DNA of 64,000 nt from an uncultured Clostridia bacterium (GCA_947628695.1 CANRAV010000007.1:19549-83548); one strand, 5' to 3'; positions 1-64,000 are shown, numbered from the stretch's first letter. Made by a program: numbers and translations. The notes: generated by a model from the letters alone, not told the origin.

Positions 1-2
1 TG

Positions 3-590
3 GCGAGAGCCAACAACATGCTCAGCGGCTCCGGCCTCGGTGACGATGTCATAACGGCAAACGGCGCCGCCCGCAGGATAGACGGGCTTATAATGATGCC
101 GCTTTCAACGCTCGGCACGGCACTTTCCACCTTTGTAAGCCAAAACCTCGGCGCCGGCCTTATCGACCGCATACGGAAGGCAATCCGCAGCGCGCTGGGC
201 ATAGGCTGCGTCTGGGCGGCTATGGGTGTGTGCGTTATCTACGCCTTCGGCGGTGCGCTTGTACGCCTGATAACCGACACCGACAGTGCCGACACGGTGA
301 AGTACGCCGTCCTGTACATGCGCATAAATGCGCCGTTCCTGTTCATGCTGCTGCTTCTTTTGGTGTTCCGCAGCGTGCTGCAGGGGCTTGGCAAAAAGGC
401 CGTTCCGATGGCAACGGCGGCGGCAGAGCTCGTTTTAAAGTTCTTCGCGGCTTCCGTCCTCGTCCCCGCCTTCGGCTTTGTCGGCATCTGCGTTGCAGAG
501 CCTATAATCTGGACTTTAACCGCAGCAGCTGTTGCAGTGGTTTACATAATTAACATAAAAAAGCTTTCGAAAAACAGTATAAAGGTATAG
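3..590 (+). CDS. MATE family efflux transporter, C-terminal part (5' end outside window)
   Basis: The frame is open from the window edge. The sequence is hydrophobic and multi-TM with MATE-like segments (VSQNLGAG, FRSVLQGLGKK). Confidence 0.7.
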   Translation, partial: ARANNMLSGSGLGDDVITANGAARRIDGLIMMPLSTLGTALSTFVSQNLGAGLIDRIRKAIRSALGIGCVWAAMGVCVIYAFGGALVRLITDTDSADTVKYAVLYMRINAPFLFMLLLLLVFRSVLQGLGKKAVPMATAAAELVLKFFAASVLVPAFGFVGICVAEPIIWTLTAAAVAVVYIINIKKLSKNSIKV

Positions 591-602
591 GAGGAAAAAA
601 GC

Positions 603-2297
603 ATGAAAATTAAGGACATTCCGTACAGGCACGTCGATTTTGACAAGGTCAGCGCCGAGCTTAAGGAGATAATAGCCGGCGTAAAGGGCGCGAAAAGCGC
701 AGACGAGGTTCTTGAATGGCGCAGCAAATACCTTTCCTTGATAAGGGACGTAACCACGCAGAGCGCGCTTTCCTACATACGCTATTCCTGCAACACCGCC
801 GATGAGTTTTACCTTAAGGAAAAGGACTATTACGACGAGATAGAACCGCCGCTTTTAGTGCTGGAAAACGAATACGGCAGTGCGCTTTTGGTATCCCCCT
901 TCAGGGCGGAGCTTGAAAAGCGCTTAAACCCGCTTCTCTTCCGCTATCTGGAGGTAAGGGCAGCCGCCTCCGACCCGAAGATAGTTGACGACATGGTGGA
1001 GGAAAACAAGATAGTTTCGGAATACTCAAAGCTTATGGCGGACATGGAGTTTGAGTTTCGCGGTGAAAAGATGAGCCGTGCCGCGCTTGCGGGCTACTTC
1101 AAAAGCGATGACAGGCAGACGCGTAAGGAAGCCTACGAGGTGATGGGGAACGAGCTCAACCGCCACAAGGAAGCGCTTGACGGTATATTCGACCGGCTTG
1201 TCAAGGTGCGCACCCGCATGGCGCGGAAGCTTGGCTACGAGAACTTCGTGGAGCTTGGCTACAACCGCATGGAGCGCGTAAGCTACGGAAAGAAGGAGGT
1301 CGAGGCCTTCCGCAAGAACGTTAAGGAGTACATCGTCCCCGTCGTAGCAAAGCTGCGCACCGAAAACGCCGCAGAGCTTGGCATAGACCGCTACATGCTT
1401 TACGACGATGGCGTTATAATAAAGGGCGGCGACCCGCGTCCCCTTGGCGGGAAGGCGGAGATCTTCGCCGCTGCAAGGCAGATGTACCACGAAATGGGCA
1501 AGGAAACCGGCGACTTCATCGACCTGATGCTTGAAAACGACGCCTTCGATGTAGACGCGCGCAAAAACAAATGGGGCGGCGGCTACTGCTCTGACCTGCC
1601 GCTTTACAAGCAGCCCTTCATACTCGCCAACTTCAACGGCACCGCGGGCGACGTGGACGTCGTCACGCACGAGGCAGGGCACGCGCTTAACGCCTACCTT
1701 ACGGCGGACAACGCGCATTCTCTTGAGATAGGCTGCGGCGGCATGGAGACGGCGGAGACGCACTCCATGAGCATGGAGTTTTTCGCCTGGAAGTACATAG
1801 ACAAGTTCTTCGGTGAAAACGCCGACAAGTACAGGTACATGCACGGGCTTGACGCGCTTTCCTTCATCCCCTACGGCACTATTGTCGACTACTTCCAGCA
1901 CAAGGTGTACGAAAACCCGGATATGACGCCTGCCGAACGGTGCGAGACCTGGAAGGCGCTTGAGGCGGAGTACCGCCCCTATATCTCCACGGAGGGCATA
2001 CCCTTCCTTGAAGAGGGAAGACGCTGGCAGTACCAGATGCACATTTACGAGTCGCCGTTTTACTACATAGACTACTGCCTTGCGCAGACTGCCGCCTTCG
2101 GGTTCCTGCTTGCCTCCCTTGAGGACTACGACGACGCCTTTGCAAAGTATATAAGGCTTTCAAAACAGGGTGGCGAGCGCGAGTACGAAGCCCTGCTTAC
2201 CGAGGCCGGCATCGCCTCGCCGTTTAAAGACGGTGCCTTGAAGGAGCTTGCGGAGAGGGTGTCTGCCAAGCTTGCCGAGATTAAGGCAAGGATATAG
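603..2297 (+). CDS. M3 family oligoendopeptidase (PepF-like zinc metallopeptidase)
   Basis: 564-aa ORF with an AGGAGG RBS just upstream. It has an HEAGH (HExxH) zinc motif, and its size and sequence are typical of M3B peptidases. Confidence 0.85.
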   Translation: MKIKDIPYRHVDFDKVSAELKEIIAGVKGAKSADEVLEWRSKYLSLIRDVTTQSALSYIRYSCNTADEFYLKEKDYYDEIEPPLLVLENEYGSALLVSPFRAELEKRLNPLLFRYLEVRAAASDPKIVDDMVEENKIVSEYSKLMADMEFEFRGEKMSRAALAGYFKSDDRQTRKEAYEVMGNELNRHKEALDGIFDRLVKVRTRMARKLGYENFVELGYNRMERVSYGKKEVEAFRKNVKEYIVPVVAKLRTENAAELGIDRYMLYDDGVIIKGGDPRPLGGKAEIFAAARQMYHEMGKETGDFIDLMLENDAFDVDARKNKWGGGYCSDLPLYKQPFILANFNGTAGDVDVVTHEAGHALNAYLTADNAHSLEIGCGGMETAETHSMSMEFFAWKYIDKFFGENADKYRYMHGLDALSFIPYGTIVDYFQHKVYENPDMTPAERCETWKALEAEYRPYISTEGIPFLEEGRRWQYQMHIYESPFYYIDYCLAQTAAFGFLLASLEDYDDAFAKYIRLSKQGGEREYEALLTEAGIASPFKDGALKELAERVSAKLAEIKARI

Positions 2298-2317
2298 CCG
2301 GTTTTATTTATTTTTAT

Positions 2318-2349
2318 GGCCGAGCTCACGCTCGGCCTTGTTTTTTTTT
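2318..2349 (+). terminator. Rho-independent terminator after the M3 peptidase gene
   Basis: GGCCGAGC-TCAC-GCTCGGCC hairpin followed by TTGTTTTTTTTT. Confidence 0.85.
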
Positions 2350-2556
2350 ACGGAGGGACTCGGTCCCTCCGTGGCTCTCTAAATAAGGCTTATAGGACAA
2401 CATAGCTTTTTAGAGCCAAAGGGTTGGCACCCTTTGGAATCCCGAGCCGCCAACGCAGGCCGCGCCGCAGAGAGGTTTAGGTTTGTCGCACGTATGGAGC
2501 GTGGGATAAACATAAAAATTGCCGCGCAAGTTCTGCTTGCACGGCGGTTTTTAATA

Positions 2557-2584
2557 TTGACAAAATTCGCTAAAAGCGTATAAT
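2557..2584 (+). promoter_or_regulatory. Sigma-A type promoter for the small toxin mRNA
   Basis: TTGACA (2557-2562), a 16-nt spacer, then TATAAT (2579-2584). Confidence 0.6.
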
Positions 2585-2662
2585 ATTTTCGAAGGGCGTT
2601 ATAGCCATAACGGTAGGCGGTTGGCTCCTCCTTTCTCGCTCTCTAAGCGAGGGGAAGGAGGG

Positions 2663-2767
2663 ATGCCGATGTTTTTTGATTCATTTGAATCGATCTTCGT
2701 GTTTATTAGCACGATATGCGACCTTATACAATTGGTTGTTACGATCGTAAAAATGCGCAAAAAATGA
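2663..2767 (+). CDS. 34-aa hydrophobic peptide, candidate type I toxin (MPMFFDSFESIFVFISTICDLIQLVVTIVKMRKK)
   Basis: - It is not in the ORF track because it is under 60 aa.
- A GGAGG SD lies at 2657-2661, and an upstream CCUCC (2627-2631) can pair with it in a hairpin.
- The peptide has a single TM-like core and a KMRKK tail.
- The 5' end of the mRNA (2591-2628) is complementary to its 3' end (2829-2858).
- A convergent antisense transcription unit overlaps the stop codon and 3' UTR. Confidence 0.55.
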   Translation: MPMFFDSFESIFVFISTICDLIQLVVTIVKMRKK

Positions 2768-2861
2768 CCGCCACTGGTTTCAGGCAGTGACGGTCGCCTG
2801 CTCTTTTGAGTAGGTAAAGTTACCAGATGGAGCCAACCGCTTATCGGCAACGCCCTTCACT
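2759..2861 (-). ncRNA. Candidate ~100-nt antisense antitoxin RNA overlapping the toxin stop codon and 3' UTR
   Basis: A consensus minus-strand promoter lies just upstream. A minus-strand hairpin CCGTCACTG-CCTGAAAC-CAGTGGCGG (2768-2793) is followed by TCATTTTTT. Confidence 0.5.
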
Positions 2862-2867
2862 GTTTGT

Positions 2868-2896
2868 ATTATATACCCGTCCGCGCAATTTGTCAA
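2868..2896 (-). promoter_or_regulatory. Consensus sigma-A promoter on the minus strand (drives the antisense RNA)
   Basis: The minus strand reads TTGACA (2896-2891), a 17-nt spacer, then TATAAT (2873-2868). Confidence 0.65.
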
Positions 2897-3009
2897 GCTT
2901 TTTAACAAAAATTCCCCGCCCAAAAACGCGAGCGAACGGGAATCTACAATAACCGCGGATAATTGAGAAAGCCGCGCTTTCTCAATTATCAACCTATCAG
3001 CCCATTCGG

Positions 3010-3400
3010 AGTCCCCGAAAAATCGTAAGATTTTTTGGGGAAACAAATCGGGGTCCCCGAAAAGCCGTAAGGCTTTTTGGGGAAAAAACATCTTCCCGCC
3101 GGGCCGTGGCCCGTGAACGAAACCCTGCTCTCAAGCAAGGGTGGTGACCTCTCCCGATCTTTGTGCTCCCAACGTCCGCAGCGTGCGGTGACAAAAGCAG
3201 CGCACGCGCGGGAGGTCTGCATTCCCGCACCGGGAATACGGTCTCCGCTTCGTAAATGTGGGTTTTTACACAGGACAACACGCACCAAGCAGGAAAACCT
3301 CAGGTCGGTGAAAAAGGCGCCGAACGCGAAAAAACAAATTTAGAATTCTAAGGAAGTTACCGTCGGCTTACACCTCCGCTAACTACTTATTTAATTAATT
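3010..3400 (+). ncRNA. Candidate structured non-coding RNA of unknown family
   Basis: The stretch is ~390 nt with no convincing ORF. It has many local helices, some needing G-U pairs on the plus strand only (e.g. GGAGGUC ... GGUCUCC enclosing ATTCCCG-CAC-CGGGAAT at about 3210-3250). The boundaries are uncertain. Confidence 0.3.
3013..3082 (+). repeat. Two tandem 28-nt hairpins with GUAA loops and compensatory stem changes
   Basis: The hairpins are CCCCGAAAAATC-GTAA-GATTTTTTGGGG (3013-3040) and CCCCGAAAAGCC-GTAA-GGCTTTTTGGGG (3055-3082). The AT/AT to GC/GC change in the stem is compensated. Both hairpins have a G-U pair only if the plus strand is the RNA strand. Confidence 0.7.
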
Positions 3401-3565
3401 TTTTTCGCTCGTGACGAACAAAAGCCTTGCAGTACTAAGTACAGCCGGCGGCTTTTGTTCGCCCCGTCTGCATCCTTTTTCTCTCGACCTGTCAGCCGGT
3501 GAAAAAGGCGCCGTCTGCTCCTGTTTCACTCAGCCTGTTTATAATATATGCGAAGAAAGCGGCGT

Positions 3566-3922
3566 TTATTCGTCGTCCTCGCTGTCTTCGTCGTCGTCAC
3601 CCTCAAGCTCGTCAAGGTCCAAGTCGCCGAAGACCTCGTCCTCAAAGGCCGCCGCAACGTCCTCGAACTCGTCGTCATCGTCAATGGTGACGTAGACGTT
3701 CTCGCCGTTCTCGTCGCGCTCCTTCTTGAGAATCACATACTCGCACTCGTCGCTGTCGATAGGCATAAAAGCCATGTACTCAAAACCGCCGATCTCCAGC
3801 CTGCCGATGATCTCGAAAGGGCTTTCCTTCCCGTCCTCGTCGATAAGGAAGCAGGTCTCCCCGTCAAGCTCTTCAAAGTTTTCAGCCATATTGTCTGCCA
3901 TTTGAAACCGCACGGCCGGCAA
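3566..3922 (-). CDS. DUF1292-like small acidic protein
   Basis: The core FLIDEDGKE...FEIIGRLEIGGFEYMAFMP...YVILK and the long D/E tail are typical of DUF1292. The start codon is uncertain (TTG at 3922 or ATG at 3901). Confidence 0.7.
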   Translation of the reverse strand: MPAVRFQMADNMAENFEELDGETCFLIDEDGKESPFEIIGRLEIGGFEYMAFMPIDSDECEYVILKKERDENGENVYVTIDDDDEFEDVAAAFEDEVFGDLDLDELEGDDDEDSEDDE

Positions 3923-4136
3923 AGCGTGCCGTGCCCTCCCTTCGTTGGTCTACAAGTCAATTGTAGCAAACAGACGGCGGAATGTCAATAGCTTTTTCTC
4001 CATTTTAATGCGGCAGGAAGCTTCTTTTGTCGCGTAAATCCGACACCTGCGTGCTTTTTGCCAAAAACAAACGTTCGCGTTGCGTTAAAAGCAACAAAAA
4101 AAGGCAAATTTTTTTGTTAAAAATATGCAAAACCCC

Positions 4137-4165
4137 TTGAAAAACTTATGCAAAACGATTATAAT
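4137..4165 (+). promoter_or_regulatory. Sigma-A promoter upstream of the PucR-like regulator
   Basis: TTGAAA (4137-4142), a 17-nt spacer, then TATAAT (4160-4165). Confidence 0.55.
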
Positions 4166-4239
4166 GGTAAAAGTTAAGTTATGTTTAATGTGCAAAATGA
4201 TATGTGCAAATTGAATAGCAATGGATGGATGATTTTTTT

Positions 4240-5328
4240 ATGAAACTTTTTCAAAGCATAATTCACCAAATGAAGGACTCGGTAGACCGCGTTATAGGCG
4301 TAATTGACGACGGCGGTACTATCATCGCGTGCAGCCAGCTTACCAAGATTGGCGAGTCGCACAAGGCCGCGCTGGAGGAGATTGCGTACTCCTTTGACAG
4401 CGTCGTTTACGACGGGTACACCTACAAGCCCATAGGCACCCACTCTCATATAGAGTACATCGCTTTTGCGGAGGGGACGGATAAGGCGGCGTTCAGCACC
4501 GTGTCTCTTGTAGCCATAGCGCTTGCCAACATCAAGACTCTTTATGACGAGAAGTATGACAAGACAAGCTTTATTAAAAAAATCATACAGGACAATATAC
4601 TGCCCGGCGATATCTATATAAAAAGCAAGGAGCTTCGCTTTGACAACGACATAAACCGTGTCGTTTTCCTCGTTCACTTTATCAACAGGGGAGAGGCTGT
4701 TCCCTTCGACATCATACAAAACATGTTTCCCGACAAGAACAAGGACTATGTGCTCAGCGTCGGGGAAAGTGACATTGTCCTTGTGAAGGAGCTTAAGAAC
4801 ACCCCGGCTGCAAGGATAAGTGAGGTGTCGGAGGGCATTGCGAAAAGCATTGTCGACACCGCGCAGACGGAGTTTTTGACAAGTGTTGTAGTTGGCATAG
4901 GCACCGTTGTTTCCAACATAAAGGACCTTGCGCGCTCTTACAAGGACGCGCAGATTGCGATAAGCGTCGGCAGCATTTTCGAGCCGGAGAAGACCACGGT
5001 AAATTACGAAAGCTTAGGCATAGGCAGGCTTATATATCAGCTTCCCGCAACGCTTTGCGAGATGTTCCTGCAGGAGGTGTTCAAGCGCGGCTCGCTTGAG
5101 GCGCTTGACAGGGAGACACTTGTGACCATACAGGCCTTCTTTGACAACAACCTTAACGTTTCCGAGACGTCAAGGAAGCTGTTTGTTCACAGGAACACGC
5201 TTGTTTACAGGCTTGAAAAGATAAAGAAGCTCACCGGGCTTGACCTTAGGGAGTTTGAGCACGCCATAACCTTTAAGGTGGCGCTTATGGTTCAGAAGTA
5301 TGTACAGTCGAGGCCGCAAAGCTATTGA
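4240..5328 (+). CDS. PucR/CdaR family transcriptional regulator
   Basis: The C-terminal HTH (SETSRKLFVHRNTLVYRLEKIKKLTGLDL) is typical of PucR C-terminal domains. I prefer the ATG at 4240 over the ORF-track start at 4225. Confidence 0.75.
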   Translation: MKLFQSIIHQMKDSVDRVIGVIDDGGTIIACSQLTKIGESHKAALEEIAYSFDSVVYDGYTYKPIGTHSHIEYIAFAEGTDKAAFSTVSLVAIALANIKTLYDEKYDKTSFIKKIIQDNILPGDIYIKSKELRFDNDINRVVFLVHFINRGEAVPFDIIQNMFPDKNKDYVLSVGESDIVLVKELKNTPAARISEVSEGIAKSIVDTAQTEFLTSVVVGIGTVVSNIKDLARSYKDAQIAISVGSIFEPEKTTVNYESLGIGRLIYQLPATLCEMFLQEVFKRGSLEALDRETLVTIQAFFDNNLNVSETSRKLFVHRNTLVYRLEKIKKLTGLDLREFEHAITFKVALMVQKYVQSRPQSY

Positions 5329-5356
5329 CGGCACCTCTCGGCGAAGGGAATTGTAA

Positions 5357-6040
5357 ATGATAGAATTTCAGGATGTTTCAATGGTTTATCCCAACGGCAC
5401 CGCTGCCTTGAGCGGGATAAATCTGAAAATAGAGGACGGCGAGTTTGTCTTTATAGTGGGCAAATCCGGCGCCGGCAAGACGACGCTTACAAAGCTGCTT
5501 CTGCGTGAGGAGAAGGTCACCGACGGCAAGCTTCGGGTGGACGATTTCCGTCTGGAGAAGATGCCGAAGAGGAAGATACCGCACCTGCGCCGCACTATGG
5601 GCGTCGTTTTTCAGGATTTCCGGCTTTTTCCGAACAAAACGGTTTACGAGAACGTTGCGTTTGCAATGCGCGTCATAGGGGAGAAGAGCTCTGTTATAAA
5701 GCAGCGCGTGCCGTACTTTTTGAACCTTGTCGAGCTTACCGACAAGGCCGGCAGCTTCCCTACGGAGCTTTCCGGTGGGGAGCAGCAGCGCGTTGCCTTT
5801 GCCCGCGCGATAGCCAACAACCCGAAGATGGTCATCGCGGACGAGCCGACCGGCAACGTAGACCCGGAGATGAGCAGGGACCTTATGGACCTGCTTATAC
5901 GAATAAACAAGCTTGGCAAAACGGTTATAGTGATAACGCACGACCACTATCTTGTGGAGCAGTTCAAAAAGCGCACCGTGACCCTTGACGAGGGGCGCAT
6001 AGTGGGCGACAGGAACGGAGGTGTGGCTGTTGAAGCTTAG
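5357..6040 (+). CDS. ftsE: Cell division ATP-binding protein FtsE
   Basis: It has Walker A GKSGAGKTT, ABC signature LSGGEQQR and Walker B MVIADEP. ftsX follows with an overlap. Confidence 0.9.
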   Translation: MIEFQDVSMVYPNGTAALSGINLKIEDGEFVFIVGKSGAGKTTLTKLLLREEKVTDGKLRVDDFRLEKMPKRKIPHLRRTMGVVFQDFRLFPNKTVYENVAFAMRVIGEKSSVIKQRVPYFLNLVELTDKAGSFPTELSGGEQQRVAFARAIANNPKMVIADEPTGNVDPEMSRDLMDLLIRINKLGKTVIVITHDHYLVEQFKKRTVTLDEGRIVGDRNGGVAVEA

Positions 6041-6944
6041 GAACATACCGCACCTTTTGGGTCAGGGCTTTGTAAGCTTCTGGCGCAACGGCGTTATGAC
6101 AACGGCGGCGATACTTGTGCTTATCTGCTGCATGCTGGTTCTCGGCTCGTTTTACGCCGTTGTAGACAACCTCGGCGCCTTTATAGACAACGAGATAGAC
6201 TCGCTTAAGACCGTAAGCGCCTATGTCGACGCTTCCGCAAGCAGCGAGGACGTGGAGGGCATAGAGGCACAGCTTAAAGCTCTCGCCGCGGAGGAAGGCT
6301 CCAACGTCATAAGCTTCGAGCACGTCACGAAGGACGAGGTGCTTAAGCAGATGATGGAAAGCAGTGACGAGCTGCGCGAGGTGCTTGAAAAGTACACCTC
6401 GGAGAACAACCCCCTACCCGAGACCTTCTATATAAAGTTTGAAAGCTTTGACGGGGTTCAAACGCTCCTTCGCAACTTAGAGGGCATCTTCGGCGCCGGC
6501 AACATAAAAAGCCAGGTTGTCACCTACGAAAGCCTTAAGGATTTGCGGTCTACGGCCGCGATGGTCGGCCTTTGGCTTATGGTGATACTGCTTATAGTGG
6601 CGGTGCTTGTGATAATGAACACGGTGAAGCTTACCGTTTACGCACGCCGCAAGGAGATTGCCATAATGCGCTACATCGGCGCGACAAGTGTCTTCGTCGT
6701 CGCCCCCTTTATCGTGGAGGGCGTCCTTATAGGCCTTGTCGCAACGGTTATATCCTGCGGGCTGCAGTTTTTGCTTTACAACAACGTTATAACCGACCTT
6801 ATAAACGACTATGCGGCGCTTAAGATAAACCTTGTGCCCGCAATGGACTACGTCCCCTTGATACCGCTGGCGTTTCTCGCCATAGGGCTTTTTGCGGGCG
6901 TTGTGGCAAGTGCCATTTCCGTAAAGAAGCATTTGGACGTTTAG
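6030..6944 (+). CDS. ftsX: Cell division permease-like protein FtsX
   Basis: It has the FtsX topology (N-terminal TM, extracellular domain, three C-terminal TMs). It overlaps the ftsE stop. TTG at 6030 sits 9 nt after GGAGG; the ORF track starts at GTG 6021. Confidence 0.85.
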   Translation: MKLRNIPHLLGQGFVSFWRNGVMTTAAILVLICCMLVLGSFYAVVDNLGAFIDNEIDSLKTVSAYVDASASSEDVEGIEAQLKALAAEEGSNVISFEHVTKDEVLKQMMESSDELREVLEKYTSENNPLPETFYIKFESFDGVQTLLRNLEGIFGAGNIKSQVVTYESLKDLRSTAAMVGLWLMVILLIVAVLVIMNTVKLTVYARRKEIAIMRYIGATSVFVVAPFIVEGVLIGLVATVISCGLQFLLYNNVITDLINDYAALKINLVPAMDYVPLIPLAFLAIGLFAGVVASAISVKKHLDV

Positions 6945-6964
6945 GAAGCCTTTGGAGGCATTGT

Positions 6965-8173
6965 ATGTTTAAAAAGCTTGCGCTTTTTGCGCTTTGCGTC
7001 TGCCTGTGTGTGCCGGCCTTCTGCGGGCTGCGGCAAGGCGCCGATATGAACGTTGCGGCAGACACCACCATAAACGAGGACAGGCAGCACCTTGCGGATT
7101 TGCAGAACAGGCTTAACAGCCTTAAAAGCAACCGTGCGGAGCTGGAAAAGCAGAGGGAGGAGGCAAATGCCGCCGCCCAGACCCTGCTGCAGGAAAAAAC
7201 TCAGCTTGAAAAGGAATACACCGTAATATCACAGCAGGTTTCCACAATTTCCGAGATAATAACAAGCTATAATACCATAATAGAAGAGACCGAGAAGGAA
7301 GGGGCCGAGATGGAGAAGACCCTTGACAAGCAGCTTGACGATTTCGGCACCGTGCTTGTGGAGCTGTACAAGAACGGCGACGACAGCAAGCTTGAAATCT
7401 TCCTCCGGTCGGACAGCTACTATGCCTACATCTCCTACGTCGAGTATATGGAGCAGATACTTAAAAGCAGCGACACGATGATAGAGGACATAAAGCAGAC
7501 CATAGAGGGCATAGACAAGCGCAAGCAGGAGCACGAGGACGCCAAGGTCAAGCTTGAGGAAAAGAACGAAGAGCTTGAGGAGGCGAAGAAGGAGCTTGCC
7601 GCCAAGGACAAAGAGCTTGACAAAAAGCTTGGCGAACAGCGCGACAAGATAGAGCTTAGCGAAAAGGAGAGGGAGCAGGCAAAGCAGGACGAGGATCAGG
7701 TGCTTAAGGACATTGCAGAGCTTCAGCAGCAGATAAAGGATAAGCTTGCGGCGACCTACTCCGGCGCGTTCTCCTGGCCGTTTGCTTCCAATGTGGCTTA
7801 CAGCATAACATCCCGCTTCGGCAACAGGACGGACGGTCCCTTTGTCGACTTCGAGCATCACAACGGCATCGACCTTGCCTGCGCAAGGGGCACCGCGATA
7901 CGCGCGGTGGACAGCGGCATTGTCACCTATGCGGGGTACAGGGGCTCGTTCGGCAACGTCGTGTTTGTAGAGCATGACGGCGGCATCACCACCATCTACG
8001 CACACTGTGACAGCGTGCTTGTCACATCCGGCACAAGGGTTATGAAGGATCAGGTAATTGCAAGGGTAGGGGCAACCGGGCAGGCCTCCGGGTATCACCT
8101 GCATTTCGCTGTTCAAAAGGGCGGTGCCTATGTCAATCCGGAGCAGTACCTTCCCTCCTACTATCTGCAGTAA
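6965..8173 (+). CDS. M23 family metallopeptidase with long coiled coil (EnvC-like)
   Basis: It has a signal peptide, a ~230-aa coiled coil and a C-terminal LytM domain (HNGIDLA ... GYHLHFAV). Synteny with ftsEX supports the call. Confidence 0.85.
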   Translation: MFKKLALFALCVCLCVPAFCGLRQGADMNVAADTTINEDRQHLADLQNRLNSLKSNRAELEKQREEANAAAQTLLQEKTQLEKEYTVISQQVSTISEIITSYNTIIEETEKEGAEMEKTLDKQLDDFGTVLVELYKNGDDSKLEIFLRSDSYYAYISYVEYMEQILKSSDTMIEDIKQTIEGIDKRKQEHEDAKVKLEEKNEELEEAKKELAAKDKELDKKLGEQRDKIELSEKEREQAKQDEDQVLKDIAELQQQIKDKLAATYSGAFSWPFASNVAYSITSRFGNRTDGPFVDFEHHNGIDLACARGTAIRAVDSGIVTYAGYRGSFGNVVFVEHDGGITTIYAHCDSVLVTSGTRVMKDQVIARVGATGQASGYHLHFAVQKGGAYVNPEQYLPSYYLQ

Positions 8174-8194
8174 AGACGGCACGGGGTTTTACCG

Positions 8195-9484
8195 ATGGAC
8201 GACAACAACAATATAAACATTGAAGAAACCGAGCAGGGCAGCGAAAAGGAAGAACGCAGCTTCAGGCTTATAAGGCTTAGGAACGCAGTTGCATTTGGCC
8301 TGGTCTGCTGCTTCGCCTTCGGGCTTGTGCTGTTTATTCTGACAAGCGAGGGGTATATCCGCCTCGGGCGTGAGTCTTCCGGTGTCACGGATGCTCCCGC
8401 ATCTGCGGTGGATGAACGCTTTTCGGAGGTGTACGACCTTCTCGAAAAGCAATATGTGGGCGACCTTGACGAAGAAAGCCAGCTTACGGAGGCGCTTAAG
8501 GCCTACGTAAAGGCGCTTGGCGACCCTTATACGGAGTATCTGGAGATGTCCGAAGCGGAGGAGTTCATAGACGGCAGCTACGGGCAGAAGTACGGCATAG
8601 GCGTGCGCGTTTTCGAGTCGACCGATCCCCCCGGTATTTACGTCAAATACGCCTACCCCGGCGCACCTGCCGAAAAGGCGGGGATACTTTCCGGCGACGT
8701 GATAGTTTCCGTTGACGGCGTCTCCGTCACCCACGAAAACTACGAAAAATCCGTCGACGCGGTCGCGGGCGAGGAAGGCACAACGGTAAAGCTTTCCGTA
8801 AAACGCGGGGAAGAGACTAAAGAGTTCTCCGTCGTTCGCGGCAGCTTTAACGCAAGCCCTATAGAATACCGGCTTCTCAACTGCGAGGGCGACATAGCCT
8901 ATCTGCGCATAGACGGCGTTTCAAGCAACTCCTCGGCGGAGTTTAAGGCGGCCCTTGAGGCGCTTAAAGCGCTTGGTGCAAAGGCCTACGTCTTCGACGT
9001 CAGGGACGACGGCGGCGGCTACCTTGACGAGGTTACGTCGATGCTTGACCTGCTTCTTCCTGAGGGGCCGATAGTGCACTACACCCACAAGGGCGAGGAG
9101 GACGAGCGCGTCGTTATGTCGGACGCCGATGTTTTAATTGATGCCCCTATGGCGGTGCTTATCAACAAAAACACGGCCTCTGCGGCAGAGCTTTTTGCGG
9201 CCGCACTCAGGGACTACAAGCTTGCCGTTCTCGTAGGGAAGACTACCTACGGAAAGGGCGTTATCCAAACCCTTTACGAGCTTAAGAACGGCGACGTCCT
9301 TAAAATAACCACCGGCAGATACGACCCGCCCTATGGCGAGAATTACCAGGGCGTCGGCGTAAACCCGGACGTAGAGGTCTCTCTGCCGAGCGGGGAAAGC
9401 TTCTACCTGCTTAAGGAATCGGAGGATACGCAGCTTCAGGCCGCGATAAGCGAGCTGCAAAATAAGCTGCAGGGCAAACAGTAA
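8195..9484 (+). CDS. S41 family C-terminal processing peptidase with PDZ domain
   Basis: It has an N-terminal TM, a PDZ-like segment (GILSGDVIVSVDG) and an S41 core (NKNTASAAELFAAAL ... GKTTYGKG). Confidence 0.85.
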   Translation: MDDNNNINIEETEQGSEKEERSFRLIRLRNAVAFGLVCCFAFGLVLFILTSEGYIRLGRESSGVTDAPASAVDERFSEVYDLLEKQYVGDLDEESQLTEALKAYVKALGDPYTEYLEMSEAEEFIDGSYGQKYGIGVRVFESTDPPGIYVKYAYPGAPAEKAGILSGDVIVSVDGVSVTHENYEKSVDAVAGEEGTTVKLSVKRGEETKEFSVVRGSFNASPIEYRLLNCEGDIAYLRIDGVSSNSSAEFKAALEALKALGAKAYVFDVRDDGGGYLDEVTSMLDLLLPEGPIVHYTHKGEEDERVVMSDADVLIDAPMAVLINKNTASAAELFAAALRDYKLAVLVGKTTYGKGVIQTLYELKNGDVLKITTGRYDPPYGENYQGVGVNPDVEVSLPSGESFYLLKESEDTQLQAAISELQNKLQGKQ

Positions 9485-9519
9485 ACATCTTATTAAAATA
9501 AACAAGAGGTATCTACACT

Positions 9520-9987
9520 ATGGCAAAACAGGTTTTTGTATCCCAGGAAGGCTTTGAAAAGATGCAGGCGGAGTTTGAGTATCTCAAAACCGTCAAACGC
9601 GAAGAGGTTAAGGCTGCCATCAAAAAGGCAAGAGAGTACGGCGACCTTTCCGAGAACAGCGAATACGACGAGGCTAAGAACGAGCAGGTAGAGGTTGAAA
9701 CCCGCATTGCCGAGCTTGAGGAAAGCCTTAAACACGTGGTCATAATAGACGACAAAAACATAAAAACGGACGTTGTCAGCTTCGGCAGCAGGGTAAAGGT
9801 CGCAAGCGGCGACACGGAGACGGAGTACACGATAGTCGGCTCTACCGAAAGCGACCCCTTCACGGGCAAAATATCCGACGAATCCCCCATAGGGAAGGGG
9901 CTTCTTGGCATGCGCCTTGGCGAGGAGAAGGTTATAGAGACCCCTCGCGGCAACGTTACGGTACAGGTTATAGGAATTTCGAGATAA
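9520..9987 (+). CDS. greA: Transcription elongation factor GreA
   Basis: 155 aa with the GreA N-terminal coiled coil (GDLSENSEYDEAK) and C-terminal domain. It lies directly upstream of lysS, as in many Firmicutes. Confidence 0.9.
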   Translation: MAKQVFVSQEGFEKMQAEFEYLKTVKREEVKAAIKKAREYGDLSENSEYDEAKNEQVEVETRIAELEESLKHVVIIDDKNIKTDVVSFGSRVKVASGDTETEYTIVGSTESDPFTGKISDESPIGKGLLGMRLGEEKVIETPRGNVTVQVIGISR

Positions 9988-10003
9988 CAAACAGGAGTAA
10001 TAC

Positions 10004-11500
10004 ATGGATGATATACAGATAAACCGGGACAGCGAAGAGCAGTCCATGAGCGAGCAGATGCTTCTCCGCCGTGAGAAGCTTAAGGCGCTTAAGGAGGCGG
10101 GCAAGGACCCGTACACTATAGTTCGCTACGACCGCACCGCTCTCGCCGCCGATGTAAAGGCGCGCTTTGAAGAGCTTGACGGCAAGGACGTTTCCGTCGC
10201 CGGCAGGATTATGAGCAGGCGCGACATGGGCAAGGCGAACTTCGTCGACCTGCTTGACGGCAGCGGAAGAATACAGCTTTACGTCAAGATAGACGACGTG
10301 GGCGAGGACTGCTTTGCGGAGTTTAAGACCTGGGACATAGGCGACATAATCGGCGTAAAGGGCTTTGTCTTCCGCACCCGCAGGGGCGAGATAAGCATTC
10401 ACGCAAAGGAGCTTTGCCTTCTCACCAAGTCACTGAATCCCCTGCCGGAAAAGTGGCACGGGCTTACCAATACCGACACGCGCTACCGTCAGCGTTACGT
10501 TGACCTTATAGTCAATCCGGACGTGAAGGACACGTTTATAAAGCGCTCTAAGATAATAAGCTCCATACGCCGCTACCTTGACGGGCAGGGCTTTGTGGAG
10601 GTGGAAACGCCCATGCTTGTTTCCAACGCCGGCGGTGCAGCCGCAAGGCCGTTTGAAACGCATTTCAATGCGCTTGGCGTCGACCTTAAGCTGCGCATAT
10701 CGCTGGAGCTTTACCTGAAAAGGCTTATTGTCGGCGGGATAGAGAAGGTGTACGAGATAGGCCGCGTTTTCCGCAACGAGGGGCTTGACACCCGCCACAA
10801 TCCGGAGTTTACGCTTATGGAGCTTTACCAGGCGTACACGGACTATCACGGCATGATGGACCTTACGGAGAACCTCTACCGTCACGTTGCAAACGAGGTT
10901 CTCGGAACCACCGTAATAAGCTACGGCGGGGTGGAAATGGACCTTGGCAAGCCGTTTGAACGCATAACGATGGTTGACGCGGTCAAGAAGTACGCAGGCG
11001 TAGACTTCTCGGAGATAAAGACTTTGGACGAAGCGCGCGCTGCGGCAAAGGAAAAGGGCGTGGAGTTTGAAGAGCGCCATTCAAAGGGCGACATTTTGAA
11101 TCTGTTCTTCGAGGAGTTTGCAGAGCATCACCTCGTGCAGCCTACGTTTGTGACGGATCACCCGGTGGAAATCTCCCCGCTTACCAAGAAGAAGCCCGAC
11201 AACCCCGACTACGTCGAGAGGTTCGAGTTCTTCATGAACGGCTGGGAGATGGCAAACGCGTATTCCGAGCTTAACGACCCCATCGACCAGCGCGAGCGCT
11301 TCGCCGCACAGGAGGAGCAGTTCGCCAAGGGCGACATGGAGGCAAACCACACGGACGAGGACTTCCTCAACGCCCTTGAGATAGGCATGCCCCCTACGGG
11401 CGGCATAGGCTTCGGCATCGACAGAATGTGCATGCTGCTTACCGACTCCTCCGCCATCCGCGACGTCCTGCTGTTCCCGACAATGAAGCCGCTGGACTGA
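10004..11500 (+). CDS. lysS: Lysine--tRNA ligase (class II)
   Basis: 498 aa with an OB anticodon-binding domain and class II motifs ([24 protein letters not shown]). Confidence 0.92.
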
Positions 11501-11615
11501 AAACCCTAGTATTTATGCGGGTTTCAGGCTCTTAAAATCCAAGTTGACAACAAATTGACAACAATTTTTCGTGCTTTTGCGAAGGATTGTGACGCAGTAT
11601 GAATTGTTGTAAGGT

Positions 11616-11716
11616 CGAGACACCGTATAGCGCCTACCAAGTATGAGAACACTTTTTGAAATTTTCAAAGGGTGTTCTCTTTTTTTGCAGGATAATCTTC
11701 TCTGTCATATGTCAAA
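11616..11716. repeat. 101-bp direct repeat, left copy (contains the lysS terminator)
   Basis: It differs from 17328-17428 at 4 of 101 positions by my alignment. It contains GAGAACAC...GTGTTCTC followed by a T-run (11645-11686). Confidence 0.85.
11645..11686 (+). terminator. Rho-independent terminator downstream of lysS
   Basis: GAGAACACTTTTTGAAA/TTTTCAAAGGGTGTTCTC hairpin followed by TTTTTTT. Confidence 0.8.
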
Positions 11717-11767
11717 TCAAATGCACCGGAAAGGAAATTTTATCAAATAAAGACCGAATAAGCGGCA

Positions 11768-11829
11768 CATACTTGTTGACATTTCAACAAGTATGCGCTA
11801 TAATAAACTATCATGTTGAAGCTTCAACA
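11768..11829 (+). promoter_or_regulatory. Consensus promoter overlapped by two palindromic operator-like sites
   Basis: - Promoter: TTGACA (11776-11781), a 17-nt spacer, then TATAAT (11799-11804).
- First palindrome: CATACTTGTTGA-CATT-TCAACAAGTATG (11768-11795), overlapping the -35.
- Second palindrome: TGTTGAAGCTTCAACA (11814-11829), just downstream of the -10. Confidence 0.65.
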
Positions 11830-12010
11830 AGCGAAGTGGAATCGTCGTGGAGAGATGCTTTGAAGCTTTTACCGTTTTTAAAGGAAAGTGGCACGGCGCT
11901 TACAAAAGAGCGGCTCCCTTTCTACCGCCGCTTGACGTTTATATCGGCTGCCCTTGAGGTCATTGACAGCCGATCCACATAAAATAATAACCGATAAAGG
12001 AGAGTTTTAC

Positions 12011-13024
12011 ATGAGATGTGCAATCTACGGCGCCGGTTCGCTTGGTACGGTTCTCGGCGCGTATCTGACAAAGGGCGGTCAGAGCGTAGAATTGATTAAC
12101 CGCAACAAAGCGCATATCGCGGCGCTTCGGGAAAACGGCGCGCATATTGTCGGAACCGTGAATTTTACGGTCCCGGTAACGGCGTTGCTGCCCGAGGAAA
12201 TGAGGGGCGAGTACGATATAATTTTTTTGATGACGAAGCAGCTTCACAACCGCGAAGTCGTGACCTTCTTAAAGCCGATGCTCTCAGGTAACGGTGTGAT
12301 TGTCACGATGCAGAACGGAATTCCCGAGCCGGAGATCGCCGAGATTGTGGGCAAGGAACACACCGTCGGCTGCGTGGTGGAATGGGGAGCAACCCTTTCC
12401 GCACCGGGAGAAAGCACTCTGACAAGCGCTCCGGACAGCCTCTCCTTCCACATGGGAGGTATGGAAGGCGTCCCGGACGAGGCGCTGCGCGCCGTAAAAG
12501 AGATTTTGGAGATCATGTGTCCCGTGCATTATGAAGAAAATCTGATAGGTGCAAGGTGGTCAAAGCTGCTGATAAACGCCACGTTCTCCGGACTCGGTAC
12601 GGTGGTGGGCGGTTTGTTCGGCGACGTCAGCGAAGACAAGGACGCGCGCAAGGTTGCGGTTCGCTGCATGAAGGAATGTATCGACGTGGGACATGCCGCT
12701 GGTGCAGCGTTTACGCCGGTGCAGGGCAAGGACATCACCAAGCTGTTTTACTACAAAAGCGCGCCCAAGAGACTGTTTGCGGAGCTTCTGCTCCCAATTG
12801 CCATGAAAAAGCACCGCGAGATAGAGCCTTCCATGCTGCAGGATCTGCGGCACGGGAAGCCCTGCGAGATCGACGCAATCAACGGCGTTGTGTGCAAGTG
12901 GGGTAAAAAATGCGGCGTGCCGACGCCTATCAATGACCGCATCGTGGAAATTGTCGGCAGGCAGCAAGCGGGAGAAATGCCCCTTGCGAAAGAAAACATC
13001 CGTCTTTTTGACGACTTATTATAA
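12011..13024 (+). CDS. Ketopantoate reductase (PanE/ApbA) family 2-oxoacid reductase
   Basis: It has an N-terminal Rossmann motif IYGAGSLGTVLGAYL and PanE/ApbA-like length. ATG at 12011 is preceded by AAAGGAGAG. Confidence 0.75.
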   Translation: MRCAIYGAGSLGTVLGAYLTKGGQSVELINRNKAHIAALRENGAHIVGTVNFTVPVTALLPEEMRGEYDIIFLMTKQLHNREVVTFLKPMLSGNGVIVTMQNGIPEPEIAEIVGKEHTVGCVVEWGATLSAPGESTLTSAPDSLSFHMGGMEGVPDEALRAVKEILEIMCPVHYEENLIGARWSKLLINATFSGLGTVVGGLFGDVSEDKDARKVAVRCMKECIDVGHAAGAAFTPVQGKDITKLFYYKSAPKRLFAELLLPIAMKKHREIEPSMLQDLRHGKPCEIDAINGVVCKWGKKCGVPTPINDRIVEIVGRQQAGEMPLAKENIRLFDDLL

Positions 13025-13035
13025 GGAGAGGGATT

Positions 13036-15090
13036 ATGGACAAAAAACTGGAACCCTTGTTCACCCCGTGGAAAATCGGCAGCTGCGAGATCAAAAACCG
13101 CATCGTGCTGACCTCTATGGGCGGAACCGACCTGTTCGGCTGGATGGAGAAAAACCATTTTGACAAGGAGGGAGCGAACTTTCTTATGGAGGTCGCCCAA
13201 AACAACGTCGGCCTCGTTTTGCCCGGCTGTCAGCCGATTTATAACCCAATGCTCGGTCAGTGGCTGCATAAAAACAAGAAAATGTACCGTGATTTGGCTG
13301 AATGGATGCCTCGGTTCCACAAAACCGGCGCCAAGCTGTTCGTGCAGCTGACCGCAGGCTTCGGCCGTTCCTTCACCGTCAGCGAGATGATGGAAACGCT
13401 GTATACAAATAAGGTGCTGCGCGTACTCTCCAAGCCCATTATGAACCTGGATAAGATCACCGCTACCGCAAGTCCGTCGCCAAACCGTTGGTCGGACAAG
13501 GTCCCCTCCAGAGAAATGACAAGGGGAGAAATCGAAGAGTTTATCACCGCCTTCGGGAAAAGCGCAAAAATGCTTAAAGACGCCGGAGTGGACGGCGTGG
13601 AGGTTCACGCAGTGCATGAAGGGTATCTCCTCGACCAGTTCACCTTGAAATACGTAAACCACCGCACCGACGAATACGGCGGCAGCCTCGAAAATCGTTA
13701 TCGCTTTGCAGTAGAGATCGTTAAAGAAATCAAAAACACCTGCGGAAAAGATTTCCCCGTTTCACTGCGCTACAGCGTGGTATCCAAAACCAAAGGCTTC
13801 CGTCGGGGTGCGCTGCCCGGTGAAGAGTATACCGAGGTCGGGCGCGATATGGCGGAATCGGAAATCGCCGCGAAATACCTGCAGGACGCCGGATACGATA
13901 TGCTCAACTGCGACAACGGCACATACGACGCCTGGTATTGGGCGCATCCGCCAATCTATATGCCCGAAAACTGCAACCTTGCGGACGTAGAACACATCAA
14001 GCAGTTTGTGGATATCCCCGTTGTCTGCGCTGGTCGACTTGATCCTGCGGTCGCCGCCGAATCCATCGCTGCAGGCAGGCTTGACGGCGCGGGCTTTGCA
14101 CGTCAGTTCCTTGCAGACCGCGCCTGGGTCACCAAGCTAATGGAAGGCCGTCCCGAGGACATTCGCCCCTGCATCCTCTGCCACAACGGCTGCTTTAATA
14201 TGTGCCACTATAAAGGCGTTCCCAACGATCAGGACCTTTTTGACAGTCTCGGGCTCGGCCGCTGCGCCGTCAATGCCGAGACGCTGCAGACCGGCAAGCA
14301 CTACATAAAGAAAACCGCAAAACCCAAAAAGGTCGCCGTCATCGGCGGTGGCATCGGCGGCATGGAGACCGCGCGGGTGTTGAAGCTTCGCGGGCACGAA
14401 CCGGTCATCTATGAAAAGAGCGGCGAGCTGGGAGGTGCCTTTATCGCCGCCGGCGCCGAGTCCTACAAGGGCAAGCTGCGCGACCTTCTCGCCTGGTACC
14501 GCAGGCAGATGGAACAGCTCGGCATAGAGGTGCATCTGAACAATGAAATCCGTGATTTAGGACAATTTGCGGGGCAGGAGATCATTGTTGCCACCGGTGC
14601 AAGTGCGCGCATTCTCAAAAATGTGCCGGGGTATGAAAAAACGGTGGAGGCATGTGACTACCTAGCAGGCACACCGGTTGGGGATACCGTAGCCGTCATC
14701 GGCGGCGGCCTTACAGGATGTGAGATCGCATACGAGCTTGCCCTGCGGGGCAAGAAGCCTGTCATTGTCGAGAAGAAAGACGACCTCATCAGTCAAAAAG
14801 GCGTCTGCCTTGCCAATAGCTCTTATCTGCGCGAATGGTTCGCTCTGCACAAGGTGCCCGTGTATTTGGAGACCACCCTCAAAGAGGTTAAGGACGGATC
14901 CGTCGTCTGCACCGGCAAGGACGGAAAAGACTTTGAAGTTATTTGCGATTCGGTCATAAGCTGCGTGGGATATGTGCCCGCACCGCTTGCGGCAAAGGGT
15001 AAAAAAGTACGCCTGGTAGGCGATTGCAGACAGGTTGGAAACCTGCGCACGGTCATTTGGCGCGCTTATGAAGCGGCAATGGCCATTTAA
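13036..15090 (+). CDS. OYE-like NADH:flavin oxidoreductase fused to an FAD/NAD(P)-binding domain (2-enoate reductase / 2,4-dienoyl-CoA reductase-like)
   Basis: 684 aa with an N-terminal TIM-barrel OYE region, a Cys cluster (CILCHNGCFNMC) and two GxGxxG Rossmann motifs (VIGGGIGG, VIGGGLTG). Confidence 0.8.
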   Translation: MDKKLEPLFTPWKIGSCEIKNRIVLTSMGGTDLFGWMEKNHFDKEGANFLMEVAQNNVGLVLPGCQPIYNPMLGQWLHKNKKMYRDLAEWMPRFHKTGAKLFVQLTAGFGRSFTVSEMMETLYTNKVLRVLSKPIMNLDKITATASPSPNRWSDKVPSREMTRGEIEEFITAFGKSAKMLKDAGVDGVEVHAVHEGYLLDQFTLKYVNHRTDEYGGSLENRYRFAVEIVKEIKNTCGKDFPVSLRYSVVSKTKGFRRGALPGEEYTEVGRDMAESEIAAKYLQDAGYDMLNCDNGTYDAWYWAHPPIYMPENCNLADVEHIKQFVDIPVVCAGRLDPAVAAESIAAGRLDGAGFARQFLADRAWVTKLMEGRPEDIRPCILCHNGCFNMCHYKGVPNDQDLFDSLGLGRCAVNAETLQTGKHYIKKTAKPKKVAVIGGGIGGMETARVLKLRGHEPVIYEKSGELGGAFIAAGAESYKGKLRDLLAWYRRQMEQLGIEVHLNNEIRDLGQFAGQEIIVATGASARILKNVPGYEKTVEACDYLAGTPVGDTVAVIGGGLTGCEIAYELALRGKKPVIVEKKDDLISQKGVCLANSSYLREWFALHKVPVYLETTLKEVKDGSVVCTGKDGKDFEVICDSVISCVGYVPAPLAAKGKKVRLVGDCRQVGNLRTVIWRAYEAAMAI

Positions 15091-15105
15091 CGGGGAGGGA
15101 AAATC

Positions 15106-16380
15106 ATGCAGTTAAACGAAGAATTACAGGCCGTTCTCGACGGCAAAAAGGGCTGCGCCCGGCAAAAGGTGCTTAAAACCATGATGCGCTACGGGGAGCT
15201 GTTCGGTGCGGAAAGTATGGTCCGCGTATCCGGGCAGTATAACCATTTGGTCACTTCCTTCGGGTTGAAGGCTCTCGCGCCGGTATACAACCTGCTGGAT
15301 CAGCTTATTGCGGAAGCGGCCGTCTCCGAGCAAAAGTTTTCGGCCGATCCGCGTCCGCTCGATCCCAATGTTCCAAGCTCCTTCCTGCAAAACATAATCT
15401 TCAATCATTTCATGTATTCCAGGCAGGACGAGTACGAGAAGCAGCTGGAAAAGCTCGGACTCTTAAACAAAGACGCCTTCACCTGTACCTGCTATATGGA
15501 CGAGGTTGGCAACGTGCCCAAACAGGGCGAGATACTCTCCTGGTCGGAATCCTCGGCGGTTGTCTACGCCAATTCCGTTTTGGGCGCACGCTGCAACCGC
15601 AACTCCGGCATTATTGATCTGATGGGTTCGATACTCGGTTATGTGCCTTGTTTCGGCCTGCTCACCGACGAAGGACGAAAGGCGACTTGGATCGTGGAGA
15701 TTCGCACCTCCAAAAAGCCGGAAGCGCAGCTGCTCGGCTCCGCCGTCGGCATGAAGGTTATGGAGGACGTACCCTACATCGTCGGCCTTGATAAGTGGCT
15801 CGGCACACTCGACGAGGATGCAAAAACCTATCTCAAGGATTTCGGCGCCGCCACTGCCTCCAACGGTGCGGTGGGACTGTACCACGTAGAGGGAATCACC
15901 CCCGAAGCCGTCCGTCAGGGCAGGGGACTTCTCACCGAGAACGCCAAAACCTACGTCATCGACGACGCCGAGCTTGAACGCGTTTACAAGAGCTATCCCA
16001 TCATATGGAAAAAGAAGGACGCCACCCCCAAGCTCTGCTTCATGGGCTGCCCTCACATGAGCTTCAACCAGCTTATCACCTGGACAAAGAATGTAGAGCA
16101 GGGGCTGAAGGAAAACGGCAGGAATAAGGTCGTTATCCCCACCGTTTTCACCGCCGCGCCGGACGTTATCAAGCGGTTTGAACAGACCGAATACGCCTCT
16201 CGCCTAAAGGCAGTCGGCGTTGTCCTTTCTTACATCTGTCCGCTTATGTATATGAACAATCCGCTAAGCGAAAAGATACCGGTCATTACCTCCAGCAATA
16301 AGCTGCGTACCTATACCAGCGCCAGATATTATACCGATGACGAAATACTTGCACAAATTACGGGAGGTGCGTTGAAATGA
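15106..16380 (+). CDS. Aconitase X catalytic (large) subunit, DUF521 family
   Basis: A 424-aa DUF521-like sequence. It overlaps the start of a DUF126-like small subunit by 4 nt, the typical two-subunit AcnX arrangement. Confidence 0.7.
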   Translation: MQLNEELQAVLDGKKGCARQKVLKTMMRYGELFGAESMVRVSGQYNHLVTSFGLKALAPVYNLLDQLIAEAAVSEQKFSADPRPLDPNVPSSFLQNIIFNHFMYSRQDEYEKQLEKLGLLNKDAFTCTCYMDEVGNVPKQGEILSWSESSAVVYANSVLGARCNRNSGIIDLMGSILGYVPCFGLLTDEGRKATWIVEIRTSKKPEAQLLGSAVGMKVMEDVPYIVGLDKWLGTLDEDAKTYLKDFGAATASNGAVGLYHVEGITPEAVRQGRGLLTENAKTYVIDDAELERVYKSYPIIWKKKDATPKLCFMGCPHMSFNQLITWTKNVEQGLKENGRNKVVIPTVFTAAPDVIKRFEQTEYASRLKAVGVVLSYICPLMYMNNPLSEKIPVITSSNKLRTYTSARYYTDDEILAQITGGALK

Positions 16381-16820
16381 AAAAATATAAAGGGAGGGTC
16401 GTTGCCCCGGGTACAATAACGGCCGAGGCGTTAGTCAGCCACGGCGGTCTCAATACCCTGGCGTCATTCCAAAAGGCGCTGCAATTCGGCGATAAAAAAG
16501 CCACCTGCGGCGATCAGAACAACCCCGATCTTTACGGCAAACAGATGGCCGGCAAGGCGCTCTGTCTGCCCCGCACCATCGGCTCCACCACAGGCGGTCT
16601 GGTGCTTTACTGCGCCTGCTCCATGCACCGCCAGCCGGCTTGTATGCTGTTTTCCGAGCCTATCGATTCCCTCGCGGCGGCGGGCGCAGTGCTTGCCGAC
16701 GTATGGCTGGAGGATGTCACCATGCCGGTCGTCGACTCTCTCGGCGATGAGTTCCTTTCCTATGTCAAGGACGGTATGAAAATAACCGTCAGGGAAGACG
16801 GAACGGTAGAAGTGGAATAA
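16377..16820 (+). CDS. Aconitase X swivel-domain (small) subunit, DUF126 family
   Basis: 147 aa with the GKALCLPRTIGSTTGGLVLY segment characteristic of DUF126. It is translationally coupled to the large subunit (ATGA overlap). Confidence 0.7.
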   Translation: MKKYKGRVVAPGTITAEALVSHGGLNTLASFQKALQFGDKKATCGDQNNPDLYGKQMAGKALCLPRTIGSTTGGLVLYCACSMHRQPACMLFSEPIDSLAAAGAVLADVWLEDVTMPVVDSLGDEFLSYVKDGMKITVREDGTVEVE

Positions 16821-16888
16821 AGAGCTTCGAAGCTCTCATACCAAGGGAAAACGGTCGGGACAGCAAATTAGCTTCGGTGAGGAGAACC

Positions 16889-17284
16889 ATGTTATTTCAC
16901 ACCTTTGATTCTCACGAAAAAAGAAGAGAATACGGCGGCACCGGGTTTATGGAAATGCAATTCTGCAAGCTGCCTGCCGGGACGAAAATAAAGCGCATTG
17001 TTTCGGCAAACAGAATACAAAATTGGCAGCTTGACTCGTTGTATATTTGCGCCGATGACGTCGATGTTTTTTCGCGGGAATACGGCGGCGTTTTCACCTG
17101 CGGAGCCTATAATGGCTTGAAAAGCGGAGCCGTCGATATATTCGGCATCAATTATTACGCGCCGGAACATGTAGACCCTATTATCGAAAAAATTCGCAAA
17201 GAAAAGCCTGTGGATTACGAGCCGCTGACCCGCTGGTTGAATAAGGCGAAAGAATATAACGGATTTTACATTTTGGGGATTTGA
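16889..17284 (+). CDS. Hypothetical protein
   Basis: ORF with a GAGGAG RBS (16879-16884) and ATG at 16889. No family was recognised. Confidence 0.5.
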   Translation: MLFHTFDSHEKRREYGGTGFMEMQFCKLPAGTKIKRIVSANRIQNWQLDSLYICADDVDVFSREYGGVFTCGAYNGLKSGAVDIFGINYYAPEHVDPIIEKIRKEKPVDYEPLTRWLNKAKEYNGFYILGI

Positions 17285-17327
17285 TAAACTGTACGGCCGG
17301 GACACCGTATAGCGCCTACCAAGTAGC

Positions 17328-17428
17328 CGAGACACCGTATAGCGCCTGTCAAGTATGAGAACACTTTTTGAAATTTTCAAAGAGTGTTCTCTTTTTTTGC
17401 AGGATAATCTTCACTGTCATATGTCAAA
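17328..17428. repeat. 101-bp direct repeat, right copy (plus an extra 27-bp partial copy at 17299-17325)
   Basis: It is near-identical to 11616-11716. The motif GACACCGTATAGCGCCTACCAAGTA occurs three times in the window (11620, 17301, 17331). Confidence 0.85.
17357..17398 (+). terminator. Rho-independent terminator closing the metabolic cassette
   Basis: It is the same hairpin as the left copy (one stem substitution) followed by TTTTTTT. Confidence 0.8.
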
Positions 17429-18034
17429 AACCCCGTTCGATTTTCGGTATGGTACGCAGCCGTTTGGGCAGCAAAAGGGACGGCTGCGCCGGCACGGCAT
17501 TCTTTAAGTGTTTTTTCACAACCTCACTTTAACTATTTTATCGATCAAAACCTCATTTCGTATGGCTCGTATTCATTAAAGCATTTGTTGACCGAATTGC
17601 TTTTTCAATGGATAAAAAACACTTCGCCAACAATCCAATCGCCGATATTTTTCTTTAATCCGTGGTATTGTTTTTGCAGCGGCCGCTGAAAAAACAAATT
17701 TTTTTTGGACAAAAGCGACTTTAAAACTATTAAATAAGCGGATTTTCGCCCTGAACATAATGCCGATCACGGTACAGACGCGAAGAAGCCGGCACTAACT
17801 TGACGCCGATCGGCGCCGGTGACCGGGATGCTGCGTTTGTTCGCAAGGCTGAGGATGCGGCTCTGCGAACGGTGTTTTTTACGCACGGAAACATACAATT
17901 CATGCAAAATGACTTTTCATCAAAGGAAGGCAATGGTAAAATACAGAGTCAATTGGATTTTGTCCGCAGATTGCAGATTGTGTATCCGGCGGGCAAGACC
18001 GAAGAAAGCACTGCAAACAGAAAGGATGATTTTG

Positions 18035-20047
18035 ATGAAACACACGATCAAGGGAACCTGGCGCTCCGTATCGGCGCTGATCCTTTCGGCGGCGATCCTT
18101 CTGCCGACTCTGACTGCCTGCAAGGGCAACGAAAGCGGAACTAACAGCGAGAGCGTTCCGGAGAGCGTGCAGGCGTCCTATGTCACTTGGACCGAGTCCG
18201 GCGAATACACCACCTCTCTGACGGCCAACGGTGTGGATCTCTCCGACGTTACGGCGGCAGACGTGGCCGTCACCGTCCCGGATCCGTCGGGCAATTTATC
18301 CGACGGGCAGGAGGAAAGGCAGTCCTGTCCGGTGAAAAAGGTCGAGAAAAAGGACAATGCGCTGGAGATCACCTTCACCGATGAAAATGCGGCCAAGAAA
18401 ACGGCCACTAACTATACTTTGACGATTGAGAAAAAGGATCTCTTCACGCCGATAATGGTGGACTATCCCGCCCCGTCTGTAACGGTGGAGGGTTCCGGCG
18501 TCCTCCTTAGCGAGGAGAACCCTGCGATCACCCTGACGCTTGGCAGCGGGATCTTTGCCAAAGAGGTGACGGAGGATCAGATCACCCTGGCAGGCTCTTT
18601 CTCCGGCATGGATGTGTCGGAGGTCACCTCGCAGAGCAACCGTCTGACACTGCAGCTAAAAGGCAAAACCGAAATGCCGGAGGGTCAAAATATATACGTG
18701 GACGGCATCGTCATCGTCAGCCCGTCGGCCATGGAAAACGAGCGGGTTGCTGCCTTGGTGCGGGTTCCGATCCAACAGAGCCTTATCACCTTTGACAGCG
18801 CCAAAATGACCGTGAACGGCAGCACTGTCACCGCCCCGCTGACGGTTCTCGGCGAAGCGGATCTTGACAGCATCACCGAGTCGGATCTGACCTTCCTCGA
18901 AGAAGAGGAGGAAGAGCGTCCTGCCATTACGGTGAAGAGTGTGGAGAAGGCAGATGAAACCACCTTGACGGTCACCGTGGATGTGGAGGGCGCGACCGAC
19001 AGGAACTCGGCTGCCAAAGCGCTTGACGGCCGGACAGCGCAGCTGAAGGGCTCCACCTTCCTTGCAAACTTCCATCCGGCAAGCATCTATCCCACCTTTG
19101 ATTACGTAGAGCAAGACGGCGACAATCTGACTCTCCGTCTGCTGATAGACGCACAAAACGGCACCTTTGCCGACGGGCTTTCCGCCGGGCAGGTGCGCTT
19201 TGACGAGGACTTTGCCGACGCAAAGGTCGTATCCCTGGAGAGGGAAAATGACACTTCCGCAGTGCTGACGCTGTCTGTTCCTACCAACGGTCAGACGATG
19301 GAGAAATTCAACTACGGCGGCGCTGTGATTTTGGATCCCGGCGCTATGATCAACCCCTGGGGCGATATGACCGATGAAGCGACGGAATACGCCCGTCAAT
19401 ACTCCGAAGAGAGCTTAGGCAGATTGAGCCTTAAAACGTACGAAGGCATAGCACGCGGCCTTGGCATCACCAACGGCGTGCTCATCGGCGCAACGGCGGC
19501 CTTCGGCATCACCATGTTGGCGCTGGAAATGTCCGGCGCGGTGAAGACCGCCAACATGCAGCTGCGGGATATCAACGAGCAGATCAACAAAAATCTGGAC
19601 GATACCTTTGACATCCTCAAGCAAAACGCCTCTCTCATCGACGACGTCGAGAACATCTTACTGCAAAAGAGCATCAGCGATTTCAATTTGAAGCTGTCCA
19701 TGCTCAACACCTACAGCAAAAAGTTCCAGCATTACCTGAATCCCGGCATGCTTGCGCTGCTGGGCTATGACGGGTTGGAAGCCATCGAGGAGACCGATTC
19801 CATAGAAGCCAAGGTGCAAAAGTTAAAGCACATCAAGGAAGTTATCCAGGCCGTGTTTGAGGCCGAGGACAGCAGGGACGACGACATCGCCCACGCGTTC
19901 CGCGATTTCTTCAACACCTACACCACCATGCGGAACTACTATAACGACGTCTGCGCACTGCTGAAGGCCACAGGCGACACAAACCCCATCAACGCCTACT
20001 CGAAGCTGCTGTCACGTACCACCAACTTCGATCATCCAGACCTTTAA
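18035..20047 (+). CDS. Large lipoprotein of unknown function (possibly the N-terminal part of a frameshifted gene)
   Basis: ATG at 18035 follows AAAGGA. The signal peptide has a lipobox (LPTLTAC). The body has beta-rich repeats, then a TM-like segment and a coiled coil. Confidence 0.6.
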   Translation: MKHTIKGTWRSVSALILSAAILLPTLTACKGNESGTNSESVPESVQASYVTWTESGEYTTSLTANGVDLSDVTAADVAVTVPDPSGNLSDGQEERQSCPVKKVEKKDNALEITFTDENAAKKTATNYTLTIEKKDLFTPIMVDYPAPSVTVEGSGVLLSEENPAITLTLGSGIFAKEVTEDQITLAGSFSGMDVSEVTSQSNRLTLQLKGKTEMPEGQNIYVDGIVIVSPSAMENERVAALVRVPIQQSLITFDSAKMTVNGSTVTAPLTVLGEADLDSITESDLTFLEEEEEERPAITVKSVEKADETTLTVTVDVEGATDRNSAAKALDGRTAQLKGSTFLANFHPASIYPTFDYVEQDGDNLTLRLLIDAQNGTFADGLSAGQVRFDEDFADAKVVSLERENDTSAVLTLSVPTNGQTMEKFNYGGAVILDPGAMINPWGDMTDEATEYARQYSEESLGRLSLKTYEGIARGLGITNGVLIGATAAFGITMLALEMSGAVKTANMQLRDINEQINKNLDDTFDILKQNASLIDDVENILLQKSISDFNLKLSMLNTYSKKFQHYLNPGMLALLGYDGLEAIEETDSIEAKVQKLKHIKEVIQAVFEAEDSRDDDIAHAFRDFFNTYTTMRNYYNDVCALLKATGDTNPINAYSKLLSRTTNFDHPDL

Positions 20048-20084
20048 GGAAACCGAGCAGCGCACAGCCCAGCTTAAAGAAGCG

Positions 20085-21578
20085 GTGCAGGATGAGTACC
20101 ACCGGCTGTGCGGCCTCAAGGGTGCGGCACTCGACACCGTCGTAAACGAGCTGAACATCCGTGTAAGCGATCTGGAGCAGAGCATCAGCCTTTGCAGTCA
20201 ATATTTCAGCGACAGTACCGTCGCCGACCTGGGCGTCGAGATGCCGAAGGAGATCGAACTGAACGGAACGACTACCCAGTTCAGCTATGACTTTTCCGTG
20301 GCGTTGGCCGACGCATGCCGCCATAAAGAAGCCGGTTACGAGAGCTACCAGAAGGACTTCAACAAACTGCAAAAGCAATTTGCCCTTGTGTGCAATCTGC
20401 TGCTGCTGGAAGACGGCGCCGATCCCCTGACTGCGCTTGATCAGGCTTACGCCAATGTCGACAACTTCTCCACCTCGTCTTATATGCTGAAAAAGGCATA
20501 CCGCGCCAATCTGATTAATGTGTTGGACGAAGCACTTGACCTCATGCGCTGGTACGATTTGGCAAGCTACAAATTCAAGCTGGACGAAGACGGCAAGCTG
20601 GTCACCGCGACGGACACAGACGGCGAAACTGTCTACCTTGTAAACCAGTACACCATCGACACCACCCTGGACGACCTGGGTCGGGAGGCGAAGATGCGGC
20701 TGGTAGACGTAGCATATACCTACGATATTATGGGCAATCTCACAAGCATCGATAAGGAATCGGGCGTGGACAACGAAACCCTCATCAAGAATTCCGAGGA
20801 ATACAAAAGGTATTACGACATCTTTAAGGATCTCCAAACGCCCGGTATGGCGGAGAAGATGGCCATGTCCGCCTTGATGCAGAACTACCCGGAGATAGTG
20901 AACCAAAACTTCCACTACAATCTGGTAGAAGTCGATACTTCCAAATATTCCAACAAGATTTTCGCCGAGCAGAATGTTCACTACGAGATCGAAAATATGC
21001 ACGCCAGCGATAAATACTCGTGCAACGTCACGCTCAAATATACCGATCCCAACAGCCATTGGGGCACACGTACCTACTATCCTTTGGTGGCGTATGTGCA
21101 GGATCCGGGCTCCGAGCTGCGGCACATCATCGAGGCGGCAAAGCCGTATTGCTACTCTCTGCACACCACGGTCAGCCTTGTGGACAACTGCTACAGCAAT
21201 GACGACGTCTTCCGTGCCTACACCAATTTCACGGATCTGGAGGTGTCGGAGTTCTTAAACCGCGTGGAGGACAGCGGCCGCACCCTGCTGGAGGAGCTGG
21301 AAAACGCCGGTATCCCCATCAGCGAGGAGTATGCCAACGCCTCGCGGGAGCGCGGAACCGACGGCGGCAAGGTAGACAGCAATAACCTCTACGGTATCGC
21401 TTTAAGCCACAGTACCGTCAAGAAATACGACGCGGCAAAGGTGAGAAACTCCTGGAACACGTACACGGATGTCTACTATTGGGACGCCAAGGACCGGGAG
21501 GATAAGCTGGAAAACGTGTATGTATGGCGCGGCCTTTGCAACGAAGCGAAGAACAAGGTCGCCATATTGATCCCGTAA
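20085..21578 (+). CDS. Hypothetical protein, probably the continuation of the 18035 gene in another frame
   Basis: It has a GTG start with no convincing RBS. Its frame stays open and protein-like upstream of the GTG, into the end of the previous ORF. Confidence 0.5.
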   Translation: MQDEYHRLCGLKGAALDTVVNELNIRVSDLEQSISLCSQYFSDSTVADLGVEMPKEIELNGTTTQFSYDFSVALADACRHKEAGYESYQKDFNKLQKQFALVCNLLLLEDGADPLTALDQAYANVDNFSTSSYMLKKAYRANLINVLDEALDLMRWYDLASYKFKLDEDGKLVTATDTDGETVYLVNQYTIDTTLDDLGREAKMRLVDVAYTYDIMGNLTSIDKESGVDNETLIKNSEEYKRYYDIFKDLQTPGMAEKMAMSALMQNYPEIVNQNFHYNLVEVDTSKYSNKIFAEQNVHYEIENMHASDKYSCNVTLKYTDPNSHWGTRTYYPLVAYVQDPGSELRHIIEAAKPYCYSLHTTVSLVDNCYSNDDVFRAYTNFTDLEVSEFLNRVEDSGRTLLEELENAGIPISEEYANASRERGTDGGKVDSNNLYGIALSHSTVKKYDAAKVRNSWNTYTDVYYWDAKDREDKLENVYVWRGLCNEAKNKVAILIP

Positions 21579-21703
21579 GGAAGCGGCAGCTGACAATTTA
21601 CCGACAGCTGTGTATATAGAAATATGAATCGCAAGTGCTGACAGGAATTGCGGTTTCCGTCAGCACTTCGCTTTGCCCGTACCTACGGAGCCGATGAGGA
21701 GGA

Positions 21704-23682
21704 ATGATTGTGAAGTGCAGAAGCCGAAAAACAAAATTACTGTCTGTCCTGCTGGCCGCGGTGCTGCTTCTTGGCGCCGTGTCCGGCTGCGGCGGCGAGC
21801 CCGTGGACAAAGGCAACGGAAGCCGTACAATGCTTATCTATCTTTGCGGCTCCAATCTTGAGAGCACCTTCGGTGCGGCGACGAAGAACATCGCAGAGAT
21901 GCTCTCCGTCCCGCTGCCCGAAAACGTCAACGTGATGATTGAGACCGGCGGTTCCAAAAAATGGAGGGACTACGGCATCCCCGGCGACAAGCTCTGCCGC
22001 TACGCCGTTCGCGATGGCGGACTGGTGCTGCTGCAGGAGCTGGAGCGCTCCAACATGAGCTTTGAGAGCACCTTTTCCGATTTTCTCGAATACGGCATGG
22101 AGGAGTTCCCCGCAGACAATACCGCTGTAATCCTCTGGGACCACGGAGGCGGCTGCGTCAACGGACTTATCCGCGACGAGAATTATCCCGCCGGTTCCCT
22201 TGGCATCGACGAAATCCGGTCGGCTCTCACCAAAGCGGAGGAGCACCACCCGGATACACATGTGGATCTTTTGGGCATGGACGCCTGCCTGATGGCGAAC
22301 TTTGAGACGGCTTACGCCCTGCGGGACTGCGCCGACTACCTGCTGGCCTCCGAGGAGATTGAGCCAACCGGCGGCTGGGACTATCAGTCGCTGTTCGGCG
22401 CCCTTTCCGAAAACAAAACGGCGGAGGAGCTTGGCAAAGCGACCTGCGACGGCTTTCAGGAGAAATACGCCGATTCCGACAATTACGCAACGCTTTCCCT
22501 CATCGACCTCTCCAAAATCGAAGCGGTAAGCGATGCTTTCGAACACGCGATGGAAACGTTGACGGCGAACAAAGAAGTCACCGCTGCGGAGATACGGCAA
22601 GTCTCCGAAAGCGCCTACTACGCCCGTAGATGCGGCGCAAACTCCGAATACACCGGTTACTCCAACCTCATTGATATGATGGACTTTGCCGCGTATTACG
22701 ACAATTTGACCGATGGCAATGCGCTTACCTCCGCCATCAAGCGCTGCATTACCTACAGCACCGTGAAGGAAAGCGACCCGTTCCACGACGGATTGTCCTT
22801 CTTCTATCCCCTAATTTACGGCGACAGGACCTTCAAAGCGTATTATGACCGGATTTGTCCCGTCCCCGGGTACAAATCCTACCTGAAGCAGGTCTTCGAG
22901 GATATGCCCGACAACACCGTCAAAATCAGTGACGCCTTCATCACCGCCAACGGTGCGCTACAGGTGGATCTGACTGACGGCTCTCTGCCGTATCTCCTGG
23001 ACAAACAATATATGCTTTATGAGATTCTGGAGTATGACGAAACGGAAGAAACCCCAGAGACCGCATCAAGCTCTTCAAGATGTTCGGCACAGATAATGAC
23101 GTGGAAACCTCAAACGAAGGCAGGACGTACCGCAGCAATTTTCGCGGCACGACGCCCACCCTCAACGGCGTGGAGCTGTACTACAATTATGTGGGCAGGG
23201 ACCACGACAACTACCTGTTCGAGACACCGGTCTGTGTCAACGGCACGCCGACCTATCTCCGCTTTTCCTTTGTCTTTGACGAGACGGAGTTCAACAACGG
23301 TCACTATGAGATAATCGGGTACTGGAACGGTATCGATCCGGAGACTGGGATGCCGGACAAAGGCTTCCGTGCTCTCAAGCCCGACGACGACGTGGGGGTT
23401 TATGTCATCGAAGGCAGCCCCGCCGATTACGATGACGTCGACGGCGACGACGAGCCGGAGAAGGTGCCGAAGCGCGAAGACGGCTATCAAATCACCGAAG
23501 AGCCCCTTAAAGGCAAGTATTATCTGTATATGTTCGATTTCACCGACATTTACGGTCGGTCATCCGAAGAGCTTGTCTGCGCCATTTTCCGCATGACAAA
23601 AACGTATGACGAACTGAAAAACAACCCCCTACCCGACGGCGAATTCGCCGCAGAGGTCATCGCGATTTGGAGGGAAAGCTGA
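21704..23682 (+). pseudogene. Clostripain-like (C11 family) cysteine peptidase lipoprotein, apparently frameshifted near 23040-23080
   Basis: - It has a lipobox (AVSGC).
- The His/Cys dyad contexts VILWDHGGG and LLGMDACLMA are present.
- After about aa 445 the first frame becomes R/S/T-rich nonsense.
- Frame +1 (ORF 23080-23682) stays protein-like and is open back to about 23041. Confidence 0.6.
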
Positions 23683-23888
23683 AGCCCCATATTGCTTCAC
23701 GCGCAGGGGCGCGCCTTCCGTAATTACCGCTTCTCCGAATGTGTTCTTTGCAGACCGGCCATCCGGCCGCTTTGCTTTGACACCTTCGGAGTTTTTGTTT
23801 TTCTGTCGGTTTTTCTCGAAATTTATTGCTTTTTACGCGGTTTTATGGTAAAATAAAATGATAAATTCCCCAAACAGGGTGTTGTAAA

Positions 23889-24608
23889 ATGTATGAAATT
23901 GCCATCTGCGACGACGACGCAGTCTTTCTCTCCGACTTTGAGAAACAGCTGAAGCAAGAGCTGGACCGTCGGAGTCTTTCCTACCGGATCACCTGTTTTT
24001 CCTCCGCCGAAGCGCTGCTTAGCGCCATTGACGCCGGAGACAGCTTCAGCCTGCTCTTTTTGGATATTCTGTTCGAGGAGGAAAAGGGGATTCGGCTGGC
24101 AAGAACCCTTCGCGAGCGCTCCAGCCGGGCAGAGGTCGTATTCGTCACCGGCAGTCCGGACTTTGCCGTGGAAAGCTACGACGTTTTCCCGCTGCATTAC
24201 CTGCCCAAGCCCGTAGATGACGAAAAACTAAGCGCTGCCTTGGATCGGTTCCTGGAGCGCCGGGCGCCTCGGTCGATCCTGATCTCCAACCACAGCGGGA
24301 TCATTCGGGTGCTGCTGTCGGAGGTGCTGTACCTGGAAATTTACGGTCACGAGATCATCCTCCACAAGGCGGACGGCACAAAAGAGACCTGCACCGGAAC
24401 CATGAAGGAGATGGAGGAACAGTTCCCCTCCGGGCTTTTTGTGCGGCCACACAGGAGTTATTTGGTCAATATGGACTACATTTCCAAGATCGGCCGCTTC
24501 CAGATCACCCTTTCTTCCGGCGACAAAATCCCCATCAGCCGGAACCTTTATCAGAAAACTCAGCACCTCTTCATTGAGTTCGCCGTGGGGAAAACGGCCG
24601 GCAGGTAA
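23889..24608 (+). CDS. LytTR family response regulator
   Basis: It has a receiver domain (ICDDD ... LFLDI) and a C-terminal LytTR DNA-binding domain (FVRPHRSYLVNMDYI). Confidence 0.85.
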   Translation: MYEIAICDDDAVFLSDFEKQLKQELDRRSLSYRITCFSSAEALLSAIDAGDSFSLLFLDILFEEEKGIRLARTLRERSSRAEVVFVTGSPDFAVESYDVFPLHYLPKPVDDEKLSAALDRFLERRAPRSILISNHSGIIRVLLSEVLYLEIYGHEIILHKADGTKETCTGTMKEMEEQFPSGLFVRPHRSYLVNMDYISKIGRFQITLSSGDKIPISRNLYQKTQHLFIEFAVGKTAGR

Positions 24609-24620
24609 GGGGGCACAGCG

Positions 24621-26318
24621 ATGAAAAAACGGAAGCTTGTAATCTTCGGGGTCATTTTTGCCCTGCTTTGTCTTGCGGTATTTCTCTTTTTCCGCCCCTT
24701 CACCCGGGTGGTCAACACCACGCGGGGCACGGTGACCTTCCGGTCGGCGGAGTTTACCCCCGACCAAGGCAAGCCGGTTTCGGTGAACCCATACAATTCC
24801 GACAACAATCCGGTTCGCACCGACGGCGTTTACACCTTCCACGGCACGGTTTCCGGCTGGGGTACGGCAGACACCCTGCTGCTGAGCCTTGGAAGCTGCG
24901 AGATGACGCTGCAAATCAACGGTAAAGCGGTCTTCTCCGGAGGCGGCGACAGGTCGGATACAGCTGCCGGGATGAGCCAGATCACCGTGCCACTGCCTGC
25001 CGACATAGATTCGGCGGAGCTTACGCTGGAGTGCCGATATTTTGAAGAAGGCGGTGTGTGGGTCTATCCGCCCGTCCTGTCCCTCCAATCCCCGCTGAAC
25101 GCGCAGGCGGACACCATGGGTTACGCCAACATGTACGCCATCCCCGCCGGCGTTTTTGCCCTGACGTTCCTACTCCTGTGCGGGCTGTACCTTTTCAGCT
25201 TTTTGCAGGACAAGGCCGAGCACAGCCTGACGCTGCTCATCGCGGCAGCGGCCATTGAGTTTGTGTTCCATCTCGTAGTCGCCAACGGCTATTTCGCCCT
25301 GCCTGCCGGTCTCAACGACTTTCTGCAGCCGTTCTTGCTGAATTTGCAGCGGTTCCTGGTACCTCTGCTCATCAACGTGTATGTCGTTTGGAATCGGAAA
25401 CGACCCTTCTTCAAATATTTCGGTGTCGTCAATCTGGTGACCGCAGGGGCGCTGCTGGTGGTCTACGTCATCTCCGCCGTTGCCGACCGCTTCCTCTCGA
25501 ACATGGTCGACACTATTTTCCTGAAGTTTTTCCAAACCGGCTCCTACTTTAACGTCATCCTCCACTGGCTCATCTACTATCTGATTTTCACCTGCGCCGT
25601 TGCGTCGCTGGTGTCTATGATCTCTCGGTTCGTGCGTCTCCGGACAAAAGCACAGGCCATGGAGCTCCAAAGCAGCCTGATGCTTAAGCAATACGAGTCG
25701 ATCAACCGCGGAATTCGCGGCACCTACGCCATTCGCCACGAATGGAAGAACAACATCATGGCCATGCGGCTGCTCTGCTCCGGGAAAAAGTACAGAGAGC
25801 TGGAGGAATACCTGCGCAGCCTGAGCGACCGGTCGGAGAAAATGACGCCGCTCTTCTTCTCCAAAAATATCGTCTTCAACGTGCTGCTCCAGAACGCCGC
25901 CGCACGGGCGGAGGAGGCGGGGATCCGCTTCAGTGCCACTGCCAACGTGCCGGAGGAGGTGGGCATCGAGACAGGCGACCTCTGCTCCCTGCTGATGAAT
26001 ATGCTCGATAACGCCATCGAAGCCAGCCTGCGGCTGCCGGAAGCACAGCGATCCGTCACCCTTTCCGCCGGGCTTATCAACAAGGGCTTTTTGACGGTCA
26101 CCTGCGTCAACCGCTGCGACCGCAGCACCGCCATCCGGCCGGATGGAACCATCGATACGGACAAGGAGAATAGGCTGACCCACGGCTTCGGCCTGACGCA
26201 AATGCGCGAGGTGGCCGAGAAATATCACAGCCTGCTTAACATCACCTGCTGTGACGGTGTCTTCACCGTCAGCACGGCTCTGCAGCAGAATAGCGGCATG
26301 AATAGCGATTTGAACTAA
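24621..26318 (+). CDS. Membrane sensor histidine kinase, AgrC/GHKL (HPK10-like) type
   Basis: It has an N-terminal extracytoplasmic domain and about 6 TMs. The kinase motifs are an H-box (IRHEWKNN), an N-box (MNMLDNAIEAS) and a G-box (THGFGLTQM). Confidence 0.8.
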   Translation: MKKRKLVIFGVIFALLCLAVFLFFRPFTRVVNTTRGTVTFRSAEFTPDQGKPVSVNPYNSDNNPVRTDGVYTFHGTVSGWGTADTLLLSLGSCEMTLQINGKAVFSGGGDRSDTAAGMSQITVPLPADIDSAELTLECRYFEEGGVWVYPPVLSLQSPLNAQADTMGYANMYAIPAGVFALTFLLLCGLYLFSFLQDKAEHSLTLLIAAAAIEFVFHLVVANGYFALPAGLNDFLQPFLLNLQRFLVPLLINVYVVWNRKRPFFKYFGVVNLVTAGALLVVYVISAVADRFLSNMVDTIFLKFFQTGSYFNVILHWLIYYLIFTCAVASLVSMISRFVRLRTKAQAMELQSSLMLKQYESINRGIRGTYAIRHEWKNNIMAMRLLCSGKKYRELEEYLRSLSDRSEKMTPLFFSKNIVFNVLLQNAAARAEEAGIRFSATANVPEEVGIETGDLCSLLMNMLDNAIEASLRLPEAQRSVTLSAGLINKGFLTVTCVNRCDRSTAIRPDGTIDTDKENRLTHGFGLTQMREVAEKYHSLLNITCCDGVFTVSTALQQNSGMNSDLN

Positions 26319-26546
26319 TACGGCAAAAGCCGCCGCATACGTATACTACCCGCGGATGGGATGCTTCCCAACCGCGGGTGGATTTATATACTGCGTAAAA
26401 CGGCGCTGAATCGAAAAACCATGGCACAAAAGCGGTTTAAAAGATAGACGGAACAGTTCCCTCCAATTGCGCATCAGTTGAGAAGCTTACGAAATCATTT
26501 TGTGAAAATTAAAAACGGCAATTTTCGGATTCATAGCCCAATAATG

Positions 26547-26575
26547 TTGACTTTTCGCCTTGCATGATGTATAAT
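26547..26575 (+). promoter_or_regulatory. Sigma-A promoter with a ~320-nt leader before the Sel1-repeat gene
   Basis: TTGACT (26547-26552), a 17-nt spacer, then TATAAT (26570-26575). Confidence 0.55.
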
Positions 26576-26896
26576 TTAAAATGGAAGTGTGCAATGATGA
26601 CGATAAAGTGTTCAATGGCACAAATGCAAAAAGCAAATCTGTTACCGCCCGAACAAAGTAAAATGCCCACGGAAAATTATTCAAGTACACCGCTGAACAC
26701 AAGATGATAGTGACAGATGCCTTGTATTACGAATATAGGAATGCAGGCAAAAAGAAGGTTTGAAGAAATATTAACGAGGCTGAACTGCCGGGAACTGTAT
26801 TCCCGACAATGAATCCGCTGGACTGATAGCCGGTATCCATGCAGGCTTGCGGGCTTTGCACAAAAAACAGTACACAGGAAAGGGGATGCGTGCCGT

Positions 26897-27520
26897 ATGG
26901 CGACCACTCTTACGAAGGCAGATATCCTTGCGATTGAACGCGGGGACTGTAATTTCCTGAATAATAAAGGTGCTAAATACTACAATGACGGAAATTACAG
27001 TCATGCCATCGAATATTACCGTTTGGCGGCAGCTATGGGATGCGTTCATTCTATCTCCAATCTGGGATACTGTTATATGTACGCCAGAAGTATCGAAAAA
27101 AACATGTCGCTTGCAATGGCATATTTTACAATTGCCGCAAAGATGAATAACGTTGACGCACAGTATAAGCTTGGAAACATTTATGAAAAAGGTGCGTACG
27201 GTGTAGAAAAGAATGAAGAATTGGCAATCTATTATTATACTTTAGCCATACGTACAATTAACGAATCATATGAAGAGGATCCGGAACGATATCCGAGCTT
27301 GTATTTGTGCGTCGCCCAAGCGCATATGCCCGGAGGCATGATGATAAGCGATTTGAAAACTGCCTATAGATTTTTACAGATTGCCCGTCGTGGGTATGAG
27401 ATCGAAAAGGCGGAAGGGATTCAATATCATATCGAAGCACTTGAAGAGACTCTGCGGCTTTTGGAAGCTCCGTGCTTTGACAGCATCCGGGAAGAAATGG
27501 CTGAGGAAGAGGACGGTTAA
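26897..27520 (+). CDS. Sel1-like repeat (TPR-related) protein
   Basis: It has repeated Sel1 signatures (A..YY..AA..G...S..NLGYCY, AQYKLGNIYEKG). Confidence 0.75.
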   Translation: MATTLTKADILAIERGDCNFLNNKGAKYYNDGNYSHAIEYYRLAAAMGCVHSISNLGYCYMYARSIEKNMSLAMAYFTIAAKMNNVDAQYKLGNIYEKGAYGVEKNEELAIYYYTLAIRTINESYEEDPERYPSLYLCVAQAHMPGGMMISDLKTAYRFLQIARRGYEIEKAEGIQYHIEALEETLRLLEAPCFDSIREEMAEEEDG

Positions 27521-27602
27521 GCCGCAGAAGTTTGCAATTTGTCACATCGGATTCCCGACGGTGAAGCTCTTGGAGTGATGATTTGAAAGGGAGAAGAGGC
27601 TC

Positions 27603-27893
27603 ATGACAAATATTTCACAATTGCAAGTGGTGTTGACCCCTGTATTTCGGGATTATGGGATCTCCCGCGCCGTGCTGTTTGGCTCGGTGGCGAAAAAAAC
27701 GGCGACCGACAAGAGCGATTTGGATTTGCTGGTGACAAGCAATTTGCACGGTCTGCGCTTTGTCGGATTTATGGAGGCCGTTCGCAGAGCAGTACAGATG
27801 CCGGTAGATATTTTGGATGTTTCGCATATTGAACAAGGCTCCAAAATACAGCGGGAAATCGAGAAAACCGGGGTGATTCTTTATGAGAAATGA
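27603..27893 (+). CDS. mntA: MNT-type nucleotidyltransferase antitoxin (MntA-like)
   Basis: It has the LFGSVAKK...DLDLLV minimal nucleotidyltransferase motif. It overlaps the following HEPN gene by 11 nt. Confidence 0.8.
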   Translation: MTNISQLQVVLTPVFRDYGISRAVLFGSVAKKTATDKSDLDLLVTSNLHGLRFVGFMEAVRRAVQMPVDILDVSHIEQGSKIQREIEKTGVILYEK

Positions 27894-28203
27894 GATCATT
27901 ATTGGGAAGATGATCGCCCATTGCGATAAACTGATTCAGTACTGTGACGGCTATTCCTATGGGACATTCTCGAAAGACACAAAATTAGTAGAGGCCTGCG
28001 TATTCAATCTCAGCCAGCTTGGCGAACTTTGTCATGCGATAGATGATGATTTTGCAGCTGCACACCCGGATATTCCTTGGGCGGAAATGTACGGGCTGCG
28101 CAACCGCATAGTACACGACTATGAAGGCGTCAATCTTAAGCTAGTTTGGGAAATCATCAGTGAGGATATTCCGGAACTAAAAAAGCGGCTGCAGAATTTG
28201 TAA
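27883..28203 (+). CDS. hepT: HEPN (DUF86) domain toxin (HepT-like)
   Basis: It has the R-x4-H motif RNRIVHDY near the C-terminus. Size and pairing match HEPN/MNT modules. Confidence 0.8.
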   Translation: MRNEIIIGKMIAHCDKLIQYCDGYSYGTFSKDTKLVEACVFNLSQLGELCHAIDDDFAAAHPDIPWAEMYGLRNRIVHDYEGVNLKLVWEIISEDIPELKKRLQNL

Positions 28204-28343
28204 ATCGTAAGTTTACCGGCGCATCTTGTGTTGCGATCGGATGCTTGCATCAAAAAGTCCAAAGGTGATTTCACCGCGAAAAGCATGATCGCTTGACTAC
28301 TGAAAAGAATTGCCGCTTACCGTTTTATTAAGGGAGATAAAAA

Positions 28344-29099
28344 ATGACCGAGCTTATTAAAGATCATCTTTCTTATACGTTGGAGGGCAATGTTGCTCAT
28401 TTTATTTTGGATGAAGAAAAGCGCCCTTTTTGGTCAAAGGCCTTGAATGCTTATTTGACCGAGAATCATGTCGATCTCCAAATGCGTCAAAGGTATGAAG
28501 AACAGCGCGTCGGAATGACAAAAAACGCAATTCTCAGACGTTTTGTCGATTTTGTCTCTTCTGTACACGGCGTAAAGGTCGATCTTGCCAGCGGGCCGTC
28601 CGGATATTTTGCTCCTTTTCTCGATTCGCTTTCCGAAGAGGACACATTGATTGTGACTGACGCCTGCCCGGCTGTTGTATCTGCGCTTTCTTCGGTTTGC
28701 GACAAAAGCAATTTCTATGTATTTGATGTTGACCTGGATAAAGAACTGCCATTCAAGGATGAATGCCTTGATATTGTGACGGGGAATCTGTTAAATAACG
28801 TGGACAACTACGCTTTGCTTGTGCGCGAGGTGTATCGGTGCTTAAAACACGGAGGAAAATTTGCCTTAATTGAAATGTTCTTTGAACACGGCTGCAAAAC
28901 ATATTCACACCTCAAGGAAGAGGGGCGAATATGGGCATCCTTTGAATCCTTTGCGGAGTACTTAGAAAAGGTCGGTTTCACCTACATCGGCGGCGATGTT
29001 ATCGGTACAAGAAAGGGCAAAATTTCCGAGGGCGATTTGTACCCGCTGGACGAAAACGACCGCTGGAGCAATCGAACGCTGTATTTTCAAAAACCGTAA
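28344..29099 (+). CDS. Class I SAM-dependent methyltransferase
   Basis: It has motif I (VDLASGPSGY), an acidic post-I residue, and a Methyltransf_11-like core. Confidence 0.65.
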   Translation: MTELIKDHLSYTLEGNVAHFILDEEKRPFWSKALNAYLTENHVDLQMRQRYEEQRVGMTKNAILRRFVDFVSSVHGVKVDLASGPSGYFAPFLDSLSEEDTLIVTDACPAVVSALSSVCDKSNFYVFDVDLDKELPFKDECLDIVTGNLLNNVDNYALLVREVYRCLKHGGKFALIEMFFEHGCKTYSHLKEEGRIWASFESFAEYLEKVGFTYIGGDVIGTRKGKISEGDLYPLDENDRWSNRTLYFQKP

Positions 29100-29197
29100 G
29101 ATTTACAGCCGGCACCGGTGAAGGGCAATCCCTTTCGCGGTGCCTGTTTTGCAAAAAAGATAAGCCTTCGGTGAGAAAAAAGAAGAGAATTATTGAT

Positions 29198-30523
29198 ATG
29201 ACAAAATGTATTATCTGCGGAAAAGAAAATTCAAAACTGCTGTGCGAAAATTGCAGGAAAAAGACAGACTTGGAAGAGCTTTTCGGGAAGATGCTTGCGT
29301 ACAAGCCGTTAAGCGGCGAAAACGCAATTTGGGACGAGATCAGCGGGAAGCTTTCAAATCCCCTCCATTTCAAATACCTTATTTTTGCTCTTAGTTCGGA
29401 AATGGAGACGCCGAGGAAGGAATACTGGCGCGTTATCGCGCTTTGCGGATTTTGGCCGAACCTTTACAAAGAATTCCGTCCGTGGTTTCGCAGGGTTTAC
29501 AGCGCCGTTGCAGACATTCCCGGACTGTCGGAGTCGGAAAGAAACCGCCTTCACGGGGTTGCTTTGGGGGCGTATTACATGGACTACGACTACGAAGAAG
29601 CGGAGGAGGTTGCCGCAAAGCTGCGTGCTTCAAGCAAGCTCTCCTGGTACGAATATTATAACCTTGTAAGCTTCTATACCACCACCCGAAGATATGACCT
29701 TGCGGATAAAGTTATAGACGAATGCATCGTCAACTGCGGAGACTACGCATATGCAGTGCAGACAATGAAAGAGCTTTCCGCAAAAAACGCAAAGCAGCGG
29801 GAAAAGTCTCTGACGGGGAAAAAAGAGTACATACCTTGCCCGAGAGAAAACGGGGACGAAGTGCGTGAAAAATACTTCAACTTTTTGGTCTCTATCGGCG
29901 TCTTGGAAACAGCTCCGACGCTTATTAAACACCCAAAAACAGTTATCCCTCGCGGGATGTATCCCGAGCCGACGGAAACAGGGAATGCCGACTTTGACCG
30001 TTTTGTTGCGTTTGACGTCGAAACCACGGGCTTGAGTCCGATAACCGACTCTATTATCGAGATCGGCGCAATTAAGGTCATAGGAAACAGAATCGTAGAA
30101 TCCGAAAAGTTCACCTTTGAAGAGCTTGTTCATCCCTTGGACAACAAGAAGCTTTCAAAAACGATCGAAGACATTACTGGAATTACAAACGAAGAGGTCA
30201 GCGGTGCGAGATGCATCTGGGAGGTTCTTCCGGATTTCATGAATTTTTGCGAGGATTATGTGCTGCTTGGGTTTAACTGCATGGCCTTCGACAGCCGCTT
30301 TATGATACGCGCAGGACGCTACAGCAATATCGTCATCAAAAACAAGTATTTTGACGTCATGCTTTTTGCGGACTTGTTTAAGGAGAGACTTGGAATCTAC
30401 GCAAGGAAGGTTTCTTTGCGAAAGCTTGCCGACAGGCTTGGCGTAACAAATCCCCGTGCGCATAGGGCTTTGGCCGACGCAATAACAACCGCAAAGGTGT
30501 TTTTGAAGCTGAAAGAGCTTTAA
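29198..30523 (+). CDS. Zinc-ribbon / helical-repeat protein with a C-terminal DEDD (DnaQ-like) 3'-5' exonuclease domain
   Basis: It has N-terminal CxxC...CxxC, an Exo I motif (FVAFDVETTGL), and a later HRALADA (Exo III). ATG at 29198 is preferred over GTG at 29171. Confidence 0.75.
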   Translation: MTKCIICGKENSKLLCENCRKKTDLEELFGKMLAYKPLSGENAIWDEISGKLSNPLHFKYLIFALSSEMETPRKEYWRVIALCGFWPNLYKEFRPWFRRVYSAVADIPGLSESERNRLHGVALGAYYMDYDYEEAEEVAAKLRASSKLSWYEYYNLVSFYTTTRRYDLADKVIDECIVNCGDYAYAVQTMKELSAKNAKQREKSLTGKKEYIPCPRENGDEVREKYFNFLVSIGVLETAPTLIKHPKTVIPRGMYPEPTETGNADFDRFVAFDVETTGLSPITDSIIEIGAIKVIGNRIVESEKFTFEELVHPLDNKKLSKTIEDITGITNEEVSGARCIWEVLPDFMNFCEDYVLLGFNCMAFDSRFMIRAGRYSNIVIKNKYFDVMLFADLFKERLGIYARKVSLRKLADRLGVTNPRAHRALADAITTAKVFLKLKEL

Positions 30524-30622
30524 CACCTCTGCTTAAGAATGGCTATATGTCAACAGCTGGGGTCGGGTGTTCTTCACCCGACCCCAACATTTATATTACC
30601 TCTTTAATCTTACATAGTAAAA

Positions 30623-30661
30623 AGCGAATGAAGCCAAACGGTTTCATTCGCTAATTTTTTT
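30623..30661. terminator. Bidirectional Rho-independent terminator
   Basis: AGCGAATGAA-N10-TTCATTCGCT is flanked by an A-run upstream and a T-run downstream, so it terminates on either strand. A second GC-rich hairpin lies at 30559-30585. Confidence 0.75.
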
Positions 30662-30699
30662 GAAAGAACGTGTAAAACGTGGGGCTGACTCTTCCGAAG

Positions 30700-30725
30700 T
30701 TGCGTAGAACATAAACTTCTACGCA
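30700..30725. repeat. Left recombination-site candidate: TTGCGTAGAACATAAACTTCTACGCA
   Basis: It has 9-bp arms (TGCGTAGAA / TTCTACGCA) around a 7-bp asymmetric spacer (CATAAAC). Its exact reverse complement occurs at 32202-32227. Confidence 0.65.
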
Positions 30726-30751
30726 TGACAAATAAAATGCTTTTCTGTTAA

Positions 30752-30780
30752 ATTCTACCACAATTTTTTCATTCCGTCAA
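30752..30780 (-). promoter_or_regulatory. Near-consensus sigma-A promoter on the minus strand inside the invertible segment, firing toward the left site
   Basis: The minus strand reads TTGACG (30780-30775), a 17-nt spacer, then TAGAAT (30757-30752). TGG immediately precedes the -10, giving an extended -10. Confidence 0.6.
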
Positions 30781-30993
30781 TGGGTTCAAGCATAATTTCG
30801 ACAATAATTAAACATTTTTTCACTCTTGGCTCCTTTCGTTGGGAGTTGAAAAAGAGAAAAATGGACTTTTTAGGGGTCTTAAGACGTGGTCAAGCCGATT
30901 CAGATGTTATTCGTTGCTGCATCGCATCCTTGTATTATCATATTAGTGAGGCTTTACAGCCTCAAAATATATGGGTTTAAAGGAGTCTTTATC

Positions 30994-32124
30994 ATGCCGA
31001 AAAGAGGGGCAAACATTCACAAGAGGAAAGATGGGCGTTGGGAAGCCCGATACAAAAAGGGGCGCACGCCGGAAGGAAAACTTATTTACGGTTCCGTGTA
31101 CGGTCATTCATACAAAGAAGCGAAGGAGAAACTGCTGTATGCTTTGTCTCAATATAAAAACGAAAGGTTGACAAAGACACATGAACACACCTTTAAGAAA
31201 ATCCTCCTAATGTGGCTGGAGAACAACCGCATCCGATGCAAGGGATCCACATGCAGCAAGTATCAGTACATGATTGAAAGGCACATTATTCCGCAGCTCG
31301 GCAACGTAAAAATGAGTGCTTTAAACGCAACGACGGTCAACACATTTTTAATAAATAAACTCACTTGCGGCCGGTTGGACAAACGCGGAGGTCTCGCTCC
31401 GTCTTATGTGCGAAGCCTTATGCTGATTATAAACGGTGCAATAAAGTTTGCCGTTTCAGAGGAATTGTGTGCGCCAATGAAAACACAAATATCGAGGCCT
31501 ACAGCGCAAAAACACGAATTGCCTATTCTAAGCCGAGATGCACAGAGAAGGCTGGAGTCCCGGCTGTTTGCCGAGCCGAGCCCGACGGGCATTGGCGTTT
31601 TGCTCTCTCTACATACCGGTATTCGCATTGGGGAAGTTTGCGCACTGACATGGAACGACGTGGATCTCGGCAACCGTATCATTCATATTCGCCATACAAT
31701 TTCTCGAATTAAAAATCCGAATGATTCAGGGACTGAAAAATCAATTTTAATTGTCGATACTCCGAAAACAAAAGCGTCCACCCGTGACATTCCGATTTCA
31801 TCGGCGTTGTATCCTGTTTTGAGTGAGTGGGCATTTAAAATCCCAAATCACTATGTTGTATCCGACAGTACCGAGTTTCTCAGTCCCAGAACCTACGAGT
31901 ACCGTTATCATCGGATACTGCACGAGTGCGGAATTGAATCAATCAATTATCATGCATTACGGCATACCTTTGCTACCCGATGTATTGAGGCCGGCGTGGA
32001 TGTAAAATCGCTTAGCGAGATTCTCGGCCATGCAAATGTGGGAATTACGCTCGGAACTTATGTGCATTCCTCGATGGATCTGAAACGTACACAGCTTGAA
32101 AAGCTGGCGTCTTTTACAGTTTAG
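30994..32124 (+). CDS. Tyrosine-type site-specific recombinase/integrase
   Basis: ATG at 30994 follows AAAGGAG. It has an N-terminal SAM-like domain, and catalytic-domain motifs (LLSLHTGIRIGEVCAL, HALRHTFAT, LGHANVGITLGTY). Confidence 0.88.
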   Translation: MPKRGANIHKRKDGRWEARYKKGRTPEGKLIYGSVYGHSYKEAKEKLLYALSQYKNERLTKTHEHTFKKILLMWLENNRIRCKGSTCSKYQYMIERHIIPQLGNVKMSALNATTVNTFLINKLTCGRLDKRGGLAPSYVRSLMLIINGAIKFAVSEELCAPMKTQISRPTAQKHELPILSRDAQRRLESRLFAEPSPTGIGVLLSLHTGIRIGEVCALTWNDVDLGNRIIHIRHTISRIKNPNDSGTEKSILIVDTPKTKASTRDIPISSALYPVLSEWAFKIPNHYVVSDSTEFLSPRTYEYRYHRILHECGIESINYHALRHTFATRCIEAGVDVKSLSEILGHANVGITLGTYVHSSMDLKRTQLEKLASFTV

Positions 32125-32201
32125 TCCAAAGCTATATAGTGGTCAAATTTGTGGTCGTATAGTCGTGGAGAAATTGTGAAATAAACGTTATTTGCAATTA
32201 T

Positions 32202-32227
32202 TGCGTAGAAGTTTATGTTCTACGCAA
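32202..32227. repeat. Right recombination-site candidate (exact inverted copy of the left site)
   Basis: TGCGTAGAAGTTTATGTTCTACGCAA. The spacer GTTTATG is the reverse complement of CATAAAC, so the two sites are in inverted orientation. Confidence 0.65.
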
Positions 32228-32353
32228 ACAACTGCACCGGGAGCAGGCAATTCTTTGTGTTTCTGCTGCAATGACAGAGGTGCGAGAAGGACGTAGCAAA
32301 TCTACCGGTAATTGATAGATAAACGAAGCAAATAAAGCGGAGGTGGGGTGTAT

Positions 32354-33472
32354 TTGATCGAGTTTAGGCCAAAGCTTAGGGATGGCCGCTTAGTTGTCAG
32401 AGTAAAGCTGTCCCCTTATGATGTGATCAACGGCACCGAGCTTGATATTATCTCCGGCTCTTACATCCGAGGCTTTTTGAAAGCAAGGCAAATCAAACGA
32501 AATGTGATTGAATATACAGGCCCGGTTGGAATTCCATTGGTCAGCCGTATGAAGAAACCCATTTCTCAATATGACTTTTTCTTTATCATGGAGCAGATTG
32601 TTGACGCAGCGCAAAAACTGCAGCGTTCCAACCTTCTTCCCGGGAAAGTGACTTGGGATATTCGCAATGTTTATATCAATGAGGCAACCAAAGAACTGCA
32701 GTTTATATACGTGCCGATTACATCGGCTCAGATAAATTCAAATATCATAGCATTTATAGAGTCTATAGTTTATGCAGCGATTCCGTTGCCGAATCAGAAT
32801 CCGGATTATATTTCACAGTTTTTGTATTTCATTAATTCGCTGCCAAGATTCAATGCGGATGCAATCGAGAAATATATTGCCAAGGTTGATAGAAAAGTTG
32901 TAAACACAATCAAACAGCATGCCTCCGTTTCAAGTGGATTTATGACCGACAAGCCAAAAGATTATTATGCGCATCTTGACGAGAAAAAGGGAGAGGGCAA
33001 TGATAATGAACCGGCGGATTATATTGACGATGATGCACCGACGGATCTTCTTGATGAAGAAAAAACAGGCCTTCTCGACGAAGATGCGCCAACAGGGCAT
33101 CTTGATGAAGGAGAAGAAACAGGATTGCTGAGTGATGAAGAGGGGACAGCTCTTCTTGATGAAAGCGGAACAGATATTCAATACCCCACGCTTTGCCGTG
33201 TTTTAACCGGGGAAACAATTGTTATCAACAAGCCGGTTTTCCGCATTGGAAAAGAACACAGCTATGTTGACTTTTTTGTCAGCAACAATAATGCAGTCAG
33301 CAGAAGCCACGCAGATATCATAACCAGAGGACAGAGATATTTCGTTATTGATCTGAACTCGAAGAACAGAACCTTCATTAACAATCAAGCACTTCCCGTA
33401 CAGCAAGAAGTGGAAATCTTTAACGGAGATCGATTAAAATTGGCGAACGAAGAGTTTGTGTTCAGTATATAG
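32354..33472 (+). CDS. FHA-domain protein with an N-terminal ~200-aa domain, an acidic T-x-L-L repeat linker and a C-terminal FHA
   Basis: The C-terminal FHA is FRIGKE...VSRSHADI...DLNSKNRTFINN. The linker has 5 repeats of the (E/P)TxLLDE type. TTG at 32354 lies 9 nt after GGAGGTG; the ORF track starts at GTG 32348. Confidence 0.8.
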   Translation: MIEFRPKLRDGRLVVRVKLSPYDVINGTELDIISGSYIRGFLKARQIKRNVIEYTGPVGIPLVSRMKKPISQYDFFFIMEQIVDAAQKLQRSNLLPGKVTWDIRNVYINEATKELQFIYVPITSAQINSNIIAFIESIVYAAIPLPNQNPDYISQFLYFINSLPRFNADAIEKYIAKVDRKVVNTIKQHASVSSGFMTDKPKDYYAHLDEKKGEGNDNEPADYIDDDAPTDLLDEEKTGLLDEDAPTGHLDEGEETGLLSDEEGTALLDESGTDIQYPTLCRVLTGETIVINKPVFRIGKEHSYVDFFVSNNNAVSRSHADIITRGQRYFVIDLNSKNRTFINNQALPVQQEVEIFNGDRLKLANEEFVFSI

Positions 33473-33486
33473 AAGGGGACAGTCTT

Positions 33487-34146
33487 ATGAGCAAATTGTG
33501 CCGAAATTGTAATACGGTGTTGGACGACACGGATACATTCTGTTTTCACTGTGGGACGCCTGTGGACACTTCCAATGACGGGGAAACAAGCCTTTTGACA
33601 GATGATAATGAAGAAACGGGGCTCCTAAACAGCACCGATAAAGATACCTCTTTACTTGACGAGGAAACGAGGGAGTTGAACCCCGAGGATATGCCAAGAT
33701 ACACGCCGCAGTATGCTCCTTCGCAGCCGTCATTTGGTCAAAACACGCCTAATTCACCGCAGAGATTGAGCGAGAAGGATTTTTATGAAAAATTCGTCTC
33801 GAAAAAGATAAAAGGGTGGACTACGGCTATCGGCGTGCTTTCGCTTGTTTCAGGCGGAATTAATCTGCCGCTCTTATTTCTCGGCAATTTGCTTTCGATT
33901 ATAGACATTGCTTTTTATGTTTCAATGGGCATTTTGATATTAACAACAAAAAAATGGGGACTGCCGCTTGCGGTCACTATATACAGCGGGGTCTTTTCCG
34001 TTATCACCGTTGCGATCAGCGGTATTCCCAGTGGAATTGCAGTATTGATAGTTGGAATTTTCGCAACAATCTATCTTAAAAAAGCAAACGATGCATACAA
34101 ACTGTATTGCGAATCCGGGGTACTCCCCCAGAAGCCTGTTGAGTGA
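33487..34146 (+). CDS. Zinc-ribbon membrane protein with T-x-L-L repeats
   Basis: It has an N-terminal CRNC...CFHC ribbon, then ETSLL/ETGLL/DTSLL repeats, then 3-4 C-terminal TM helices. Confidence 0.7.
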   Translation: MSKLCRNCNTVLDDTDTFCFHCGTPVDTSNDGETSLLTDDNEETGLLNSTDKDTSLLDEETRELNPEDMPRYTPQYAPSQPSFGQNTPNSPQRLSEKDFYEKFVSKKIKGWTTAIGVLSLVSGGINLPLLFLGNLLSIIDIAFYVSMGILILTTKKWGLPLAVTIYSGVFSVITVAISGIPSGIAVLIVGIFATIYLKKANDAYKLYCESGVLPQKPVE

Positions 34147-34159
34147 GGAGGAGCAAAAG

Positions 34160-34921
34160 ATGCGGTTTTTAGCAACTGCGGACACCGACATCGGGATCAG
34201 TAAAGGCACAAATCAAGACAGCGTTTTAATAAAACATGCCGCATACGATGACGGCGAGACACTAATGGCCATCGTATGCGATGGGATGGGCGGACTCTCT
34301 AAAGGTGAGCTTGCCAGCGCAACCGTAATTCGGGCGTTTTCCAAGTGGTTTGAAGAAGACCTCCCTTATGAGCTCGATGATGTAAACATGGAGGTCATCG
34401 GCGGGAAATGGTCGCTGATGCTGAAGGATCTGAATGCAAAGATTGCTGAATACGGAAAGCAAATAAATGAAAGCTTAGGTACCACATTCTCCGGTATCCT
34501 TTTTGCCGGTGATCAATACGTTATTGTCCATGTAGGGGATTCACGCGTTTATCAAATTGGGTCTTCCATGCGTCAACTCACTACGGATCAAACCTTCATT
34601 GCCAGGGAAATCAGCCGTGGTACTATGACGCTGGAGCAGGCGAAAACAGACAAACGCCGCAATCTCCTTTTGCAATGTGTAGGTGCGTCTGAGGTTGTCA
34701 CTCCGCAGGTGTTGTGCGGAAAGGCGGAAAAAGGCGCATACATGCTCTGCTCGGACGGATTTCGCCATGAAATTAGCGATGAAGAAATGTATGAATCGCT
34801 CAACCCGATAAACTTAATGAACAAACAGGCGATGCATAATAATACGAAATATCTGATCGAGCAGGCAAAGTCGCGTAAAGAAAAGGATAACATCTCCGTT
34901 ATCCTGATCAAAGCGGAGTGA
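34160..34921 (+). CDS. PP2C-family Ser/Thr protein phosphatase
   Basis: It has TDIGISKGTNQDS, the CDGMGG metal-binding motif and a C-terminal DNISVILI. ATG at 34160 follows GAGGAGGAG. Confidence 0.88.
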   Translation: MRFLATADTDIGISKGTNQDSVLIKHAAYDDGETLMAIVCDGMGGLSKGELASATVIRAFSKWFEEDLPYELDDVNMEVIGGKWSLMLKDLNAKIAEYGKQINESLGTTFSGILFAGDQYVIVHVGDSRVYQIGSSMRQLTTDQTFIAREISRGTMTLEQAKTDKRRNLLLQCVGASEVVTPQVLCGKAEKGAYMLCSDGFRHEISDEEMYESLNPINLMNKQAMHNNTKYLIEQAKSRKEKDNISVILIKAE

Positions 34922-34932
34922 GGTAAGACGAC

Positions 34933-36657
34933 ATGACGGAAATCGGCACCGTAATTGACGGCAAGTATGAGATACTGAAAGAAATCGGCCGCGGCGGTAT
35001 GTCTATCGTCTATCTCGCCATGGATAAGCGGCTCAATAAGCAGTGGGCGGTTAAGGAAATACGCAAAAAGGGCAGCGGTAAGAATGACGAAGTTGTTGTC
35101 AACAGCCTGCTTGCGGAAGCCAACTTAATGAAGAGGCTGGATCATCCCGCTTTGCCGAGGATTGTCGATATTATTGATAATGGCGTAACGATCTATGTAG
35201 TCATGGACTACATAGAGGGCGAATCCCTCGATAAGATCCTTAACGAGTACGGTGCGCAGCCTGAAGAAACGGTCATTACTTGGGCAAAGCAGCTTTGTGA
35301 TGCGCTCTCCTATCTGCACTCACAAAAGCCACCGATTATTTATCGCGACATGAAGCCGGCCAACGTCATGCTCAAGCCGGAAGGCAATATTAAAATTATT
35401 GATTTCGGCATTGCACGTGAGTACAAGGAGCAAAACCTTGCCGATACCACGGTGCTTGGTACTAAGGGCTATGCACCTCCGGAACAGTACAGCGGTCAGA
35501 CAGATCCGCGTTCCGACATTTTCGCCCTTGGTATGACGATGCATCATCTGCTTACCGGAATTGATCCGAGGAACGGCGACGCCTACTCATCTGTTCGTCA
35601 GTGGAACCCGGAGCTTTCGGAAGGTATTGAGGCAATCATTGATAAATGCGTTCAGCCGGCGGCAGAAAACCGATACCAAAGCTGCGCAGATCTGCTGTAT
35701 GACCTTGAACATCCCGAATTGATTACCGGAGGGTTCAAGAAAAAGCAGAAAAGAAAACTGGGTGCCTTTATTACCGCAGCGGTTTTGAGCGCCTTGATGT
35801 TAATCTCCGGGCTTGTCTGCCGAGGGCTGGCTGCCATGATTAACACAAATAACTATGAGGCGTATATCGCATCCCAAAACAATATAGAAAACTATAAACT
35901 GGCTATCGAGCTGTATCCGAACGATCCGAGGGCATACGATAGGATTTTGGATACATTTGACAACAGCATCAACACAAGGTCGGATTCCGATGCGGAGAAG
36001 CTGCTTACATCGGAGGAGTTAAAGCAGTTTGAAGCACTTTACGACCCAAGCGATGACGCGAAGTACAGCAGCGATTATCAGGGCTTTTCGGAGCTCAACT
36101 ATCGCATCGGGAAAATGTGCTTTACCTATTACGACAGGACTCTTTCGCAGAACGAAAATTTCAGCGCGAGAATCAATAAGGCGTATATCTATCTGAATCA
36201 AAACCACACCTTTATTCAGAATTCACAGGTGGCGCAGTCATCCGGTAACATGCAGCTTTCCGAGTGCTACTTTCAAATTTGCGACTTCTATAAAAAGTAT
36301 ATCTTCAGCCAAACGGCGGACACGGCCTCTGCAGAGGATTTCGCAAGCTTTTTCGGTTCATTGGATGACTTGCTTGACGGTGTAGAGAGCAATTCATCCG
36401 CTACTGCCTATGATAAGCTGGAGCTGTACAACAACATATTCATGCTTCTGTATGACAGAAGAGCGGATATGGTTTCCGCAGGCGTCAGCCGGGACATTGT
36501 GCTGGAGCTGTTTGACAGGGTCTACAGCAGCGCTGAAGAAATTGATGCCTCCCAGCGGACACTGTGGACTGTCCTTAAGGCTGAAATGCAGGATAATTAC
36601 GCAACCTACAAGGCTGCGATTCAAAGGGCCTATACCAATGCGGAGGGAAGGGGTTAA
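34933..36657 (+). CDS. Hanks-type Ser/Thr protein kinase with one TM and a ~280-aa extracytoplasmic domain
   Basis: The kinase motifs are a G-loop (GRGGMSIVY), a catalytic Lys (WAVKEI), a catalytic loop (YRDMKPANVM), DFG, and GTKGYAPPE. The TM is at about aa 265-290. No PASTA repeats were recognised. Confidence 0.88.
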   Translation: MTEIGTVIDGKYEILKEIGRGGMSIVYLAMDKRLNKQWAVKEIRKKGSGKNDEVVVNSLLAEANLMKRLDHPALPRIVDIIDNGVTIYVVMDYIEGESLDKILNEYGAQPEETVITWAKQLCDALSYLHSQKPPIIYRDMKPANVMLKPEGNIKIIDFGIAREYKEQNLADTTVLGTKGYAPPEQYSGQTDPRSDIFALGMTMHHLLTGIDPRNGDAYSSVRQWNPELSEGIEAIIDKCVQPAAENRYQSCADLLYDLEHPELITGGFKKKQKRKLGAFITAAVLSALMLISGLVCRGLAAMINTNNYEAYIASQNNIENYKLAIELYPNDPRAYDRILDTFDNSINTRSDSDAEKLLTSEELKQFEALYDPSDDAKYSSDYQGFSELNYRIGKMCFTYYDRTLSQNENFSARINKAYIYLNQNHTFIQNSQVAQSSGNMQLSECYFQICDFYKKYIFSQTADTASAEDFASFFGSLDDLLDGVESNSSATAYDKLELYNNIFMLLYDRRADMVSAGVSRDIVLELFDRVYSSAEEIDASQRTLWTVLKAEMQDNYATYKAAIQRAYTNAEGRG

Positions 36658-36659
36658 TC

Positions 36660-37160
36660 ATGGCAGACGTATTATCAATTGTTTCGCTTGTCTCCTTCAT
36701 CATTGCAGGTATCAGCCTTGCCGTTGCAGTGTTCCTCTGGTTTAGCTTTAAAATCCCAACGGTTATCGGAGATCTGACCGGAAAAACAGCCAAAAAATCC
36801 ATTGCAAAGATGCGCAAAAGCAACGAGGCTTCCGGGAACAAATCTTACCGTCCAAGCGCAGCTAATGTGAATCGCGGCAAGATTACGGATTCCATCCCGG
36901 ATTCGGCAAAGCCGAATTCGCAGGCAGCCGCTTCCACTCCTTTTGATAAAGGTCAAACGGGAATCCTCGATGAAAACAAAGCATCCGGGAACTGTGCAGA
37001 GCCTACCGCAGCGCTTGATGACAGCGCAACCGAGCTTCTTTCGGGCAGTGAAGAAACCGAGCTGCTTCCACAGGAAGCGCAGGCAAAGCGCAGGGCTGCA
37101 ATTAAGAAATTGAGAATGCTTGATGAAGTCATTTATATCCACACCGATGAGGTGATTTAG
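36660..37160 (+). CDS. Single-pass membrane protein with a cytoplasmic T-x-[LI]-L repeat tail
   Basis: It has an N-terminal TM (IVSLVSFIIAGISLAVAVFLWF), then QTGIL, PTAAL, ATELL and ETELL motifs. It starts 3 nt after the kinase stop. Confidence 0.65.
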   Translation: MADVLSIVSLVSFIIAGISLAVAVFLWFSFKIPTVIGDLTGKTAKKSIAKMRKSNEASGNKSYRPSAANVNRGKITDSIPDSAKPNSQAAASTPFDKGQTGILDENKASGNCAEPTAALDDSATELLSGSEETELLPQEAQAKRRAAIKKLRMLDEVIYIHTDEVI

Positions 37161-37245
37161 CACAAGTCATTATAAAACAAGCACATTATACTGCAAATTT
37201 TAGTTGTGCAAACGGTGCGGTAGAATATGAAATGAGGAATTCGCA

Positions 37246-37731
37246 ATGGGATATGGAGCGTATTTATCGATAAAACGGCGAAAGAAAATGAAATTTGCCT
37301 TTATTGGCTCGCTCTCTTTGATGTCGCTGTCAATTGCCTTCATGCCGATAGCCAGCGAGTACCGTGGAGACAGCATGCTGCCCACCATACTAACGGGAAC
37401 GGCATTTTGGGTGGGGTTAATAGGTACGGTATTGATTGCGATATGGATCAATCGACGCCGAAAGAAAAGCACGCGTTTCAATGAATTGTATCCAAACGCG
37501 AAACAGCTTGGCGTTGTCCGTTTTTTTCAGAACAAGCCGGCGACGGTTGTGGACATTGCAATGTTTGCGGCTCTTTTGGGTTTGATAATTACCAAATTGA
37601 CTGTAGATCGGATTATCATCCCATTTGTATTTTTAGCTTTATTTGTTTTTCTGTTTGGTATGCACTGTATGCTAAACGGAGTTTGCTATAAATATCTAAA
37701 CTATAGGACAGGGAGAGGTAAAGAATTATGA
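37246..37731 (+). CDS. Small polytopic membrane protein (about 4 TM)
   Basis: A hydrophobic ORF with a GAGGAA RBS. Its stop overlaps the start of the giant gene (ATGA). Confidence 0.6.
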   Translation: MGYGAYLSIKRRKKMKFAFIGSLSLMSLSIAFMPIASEYRGDSMLPTILTGTAFWVGLIGTVLIAIWINRRRKKSTRFNELYPNAKQLGVVRFFQNKPATVVDIAMFAALLGLIITKLTVDRIIIPFVFLALFVFLFGMHCMLNGVCYKYLNYRTGRGKEL

Positions 37732-40700
37732 GACACGGAAAAAACAATGCTTTAAATAGTGCGTTAGCTGTGTTGCTTTCAGTCATGATGGTGGTTGCAA
37801 TGCTGCCGACAGGCGTATTTACTGCCTTGGCAGCAACAGAAAACCATGAGGGTGTTTTCACATTCACTGTGACCGAGAAAGAGGAAGGCAACCCTGTTGT
37901 GGGCGCAGCAGTTCGTTTGTACAACGAAGAAGGCGAGGATTGGACGCAGGAGACGGGCGAAGACGGCGTTGCCGAATTTTCCGAGTTCACGGGCAAGGGA
38001 CTTGCCGGAACCATATCCGGGAATTTCAGTTATGAGGTTACTGCGGACGGATATGAAAAGGCTTCCGGTACCGTTGACGGAAGCGATGACCAATGGATCG
38101 GGAATATTGCCGTTGAACTGAATGCGCTGACTGTCGAGCAGAAGACGGTTACCGTTGTCGTATCCGGCGGAGAAGCAACAGTTGAGCTTGACGGCGAAGA
38201 AACAAATTCGAAGACAGTCAATGTCGGCGACTCTGTTAAAGTGAAGATTACTCCGGAAGCGGGCTCTTATATTAAGAACCTAACGGTAGGGGGAACAGAG
38301 GAAACCGTTGATCACGGCCAGCCGTTTGAAAAAGATATCAATATCGACGAGGATACCGATATCAATGTAACAATCCAAAAGGAATATACCGTTTCAATCG
38401 TCCGGAACGGAGAGGGCACTGTTACCGTCAGCAAGGCCGACGGTTCCACTGTGTCCGATCAGGCAAAAGTTGATGCCGGGGAAGTGCTTACGATCAATGT
38501 AGCGCCAAAAGATGACAGTTATCAAATTGACTCGGTGAAAATCAATTCCGATGAGATGCTGACTGACGACAACAAGACGTCATACAAAGGCACCGTCACG
38601 GTGAATGACGATGTGAAAATTGAGGTTGTCTTTGTTGCGGTGTTCAGCGTCACCGTGACGGTTGACGGCTCCGGGGATGCAAGCGTCATGCTCGACGGGG
38701 AGGTTATCGGTGGAGCCGGTGGATCTGTAACGGTCAAAACGGGAACGAAAATCGATGTGGAAGCGACGCCGCATGAACACTATCGGGTTATTGACGTTAT
38801 CGTTAACGGCGTTCCCAAAGAAGATGTATCCGGGAAAAATGACTCCGACTACAAAATCGAAGGGCTTGAGGTAAATCAGACTTATGAAATTACGGTTACC
38901 TTTGCCCTGAACGTATACACTGTTACGGCTGATGAAGCGAAGAACGGGACTGTAACGGTTGAAGAGCCTGCTCAGGTCGAATGGGGCAAGGATAAAAAGG
39001 TCTATGTATCTCCGGCAGACGGATATACGATCGATAAGATTACCGTTGATTCCGAACCTGTCGAAGCTGTCTCCGGTGATGACGGAGGATTCTATTTTAT
39101 CGTTGCAAACATTCAGTCCGATAAGAATGTAATAGTCACCTTCAAGGAAAAAGCAAAAGCAACGGACGCCGATTTTACAATAGACGAACGTAATATTTTG
39201 CGTTCGGAAGTGGGGGCCGACTCTGCGCTTTATGTCATAAAGCAAGACACCTCCGTTACCTTCTCCACAGATAAGGCGGGAATCAAACTCATTGATGACA
39301 AGGGGCTTGTAATAGGCGGAAGCGAGAACGAAAAGTCTGTCTCTGTTTCCGAAGCGAAAACTATTGATAAAATACAACTGTATTATAAGGCCGATGAAGA
39401 GCTATATGAGGATTGGCATGATGTGCAAACTGTGAAGAAGGAGGTTTTTGTTGACACAGAGGCTCCTACTGTACAGTTTGATGCTGTTAAACCGGATATG
39501 AACGCCAACGGATACCACCATACGGATATTGAGGTAACCGTAAAGGCCACGGATGCTCCGGAGAAAAAATATTCCGGTATTCAAAAGTTAGAATATTTAA
39601 TTAGCGACGACGGCAAGGATGGCTCTTGGAATACACTGTATGAGTATTCCGAGGACAGTGAAATTGAGAATGTCATTACAAGCACAGTCGACATTGATGC
39701 GACGGAGCATAATTCCCGTGATGTAATACTGAAAATCAAGGCGACAGACCTTGCGGGAAATACCAAAGAACTTCAAAAAGAATTCCACATCAACAGCACC
39801 GTTCCTTTAGTTAAGCTTGAACTGGACGGCGTATCGAACGTGAATGCCGAGACCGGATATTTCACCACAGATCGCGTGCTTACCATTACTATTACAGACC
39901 GCGACGATACTTTTGACAGGAACGCCGTTGCAGACGGGCTTAAAATTACCGCAGACGGAAACGCGGTCGAAGTGAAACCCGAGGATATTGATTGGGGCGG
40001 CAATGATCAAGAGCATACCGGGACGTATGTGTTCTCCAAAGACGCTCACTACAAATGGAGCTTTTCCTACACAAATAAAGCAGGTGTGGAAAATAAAGAT
40101 ATTACATGCGCGAATCCCGAAGATGCAAGCTTTTACGATTTTACAATCGACCATGAAGGCCCCCGGGAATTGAGTATTGAATACAGCCCAAGTATCACTG
40201 ATGTTTCGTTCGGTGACCTGAGCTATGGGTTCTACAATTCCGATGTGACAGTAACAATAAAAGCAATCGATAAAACTGCGGGAATTAAAGAGTTTGAATA
40301 CTTTTGCAAGGAACAGGGAAGCGGCGAGACAATTTTTCACAAAACCGTCAATGCCAATGATCCGAATTTCAAGGTAAACGGTGATGAAACAAGCTATACA
40401 TTCACTATTCCTGCTGAATTCCGCGGTTCGGTAAGCTTCTCTGCGACCGATAAGGCAGGGCAGACAAATTCCTATGACGATCCCAAAATCATTGTTGTTG
40501 ATAACGTTGCGCCAAAAGTAACTGTTAGCTATGATAACAATGAAGTCGAAAACGAAAAATACTACAAAGGCAAGAGAACTGCTACAATTGAAATTGATGA
40601 AGCGAATTTCTTCGGCACCGATGAATACGGACAGGCCGATTTCAATGATTTGATTTCAGGCAAGGAGAATACTTACCTTGAAATAACCGACGGCTTCCAT

Positions 40701-43700
40701 ACATATAAGCTGTGCCCGGAATTTAAGGAAACGTCCGACGGGAAGTATGTAGCCACAGTTAGCTTCGACGAAGACGCCGATTACACATTGACCGTCAAGT
40801 ACACGGATAGATCGGGCAATGAAGCGGTTATCGGCGAATATCAGGAGGAATTCACGGTTGATACGACCGCCCCGACTATCGAAGTATCTTTTGATAATAA
40901 CAAAGCAGCAAATGAAAAATATTTTGCTGCGGATCGGAAAGCAACAATTAAGGTAACAGAGCACAATTTTGACCCCGCTGCTTTTACCGCCGGTATCGTG
41001 TGCCCCGACTCTCCGACGACCGATTTTGATGCTTATCTGCAAAATACTTCAAGCTGGCATAGCGACGGCGATGTCTACACGGCGGTAATTACGTTTAAAG
41101 ACGACGGGCACTACACCTTCAATCCTTCCTGCCGCGACAAGGCCGGTAACGATAACACCGCGGTTGATTACGGAGAATCTGTTTCGACTGAGGAGTTTGT
41201 ATTGGATAAGGCTGCCCCGGATCAGGAAAGCCTTAAGATTTCCTATTCCGAATCGGTTTTGGATACCGTTTTGGAGACAATCTCCTTTGGATTCTATAAA
41301 GCCCCGGTAACCGTTACAATCGAAGCAGCGGATCAAACCTCCGGAATTGATTACTTTACTTATACCTATGCAGTAAGCGATGGCGTGAGCGCAAAGAATC
41401 AGGGAAAAGAGAGCGTGGTTATCGCACATTCCGAAATAATTACTTCCGGGAATTCCGCCAGTGCAACCTTCCAAATCCCCGCACAGTTCCGCGGCACTGT
41501 TTCTTTTGCCGCAACCGACATGGCAGGGAACAGCGGAGATAAGGCTGACAGTAAGGTCGTTGTCGTTGACGATATCGCACCCGGCATTACGGTGTCTTTT
41601 GACAACAACGATGTAAGAAACGGGAAATATTACGCCAAGGATAGGACCGCAACAATCACTATCGATGAAGCGAACTTCTTTGGCGATGCCGACAGAGAGT
41701 ACCTTGCAATCTCCGTGACCAAACGGCTTTTGAGCGGCTCGAAGTCGGAGACAACGACAAAGCTGTATCCCGAGTTTACCAAAAAAGGCGATACATACAC
41801 AGCTGAAATCGAGTTTAATGAGAATGCCGAGTATAAGCTTGAAATCGAGTATACAGACCGTTCCGGCAACGTCGGGACCGTTGCAGAGTATCAGAAGGAA
41901 TTCGTTATCAATAAGGAGTCTCCGAAGCTTTCGATCTCCTATGATAACATGTCTGTACAGAACGAAACCTATTACAGGGCGGACCGTGTTGCAACGGTTC
42001 AAATTGTAGAAAGCACATTCCGCGCAAGCGAAGTTGAGTTCACTATTTCCGCGACGGATGTGACGGGCAAGGCTGTCGATTTAAGCAGTAAGGCGTATGA
42101 GACCTATTTGAAGGATCAGAGCAGCTGGACAATGTCCGGGGATAATGTATGGACGGCTCAGATCACGCTGGATATCGAAGGCAGCTACGAGCTGAACCTC
42201 AAATATGAAAACCTCGCCGGAACGCCTCAGGAAAAGGAGGTAACCGATTCCTTCTGCATTGATAAGAGCAAGCCGGACAACCTTAAAATCTCCTACAAGC
42301 CGGATTTTGTCGGCGTACTGTTGGAGACCCTGACCTTCGGGTTCTACAAGGCGCCTGTGGAAGTAACACTTGAGGCCACAGACGGTTATGCCGGGGTGGA
42401 TTACTTTGTGTACTCCTATAAGGTTCAGGAGAACGCAAGCAAAAAGAATGCAGGGAAGACAGCTGTCAAGACGGTTGAAGGTCAGTTGTCCCGCAAAGGC
42501 AGCAAAGCTTCTGTGACATTTGATATTCCGTCGCAGTTCCGTGGATTTGTTTCCTTTGATGTGTTTGATAAATCGGGAAATAAAAACAGCTTAGCCGATG
42601 CAAATGCAGTTGTTGTCGACGATCTCCCGCCTCAAATTACCGTGACATACGACAACAACGATGCGTCCTACGAGAAATATTACAACAAAGACAGGGTCGC
42701 AACTATCACAGCCGAAGAGGCCAACTTCTTCTATGAGGATTTGACGAAGGACAACCTTTTGGTGATTACCGTCGATAAGACTACGGATGCAGGCGTGCAT
42801 ACCGCGGAAAAGGTAATGCCTGCATTTACCAAGAACGGCGATGTGTACACAGGCACCGTCGAGTTTAGGGAGAATGCCGATTACAAATTTACAATTGAAT
42901 ACACCGATCGTTCCGGCAACGCTGCGGTAATCAAGGAATACCAGACCGAATTTACCGTTGATAAAACAGCGCCGACGGTCAAAGTTACCTACGACAACAA
43001 CAGCAGCAAAAACGGCGATCAGTTTAAGGAAGACCGCACGGCAACCATTGTAATTACGGAACACAACTTCAAGCCTTCCGATATTGTCGCAAAAGTAACC
43101 GCTAACGGAACGGAAGTTACGGATTATGCTTCCTATCTGAAAAACGCCGACAGCTGGACGACCGATGGGGATGTCCACACGGCCAAGATTGAGTATACAG
43201 ACGAAGCGCACTATGAATTCAGCATTGGCTATTCCGACATGGCCGGTATAAAAAATGCGCCTGTTGACTATGCCGATTCGGCTGCACCGGAAAAATTCAC
43301 TCTTGACAAGAGCGCTCCGACACAATTGGAAATCACGATCGACGGCAAGTCTGTATTGGAAAGCAAAGGCATCGCGTTTGATACGTTCTACGACAAAGCG
43401 GTGACTGTGAAATTTGCCGCAAACTGTGATATCAGCGGATTGGAGTCCTTGAAGTACCAGAAGGTTCCTTCCGTATCCGAATACGATGTGAACGGTCAGT
43501 GGATTGATTATAACACCGAAACAGGTGTTGTTGTCACACCAAGCGAAAAGTTCATCATCTATTTCAGGGCGGAAGACAGAGCGGGAAACTTCACAATTGT
43601 CAACTCGACCGGTATCGTCGTCGACGATAAGATGCCGGAGGGTACCGGTGAAAAGAATGCGCCTGAGATTGACATTTTCCCGGCTGAACCGAATGCTAAC

Positions 43701-45968
43701 GGCTTCCATAACGGGAATGTTAAGGTGGATTTGCATGTCATCGATCCGAAGTACACCGGGCAGAGCGCAAGCGCAGCAGGGCATTATTCCGGACTTAATG
43801 AAATCACCTACCGTATTTACACGACGGATATGGGCGCGGATGTTCAGGAAACAGGCACTTTGCTTGAGCTTGGAGCTCAAACGAATGGCGCCGTGTTTGA
43901 CGGCGACCGCTTGGTCAGCTCGTGGTCCGGAAGCATTACGATTGACGCGGCTGTGTTTAACAGCAATAACACGATCGTTGAAATTACGGCCACCGACAAC
44001 GCCGGCAATACAAGGGTTACCGCGACCAAGGCCGGAGACATTCAAATCGATGTGACCGCTCCGGAAATCAATGTTAGCTACAACAATAACACAGCCGACA
44101 GCAATTTTTTCTTTAATGAAGACAGAACGGCTACAGTTGTTGTGACGGAGCGCAACTTTGCCCCGGAGGATGTCAAGGTGACAATCACTAACACTGACGG
44201 CGTGATCCCTTCACTGTCCGAGTGGAGGCAAATCTCTGCCGGAACCGGGAACGGAGACGGCACCGCTTGGGAAGCAACCGTCACATACAGCGCAGACGGT
44301 GATTACACGTTTGACATTACCTATACAGACCTCGCCGACAATCTTATGAGCGGGGTAGGCTACGGGGAAAGTGTTGTGCCGACCGAGTTTACGATCGATA
44401 AAACACTGCCGACAATCTCGGTAAGCTACAGCAACAATGATGCGGCGAACGAAAAATACTTCAAAGCACCCCGAACGGCTACGGTTACAATCAACGAACA
44501 TAACTTTGATGTGAACCGCGTGACGTTTACAAGAACAGCAGCTCTGGACGGAGCGGCGATTGATCTGCCAAATGAATCCTGGGAGCATAACGGCGATGTG
44601 CATACGGCAACCATCCCGTACACGGCTGACGGCGATTACACATTTGATGTTACAATGACGGATCTCGCAGGCAACCGGAGCGAGGCTGCAAACTACGGGG
44701 ACTCTGTTGCGGCGAATGACTTTACGGTTGATCAAACCCGTGACAACGGCGGTGCATCCGTTATAGGCGGCGTTGAGGACGGACAAGCTTATTCCGGCAA
44801 TGTGGTTCCGTCGATCAACTTCACGGATGTCAACTACAGCAATTATGAAATTCACCTTTATCGTACCAGAAAAGATCAGATTCATGTCGATGTTACTGAT
44901 GAGAAGAATATTCGCTCCCTGATTACAGAGAGCGAGCAGAACATCAGCGGTGAACTTAATATCTTCGCCAAGAACACAAGTGGAAAATATAGTGTCGAGG
45001 ACGACGGTATCTACACGCTGGAGATCACTGCCTACGATATGGCCGGCAACGAACATCCCGAGACTGTAACCTTCACTGTAAACCGTTTCGGCTCCGTGTA
45101 TGTGTATGACGCCTATCTGATTTCCTTGATTCAGGAAGGCGGCGCTTATGTGCAGGGACTTACCGGTGATCTGATTATTACAGAGTATAACGCCACCAGA
45201 CTTGTCAATGACTCCCTGAACATTGAAATTACGCTTGACGGCCGTCCCATTGAGGCCAAGTATGTCGCTGACCCTGTTCCGAACGCAAATGTCGATGTTG
45301 GGCAAAGCGGATGGTTCCAGTATCAGTATACCGTAAGCAAAGATAACTTCAAAGCCGACGGTATGTACCGCATAACCCTCTCCTCCGAAGATGAGGCAGC
45401 CAATACGCCTGAAAGCAATCCGAACAACTCAACGGACAAAGACGGAAATGCAATAGTCGATACGATGCAGTTCCGCGTTGACAGTACAGCTCCGGAAATA
45501 ACAAGCATCGTCGGTCTGGAGAACAGGATCATCAATGGGCAAAAAGTAGACGTTCGATATTCTGTATATGATGCGATTGGCTTGAAGTCCATCACAGTGT
45601 ATTTGAACGGCAAGGCTCAAGATCCGATTACCGAGTTCGACGATATAAACAACTACTCCGGCACATTTACGGTAAGCGAAAGCTCCGACGCACAAAAGGT
45701 TCGCATACTCGTCGAGGATAAGGCCGGAAACACCATTGACACCGATGATTTCGGCAAGGAAGACGCTGACGGAAACGTTATCGTGCCGATGCCTGCTTAC
45801 TCCTTTAACAGCACCGTAACGGTATCTACGAACTTCTTCGTTCGTTGGTATGCGAATAAGCCTCTGTTCTGGGGTTCAATCGGCGGTACTGTCGGCATGG
45901 CAGCAGTCATTTGGATTCTCATCGTTCTGATTAAAAAGAAAAAGAAGAAGAGCAGTGAGAAAAAATAA
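37728..45968 (+). CDS. Giant (2,746 aa) Ig-like-repeat surface protein with a signal peptide and a C-terminal TM anchor
   Basis: - An N-terminal signal peptide is present.
- Four ~85-aa B-repeat-like units follow.
- At least 10 repeats then carry the signature D(K/T)xAPxhxVxYDNN...KYY...DR(T/V)ATIxIxExNF.
- The C-terminus has a hydrophobic helix and a KKKKKKSSEKK tail, with no LPxTG. Confidence 0.85.
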   Translation: MRHGKNNALNSALAVLLSVMMVVAMLPTGVFTALAATENHEGVFTFTVTEKEEGNPVVGAAVRLYNEEGEDWTQETGEDGVAEFSEFTGKGLAGTISGNFSYEVTADGYEKASGTVDGSDDQWIGNIAVELNALTVEQKTVTVVVSGGEATVELDGEETNSKTVNVGDSVKVKITPEAGSYIKNLTVGGTEETVDHGQPFEKDINIDEDTDINVTIQKEYTVSIVRNGEGTVTVSKADGSTVSDQAKVDAGEVLTINVAPKDDSYQIDSVKINSDEMLTDDNKTSYKGTVTVNDDVKIEVVFVAVFSVTVTVDGSGDASVMLDGEVIGGAGGSVTVKTGTKIDVEATPHEHYRVIDVIVNGVPKEDVSGKNDSDYKIEGLEVNQTYEITVTFALNVYTVTADEAKNGTVTVEEPAQVEWGKDKKVYVSPADGYTIDKITVDSEPVEAVSGDDGGFYFIVANIQSDKNVIVTFKEKAKATDADFTIDERNILRSEVGADSALYVIKQDTSVTFSTDKAGIKLIDDKGLVIGGSENEKSVSVSEAKTIDKIQLYYKADEELYEDWHDVQTVKKEVFVDTEAPTVQFDAVKPDMNANGYHHTDIEVTVKATDAPEKKYSGIQKLEYLISDDGKDGSWNTLYEYSEDSEIENVITSTVDIDATEHNSRDVILKIKATDLAGNTKELQKEFHINSTVPLVKLELDGVSNVNAETGYFTTDRVLTITITDRDDTFDRNAVADGLKITADGNAVEVKPEDIDWGGNDQEHTGTYVFSKDAHYKWSFSYTNKAGVENKDITCANPEDASFYDFTIDHEGPRELSIEYSPSITDVSFGDLSYGFYNSDVTVTIKAIDKTAGIKEFEYFCKEQGSGETIFHKTVNANDPNFKVNGDETSYTFTIPAEFRGSVSFSATDKAGQTNSYDDPKIIVVDNVAPKVTVSYDNNEVENEKYYKGKRTATIEIDEANFFGTDEYGQADFNDLISGKENTYLEITDGFHTYKLCPEFKETSDGKYVATVSFDEDADYTLTVKYTDRSGNEAVIGEYQEEFTVDTTAPTIEVSFDNNKAANEKYFAADRKATIKVTEHNFDPAAFTAGIVCPDSPTTDFDAYLQNTSSWHSDGDVYTAVITFKDDGHYTFNPSCRDKAGNDNTAVDYGESVSTEEFVLDKAAPDQESLKISYSESVLDTVLETISFGFYKAPVTVTIEAADQTSGIDYFTYTYAVSDGVSAKNQGKESVVIAHSEIITSGNSASATFQIPAQFRGTVSFAATDMAGNSGDKADSKVVVVDDIAPGITVSFDNNDVRNGKYYAKDRTATITIDEANFFGDADREYLAISVTKRLLSGSKSETTTKLYPEFTKKGDTYTAEIEFNENAEYKLEIEYTDRSGNVGTVAEYQKEFVINKESPKLSISYDNMSVQNETYYRADRVATVQIVESTFRASEVEFTISATDVTGKAVDLSSKAYETYLKDQSSWTMSGDNVWTAQITLDIEGSYELNLKYENLAGTPQEKEVTDSFCIDKSKPDNLKISYKPDFVGVLLETLTFGFYKAPVEVTLEATDGYAGVDYFVYSYKVQENASKKNAGKTAVKTVEGQLSRKGSKASVTFDIPSQFRGFVSFDVFDKSGNKNSLADANAVVVDDLPPQITVTYDNNDASYEKYYNKDRVATITAEEANFFYEDLTKDNLLVITVDKTTDAGVHTAEKVMPAFTKNGDVYTGTVEFRENADYKFTIEYTDRSGNAAVIKEYQTEFTVDKTAPTVKVTYDNNSSKNGDQFKEDRTATIVITEHNFKPSDIVAKVTANGTEVTDYASYLKNADSWTTDGDVHTAKIEYTDEAHYEFSIGYSDMAGIKNAPVDYADSAAPEKFTLDKSAPTQLEITIDGKSVLESKGIAFDTFYDKAVTVKFAANCDISGLESLKYQKVPSVSEYDVNGQWIDYNTETGVVVTPSEKFIIYFRAEDRAGNFTIVNSTGIVVDDKMPEGTGEKNAPEIDIFPAEPNANGFHNGNVKVDLHVIDPKYTGQSASAAGHYSGLNEITYRIYTTDMGADVQETGTLLELGAQTNGAVFDGDRLVSSWSGSITIDAAVFNSNNTIVEITATDNAGNTRVTATKAGDIQIDVTAPEINVSYNNNTADSNFFFNEDRTATVVVTERNFAPEDVKVTITNTDGVIPSLSEWRQISAGTGNGDGTAWEATVTYSADGDYTFDITYTDLADNLMSGVGYGESVVPTEFTIDKTLPTISVSYSNNDAANEKYFKAPRTATVTINEHNFDVNRVTFTRTAALDGAAIDLPNESWEHNGDVHTATIPYTADGDYTFDVTMTDLAGNRSEAANYGDSVAANDFTVDQTRDNGGASVIGGVEDGQAYSGNVVPSINFTDVNYSNYEIHLYRTRKDQIHVDVTDEKNIRSLITESEQNISGELNIFAKNTSGKYSVEDDGIYTLEITAYDMAGNEHPETVTFTVNRFGSVYVYDAYLISLIQEGGAYVQGLTGDLIITEYNATRLVNDSLNIEITLDGRPIEAKYVADPVPNANVDVGQSGWFQYQYTVSKDNFKADGMYRITLSSEDEAANTPESNPNNSTDKDGNAIVDTMQFRVDSTAPEITSIVGLENRIINGQKVDVRYSVYDAIGLKSITVYLNGKAQDPITEFDDINNYSGTFTVSESSDAQKVRILVEDKAGNTIDTDDFGKEDADGNVIVPMPAYSFNSTVTVSTNFFVRWYANKPLFWGSIGGTVGMAAVIWILIVLIKKKKKKSSEKK

Positions 45969-45990
45969 TATTACATAACTCTTCGGATAT

Positions 45991-46017
45991 TCCCGTGCAG
46001 GCTTGTCCTGCACGGGA
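45991..46017 (+). terminator. Stem-loop after the giant gene (possible attenuator/terminator)
   Basis: TCCCGTGCAGG-CTTGT-CCTGCACGGGA, a perfect 11-bp stem with no T-run. Confidence 0.4.
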
Positions 46018-46112
46018 GCCCGAAAGTCTATTCATCAGAATCCGGATTATGCATTCGTGCTTAGTTCGGCTTGTAATGAATAGCGCCGGCAAATTGATAG
46101 GAAGTGATAAAA

Positions 46113-47024
46113 ATGAACACTTTAATTGAAAAGGAAGTCGTAAGCGAAATGACCTGCGGTTCTAATTTTGCCTATGTGCTGACCGATAACGCTTCCTTCC
46201 TTACGACGGAATACAAGGTCTTACAGAGCAAAACAAGCAATTGCTTTGTGCGCTGTATGAAGATGCTTTATAACGGAAAAATTCAGCTTTATTACCTGAC
46301 GGGAACGTATAAGCCGTTATCTTCTCTATTTTCAACCTTGGATGCGGAAAGGTTTATCACTATTACCGCCAATCTCCTATCTGATATTATCGAGGTAAAG
46401 AGCAACGGGTTTCTGTCCTGCCAAAATATAGATATTTCGTTTGAGCACATTTTCGTTGACCCGGCGACATATAAGGTGAGCCTGATTTATTTGCCGTTGA
46501 GCCGGCACATGTTTGACGATACTGCGTATTTCGATAACGAGCTGCGTACAAGCCTAATTAAGTTGATTTCCGGGCTGAGCAACTTATCCTCGCCTAAAAC
46601 GATCCGGCTATCATCCGATTTGTCAAACGGTGCATTGTCGCTGGAAGATTTGTATAACAGGTTGAAGGGCAACCGTCCTGACCCCCGACTTAATGTCGAA
46701 TCCCGCCCTGCGAGTTCTCCTGCTTCAAATGTTCGGATTGTTTCTCTTAACGCTCCTGCACGTGTGGAGATCAACATCACAAAGGACGAGTTTATACTTG
46801 GGAAAAAGGCCGATAAGGTGGACGGCGTGCTTTCCTTTAATGACAAAATCAGCCGCGTGCATTGCAAAATCAACCGAAACGGCGACCGGTTCACTATAAC
46901 GGATCTACATAGTGCCAACGGAACCTATGTAAATCATGTTCGCCTTCAGCCTGATGTGGCACAGCCCATAAAAAACGGTGATTTAATCCGTTTGGCCAAT
47001 AGTGATTTTCAGATTGTTATGTGA
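46113..47024 (+). CDS. Second FHA-domain protein, a paralogue-like partner of 32354-33472
   Basis: The C-terminal FHA is FILGKK...ISRVHCKI...DLHSANGTYVN. The N-terminal domain shares the pattern NI(D/Y)h...(L/V)x(F/L)IY(L/V)P with the first FHA protein. Confidence 0.8.
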   Translation: MNTLIEKEVVSEMTCGSNFAYVLTDNASFLTTEYKVLQSKTSNCFVRCMKMLYNGKIQLYYLTGTYKPLSSLFSTLDAERFITITANLLSDIIEVKSNGFLSCQNIDISFEHIFVDPATYKVSLIYLPLSRHMFDDTAYFDNELRTSLIKLISGLSNLSSPKTIRLSSDLSNGALSLEDLYNRLKGNRPDPRLNVESRPASSPASNVRIVSLNAPARVEINITKDEFILGKKADKVDGVLSFNDKISRVHCKINRNGDRFTITDLHSANGTYVNHVRLQPDVAQPIKNGDLIRLANSDFQIVM

Positions 47025-47039
47025 TAGGAGGGGCGATAA

Positions 47040-48095
47040 ATGCCAAGGCCAAGGATAATTATAGCAGATACCGATGTCAGCTATATATACCCTCTGCAGC
47101 TTAAATTTGTGGAGGAATTCTTTGAGGAAATTGATCTTGAGCTGATTAGCGAAAAAGAATATTTTAATTTTCTGTTCTCATCGCCTCAAAAAGCAGATGT
47201 GTTAGTAGTATCAGAGGAGTTGTATGATGCGTCGCTGCAGCGACATAATATCGGTAGCGTTTTCTTAATGACAGAGCAGTATGAAGAAGATCGAACCGGT
47301 GATTTGAAAGCAAATCGTATTTTCAAATATACTAGCATCAAAGAAATTTTCAACGAGATTATCGGGAAAAGCGAAGTACTTCAAATTAGGGAAAAAACAA
47401 AAAAAGAATGCCAGATTATCGTAATTGATTCTGCGTGTGGAGGTACCGGCAAGACAACGTTGGCGCTTGGCATAAGTCTTAGTCTTACAAAAAATTATAA
47501 AAGGGTTCTCTATATCAATGCAGGCCGCCTGCAATCATTTCAGAGAGTATTAAACAACCAAACTCCGATAACAGCCGCAAATGTATATTCAAAGTTGGCA
47601 AGTCCGGATGAGAGTATCTATGAAAATATAAAGCACGTTATTCGCAATGAGCATTTTAGTTACCTTCCACCGTTTAAAACAGCAATTATCTCCTTGGGGT
47701 TGCCATACTCGATTTATGGAAAAATTGCTCTATCCGCAAAAAAAGCAAGTGATTACGATTATATTATCGTAGATGTTGACACGTCTTTTGATGACGACAA
47801 AGCAAATTTACTCAGTATCGCGGATAAAGTTATCATAGTGACCAAACAAAATGAGGCCGCGCTATTCGCCACTAATGTCCTCATTTCAAATATTAATGGA
47901 GTAAATAGCGAAAAATACAGTTTTGTTTGCAACGATTTTGATAAGAATAGAGAAAATGCAATCATATCTCCAAATTTGCCGTTGAAATTTTCCGTTAACG
48001 AGTATGTTGAGCACATGGATCATTATGATAGTTTACGGTGCGAAGATTATTCGAAAAACGCCGGAATACAGCGCACAGCGTTTTTGGTAATGTAG
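47040..48095 (+). CDS. TadZ/CpaE-like (MinD/ParA superfamily) P-loop ATPase with an N-terminal receiver-like domain
   Basis: The N-terminus resembles a receiver (IIIADTD...) without an obvious phospho-Asp context. The Walker A is DSACGGTGKTTLAL, a deviant type lacking the signature Lys. The Walker B-like segment is YIIVDVD. Confidence 0.7.
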   Translation: MPRPRIIIADTDVSYIYPLQLKFVEEFFEEIDLELISEKEYFNFLFSSPQKADVLVVSEELYDASLQRHNIGSVFLMTEQYEEDRTGDLKANRIFKYTSIKEIFNEIIGKSEVLQIREKTKKECQIIVIDSACGGTGKTTLALGISLSLTKNYKRVLYINAGRLQSFQRVLNNQTPITAANVYSKLASPDESIYENIKHVIRNEHFSYLPPFKTAIISLGLPYSIYGKIALSAKKASDYDYIIVDVDTSFDDDKANLLSIADKVIIVTKQNEAALFATNVLISNINGVNSEKYSFVCNDFDKNRENAIISPNLPLKFSVNEYVEHMDHYDSLRCEDYSKNAGIQRTAFLVM

Positions 48096-48105
48096 GAGGT
48101 CCGCT

Positions 48106-48360
48106 ATGGCAAAAGAAACGGCAATTGTTATATTTAATATTCTCAAGCGGAATGTTTCTGTGGATTTAGAAATCCCGTTAGATATTACTGCGAATGAGTT
48201 GGTTATCGCACTTAACACTGCATACAGACTGGGCATTGATACAAGTGACATAAAAAACTGCTATCTGAAAGCAGAAAATCCTATTATTTTACTCCGTGGA
48301 AACAAAACCTTGGCTGAGTTCGGGCTGAGAAACGGAAGCAGTATCAATTATACAGAATAG
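48106..48360 (+). CDS. yukD: YukD/EsaB-like ubiquitin-fold T7SS protein
   Basis: 84 aa with the pattern VDLEIPLDITANELVIAL ... LRGNKTLAEFGLRNGSSI, typical of YukD/EsaB. It lies immediately upstream of essC. Confidence 0.75.
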   Translation: MAKETAIVIFNILKRNVSVDLEIPLDITANELVIALNTAYRLGIDTSDIKNCYLKAENPIILLRGNKTLAEFGLRNGSSINYTE

Positions 48361-48370
48361 GAGAATTACC

Positions 48371-51300
48371 ATGGATAGCAGATATAAGATCATAGTTTCC
48401 AGTAATAATATTTATAAAGAAATTGAACTTTCTTCCGATGCTAAGGAAATAAAGCTTGGTACTAGCATGGATTGTGATGTTCGCCTTCGCAAATCTCTGT
48501 TTTTCGATCAAATTGAATTGATATTCTCTAAGTTGGATTCTGGTTGGTCCGTACTATGCTCGGATAACCTCTACCTTACGGTTGGCGATGTTCGGAAATT
48601 AATGACGAAAAATCTTGTCCACGGTGATTCACTGACTGTAAAGTATCAAAACTCTGATAATGAAGTATTCTCCTTTGATTTTTTAATTGACTTTGATAAC
48701 GGCCAAACAAAGTATGAAAGAATTATTGACCTTACTGGGATCAGCTCTTTCACAATTGGTTCTGCGAAAACATCAAATATTGAAATTAGCAGCGCATATG
48801 TTAATGGAGATGATATAGAAATCGCGCGAATAGACACATCTCTGTTGCTGCGCATAAGGCATTCGAACTATGGTGTTTATCATAACGGAAACAAGATTGA
48901 AGGTCAAATTGAGATCAAAAGCGGCGATTTCTTTTCAATTTCCGACTATTTCTTCTACTTCAAGAATGAATTTTTGTGGACTGAAATAAGGGATGATATG
49001 AGCGTCAATTCCCTAAATTATAAGGACATGCCAACGCCTCATGCCTATCCGATGTTTAGCCGTAACACCCGAATAAAAACTGTTGTTAATGATGAAAAAA
49101 TAGAAATTCTTGACCCCCCAGCTAAGCCACAAAAGCCAAAAAACAATATATTTATGAGGCTGCTTCCCTCGTTCGGCATGCTCATCGCGGCCGGAGTTAT
49201 GGCATTCTTTGGCGGCATGATGATCATTATGTCTGCAATTTCAGGCATAATGTCGATCTTTACCGCTATCATGAGCATTAGAGAGAGCAATAAAGACTAC
49301 AAGGAAAGTTCTGCCGAGAGAATCGAAAAATATAACGCATATGTATCGAAAAAAAGAGCAGAAATTCAAGCATATCGTGCACAAGAACACGAAGAGTTAG
49401 ATGAACTCTATATTCCCCAAGATGTGGAAAGAAGCCGTCTTGCAGCATTTTCACCGGATTTGTTTGATCGTTCTCCGGAAGATGAAGACTTTCTTTGCGT
49501 TCGTTTGGGAAGTGGTGATGTTGAGTCTAAAAGAGAAATCTCTTACAAAAAGCAGGAGAAACTCGATGTAGATGATGAATTGCAGCAAATCCCAGAGGAA
49601 ATTTGCAATGAATTCAAAAATGTGCATGGTGCGCCTATTGTGTGTGATTTCAAAGAAATCAGCGCAATGGGTATTGTTGGTGCGACCGGATTTAGATTTG
49701 AATTTCTTAAAAATATTGTCATTGACATTGCTGCAAGACAATTTTTCTCTGATGTAAAAATGGTCCTTGCAGCCAAAACTGAAAACAAAGATCAAATACA
49801 ATGGCTTAGACTTTTGCCTCATGTTTTTAACGATGATATTAAAGTTAGAAACATTGTATGTGACGACGAAAGCAAAAATTTAGTATTTGAGTATCTCTAT
49901 AAAGAGCTGACTATAAGAGAGCAGAACAAGACTTACGATGATAATATCGTCATCTTCTTCTACGATGAGTGTGGATTTAAGAGCCATCCGATTTCAAAGT
50001 TCATAAATAAAGCCAAAGATCTCGGAGTCACATTCGTCTTTTTTGGGGACAGCGCGGCAGACATCCCACAGGGTTGTGGTTATATTGTGTCAGTATCTGA
50101 TAATCAGAATGCGACTTTAATTAATACACAGAACAAAGGGCAATCTTCACCGTTTATCTATCAGACAATAAGCAATGAACAAGCAGAGAATATTGTTAAA
50201 CTCTTGGCACCGGTTTACACCGAAGAAATTTCGCTGGAAGGAACATTAACTAAGAACATTACCCTGTTTGAACTTCTCAATATTATCGCCGTTGATGACA
50301 TCGATCTACAATGCAGGTGGGCAACGTCTCAGGTTACTAAGTCCATGGCTGCACCACTCGGAGTCTCTAAGACAGGCGTGGTTTCATTGGATCTACATGA
50401 CAAGGCCCATGGCCCGCACGGACTTGTCGCGGGTACAACAGGCTCTGGCAAATCTGAGATTCTGCAGACATATATTCTTGCGATGTCGACCCTGTATCAT
50501 CCCTACGAAGTAGCATTTGTAATAATCGACTTTAAAGGCGGCGGAATGGTAAATCAGTTCAAGGAACTCCCGCATCTTCTTGGAGCGATTACCAATATCG
50601 ATGGCAAGGAAATAAGCCGCTCTCTTAAATCTATTAAGGCGGAATTGCAAAAGCGCCAGAGGCTATTTGCGGAAGTCGATGTAAACCATATAGATAAATA
50701 CATAGGCAAATTCAAATCCGGCGAAGCGAAAACCCCGTTGCCTCACTTAATCATTATTGTTGATGAGTTTGCAGAATTAAAGGCAGAGCAACCCGAATTT
50801 ATGAAGGAGCTTATTTCTGCGGCTCGAATTGGCCGTAGCTTGGGCGTTCATCTTATTCTTGCGACGCAGAAACCCTCTGGTCAGGTCAATGAACAGATTT
50901 GGAGCAACTCTCGGTTTAAGCTCTGCCTAAAGGTTCAGAGTCAAGAAGACAGCAATGAAGTAATCAAGTCTCCCCTGGCTGCAGAAATAAAAGAACCTGG
51001 ACGCGCGTATTTGCAGGTGGGCAACAATGAAATCTTCGAGCTATTCCAGTCTGCATATAGCGGAGCATCAGAAAAAGCAGATGATAGCAAAGTAAAAGAG
51101 TTTGCGATATATTCCTTGACGGATTCTGGCAGAAGAGTGCCCGTCTATGTTCAGAAGAAGCAGCAGACCGGCGATGGTAGTTCTACTCAGCTTGATGCGA
51201 TTGTGAGATATATTTCTTCTTACTGTGAGAAAAAACAGATTCAAAAACTTCCTAACATTTGCTTGCCCTCACTTAGCGATCGCATTGCTTTTCCCAATGC

Positions 51301-52882
51301 GGAACAGATAGAACAAACTTCGTTCAATATCATTGCAGAAATTGGTGTATATGATGACCCGGATAATCAGTATCAAGGTCAGTATACTGTCGATCTGACG
51401 AATCAAAATGTTATGATTATCGGTTCGTCTCAGTCCGGAAAAACGAATTTACTTCAAAACATCATCAGAAGTATTTCAACGAAGTACACTCCAAAGGAAG
51501 TCAACATCTACATAATTGACTTTGCATCAATGGTTCTTAAAACATATGAAAAGCTAAATCATGTAGGTGGCGTCGTAACATCCTCCGAGGACGAAAAACT
51601 GAAAAATCTCATAAAGTTACTCAAAACTGAGATTGAAACGAGGAAAGAAAGACTTCTTTCAGTCGGCGTAAGCTCGTTTGCCGCATACAGAGAAGCAGGG
51701 CGGGATGATCTTCCACAAATCGTTATATTAATTGATAACCTAACGGCATTAAAAGAATTGTATTTCCAGGATGATGATGAATTATTGAATTTGTGCCGTG
51801 AGGGATTAAGTGTCGGCATTAGCATAGTTATTGCTAACGCACAAACAGCAGGCATTGGATATAAGTATCTCTCCAATTTTTCATGCAGAATTGCAATGTT
51901 TTGTAACGATTCAGGAGAGTATAGTGCACTGTTTGATCATTGCAGTGAACGAATCGAAGACATCCACGGACGCTGCATTGTCGAAATTGATAAAGTTCAT
52001 TTGGACTGTCAAACGTATCTTGCCTTTGAAGGTGAAAAGGAAATCGATAGAGTCAAGGCGATTAAGGAGTATATAGCTAAAACAAATGCTAAAAACGCGA
52101 AAATGTTCGCTAATATCATTCCTGTTATTCCCGATACACTTACCCTCGATTTTGTGGCAAACACATATACCCCATATATGCAGGCCAAGCATTCAATTGC
52201 TATCGGCTTAGACTATGGTTCTGTAAGCCCGTGCATCCTCGATTTGTCCGCGATTGGCGTACTTGCTATATCCGGAAGAGAAGGCTCCGGGAAAAATAAC
52301 ATTGTTAAATACATCACCTGCCTTTTGGATCAGGTGCATCCGGAAACTTCTGAGGTATATATTGTCGATGGGGTCGGACGCAAGCTCGCGGCTCTTAAAG
52401 GAAAATCAAATGTTGTTTCTTACGATATTCTCCCAGATAAAGGTATTGAGTACATAAAATCTATCGAGCAAAAATTGCAAAGGAGATATTCTGCCCTTGC
52501 AGAAGGCGACGAGAAAATACTTGAAAATTCAAAGCTTATTCTTCTTGTCCTCAATAGTGGAGATGCTGTAGAAGCAATTTCTAATGATCCTGTTGCTCTC
52601 AATGCGTACAAAAACATCACAGGTAAATATAAGAACATGAATGTTTGTATTCTGCTGGGTGGCTTTGAAAATGCGAATATCCCATATTCAGCCCCCGAAA
52701 TCGTCAAAAAAGTGCGTGATTCAAAGCACTTCTTGTTCTTTGATGATCTGTCTAATATGAAGATCATAGATATGCCGCTTTCAGTTATGAGAAACTACAA
52801 GAAGCCAATTGAAATCGGTGACTGCTACTATATTCGTGATAACGAATGCCAGAAGGTAAAGACGCCTTTGTGTGTACTGTAA
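48371..52882 (+). CDS. essC: Type VII secretion FtsK/SpoIIIE-family ATPase EssC
   Basis: 1,503 aa with two N-terminal FHA-like domains and two TM helices (about aa 265-310). It has three P-loop domains (GTTGSGKSE, GSSQSGKTN, GREGSGKNN). Confidence 0.92.
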   Translation: MDSRYKIIVSSNNIYKEIELSSDAKEIKLGTSMDCDVRLRKSLFFDQIELIFSKLDSGWSVLCSDNLYLTVGDVRKLMTKNLVHGDSLTVKYQNSDNEVFSFDFLIDFDNGQTKYERIIDLTGISSFTIGSAKTSNIEISSAYVNGDDIEIARIDTSLLLRIRHSNYGVYHNGNKIEGQIEIKSGDFFSISDYFFYFKNEFLWTEIRDDMSVNSLNYKDMPTPHAYPMFSRNTRIKTVVNDEKIEILDPPAKPQKPKNNIFMRLLPSFGMLIAAGVMAFFGGMMIIMSAISGIMSIFTAIMSIRESNKDYKESSAERIEKYNAYVSKKRAEIQAYRAQEHEELDELYIPQDVERSRLAAFSPDLFDRSPEDEDFLCVRLGSGDVESKREISYKKQEKLDVDDELQQIPEEICNEFKNVHGAPIVCDFKEISAMGIVGATGFRFEFLKNIVIDIAARQFFSDVKMVLAAKTENKDQIQWLRLLPHVFNDDIKVRNIVCDDESKNLVFEYLYKELTIREQNKTYDDNIVIFFYDECGFKSHPISKFINKAKDLGVTFVFFGDSAADIPQGCGYIVSVSDNQNATLINTQNKGQSSPFIYQTISNEQAENIVKLLAPVYTEEISLEGTLTKNITLFELLNIIAVDDIDLQCRWATSQVTKSMAAPLGVSKTGVVSLDLHDKAHGPHGLVAGTTGSGKSEILQTYILAMSTLYHPYEVAFVIIDFKGGGMVNQFKELPHLLGAITNIDGKEISRSLKSIKAELQKRQRLFAEVDVNHIDKYIGKFKSGEAKTPLPHLIIIVDEFAELKAEQPEFMKELISAARIGRSLGVHLILATQKPSGQVNEQIWSNSRFKLCLKVQSQEDSNEVIKSPLAAEIKEPGRAYLQVGNNEIFELFQSAYSGASEKADDSKVKEFAIYSLTDSGRRVPVYVQKKQQTGDGSSTQLDAIVRYISSYCEKKQIQKLPNICLPSLSDRIAFPNAEQIEQTSFNIIAEIGVYDDPDNQYQGQYTVDLTNQNVMIIGSSQSGKTNLLQNIIRSISTKYTPKEVNIYIIDFASMVLKTYEKLNHVGGVVTSSEDEKLKNLIKLLKTEIETRKERLLSVGVSSFAAYREAGRDDLPQIVILIDNLTALKELYFQDDDELLNLCREGLSVGISIVIANAQTAGIGYKYLSNFSCRIAMFCNDSGEYSALFDHCSERIEDIHGRCIVEIDKVHLDCQTYLAFEGEKEIDRVKAIKEYIAKTNAKNAKMFANIIPVIPDTLTLDFVANTYTPYMQAKHSIAIGLDYGSVSPCILDLSAIGVLAISGREGSGKNNIVKYITCLLDQVHPETSEVYIVDGVGRKLAALKGKSNVVSYDILPDKGIEYIKSIEQKLQRRYSALAEGDEKILENSKLILLVLNSGDAVEAISNDPVALNAYKNITGKYKNMNVCILLGGFENANIPYSAPEIVKKVRDSKHFLFFDDLSNMKIIDMPLSVMRNYKKPIEIGDCYYIRDNECQKVKTPLCVL

Positions 52883-52941
52883 TTGTGCTGCCGTCTTATG
52901 GATAAGAGATAATTATCACGCTCTCAAGAGGAGGGATTTGT

Positions 52942-53364
52942 ATGCTAAAAACAGAGATAGAAAGTGAAATTAGCAGGCTGCAAAAACAGCTGCAGGGCTA
53001 TCGTTCAAAAAAGAAAAAGGCTGAAAGTGAACAGCAAGAGATGGACACAGTCATATCCAAAATACGGCAGAAAACCGCGGAAATCGAAGGCGGTTTGCAA
53101 GAGACCCTCAAAACTATTGAAATACGCCTTAGCAAGTTAAACCCTAAAAGCAAGTTCAAAGTCAAATATTTGGAAAAAGTAAAGGGGTTCCTTCAAAACT
53201 CCAGTTCATCTTCTGCGGTGGAGAACACTCGTGAAGCAGAAAGAAAAGCAAAGAAAAAACATCTTGAGTTAGAGGATACAATTTCTGGCTACAACAGCAA
53301 AATCCGCAGTTTGGAACAAGAAATTGAAAAGCTAAATAATCAGCTCAAGCAGCTGGGAGTGTAA
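52942..53364 (+). CDS. ~140-aa coiled-coil protein (YwqH/DUF5082-like LXG accessory protein)
   Basis: It is an all-helical heptad-rich sequence. Its position and size match the first gene of ywqH-ywqI-ywqJ-type LXG operons. Confidence 0.55.
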   Translation: MLKTEIESEISRLQKQLQGYRSKKKKAESEQQEMDTVISKIRQKTAEIEGGLQETLKTIEIRLSKLNPKSKFKVKYLEKVKGFLQNSSSSSAVENTREAERKAKKKHLELEDTISGYNSKIRSLEQEIEKLNNQLKQLGV

Positions 53365-53369
53365 TCGAT

Positions 53370-53663
53370 ATGGCTAGTAAAGAAATTCAAATAACAGAAT
53401 ATGAATTAGAGAATTGTAATGGCAATCTTACAAAGCTCTCCTCCATCTGGACTTTGACTCCACAGGTTTCTTCGTGCATGGTAGCAAAAAGCAAAGGAAA
53501 ATCAGCTGATGGTATAAAAGACAGCCTTGACTTAACAAAACAACTGTCAAAATCCTTACAAGCCCTCTTGGATAATTCTATAAGCTTTTTCGCATCCATG
53601 GGAATTGCTTTTCAAGAATCGGATGAGGCTGCGGCACAACATATTGATACCATAACAAAGTAA
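53370..53663 (+). CDS. Small helical T7SS targeting factor (Lap1 / TIGR04197-like)
   Basis: 97 aa and helical, with a C-terminal FQESD (FxxxD) motif. It lies immediately upstream of the LXG gene. Confidence 0.55.
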   Translation: MASKEIQITEYELENCNGNLTKLSSIWTLTPQVSSCMVAKSKGKSADGIKDSLDLTKQLSKSLQALLDNSISFFASMGIAFQESDEAAAQHIDTITK

Positions 53664-53687
53664 CCAAACTACGGAGGTAAACTAAAA

Positions 53688-55556
53688 TTGTACGGATATA
53701 ATTTGATTGTGGATGATGACGAGTTGAATTTAGCTGGAAAGTGTTTTAAGTCTTTTTCCGACACTTTGGAATCAGTTTTTGATCAGTATAAGCTAATCTT
53801 AGACAATGTCAGTACAAACGCGGTTCCCTACGGCGAGGTTCATGACGCGCTCGTCCTTTATTCTGATTATGTTGTCAAGGTTCAAAAAATATCAGATCAG
53901 ATTGGAGACAAATTTTCTAAACTGATAAGCAATTTTATTTCCGAAATTGAGAATGCAGATGACTACCTATACGACACAGGCATCTCAAACATGACGAGGG
54001 ATTTTTCTGATGATGAGTATGAGCACCTTCGTAGTTGTTTAAAAGACCCATGGTGTTCGCTTACAGATTCCATCGGCGATTGGTTTTATAGCAAAGCAAT
54101 TAAAATCGTTGAATTCTTCAAATGGGATAGCGTTAAAGCGTATTTACAAAGCTGTCATCGTCTTTTACTTGATTATAACGATGAAATTGCTCAGGGTCTG
54201 AAAATTCTCTTTGAGTGTGTATACGCTGTAGACAAAAAGTATGGCACCAGCATCGCAGGTGGAGTCAGTAACGACGATAACTATACAGGCCATTTTGCGT
54301 ATGTTGTACTTACGTTGTGCGATTTGAGAAATATGCTCGACGAAATGACATTCATAATAGATCCCATCAACGGTTCATTTACTGCGAAGGTTATTGAGGC
54401 GCGTTTGGGAAACGCATATAAGGAACTCCTTAAAGATTTTGAGAATGCAATTGCAATCCCAGAAGTTGGATCAAAACCGACAATAGAAGAAATCTCTAAT
54501 TTTGCTTCGCAGCCTTGGGGCAATCTATATTTTAGTAATTTTTTCCAAGCTTCCACTAAGTTTGTTTATGATATGGGTGGGTGGGAAGCCTTTCAGATGA
54601 TCGTTTTCAATATGTTCGATATTTCTAAAACCGTCTTATTCGAAGAAAGTAACTATGAGGACTATTTGGCTAAAAAACAGTTGCTTTCTGTCTTGGAAGA
54701 CATGACGAATGAATACAAGTATTCGGAAAGCGACGAGCAGGAAGCCGTTGACGATTGCAAGACATTTCTTAAATATGTGAAGAAATTTGGAAAGAAAATA
54801 TACAAGTACATGAACGAGCATACGCTTGATAACGGAAAGCTTATTCTTGATGGGAGAACGATTAATGCACGTCAATATAGAGAGTTTCTTGAAAGTTTGG
54901 GTGGTGCTGAAACGATATTGAAGTGCGGTGATGATTCTATTGAGTATATTAGCAGGTTGTTTACTGACTATTCTAAAGGTCTGGAAATACTGGATTCTTT
55001 TGAAAATAACTACACAGGCAATGAAAAAATTTTGAGTAGCGTCAGCAATGTCAGAAGGCTATATAACAAAGAATTTTGTGCCTTGGTTGAAGAAGGCCTA
55101 AAGATAGTTATTGATAATGGATTGGATGTTGCTTTGAAAAAATTGGGCGATGCTGTCCCGGTCATTGGTGTAGTTAATGCAATTGATGAGGGACTTGGGA
55201 CAGTTGGAAAAATAACCGGATTAGGTAGCGATGCAAAAAGTATGATTGATGCGCTTGCATACTTCAATCTTCAAACTTCAAGTGAAACAGCATATAAGAA
55301 TGCTTTGGAGAAGGTTCAAAATGCCGATCCGAGCAGCGAGGGCTATGATGCTTTAGTTGAGGATCTTAATAATTGCTTTGAATTGAATAAAAAGAATACG
55401 ATCGAAATGTTTAAAGCGATGGCAACGGCTTCAAACGGCACGAAAAAAGCGTATTATAAGTATTGCGCAAAGCAGGCCGAAAACCTTACCATGAGAGATA
55501 CCGCTTGTCCAGATATTCTCTCTTATGACGAGTTTGTTGCCTTGGAGACCGCATAA
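53688..55556 (+). CDS. LXG-domain T7SS effector with an uncharacterised helical C-terminal region
   Basis: TTG start lies 9 nt after GGAGGT. The N-terminal helical domain has an L-A-G (LxG) motif at ELNLAGK. It is 622 aa and no known toxin domain was recognised. Confidence 0.65.
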   Translation: MYGYNLIVDDDELNLAGKCFKSFSDTLESVFDQYKLILDNVSTNAVPYGEVHDALVLYSDYVVKVQKISDQIGDKFSKLISNFISEIENADDYLYDTGISNMTRDFSDDEYEHLRSCLKDPWCSLTDSIGDWFYSKAIKIVEFFKWDSVKAYLQSCHRLLLDYNDEIAQGLKILFECVYAVDKKYGTSIAGGVSNDDNYTGHFAYVVLTLCDLRNMLDEMTFIIDPINGSFTAKVIEARLGNAYKELLKDFENAIAIPEVGSKPTIEEISNFASQPWGNLYFSNFFQASTKFVYDMGGWEAFQMIVFNMFDISKTVLFEESNYEDYLAKKQLLSVLEDMTNEYKYSESDEQEAVDDCKTFLKYVKKFGKKIYKYMNEHTLDNGKLILDGRTINARQYREFLESLGGAETILKCGDDSIEYISRLFTDYSKGLEILDSFENNYTGNEKILSSVSNVRRLYNKEFCALVEEGLKIVIDNGLDVALKKLGDAVPVIGVVNAIDEGLGTVGKITGLGSDAKSMIDALAYFNLQTSSETAYKNALEKVQNADPSSEGYDALVEDLNNCFELNKKNTIEMFKAMATASNGTKKAYYKYCAKQAENLTMRDTACPDILSYDEFVALETA

Positions 55557-55602
55557 AATCGAAAAGAAAGGAAACTGAAAATGAATACAATGAGTCCAGT
55601 TC

Positions 55603-56145
55603 TTGTTGCTGTTAAAGGAGCTTGCTGAAACATGTCCAGAGGTATTAGATTACCTGTTTTCAGATTATTCAAAAGGGTTAGAAATCCTTGATAATATCTC
55701 CGAGATATGTGATCGTTCTGGAAGTTCCGAGATAAGTTCAGCAATTGAAAAACTCCGTTTGGATTATAACAATAAATGGAGTGGTCTACTAAGAAAAAAC
55801 GGAGACTTTGGTGCCGATATGATATCTAAGCTGAGCGAGTAAGGCATTAAAGAATGGATCAAAGACAAAATTGGAGATACATCTGTTTTGATGAGCATAC
55901 TGGATATTGCAGGCATGGAAGCAAAGGTTGATGCAAGCCATAAACTTATTGCATTAAGAAAAGTAGCTGATGAACTGCAGGATGCATACGAGGATGTTAT
56001 CGAAAAGATCAGATCAGGCAACTACACAGAGGCAGATATCAACAGTGCAGAAAATCTGTTTAACATGTTGAAGGAGACTACAAAATCTGTGTATAAGACT
56101 TACAGAGATATGTGTGACGATCTCACGAAAAAATTGGATAAATGA
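55603..56145 (+). pseudogene. 5'-truncated orphan copy of the C-terminal part of the LXG effector, with an in-frame TAA at 55840-55842
   Basis: LFSDYSKGLEILDN aligns with LFTDYSKGLEILDS of the full-length gene. ORFs 55603-55842 and 55888-56145 are in the same frame, separated by one TAA. Confidence 0.6.
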
Positions 56146-56244
56146 TCAAATCGAAAACCTTGAGCAAATGACGATGAGAAGTTATAGCCCATATATATGA
56201 GGCTTATCTAGGATATTAAAATAGCAGAACGGAGGGTGATTTAT

Positions 56245-56697
56245 ATGAGCGTCACTTCTTTAGAAAGTCAAGTGCGATCATATGAGCAGAAAATAACTAC
56301 TGCTGAGTCGCAAATAAGAAAATGTGAGAGGAATTATGAGTCGCTACGGACATTCAAGGGTGTAGTCGAACGGTCCCAAGAAGACTTCAGTTCCGTAAAC
56401 AGAAAAAAACAAGGTATTTTGGCGGAGGTTGATGCTGTAAAAAAGGACAGCCTTACAGCACAAAGATATTCCGCAGGCATGAGTAAGGTGCTTAGCGGTA
56501 TCGGCTCCAAAATTGTAGCAATCGCCTATGCAGGATTTCTGTATCTCATCAAAAATAAGTTAAACAGCTATGTGAATGCTGTTTCTTCCTATGAAAATCA
56601 GATAGCGAACTATAACCGAAACATAACTAACCTGAACAAGCAAATTGAAACCGAAAAGGCGGAAGAACTTGCAAAGGCGGAAGGAGGACAAGCATGA
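56245..56697 (+). CDS. Coiled-coil protein, counterpart of 52942-53364 for a second effector module
   Basis: GGAGGG RBS (56231-36) lies 8 nt before ATG 56245. It has helical heptads and a central hydrophobic segment (IVAIAYAGFLYLI). Confidence 0.55.
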   Translation: MSVTSLESQVRSYEQKITTAESQIRKCERNYESLRTFKGVVERSQEDFSSVNRKKQGILAEVDAVKKDSLTAQRYSAGMSKVLSGIGSKIVAIAYAGFLYLIKNKLNSYVNAVSSYENQIANYNRNITNLNKQIETEKAEELAKAEGGQA

Positions 56698-57026
56698 CTA
56701 AAGATATTATTTATAATGAGAATGAGCTGTCAATTGCGGCAAACAGCATCGTTACTTATGCTGACTTCCTTACACGCTGCATAGCCGACTATACTTCTAT
56801 TCTGAAAGATATTCAGGCCAAAGGAATAAAAGACAACATGATTACATCTAAGCTTTCAGAGTTAACATCCTCTTTGGCACCGTATGCAACTGCCATCTAC
56901 GACGATGGAAAAGAAATATCATCTAATGTCAACAAGAGTATTTCGGATGTGGCTACGGCGGATAATTTCCAATTCCCTGGTGATGTTACATCGACAATTG
57001 CTTCTTTGCTCGCCAAATTCTTATAA
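56694..57026 (+). CDS. Stand-alone LXG-like N-terminal domain protein (110 aa)
   Basis: It aligns with the first ~95 aa of the LXG effector (NELSIAA vs DELNLAG; DYTSILKDI vs QYKLILDNV; VATADNFQF vs IENADDYLY). Its ATG overlaps the previous stop. Confidence 0.5.
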   Translation: MTKDIIYNENELSIAANSIVTYADFLTRCIADYTSILKDIQAKGIKDNMITSKLSELTSSLAPYATAIYDDGKEISSNVNKSISDVATADNFQFPGDVTSTIASLLAKFL

Positions 57027-57038
57027 GGAGGGATTGCT

Positions 57039-57323
57039 TTGTCTACTCAAATTACTGTTGATCTAAAAGAACTACAGCTTGCAGAAAGCAGGTTGTCAAC
57101 GCTACAGAAAAGTACAGCGAATAGAAAACTGACAATTAATATATCTCAATCAAGGGGCTCGGTTGCCGACGAACTTCGTAATGCCGCAACTCAATTAAAT
57201 GAAATTGGTGTGCAACTTGCGTTACTTATAAATAAGACAGAAACCGCTGTGAAAAATGCCTGGGTTTCCTTCGAGAATGCGGATAGCGAATTGGCTAAGC
57301 ATTTTGACATTACGGAGGAGTAA
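57039..57323 (+). CDS. Small helical T7SS targeting factor (Lap1 / TIGR04197-like), second copy
   Basis: 94 aa and helical, with a C-terminal FENAD (FxxxD) motif. It is paralogous in layout to 53370-53663. Confidence 0.55.
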   Translation: MSTQITVDLKELQLAESRLSTLQKSTANRKLTINISQSRGSVADELRNAATQLNEIGVQLALLINKTETAVKNAWVSFENADSELAKHFDITEE

Positions 57324-57325
57324 AA

Positions 57326-58123
57326 ATGAAGAAGAATCGTCAAAGGCTACTTTTACTTATTCTTACGATAATCATCACGATAGGAGTGTGTGGATGCGAT
57401 ATGAATAATAACTCTACCGCCAGAAATGAATCCGGAAACAACACAAGCAATGTGTCAGAAAATGTCGAACTAAACAACAGGCAGCTACAAATTCTTGAAG
57501 CCCAGGGATTGCCTCAAAATTTCAGGGAACTTTCGTCTTCTCAAAAGAAAGCAATCGTATCTATTGAGGAATTGTTATCGAGTGCCGAATCGAAATATGG
57601 CATGGATTTTTGTTATGCTGGCTATGTTGAAGCAAGTACCTTGGAATCTGAAAAAGTAATTGCGTACCCTGCTGGCGGAACCGAGTCTACTGACAGTTTT
57701 TTAATTTTAAGATCCTCAGATGGTACCATCACCGATGAATATATGAATGTCGCTTTAAGGGGAGAATATTCTGAACTGATTTTGATGCTTGCAAAAGATG
57801 CTTTATCTTCTGAAAATACAAAAGTCTTTGTAGAGGTTACAAATACAGCATTGACCTCTATTCCAGATGATATTGATCAGCTTGTTGGCAATGTTGAAGG
57901 AACTTCTGTGATCTTTGTTGACGGATCCGACGTTTCAGAAGAGCAGTTTGAATTTTTTGTTTCTTCTATTAAGCAAGCCCTTGAGGAAAAACAACTGTAC
58001 GGCACAGCGCAAATCATTCTTTTGAATGCAGATACCATTAAGTATTTAACTCAATATAATTACACTGATTATCTTGATCCTGAGTGCTATACAGACAGAG
58101 AAAGTATAAGTATAAAGAAATAA
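57326..58123 (+). CDS. Lipoprotein, candidate immunity protein for the adjacent lipase
   Basis: Its signal peptide ends in a lipobox (IGVCGC). It lies immediately upstream of the lipase-like effector. Confidence 0.6.
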   Translation: MKKNRQRLLLLILTIIITIGVCGCDMNNNSTARNESGNNTSNVSENVELNNRQLQILEAQGLPQNFRELSSSQKKAIVSIEELLSSAESKYGMDFCYAGYVEASTLESEKVIAYPAGGTESTDSFLILRSSDGTITDEYMNVALRGEYSELILMLAKDALSSENTKVFVEVTNTALTSIPDDIDQLVGNVEGTSVIFVDGSDVSEEQFEFFVSSIKQALEEKQLYGTAQIILLNADTIKYLTQYNYTDYLDPECYTDRESISIKK

Positions 58124-58150
58124 CATCCATTTAAGAAAGGGGCGAACTGC

Positions 58151-59854
58151 ATGACTTTAACCGATAATGAATTATGTATGATCGAGCAACTATGCTACTT
58201 AAATAAAGATGTGGCCGAGGCCGCAGGAATTAGCGGCTTCACTGGTGTTAAAGCTGAAGCCGGTCATAAGGGTATGTCCATTGCTGAGATATTAGAGCCG
58301 TTTGATGAGAACGCTTTGAACAAACTTGAAGCACTTGGGGATAAAGAATTGGATGGAGCTTGTGCCAGCGGTAAAGAATGGGCAGAGATTATTCGCTATT
58401 TGAAGTCCAGCGAACGAATTAGTAGTCTGGCACTATCCGAGACAATGGTGAATTCAAATGGAACCACACTGGCTCTTTGTTTTACTGAATCGGCAAATTC
58501 AGATAGTGCTATCGTCGCTTTCAAGGGAACGTCAGGCGGTGATGAGTGGATTGATAATGTTGAGGGGTTGAACACCTCTGATACACAATGTCAAAAAGAA
58601 GCTTTAGATTTCATTGAGAGCCTGAGATTCTCAGATATAACAGTAACTGGTCACTCAAAGGGCGGCAACAAGGCTATGTATGTTGCCATAACCTCTGACA
58701 AGGTTACTCGTTGCGTAGCCTATGATGGGTAAGGATTCTCGCAGCAGTTCATCGATAAATACTGGGCGGAAATTCAAGCACGCGGCAATAACATTACAAA
58801 CTACTCCCTCTCTACCGATTATGTGCATGCGCTTATGTTTCCTGTTCCTAATTCAAATCAGGTGTACTGCAAAGGGTATGGCGTAGATAATATCAAACAA
58901 CACCATAGTCCAGATTCCTTTTTTGTAACAGATGAAAACGGAAACTTAATCCTAGACGAGAACGGAAATCCCATTGTGATTTCAATCTCCGAAGATGAGT
59001 CCATTATGATGCTCCACGATTTCACCACCTTTGTTATAAATAATGCAGATGAAAATGACAAGGTAATCATTGTTGACTATGTATCGCAGCTTTTAGCAAT
59101 GGCTTTTGGCGGCGGAGACATGTCAACTGACGAGATGATTGATTTCCTTCTTTCAGATCCGGAAACACTCGCACTAATAGTCGCTTACTTGATTAAATAC
59201 ATGGAGGTTAGTGATCTATCAGCGGAGGATATTGATAAATTACTTAAAACATTAGGCTTGGATTCTTTGGATGAGATGTTTACGGTTAATGTCAAGGGAG
59301 TTGATATTGTCGGTTTATCTTGCCTGCTAGACTATATAAAAAAACAGTTAACAGACAATGATGATGACTGGATCATCGCAAATGTATTGTTACCTCTTCT
59401 GAAAAAATGGAAATTCGATGATCTTGACATTGATATTACTGATTTCTGGAATAAGGTTAATAGCAAAGTTAAGAAAATAAACACCTCTGGAGGAACTTCA
59501 AATGCAAAAGCAAAAACAGGTTCTATTAGAGATTTCTCACTAACTGTTTACAATGCTCTTATGGGTGCAATCAGGAAAATTGAGAATATGTCCTTTTCTT
59601 CGGTATCATCGTGGGCAAGTTATTCATCAGAGGAGTGGTACTCTTCTCTATTTGTGTCAACAGCTATAAAAGGTTTTTCCGCCTATTTTAATAAGTTGAC
59701 TCAGACAAACTCCAAATGTAAGACCAAAATTGAGACGATATTTTCTAATGTATCCCAGGCGGATACAAACGGTGGAAACAGGATAAAGCAGACTACATCT
59801 GCGCTTCAAACGTTAAAGGTAAACTTGAATGATTGTGCCAATGGCATTGGCTAA
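58151..59854 (+). pseudogene. Alpha/beta-hydrolase (DUF2974/Mbeg1-like lipase) effector with a C-terminal helical domain, interrupted by an in-frame TAA at 58730-58732
   Basis: It has a nucleophile-elbow motif (GHSKGGNKA). ORFs 58151-58732 and 58823-59854 share one frame, and the sequence reads YDG-stop-GFSQQF through a single TAA. The C-terminal ~300 aa are helical. Confidence 0.65.
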
Positions 59855-59913
59855 TAACATTGCTCCAATCCGGTATAACCGGACGGAGATATATTTTATG
59901 TGAGGATCTCAAA

Positions 59914-60206
59914 ATGGCAAACTAAATCAAAATCACTCCGGATCGGATGCACGAGAGAGCAAACCAGTATCGCACAGAGTCAGACACTGTTAACGGTGTT
60001 ATCGGTAAAATGTACTCATCGCTTCATCAGCTGAAGGGCAAATGTGAAGTCTTAGCGAGCAAATCCTAAGCGATCTGCTATTAGGAACTGAAATCCGGCT
60101 TCATGAACGCTGAAAAAACGTCTGTAAAATCGCAGCTGCTTTTGACTTTATTGTAAAGAGTGTTAAGGGTACCGATCTCAATATAGTGAACCGGTTCATA
60201 GGTTAA
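59914..60206 (+). pseudogene. Decayed tandem copy of esxA (WXG100)
   Basis: It aligns codon-for-codon with 60266-60559. It carries at least 5 stop codons, one 1-nt deletion, a lost RBS and WEG changed to CE. Confidence 0.8.
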
Positions 60207-60265
60207 TTGAAGTATATATTCGGTTCATCCGATTATATAAAAAATTCGGAAAGGAGGACATATCA

Positions 60266-60559
60266 ATGGCAAATCAGATTAGAATTACCCCGGACCAGAT
60301 GCGTGAGAGAGCAAATCAGTATCGCGCCGAGGCAGACACCGTAAACGGCGTAATCGGCAAGATGGACTCACTGCTTCAGCAACTGCAGGGCGAATGGGAA
60401 GGCTCCGCGAGCGAATCATATGCGGCTCGCTATCAGGAACTGAAGCCCGGATTCATGAAAGCTGAAGAACTAATCCGCGAAATTGCAGCTGCTCTTGACT
60501 CTACTGCGAAGATCGTTGAGGAGACTGATACCGACATCGCCAATCAGTTCAGGGGCTAA
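60266..60559 (+). CDS. esxA: WXG100 family type VII secretion substrate EsxA
   Basis: 97 aa with a strong RBS (AAAGGAGG). It has a W-E-G motif in GEWEGSASESY and the helix-turn-helix layout of ESAT-6-like proteins. Confidence 0.9.
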   Translation: MANQIRITPDQMRERANQYRAEADTVNGVIGKMDSLLQQLQGEWEGSASESYAARYQELKPGFMKAEELIREIAAALDSTAKIVEETDTDIANQFRG

Positions 60560-60844
60560 CAGCTTCTTTGTCTAACGACCCCTTGACAGGAGTTGAGGGG
60601 CCGTTAGTTCAAAGGCAAATGTTTTTACTTGAAAATGAACTGGACTTTTACAAAGGTGATCATATGACAGAGCAATAATTATCGATTTTGCCTACATAGG
60701 TGTGCTGATGGGTGATATAGAAGACCTTAGCAAGTATGTAGAAATGATTTTAATACACAAAGTATATATGCGCGTAAGTTTACCGACAAGCAAGTTATGG
60801 ATGAGATAAGGGTAAAGTAAAACAACAGAAAATGAGTGTGGATT

Positions 60845-62827
60845 ATGAATAGAAGTGATTTGGTGGCGGCATTTCAGGACTCGGTTGCCTTTTCAGAATC
60901 TGATATTTTGAGAGAGAAAACGGCACAGGCGGCTGCATCATCAAAAGTATATTTGGAGGGCTTTCAGGCACACAGCCATCCCGAAGGTCACAAGGCAGCA
61001 ATTACGGTCGAAGAGGACACGACCTTTTCAGCTGCAAGGAGACACTTCTCAGCGGGGCAAACTGCTGTGCTGAATTTTGCGAATCCCGTAACGCCGGGAG
61101 GCGGAGCGCAGAACGGTGCTATGGCTCAGGAAGAATGCCTTTGCCGCAGCAGCAACCTTTATGTTTGCTTGACATCCTCGCCTTTTTTGGACTACTATCA
61201 ATACAACCGCTCGCTGCATAATCACTTTTATTCCGACCGTATTATTTACACCAAAGGGGTTACGGTATTCAAAACCGATGACGAAATCCCGGTACTGCTG
61301 CCTGAACAGGACCGGTTTCAGGTTGATGTAATCACCTGTGCTGCGCCGTATATTGCAGGGGAAAAATATACCAATAAAACTGTGTTGAAATCCATTTTCA
61401 AAAGCAGGATCAAAAACATTTTTGAAGTAGCTGCGGAAAATGGCATTACAACGCTGATTCTCGGCGCGTTCGGGTGCGGTGCTTTTAAAAACCCGCCGGA
61501 GTTGGTCGCTTCCGCTTTTCAAGAAGTGATTGCGGAAAATAAATACGAGAAACAGTTTGATCAAATTGTGTTTGCAATCAAGAAATCGGAAGACAATGCG
61601 AATTACCGTGCATTTTTTAATACATTCTGCATGCTGATAGAGAACTGCCCTTGCTACATTTTGCATGAAATTCCACTGCCAAGCGGTAACAGCATTGCAG
61701 GGACAAGTGTACGTTTCGATTGTGCTCCTATCAACACCGCGTTGGATACTGTGAAAAAATGGGTTGCCGAGGGGATAGGATATCCGGCGGGACAATCTGC
61801 ATCTCATGTGACACCCGATGAGAAAGAAAATTATTTGCGGTACGCCTCGTTCTTAAAATGGCAACTTCAAAATCCGTTTTACAAGAAACAGTTTTCCGTT
61901 CTCGGCGACTCAATAAGCACGCTGGATGGATATAACCCCAAAGGATACAATCTGTTCTATACCGGAGATACCTGCAACAGAACAAAAGTCCGCGATATGC
62001 AGGACACCTGGTGGGGCAAGGTCATCGACTTTTTCGGCGGTGAGCTGCTGGTCAACAACTCATGGTCGGGCAGCCGCGTTACAAAACTGCCGAACCGGGA
62101 TACGCTTTTCCCTTCCGGATGCAGTGATGAACGGACCGGCGGACTTCATATCGGAGGAGTTATGCCGGATGTCATTATCGTTTATCTCGGAACGAACGAC
62201 TGGGCATACGGTGTGAAGGCCGATGATGGCGGTATCCGGCGGGAGTATTATCAAGACGAGAAAACAGGATTGATGTATGAACGCTATCCGTGCGAGGACG
62301 TTTCGATTTTTTCGTTCGCATACGAGCGGATGCTGAATAAAATCAAACAAAACTATCCGAACGCCGAGGTTTTCTGCTGCACGCTGAATGAAACCTATAT
62401 GTCCTCGAATCCGTCATTCTCTTTTCCGCATTCTTATGCAGGGACACATATTGAACGGTTTAATGAGGTGATTCGCAAAAAGGTAGAGTCGGCCGGTTAC
62501 AAGCTGATTGAACTGTACAACAACCACGTTCCATACGATACGGTGGACGGCACTCATCCTACGGCGGCCGGTATGGATACTCTTGCAACGCTTGTGCTGC
62601 GCGGGATGTGCGATAGCGAGGGCGCAACTTTCCTCGACTGCGAGGGAGAACACGAATACACTAGCGATTTTGTGAAAGTCTGCCGCAAATGCGCACTCAA
62701 ACAGGACTGCAGTTTTACTCCGCCTTTAGTTAAAGCTGTTAACAAGCCGTCAATAAAGATTCAAGACGACGCTCAAAATCAACCACCGAAAAAGGGATTC
62801 TTTTCACGCATATTGAAAAAGAAATAA
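60845..62827 (+). CDS. Fusion protein: TIGR02452/PARG-like macrodomain (N) plus SGNH/GDSL hydrolase (C)
   Basis: - The N-terminal part has VLNFANPVTPGGG...AQEECLCRSSNLY...LGAFGCGAFKNPP.
- The C-terminal part has SGNH blocks: VLGDSIS (I), NNSWSGSRV (II), LGTNDW (III) and DGTHPT (V). Confidence 0.75.
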   Translation: MNRSDLVAAFQDSVAFSESDILREKTAQAAASSKVYLEGFQAHSHPEGHKAAITVEEDTTFSAARRHFSAGQTAVLNFANPVTPGGGAQNGAMAQEECLCRSSNLYVCLTSSPFLDYYQYNRSLHNHFYSDRIIYTKGVTVFKTDDEIPVLLPEQDRFQVDVITCAAPYIAGEKYTNKTVLKSIFKSRIKNIFEVAAENGITTLILGAFGCGAFKNPPELVASAFQEVIAENKYEKQFDQIVFAIKKSEDNANYRAFFNTFCMLIENCPCYILHEIPLPSGNSIAGTSVRFDCAPINTALDTVKKWVAEGIGYPAGQSASHVTPDEKENYLRYASFLKWQLQNPFYKKQFSVLGDSISTLDGYNPKGYNLFYTGDTCNRTKVRDMQDTWWGKVIDFFGGELLVNNSWSGSRVTKLPNRDTLFPSGCSDERTGGLHIGGVMPDVIIVYLGTNDWAYGVKADDGGIRREYYQDEKTGLMYERYPCEDVSIFSFAYERMLNKIKQNYPNAEVFCCTLNETYMSSNPSFSFPHSYAGTHIERFNEVIRKKVESAGYKLIELYNNHVPYDTVDGTHPTAAGMDTLATLVLRGMCDSEGATFLDCEGEHEYTSDFVKVCRKCALKQDCSFTPPLVKAVNKPSIKIQDDAQNQPPKKGFFSRILKKK

Positions 62828-63324
62828 AATGGAGATTGAATAGTGACTCACTCCGCTGAGCGGCAGCTTGCGGTGTTTGAACGGTAACAAAAGAGCTCTT
62901 CACACCAACCGAAGACGTTACCGGGCTTTTTAATGCTTCTGCAGTATCTCTGCAGAAGCACATGCGACATGCATTAAACAGAAAAGTGCTTAACACGGTA
63001 AGCGTAAAGCAATGAAGTCTTCGGGCAAAGAATGCCTTTTAAAAAGCTCATAGCAGACGGCAATATGAATTCCCGGCTTAAGACAGAACCCCCGGGGAAG
63101 ATGACATTGACATAGTCGGAGAGCTTATTTTTCTGGCGAGCTTTGTATTCCTCAATTTTTTGTCTGAACCGGAAAAGGCCATTGAGGCGAACAGTTTCCA
63201 CATCGACGCGCCAACAAAGACGGTGCTTGTTAGCTTGAAAAATTTAATGATAAAATATGTGTCAAGCTTGTCTGTCTTAGTTTTGCGCACCGCGGTCTTA
63301 CCAAAGCGGCTGTCAATACAATAA

Positions 63325-63367
63325 GCAAACAGCGCCGGGGGCAGTGATGCTTCCCGGCGCTGTTTGC
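63325..63367 (-). terminator. Stem-loop terminator after the minus-strand gene
   Basis: GCAAACAGCGCCGGG-N13-CCCGGCGCTGTTTGC, a perfect 15-bp stem. Confidence 0.6.
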
Positions 63368-63399
63368 TTCGGCGCTTGAATATGTAATTTTCCCGAGCG

Positions 63400-63996
63400 C
63401 TATTCGGTTTTATAGCCCATTTCGTGCAGTATGCGGAGGGCCTCGTCCTTGTCAATTGCACCTTCCGCAAACGCCTTTTGAATTCCCGGGCCGAATGTGA
63501 TAGTAGGCATACCTGTACTGCTGCTGTGGGCGGCAAGCGCGTTCGGAGTCCAGCCGTGATTGCACCAAAGATGTTGGTTGTTGCACATGTCGTAAATGGC
63601 CTCTATCAGTGTGTTAAGCTGATATTTGCCGGACAGCATCACGCCCATAGCAGTCAAATCTTCAAAAAAGCTGTCTGTCAGGTCGTTTGCTTCGTCATAT
63701 CCGACGCTGTTTTTCCGCTTTATCCCGTCAATCAGATACTGCGCGGCTGTGACGCTTTTCAGCTTCGTCTCTAATTCTTCCGCCTTTTTCGGGTTACCCT
63801 TGTGTCCCTCGACTTCCCCTCGCAGCCATTTCAGCTCATGCTCGTCAAATTCGTCGATATATGAAAACTCCCGCAGATATTTGCCGTTATAAGGGCATTT
63901 GCGTGTCTCGCCGAAAAAGCTTGTATATTCGGGGCACGTGGATTTCAGGTTGTTCAAAAGCTTCAGCAACCTACGTTCTTCATCCGTTTCGGGCAT
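63400..63996 (-). CDS. Hypothetical protein (start may lie beyond the window edge)
   Basis: The 198-aa ORF has protein-like composition. No family was recognised. Confidence 0.5.
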   Translation of the reverse strand: MPETDEERRLLKLLNNLKSTCPEYTSFFGETRKCPYNGKYLREFSYIDEFDEHELKWLRGEVEGHKGNPKKAEELETKLKSVTAAQYLIDGIKRKNSVGYDEANDLTDSFFEDLTAMGVMLSGKYQLNTLIEAIYDMCNNQHLWCNHGWTPNALAAHSSSTGMPTITFGPGIQKAFAEGAIDKDEALRILHEMGYKTE

Positions 63997-64000
63997 GGAG

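Follow-up and report, generated by a model that had tools for sequence, protein, structure and literature searches.

A T7SSf-linked gene cassette of gut Clostridia that probably encodes a reversed-topology lipase toxin, interrupted by a single nonsense codon

A cassette of five co-directional genes, delineated by ORF calling at positions 56245-59854, was identified in the T7SS locus of a gut Clostridia bacterium, within a window of 64,000 nt from an uncultured representative (GCA_947628695.1, CANRAV010000007.1:19549-83548). We are fairly confident that this T7SSf-type cassette serves a secreted effector, a lipase or phospholipase toxin of reversed topology, whose gene was recently killed by a CAA-to-TAA exchange. 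For the intact cassette we infer that its products form a complex, that the lipase is secreted, enzymatically active and toxic, and that the lipoprotein confers immunity. In outline, this supports a preliminary description of the same DNA, which had proposed a reverse-architecture lipase toxin with a broken reading frame, and refines it in several respects. The features are compiled in Table 1.

Table 1. Features of the cassette and of the surrounding T7SS locus; positions are counted from the first nucleotide of the window.
Feature	Position	Strand	Remarks
PP2C gene	34052		T7SSf component (TsfF role)
DUF6382+FHA genes	46104 and 32348		T7SSf component (TsfJ role)
AAA_31 gene	47040		T7SSf component (TsfV role)
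YukD gene	48106-48357		T7SSf component (TsfB role)
EssC/TsfC ATPase	48371..52882	+	FtsK_SpoIIIE domains
Neighbouring forward-oriented effector	53688..55556	+	At the N-terminus, an LXGL-like segment (aa 5-99) followed directly by an RDFS-like one (aa 100-195)
Coiled-coil partner, 150 aa, Lap2/Lap4-like	56245..56697	+	ORF; stop overlaps next start (ATGA)
Free-standing 110-aa protein (LXGL)	56694..57026	+	By profile, counterpart of helical hairpin 1 in the LXG-like domain of the 53688 effector
94-aa WXG100-like helical hairpin partner (LAP)	57039..57323	+	Export-arm motif FENAD, residues 78-82, nt 57270-57284
Intact 265-aa lipoprotein, putative immunity protein	57326..58123	+	Lipobox Cys24 at nt 57395-57397
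Lipase pseudogene	58151..59857	+	567 codons, single in-frame TAA, then terminal TAA TAA
Class-3-lipase-like alpha/beta-hydrolase domain, aa 1-262	58151..58936	+	Pfam Mbeg1-like, PF26363
Ser169 codon	58655-58657		
Premature TAA	58730..58732	+	Replaces invariant Gln194 in motif D-G-Q-G-F-S; homologue alignment
Asp223 codon	58817-58819		
His252 codon	58904-58906		
Helical middle domain, aa 276-440	58976..59470	+	Enzyme part, not export signal
C-terminal targeting tail ('RDFS' hairpin), aa 453-564	59507..59842	+	Profile homology to effector N-termini
esxA	60266		T7SSf component (TsfA role)

From 5' to 3', the cassette encodes the coiled-coil protein, the 110-aa protein, the 94-aa protein, the lipoprotein and the lipase. 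The ORFs confirm this order, as given in the preliminary description, and it recurs in 31 other loci, each from a different species, which are usually flanked by essC and esxA. Altogether, a survey of 185,579 species genomes yielded 532 related loci. In the window, only esxA copies lie 3' of the lipase gene. The product of essC is 87% identical to the EssC protein of locus L082, which also carries the closest intact lipase orthologue (both EssC proteins have 1503 aa), and the gene is preceded by YukD, AAA_31 and DUF6382-FHA genes. When the locus was compared with the published component criteria for T7SSf (Garrett & Palmer 2024, PMC11217815), the component set was found to be present, comprising WXG100 (TsfA), YukD-like (TsfB), EssC-like ATPase (TsfC), PPM phosphatase (TsfF), DUF6382-FHA (TsfJ) and TadZ-like AAA ATPase (TsfV). 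Judged by gene content, the machine is of the T7SSf type and not T7SSb.

Homologues of the lipase are numerous, with more than 300 full-length proteins of 549-595 aa, and in tblastn the L082 orthologue covers residues 1-567 without gaps at 86% identity. As both halves of the interrupted frame match one protein family without gaps, they represent one gene rather than two. The first part had been described as an alpha/beta-hydrolase of the DUF2974/Mbeg1 type with a GHSKGGN motif as nucleophile elbow (GXSXG type). Indeed, the Pfam family Mbeg1-like (PF11187, DUF2974) is matched with 28.8 bits by the N-terminal fragment and with 35.6 bits by the repaired protein (cut-off 21.1), the motif occupies residues 167-173, and PF26363 (Phospholipase-like) is precomputed on the 193-aa product as well as on homologues. 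S169, D223 and H252, arranged in the order Ser-Asp-His, are invariant in 92 sequences, while the ORF in the window ends at residue 193. An AF2 model of the orthologue P0001 (pLDDT 88.8) retrieved an M37 lipase, Rhizomucor lipase and a T6SS lipase effector as best Foldseek matches, all of them weak (E 1e-4 to 1e-2, TM 0.2-0.4); no T7SS lipase was returned by sequence and fold searches of the PDB. The C-terminal ~300 aa had been described as helical, which the P0001 model bears out, but the targeting module is confined to the last ~115 residues. The middle domain that precedes it is helical in the same model, with pLDDT mostly between 70 and 90, and is present in 29 relatives lacking the tail. 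Since it accompanies the hydrolase in these tail-less relatives, it belongs to the enzyme and not to the export signal.

The gene directly upstream was correctly recognized as encoding a lipoprotein: its N-terminal signal ends TIGVCG-C24, and G23 and C24 of the lipobox are conserved to at least 90% across the family. It occupies this position next to 31 of 33 tail-bearing and 9 of 22 tail-less lipases. The AF2 model of the lipoprotein (pLDDT 85) consists of an N-terminal helix, a disordered tether (residues 17-42) and a globular domain, for which DUF5037 (4gl6, E 5e-5) was the best PDB match. No match to DUF576, DUF1433 or any other Pfam family was obtained at E<=0.1, and no known immunity fold was among the PDB matches.

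This last result would also suit a different interpretation, in which the lipase is no interbacterial toxin but is secreted to act on host or nutrient lipids, or serves as a T7SSf accessory, with the lipoprotein acting as anchor or chaperone and the stop codon marking the loss of a dispensable function. In many species the cassette is situated between essC and esxA, where a core component might be expected. This position points in the same direction, as does a host-cell screen that linked the DUF2974 protein Mbeg1 to induction of NF-kB; no biochemical activity has been demonstrated for DUF2974/Mbeg1 (PMC6867899). However, hydrolase and lipoprotein also occur together without T7SS tail and partners, and the hydrolase is found at the N-terminus of giant proteins of 2,307 aa, likewise accompanied by the lipoprotein, which is the behaviour of a polymorphic toxin. 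Moreover, one locus carries an array of five lipoprotein paralogues (L009) and in others fragmentary lipase genes lie beside lipoprotein genes (L063, L068, L018), matching the pattern of Tsl loci (PMC13560087). The core T7SS genes in the window are intact although the lipase is broken, and DUF2974 recurs as cargo of predicted T6SS and T4SS antibacterial effectors (PMC11854122, PMC6536674). We therefore regard a non-toxin role as improbable and prefer the interpretation as toxin and putative immunity protein.

The presumed export determinant is the C-terminal tail, which comprises an IRDFS motif, a turn with the invariant residues W488 and W496, and a helix of ~65 residues. Its profile matches the N-termini of six other effectors (E 1e-13 to 1e-15), and effectors with a tail-like domain at the N-terminus are also preceded by the trio of small partner genes. 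A reciprocal iterative search placed the tail domain at the C-terminus of 49 lipases, at 14 N-termini and at 5 internal sites, and among the best 150 matches in the whole library 79 were C-terminal, 28 N-terminal and 19 internal. The 131 newly returned library representatives included 66 with the tail downstream of lipase-family domains, 43 with the tail domain only (N-terminal or stand-alone) and 17 LXGL-RDFS fusions. The proposed reversal of domain order thus stands, with the hydrolase at the N-terminus and, at the C-terminus, a helical tail homologous to the N-terminal domains of forward effectors.

The forward effector at 53688 served as reference for the relation between the tail and the 110-aa protein. 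The RDFS profile matches its residues 100-195 (E 1e-16 to 2e-16). An alignment of the 110-aa protein to the N-terminus of this effector had been claimed previously, for which pairwise BLASTP provided no significant support (E 2.5), whereas a profile built from 32 members of the 110-aa family matched residues 5-99 (46 bits, E 2e-15). In this family Y33, D90 and F92 are conserved; the 110-aa protein itself has no Pfam or NCBIfam match. Pfam LXG (PF04740) matched neither the 53688 protein, the 110-aa protein and the tail nor any of ten fused or N-terminal representatives. Because no targeting piece matches Pfam LXG, the designation 'LXG-like' rests on architecture and analogy. Given that the 53688 effector carries the counterparts of both pieces in succession, we read them as the two parts of a split LXG-like targeting domain, of which the 110-aa part would be provided in trans, while the other is fused to the C-terminus of the lipase. 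The L082 locus holds a split forward effector.

The two remaining small proteins also have counterparts upstream of the forward effector. The 94-aa protein is homologous to the 97-aa protein encoded at 53370 (BLASTP E 2e-5; profile E 2e-10), and its profile weakly matches EsxA. The predicted FxxxD motif is retained as F-x-x-x-D/E in 30 of 32 family members (F78 in 30/32, D/E82 in 32/32), and the turn residue Gly40 is present in 32/32. This motif is required for export of LXG toxins (PMC10801868). The label 'Lap1-like' is appropriate in a functional sense, as the protein fits the Lap1/Lap3-type layout of a small helical hairpin with a C-terminal FxxxD-type export arm, encoded upstream of the effector. 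However, it does not extend to family membership: no DUF3130 or DUF5344 match of the 94-aa protein passed the Pfam threshold, and the 53370 paralogue reached DUF5344 only at E 0.049 (14.6 bits vs cut-off 27). The coiled-coil protein, whose gene heads the cassette in 32 loci, weakly matches YwqH-like/DUF5082 below the Pfam cut-off (E 0.005), and its family profile detects the paralogue at 52942 (E 5e-12). That the lipase is associated with small helical partners, as had been suggested, is reflected by their co-occurrence with the tail: the pair of 110-aa and 94-aa genes lies upstream of 31 of 33 tail-bearing lipases as compared to 1 of 22 tail-less ones (Fisher 6e-12, without correction for phylogeny).

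The premature stop codon is the sole in-frame break in the 567 codons and lies within AYDG*GFSQ. Comparison with orthologues, which the preliminary description had called for, revealed Gln at this position in 91 of 91 aligned homologues (25/25 in a smaller set) and the codon CAA in L082, as expected for the single C-to-T change that had been postulated. As also stated there, the stop falls after the putative catalytic Ser and before the rest of the expected triad, S169 being encoded upstream and D223 and H252 downstream. No further lesion is present in the 1,119 nt after the stop, and in comparison with L082 the dN/dS ratio of the lipase is 0.040 before and 0.083 after it. For the cassette partners, ratios of 0.057 (110-aa gene), 0.115 (coiled-coil gene) and 0.205 (lipoprotein gene) were obtained, the last being the highest in the cassette and in keeping with the putative immunity role. 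As dN/dS after the stop is as low as before, the loss should be recent, in line with the earlier idea of a fresh inactivation next to an intact lipoprotein gene.

The same perfect preservation of the downstream sequence, and the fact that one base separates the gene from an intact one, could also indicate that the strain really possesses an intact CAA gene, the TAA having arisen from faulty sequencing or assembly or representing a minority variant. However, an identical truncated product of 193 aa is called on six public contigs, which makes an assembly error unlikely. Two of these contigs, stemming from different assemblies and sources (ENA ERZ27249283; Logan ERR10663729, the latter seen in 3 samples), were compared with the window and show 100% identity over stretches of 15.8 kb and 9.4 kb. 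Given this identity all contigs may sample one strain; they exclude a random error but leave room for a strain-private mutation. The site is not located in a homopolymer or repeat either, and we consider an erroneous stop very unlikely. Least credible of all is that the gene still works through readthrough, suppression or cooperation of the 193-aa product with a restart product, as the open frame of 373 codons after the stop, the in-frame GTG (58823) and ATG (58835) and the 339-aa product called by gene callers might suggest: TAA is the normal stop of neighbouring genes, the window contains no tRNA genes of any kind and hence no suppressor tRNA, a restart product would be missing residues 194-227, and with them the invariant D223, and the restart site lacks a visible Shine-Dalgarno sequence, and according to the P0001 model the break lies between beta-strands inside the hydrolase core. 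On the sequence evidence, the putative lipase toxin gene is one recently killed by a CAA-to-TAA nonsense mutation in this strain.

In the working model, the intact lipase would consist of the N-terminal class-3-lipase-like hydrolase, the helical middle domain and a C-terminal helical hairpin of ~115 residues. The hairpin would constitute the second half of an LXG-like domain, to which the 110-aa protein contributes the first half in trans, and both would assemble with the 94-aa FxxxD hairpin, providing the export arm, and the 150-aa coiled-coil protein into a helical bundle. EssC/TsfC may recognize this bundle and export the lipase, whichever end the cargo hangs from. Once exported, the enzyme would attack membrane phospholipids, while the surface-tethered lipoprotein is predicted to block it and thereby to protect the producer and its kin. 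In the present strain, the predicted 193-residue product would retain Ser169 but lack Asp223, His252 and the export tail, so that no active or exportable toxin is expected; the genes of the lipoprotein and the three partners are still intact.

On balance, we lean towards a more general view, in which these Clostridia possess a modular, splittable T7SS targeting domain: the 110-aa hairpin may be free or fused, the RDFS hairpin may sit at either end of the cargo, with C-terminal attachment restricted to lipases in the sampled protein universe, and the lipases would form a third, independent reverse-lipase family. If true, one window would offer a natural side-by-side system, with a forward effector in fused form (53688) and a reverse lipase in split form (58151), in which to ask why phospholipases alone hang N-terminal of the signal.

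TslA and TslM have been characterized as T7SS phospholipases of reverse order, each paired with an extracytoplasmic immunity protein (PMC10730906, PMC13560087). The parallel to TslA drawn in the preliminary description holds for the reverse order, the small helical partners and the lipoprotein, but, judged by immunity family and partner genes, not for membership in Tsl1. Like the lipase described here, TslA/Tsl1 of the S. aureus T7SSb (with TlaA1, TlaA2 and TilA; Garrett et al. [quoted passage not shown] Binding of small helical partners to the targeting domain and immunity through the lipoprotein encoded immediately upstream (TilA) were shown for TslA and are predicted here. In contrast, TslA was modelled on a Yarrowia Lip2-type lipase, which by description sets it apart from Mbeg1-like/DUF2974 and PF26363. 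Its two partners are encoded downstream (Tla1, Tla2) instead of three upstream (56245, 56694, 57039), one of which represents a free-standing half of an LXG-like domain. Its immunity protein Til1 is a DUF576 tandem lipoprotein, whereas the nearest fold here is DUF5037, and its machine is T7SSb rather than a T7SSf-type system of Clostridia.

The three-part layout of TslM/Tsl2 from S. aureus (with TlaM and TilM; Higginson et al. 2026, PMC13560087) is almost superimposable: lipase 1-268, middle 268-384 and helical tail 384-536 correspond to 1-262, 276-440 and 453-564. Both cases also share strain-specific loss of the toxin with retention of the (here putative) immunity gene. However, TslM has one WXG100 partner instead of three, its middle region is predicted to be unstructured, in contrast to the folded helical domain found here, which tail-less relatives share, and TilM is a DUF1433 membrane-anchored protein encoded by a divergent gene, unlike the co-directional lipoprotein of another family.

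In canonical LXG-Lap complexes (TelA-LapA3-LapA4, TelC-Lap1-Lap2; Klein et al. 2022, 2024; PMC10801868), the helical domain of the effector and two small helical proteins form a rod-like targeting module, comparable to the one predicted here. In both cases an export-arm motif (FxxxD or NKxxDD) is present near the C-terminus of one partner, and the partner genes lie upstream. The proposed targeting domain of the present system would differ in being distributed over two polypeptides, with its second half following the cargo. None of the pieces reaches the Pfam thresholds for LXG, DUF3130, DUF3958, DUF5082 or DUF5344, and in place of L-x-G the turn has conserved Trp residues (W488, W496). Finally, DUF2974 and class-3 lipase domains are the cargo of T6SS and T4SS antibacterial effectors, such as the T6SS lipase effector of E. 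cloacae (PDB 9cys/7ubz) and the X-Tfes of Xanthomonadales. They combine the alpha/beta-hydrolase toxin fold, specialized or contact-dependent delivery and an extracytoplasmic immunity partner (PMC6536674, PMC11854122), as is predicted for the present cassette, but use VgrG/PAAR/Rhs or XVIPCD signals in place of helical T7SS bundles. Taken together, the cassette probably represents a third, undescribed reverse-lipase family, set apart from TslA and TslM by hydrolase family, immunity family and number of partners.

Five closely spaced open reading frames, all on the forward strand, make up the cassette, as the preliminary description had stated (see table). When 58151-59857 was translated in a single frame, 567 sense codons were obtained, with the TAA at the site AYDG-stop-GFSQ as the sole break and a tandem TAA TAA at the end. 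The first 193 residues, which include the GHSKGGN motif, match the Pfam Mbeg1-like family (28.8 bits, cut-off 21.1), and with Gln restored at the stop, the protein has over 300 homologues of full length (about 550-595 aa). In the product of 58151-58729, residues 120-191 also give a weak match, far below threshold, to the NCBIfam entry ‘SA1320 family protein’ (E 4.5e-6; 25 bits vs a cut-off of 230), a hint that the hydrolase domain may have remote relatives in staphylococci.

Features of the lipase cassette and its surroundings in the window
Feature	Position	Strand	Remark
Phage-type integrase	30886-32124
Genes upstream of the T7SS genes	32348-37160		second DUF6382-FHA protein, zinc-ribbon protein, phosphatase, kinase
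PP2C phosphatase	34052-34921
Ser/Thr protein kinase	34933-36657
Big-domain protein	37728-45968		2,746 aa, bacterial Ig-like (Big) domains
Low-GC region	~47000-60200		T7SS core and effector region
Extra effector module	52942-56200
Two short ORFs	55603-56145		79 and 85 aa
Coiled-coil protein	56245-56697	+	150 aa; stop overlaps start of following gene
110-aa protein	56694-57026	+
94-aa protein	57039-57323	+	VSFENADSEL close to C-terminus
Lipoprotein	57326-58123	+	265 aa; N-terminus MKKNRQRLLLLILTIIITIGVCGC
Lipase frame	58151-59854	+	567 sense codons, one internal TAA
Premature TAA	58730-58732
esxA (WXG100) pseudogene	59914-60207		294 nt
Intact esxA	60266-60559
Glycohydrolase-like/GDSL fusion	60836-62827		663 aa

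A single C-to-T change from CAA had been proposed as the origin of the stop, and comparison with orthologues at this residue bears this out. The position is occupied by Gln in 25 of 25 and, in the larger alignment, 91 of 91 homologues as part of an invariant D-G-Q-G-F-S motif; S169, D192, D223 and H252 are likewise invariant in both alignments. The closest intact orthologue, encoded at a locus that was reached via the lipoprotein (L082), comprises 567 aa, is 86% identical to the window lipase without gaps and carries CAA at this site. Therefore, the lesion is exactly one C-to-T transition. Random assembly error is a very unlikely cause of the TAA, since two fetched contigs encoding the truncated lipase, from an ENA and a Logan assembly, match the window with 100% identity over 15.8 kb and 9.4 kb, respectively. 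Gene calls for exactly this 193-aa product exist on six public contigs, and the Logan contig was seen in three samples. Because of this complete identity, all copies with the stop may derive from one strain. An exact-pattern scan around the stop found no match in JGI metagenomes, and a word-index protein search returned no intact same-strain allele, an absence that is uninformative as the search also missed the 86%-identical L082 orthologue.

The mutation also appears young. Pairwise dN/dS of the lipase against L082 is 0.040 before and 0.083 after the stop (0.047 for residues 195-300, 0.098 for residues 301-440 and 0.097 for residues 441-567), and the 1,119 nt downstream of the TAA contain neither further stops nor indels relative to this orthologue. 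Because dN/dS remains low past the TAA and no further lesion accumulated, while the neighbouring esxA copy is heavily decayed, inactivation of the lipase is recent, and the earlier wording ‘freshly inactivated’ is justified. TAA is the usual stop codon of the genes adjoining the lipase, and a tRNA scan of the window detected no tRNA gene whatsoever, hence no suppressor tRNA. Recoding or deaminase mutagenesis, considered on account of two CAA/CAG-to-TAA changes (in the lipase and the esxA copy), was dismissed, as the esxA copy also carries other stops and a frameshift and displays an ordinary AT-biased spectrum. We conclude that the nonsense mutation is genuine and arose recently in a single step, as a biologically ordinary event.

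The anatomy of the lipase was addressed by an AlphaFold2 model of a 71% identical orthologue (P0001), computed with 91 sequences (pLDDT 88.8, pTM 0.84). In P0001 numbering, an alpha/beta domain extends to about residue 255, followed by a helical region (about 279-438) and a terminal hairpin composed of a helix (460-476), a Trp-rich turn and a ~65-residue helix (498-563). By correspondence, the stop maps just past a core beta-strand; it lies upstream of the rest of the expected triad, as had been noted, and both Asp223 and His252 come after it, as does the entire export tail. The 193-aa product should be neither active nor exportable. In Foldseek, the N-terminal domain resembles class-3 lipases (M37, Rhizomucor, Gibberella) and an Enterobacter T6SS lipase effector with modest scores, and a PDB sequence search with the family profile yielded generic esterases only and no T7SS protein. 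When the family alignment was divided into three profiles, the middle domain was found to accompany the hydrolase in 29 relatives lacking the tail and is therefore part of the enzyme. At two further loci (L041, 822-7745; L050, 9992-16915), hydrolase and middle domain form the N-terminus of 2,307-aa proteins with a homologous lipoprotein encoded just upstream and without T7SS partners, so the toxin-lipoprotein pair is reused in other delivery contexts.

Next to the enzyme stands its C-terminal tail, here designated RDFS. In six effectors that are otherwise unrelated, the tail profile matches residues ~1-115, at the N-terminus (E 1e-13 to 1e-15), and the reciprocal iterative search from one such N-terminus retrieved the C-termini of 49 lipases together with 14 N-termini and 5 internal sites. 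The internal sites include residues 100-193 of the window’s own effector at 53688 (E 1e-16). Lipase tails and effector N-termini share the motifs R-D-F-S, W..Y..E.W, Y....N and F....D. Homology of the lipase tail to the signal that neighbouring forward effectors carry at their N-terminus is demonstrable by sequence. The 110-aa protein had been reported to align to the N-terminus of the 53688 effector; pairwise BLASTP fails to recover this (E 2.5), but the family profile does so for residues 5-99 (E 2e-15). Since the two profiles match adjacent segments, the N-terminal ~195 residues of this effector correspond to the 110-aa protein and the lipase tail, fused in that order. An intermediate form occurs in L082, where coiled-coil, free 94-aa homologue of the 110-aa protein and Lap precede an effector with an N-terminal RDFS domain. 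This pattern indicates that the reverse signal would be one half of a split LXG-like domain. ‘LXG-like’ denotes an analogy of architecture and not family membership, because Pfam LXG is reached by none of the targeting pieces, nor by ten related effectors.

Searching 1.84 billion representative proteins with the RDFS profile gave 160 matches. Among the best 150 of these, the domain is C-terminal in 79, N-terminal in 28, internal at ~100 in 19, part of short proteins in 15 and otherwise placed in 9. In the 131 sequences that were newly returned, it lies behind lipase-family domains in 66 (the full lipase layout in 52, a fragment of the middle domain in 9 and hydrolase plus tail in 5), is present alone, N-terminal or stand-alone, in 43 and is fused behind the 110-aa domain in 17. 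Within this RDFS sample, reversal is restricted to lipases. Genes for both the 110-aa and 94-aa families lie upstream of 31/33 tail-bearing vs 1/22 tail-less lipases (Fisher 6e-12, phylogeny ignored), and this co-occurrence agrees with the small helical partners postulated before. At four loci from Ruminococcus MAGs (L057, L059, L060, L033), the RDFS hairpin is free-standing (123-126 aa) and encoded immediately 5’ of a tail-less lipase, e.g. at 9582-9959 in L060. Both signal halves would here be supplied in trans, a fourth kind of arrangement.

Two of the small proteins have small counterparts in the neighbouring module. The 94-aa protein and the 97-aa protein encoded there are homologues (BLASTP E 2e-5; profile E 2e-10), and the former is faintly WXG100-like. 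In its family the turn Gly is invariant and the FxxxD motif recognized earlier is kept as F-x-x-x-D/E in 30 of 32 members; LXG toxins require an export-arm motif of this type for their secretion (PMC10801868). The homologue of the 150-aa protein is the 140-aa product encoded at 52942 (profile E 5e-12); the 150-aa protein itself matches YwqH-like/DUF5082 below threshold. Overall, when the small proteins, tail and lipoprotein were compared with Pfam and NCBIfam, they gave sub-threshold coiled-coil noise and weak YwqH-like/DUF5344 hints only.

Assignment of the fourth gene as a lipoprotein proved correct: the lipobox G23-C24 is at least 90% conserved in the family, and the gene is located directly 5’ of the hydrolase in 31/33 tail-bearing relatives. 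As it also precedes 9/22 tail-less relatives, including the 2,307-aa proteins, the lipoprotein goes with the toxin domain and not with the secretion signal. In its AF2 model (pLDDT 85), a disordered tether connects the signal helix to a compact alpha/beta domain. Among PDB structures, the sole noteworthy neighbour of the lipoprotein is a DUF5037 protein of Ruminococcus gnavus that is itself uncharacterised (E 5e-5, TM ~0.34). The lipoprotein has the highest dN/dS in the cassette (0.205) and is present as a five-copy array at one related locus (L009). These signatures are those usual for an immunity gene and provide circumstantial support for such a role.

Scanning one genome per species revealed 532 loci with lipase relatives, widespread in gut and rumen Clostridia. 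ORFs were called in the best 79 of these and classified by iterative profiles; 31, not counting the window, have the order coiled-coil, 110-aa protein, 94-aa protein, lipoprotein, lipase, mostly placed directly between essC and esxA. L082 reads DUF6382-FHA, AAA_31, YukD, EssC, cassette, esxA, esxA, whereas in the window an extra effector module is inserted between essC and the cassette and the first esxA copy is decayed. The machine genes of the window (DUF6382-FHA protein, TadZ-like AAA ATPase, YukD, EssC, PP2C phosphatase, WXG100) match the T7SSf subtype of Garrett & Palmer 2024 (PMC11217815). A promoter/terminator scan gave matches at chance level.

Several features of the surroundings deserve mention. 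The esxA pseudogene, directly 3’ of the lipase and 5’ of intact esxA, has lost its WxG motif and contains one frameshift and three in-frame stops, in addition to a fourth stop, a TAA, where the gene would normally end; nucleotide identity with the intact copy is ~74%, and 30 of 41 lineage-specific changes are GC-to-AT. Two intact tandem esxA genes occupy this place in L082. Between the 53688 effector and the cassette, the 79-aa ORF duplicates effector residues 419-469 (38% identity, E 1e-8) and resembles the orphan or displaced C-terminal fragments of polymorphic-toxin loci; for the 622-aa effector itself, no clear immunity gene was identified. A kinase is encoded upstream of the T7SS genes, and the published T7SSf description found none associated with the subtype. 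The Big-domain protein, immediately 5’ of the core genes, may be a conserved surface component of the system, since L082 has a counterpart (>2,044 aa) in the same position. GC content is 37-44%, mostly 37-42%, in the low-GC region vs 45-50% in the flanks, with intact esxA at the boundary reaching 52%, which suggests a mosaic or horizontally exchanged island. Directly 3’ of esxA, the fusion protein combines microbial poly(ADP-ribose) glycohydrolase-like and GDSL lipase/esterase domains (precomputed Pfam PF10021, PF13472).

Taken together, the observation and the interpretation of the preliminary description both stand; secretion, complex formation, lipase activity, toxicity and immunity of the cassette are what we infer from sequence. 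The stop provides a further, clean and datable case of toxin loss with immunity retained, and the cassette itself adds more, as a probable third reverse-lipase family with a split signal. As the tail is homologous to the N-terminal signal of forward effectors, the system supplies one T7SS machine with matched substrates in forward and reverse orientation, and it suggests a simple evolutionary route to reversal, i.e. splitting of an LXG-like domain. PMC13560087 raised the question of whether lipases have to precede the signal and whether toxins of other kinds are reversible. Family members bear only the public names ‘Mbeg1-like’ or ‘DUF2974 domain-containing protein’; DUF2974 is already listed as cargo of predicted T6SS and T4SS antibacterial effectors, and our literature search found no paper tying Mbeg1/DUF2974 to type VII secretion. 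Two reverse T7SS phospholipases are characterised, TslA (Tsl1) and TslM (Tsl2) of S. aureus (PMC10730906, PMC13560087), and reverse lipases were reported at T7SSe and T7SSg loci but none at T7SSf (PMC11217815). A tblastn search of plasmids and phages returned one weak phage match only and no link to staphylococcal Tsl sequences. The parallel drawn with TslA holds in outline: by analogy with both TslA and TslM, the cassette would work in a similar manner. However, its hydrolase belongs to a different Pfam family and its T7SS to a different subtype (T7SSf), its lipoprotein is neither DUF576 nor TilA-like, and the defining Tsl accessories (DUF576 or DUF1433 immunity; two downstream partners or one WXG100) are not those of the cassette, which probably represents a third family of reverse lipases.
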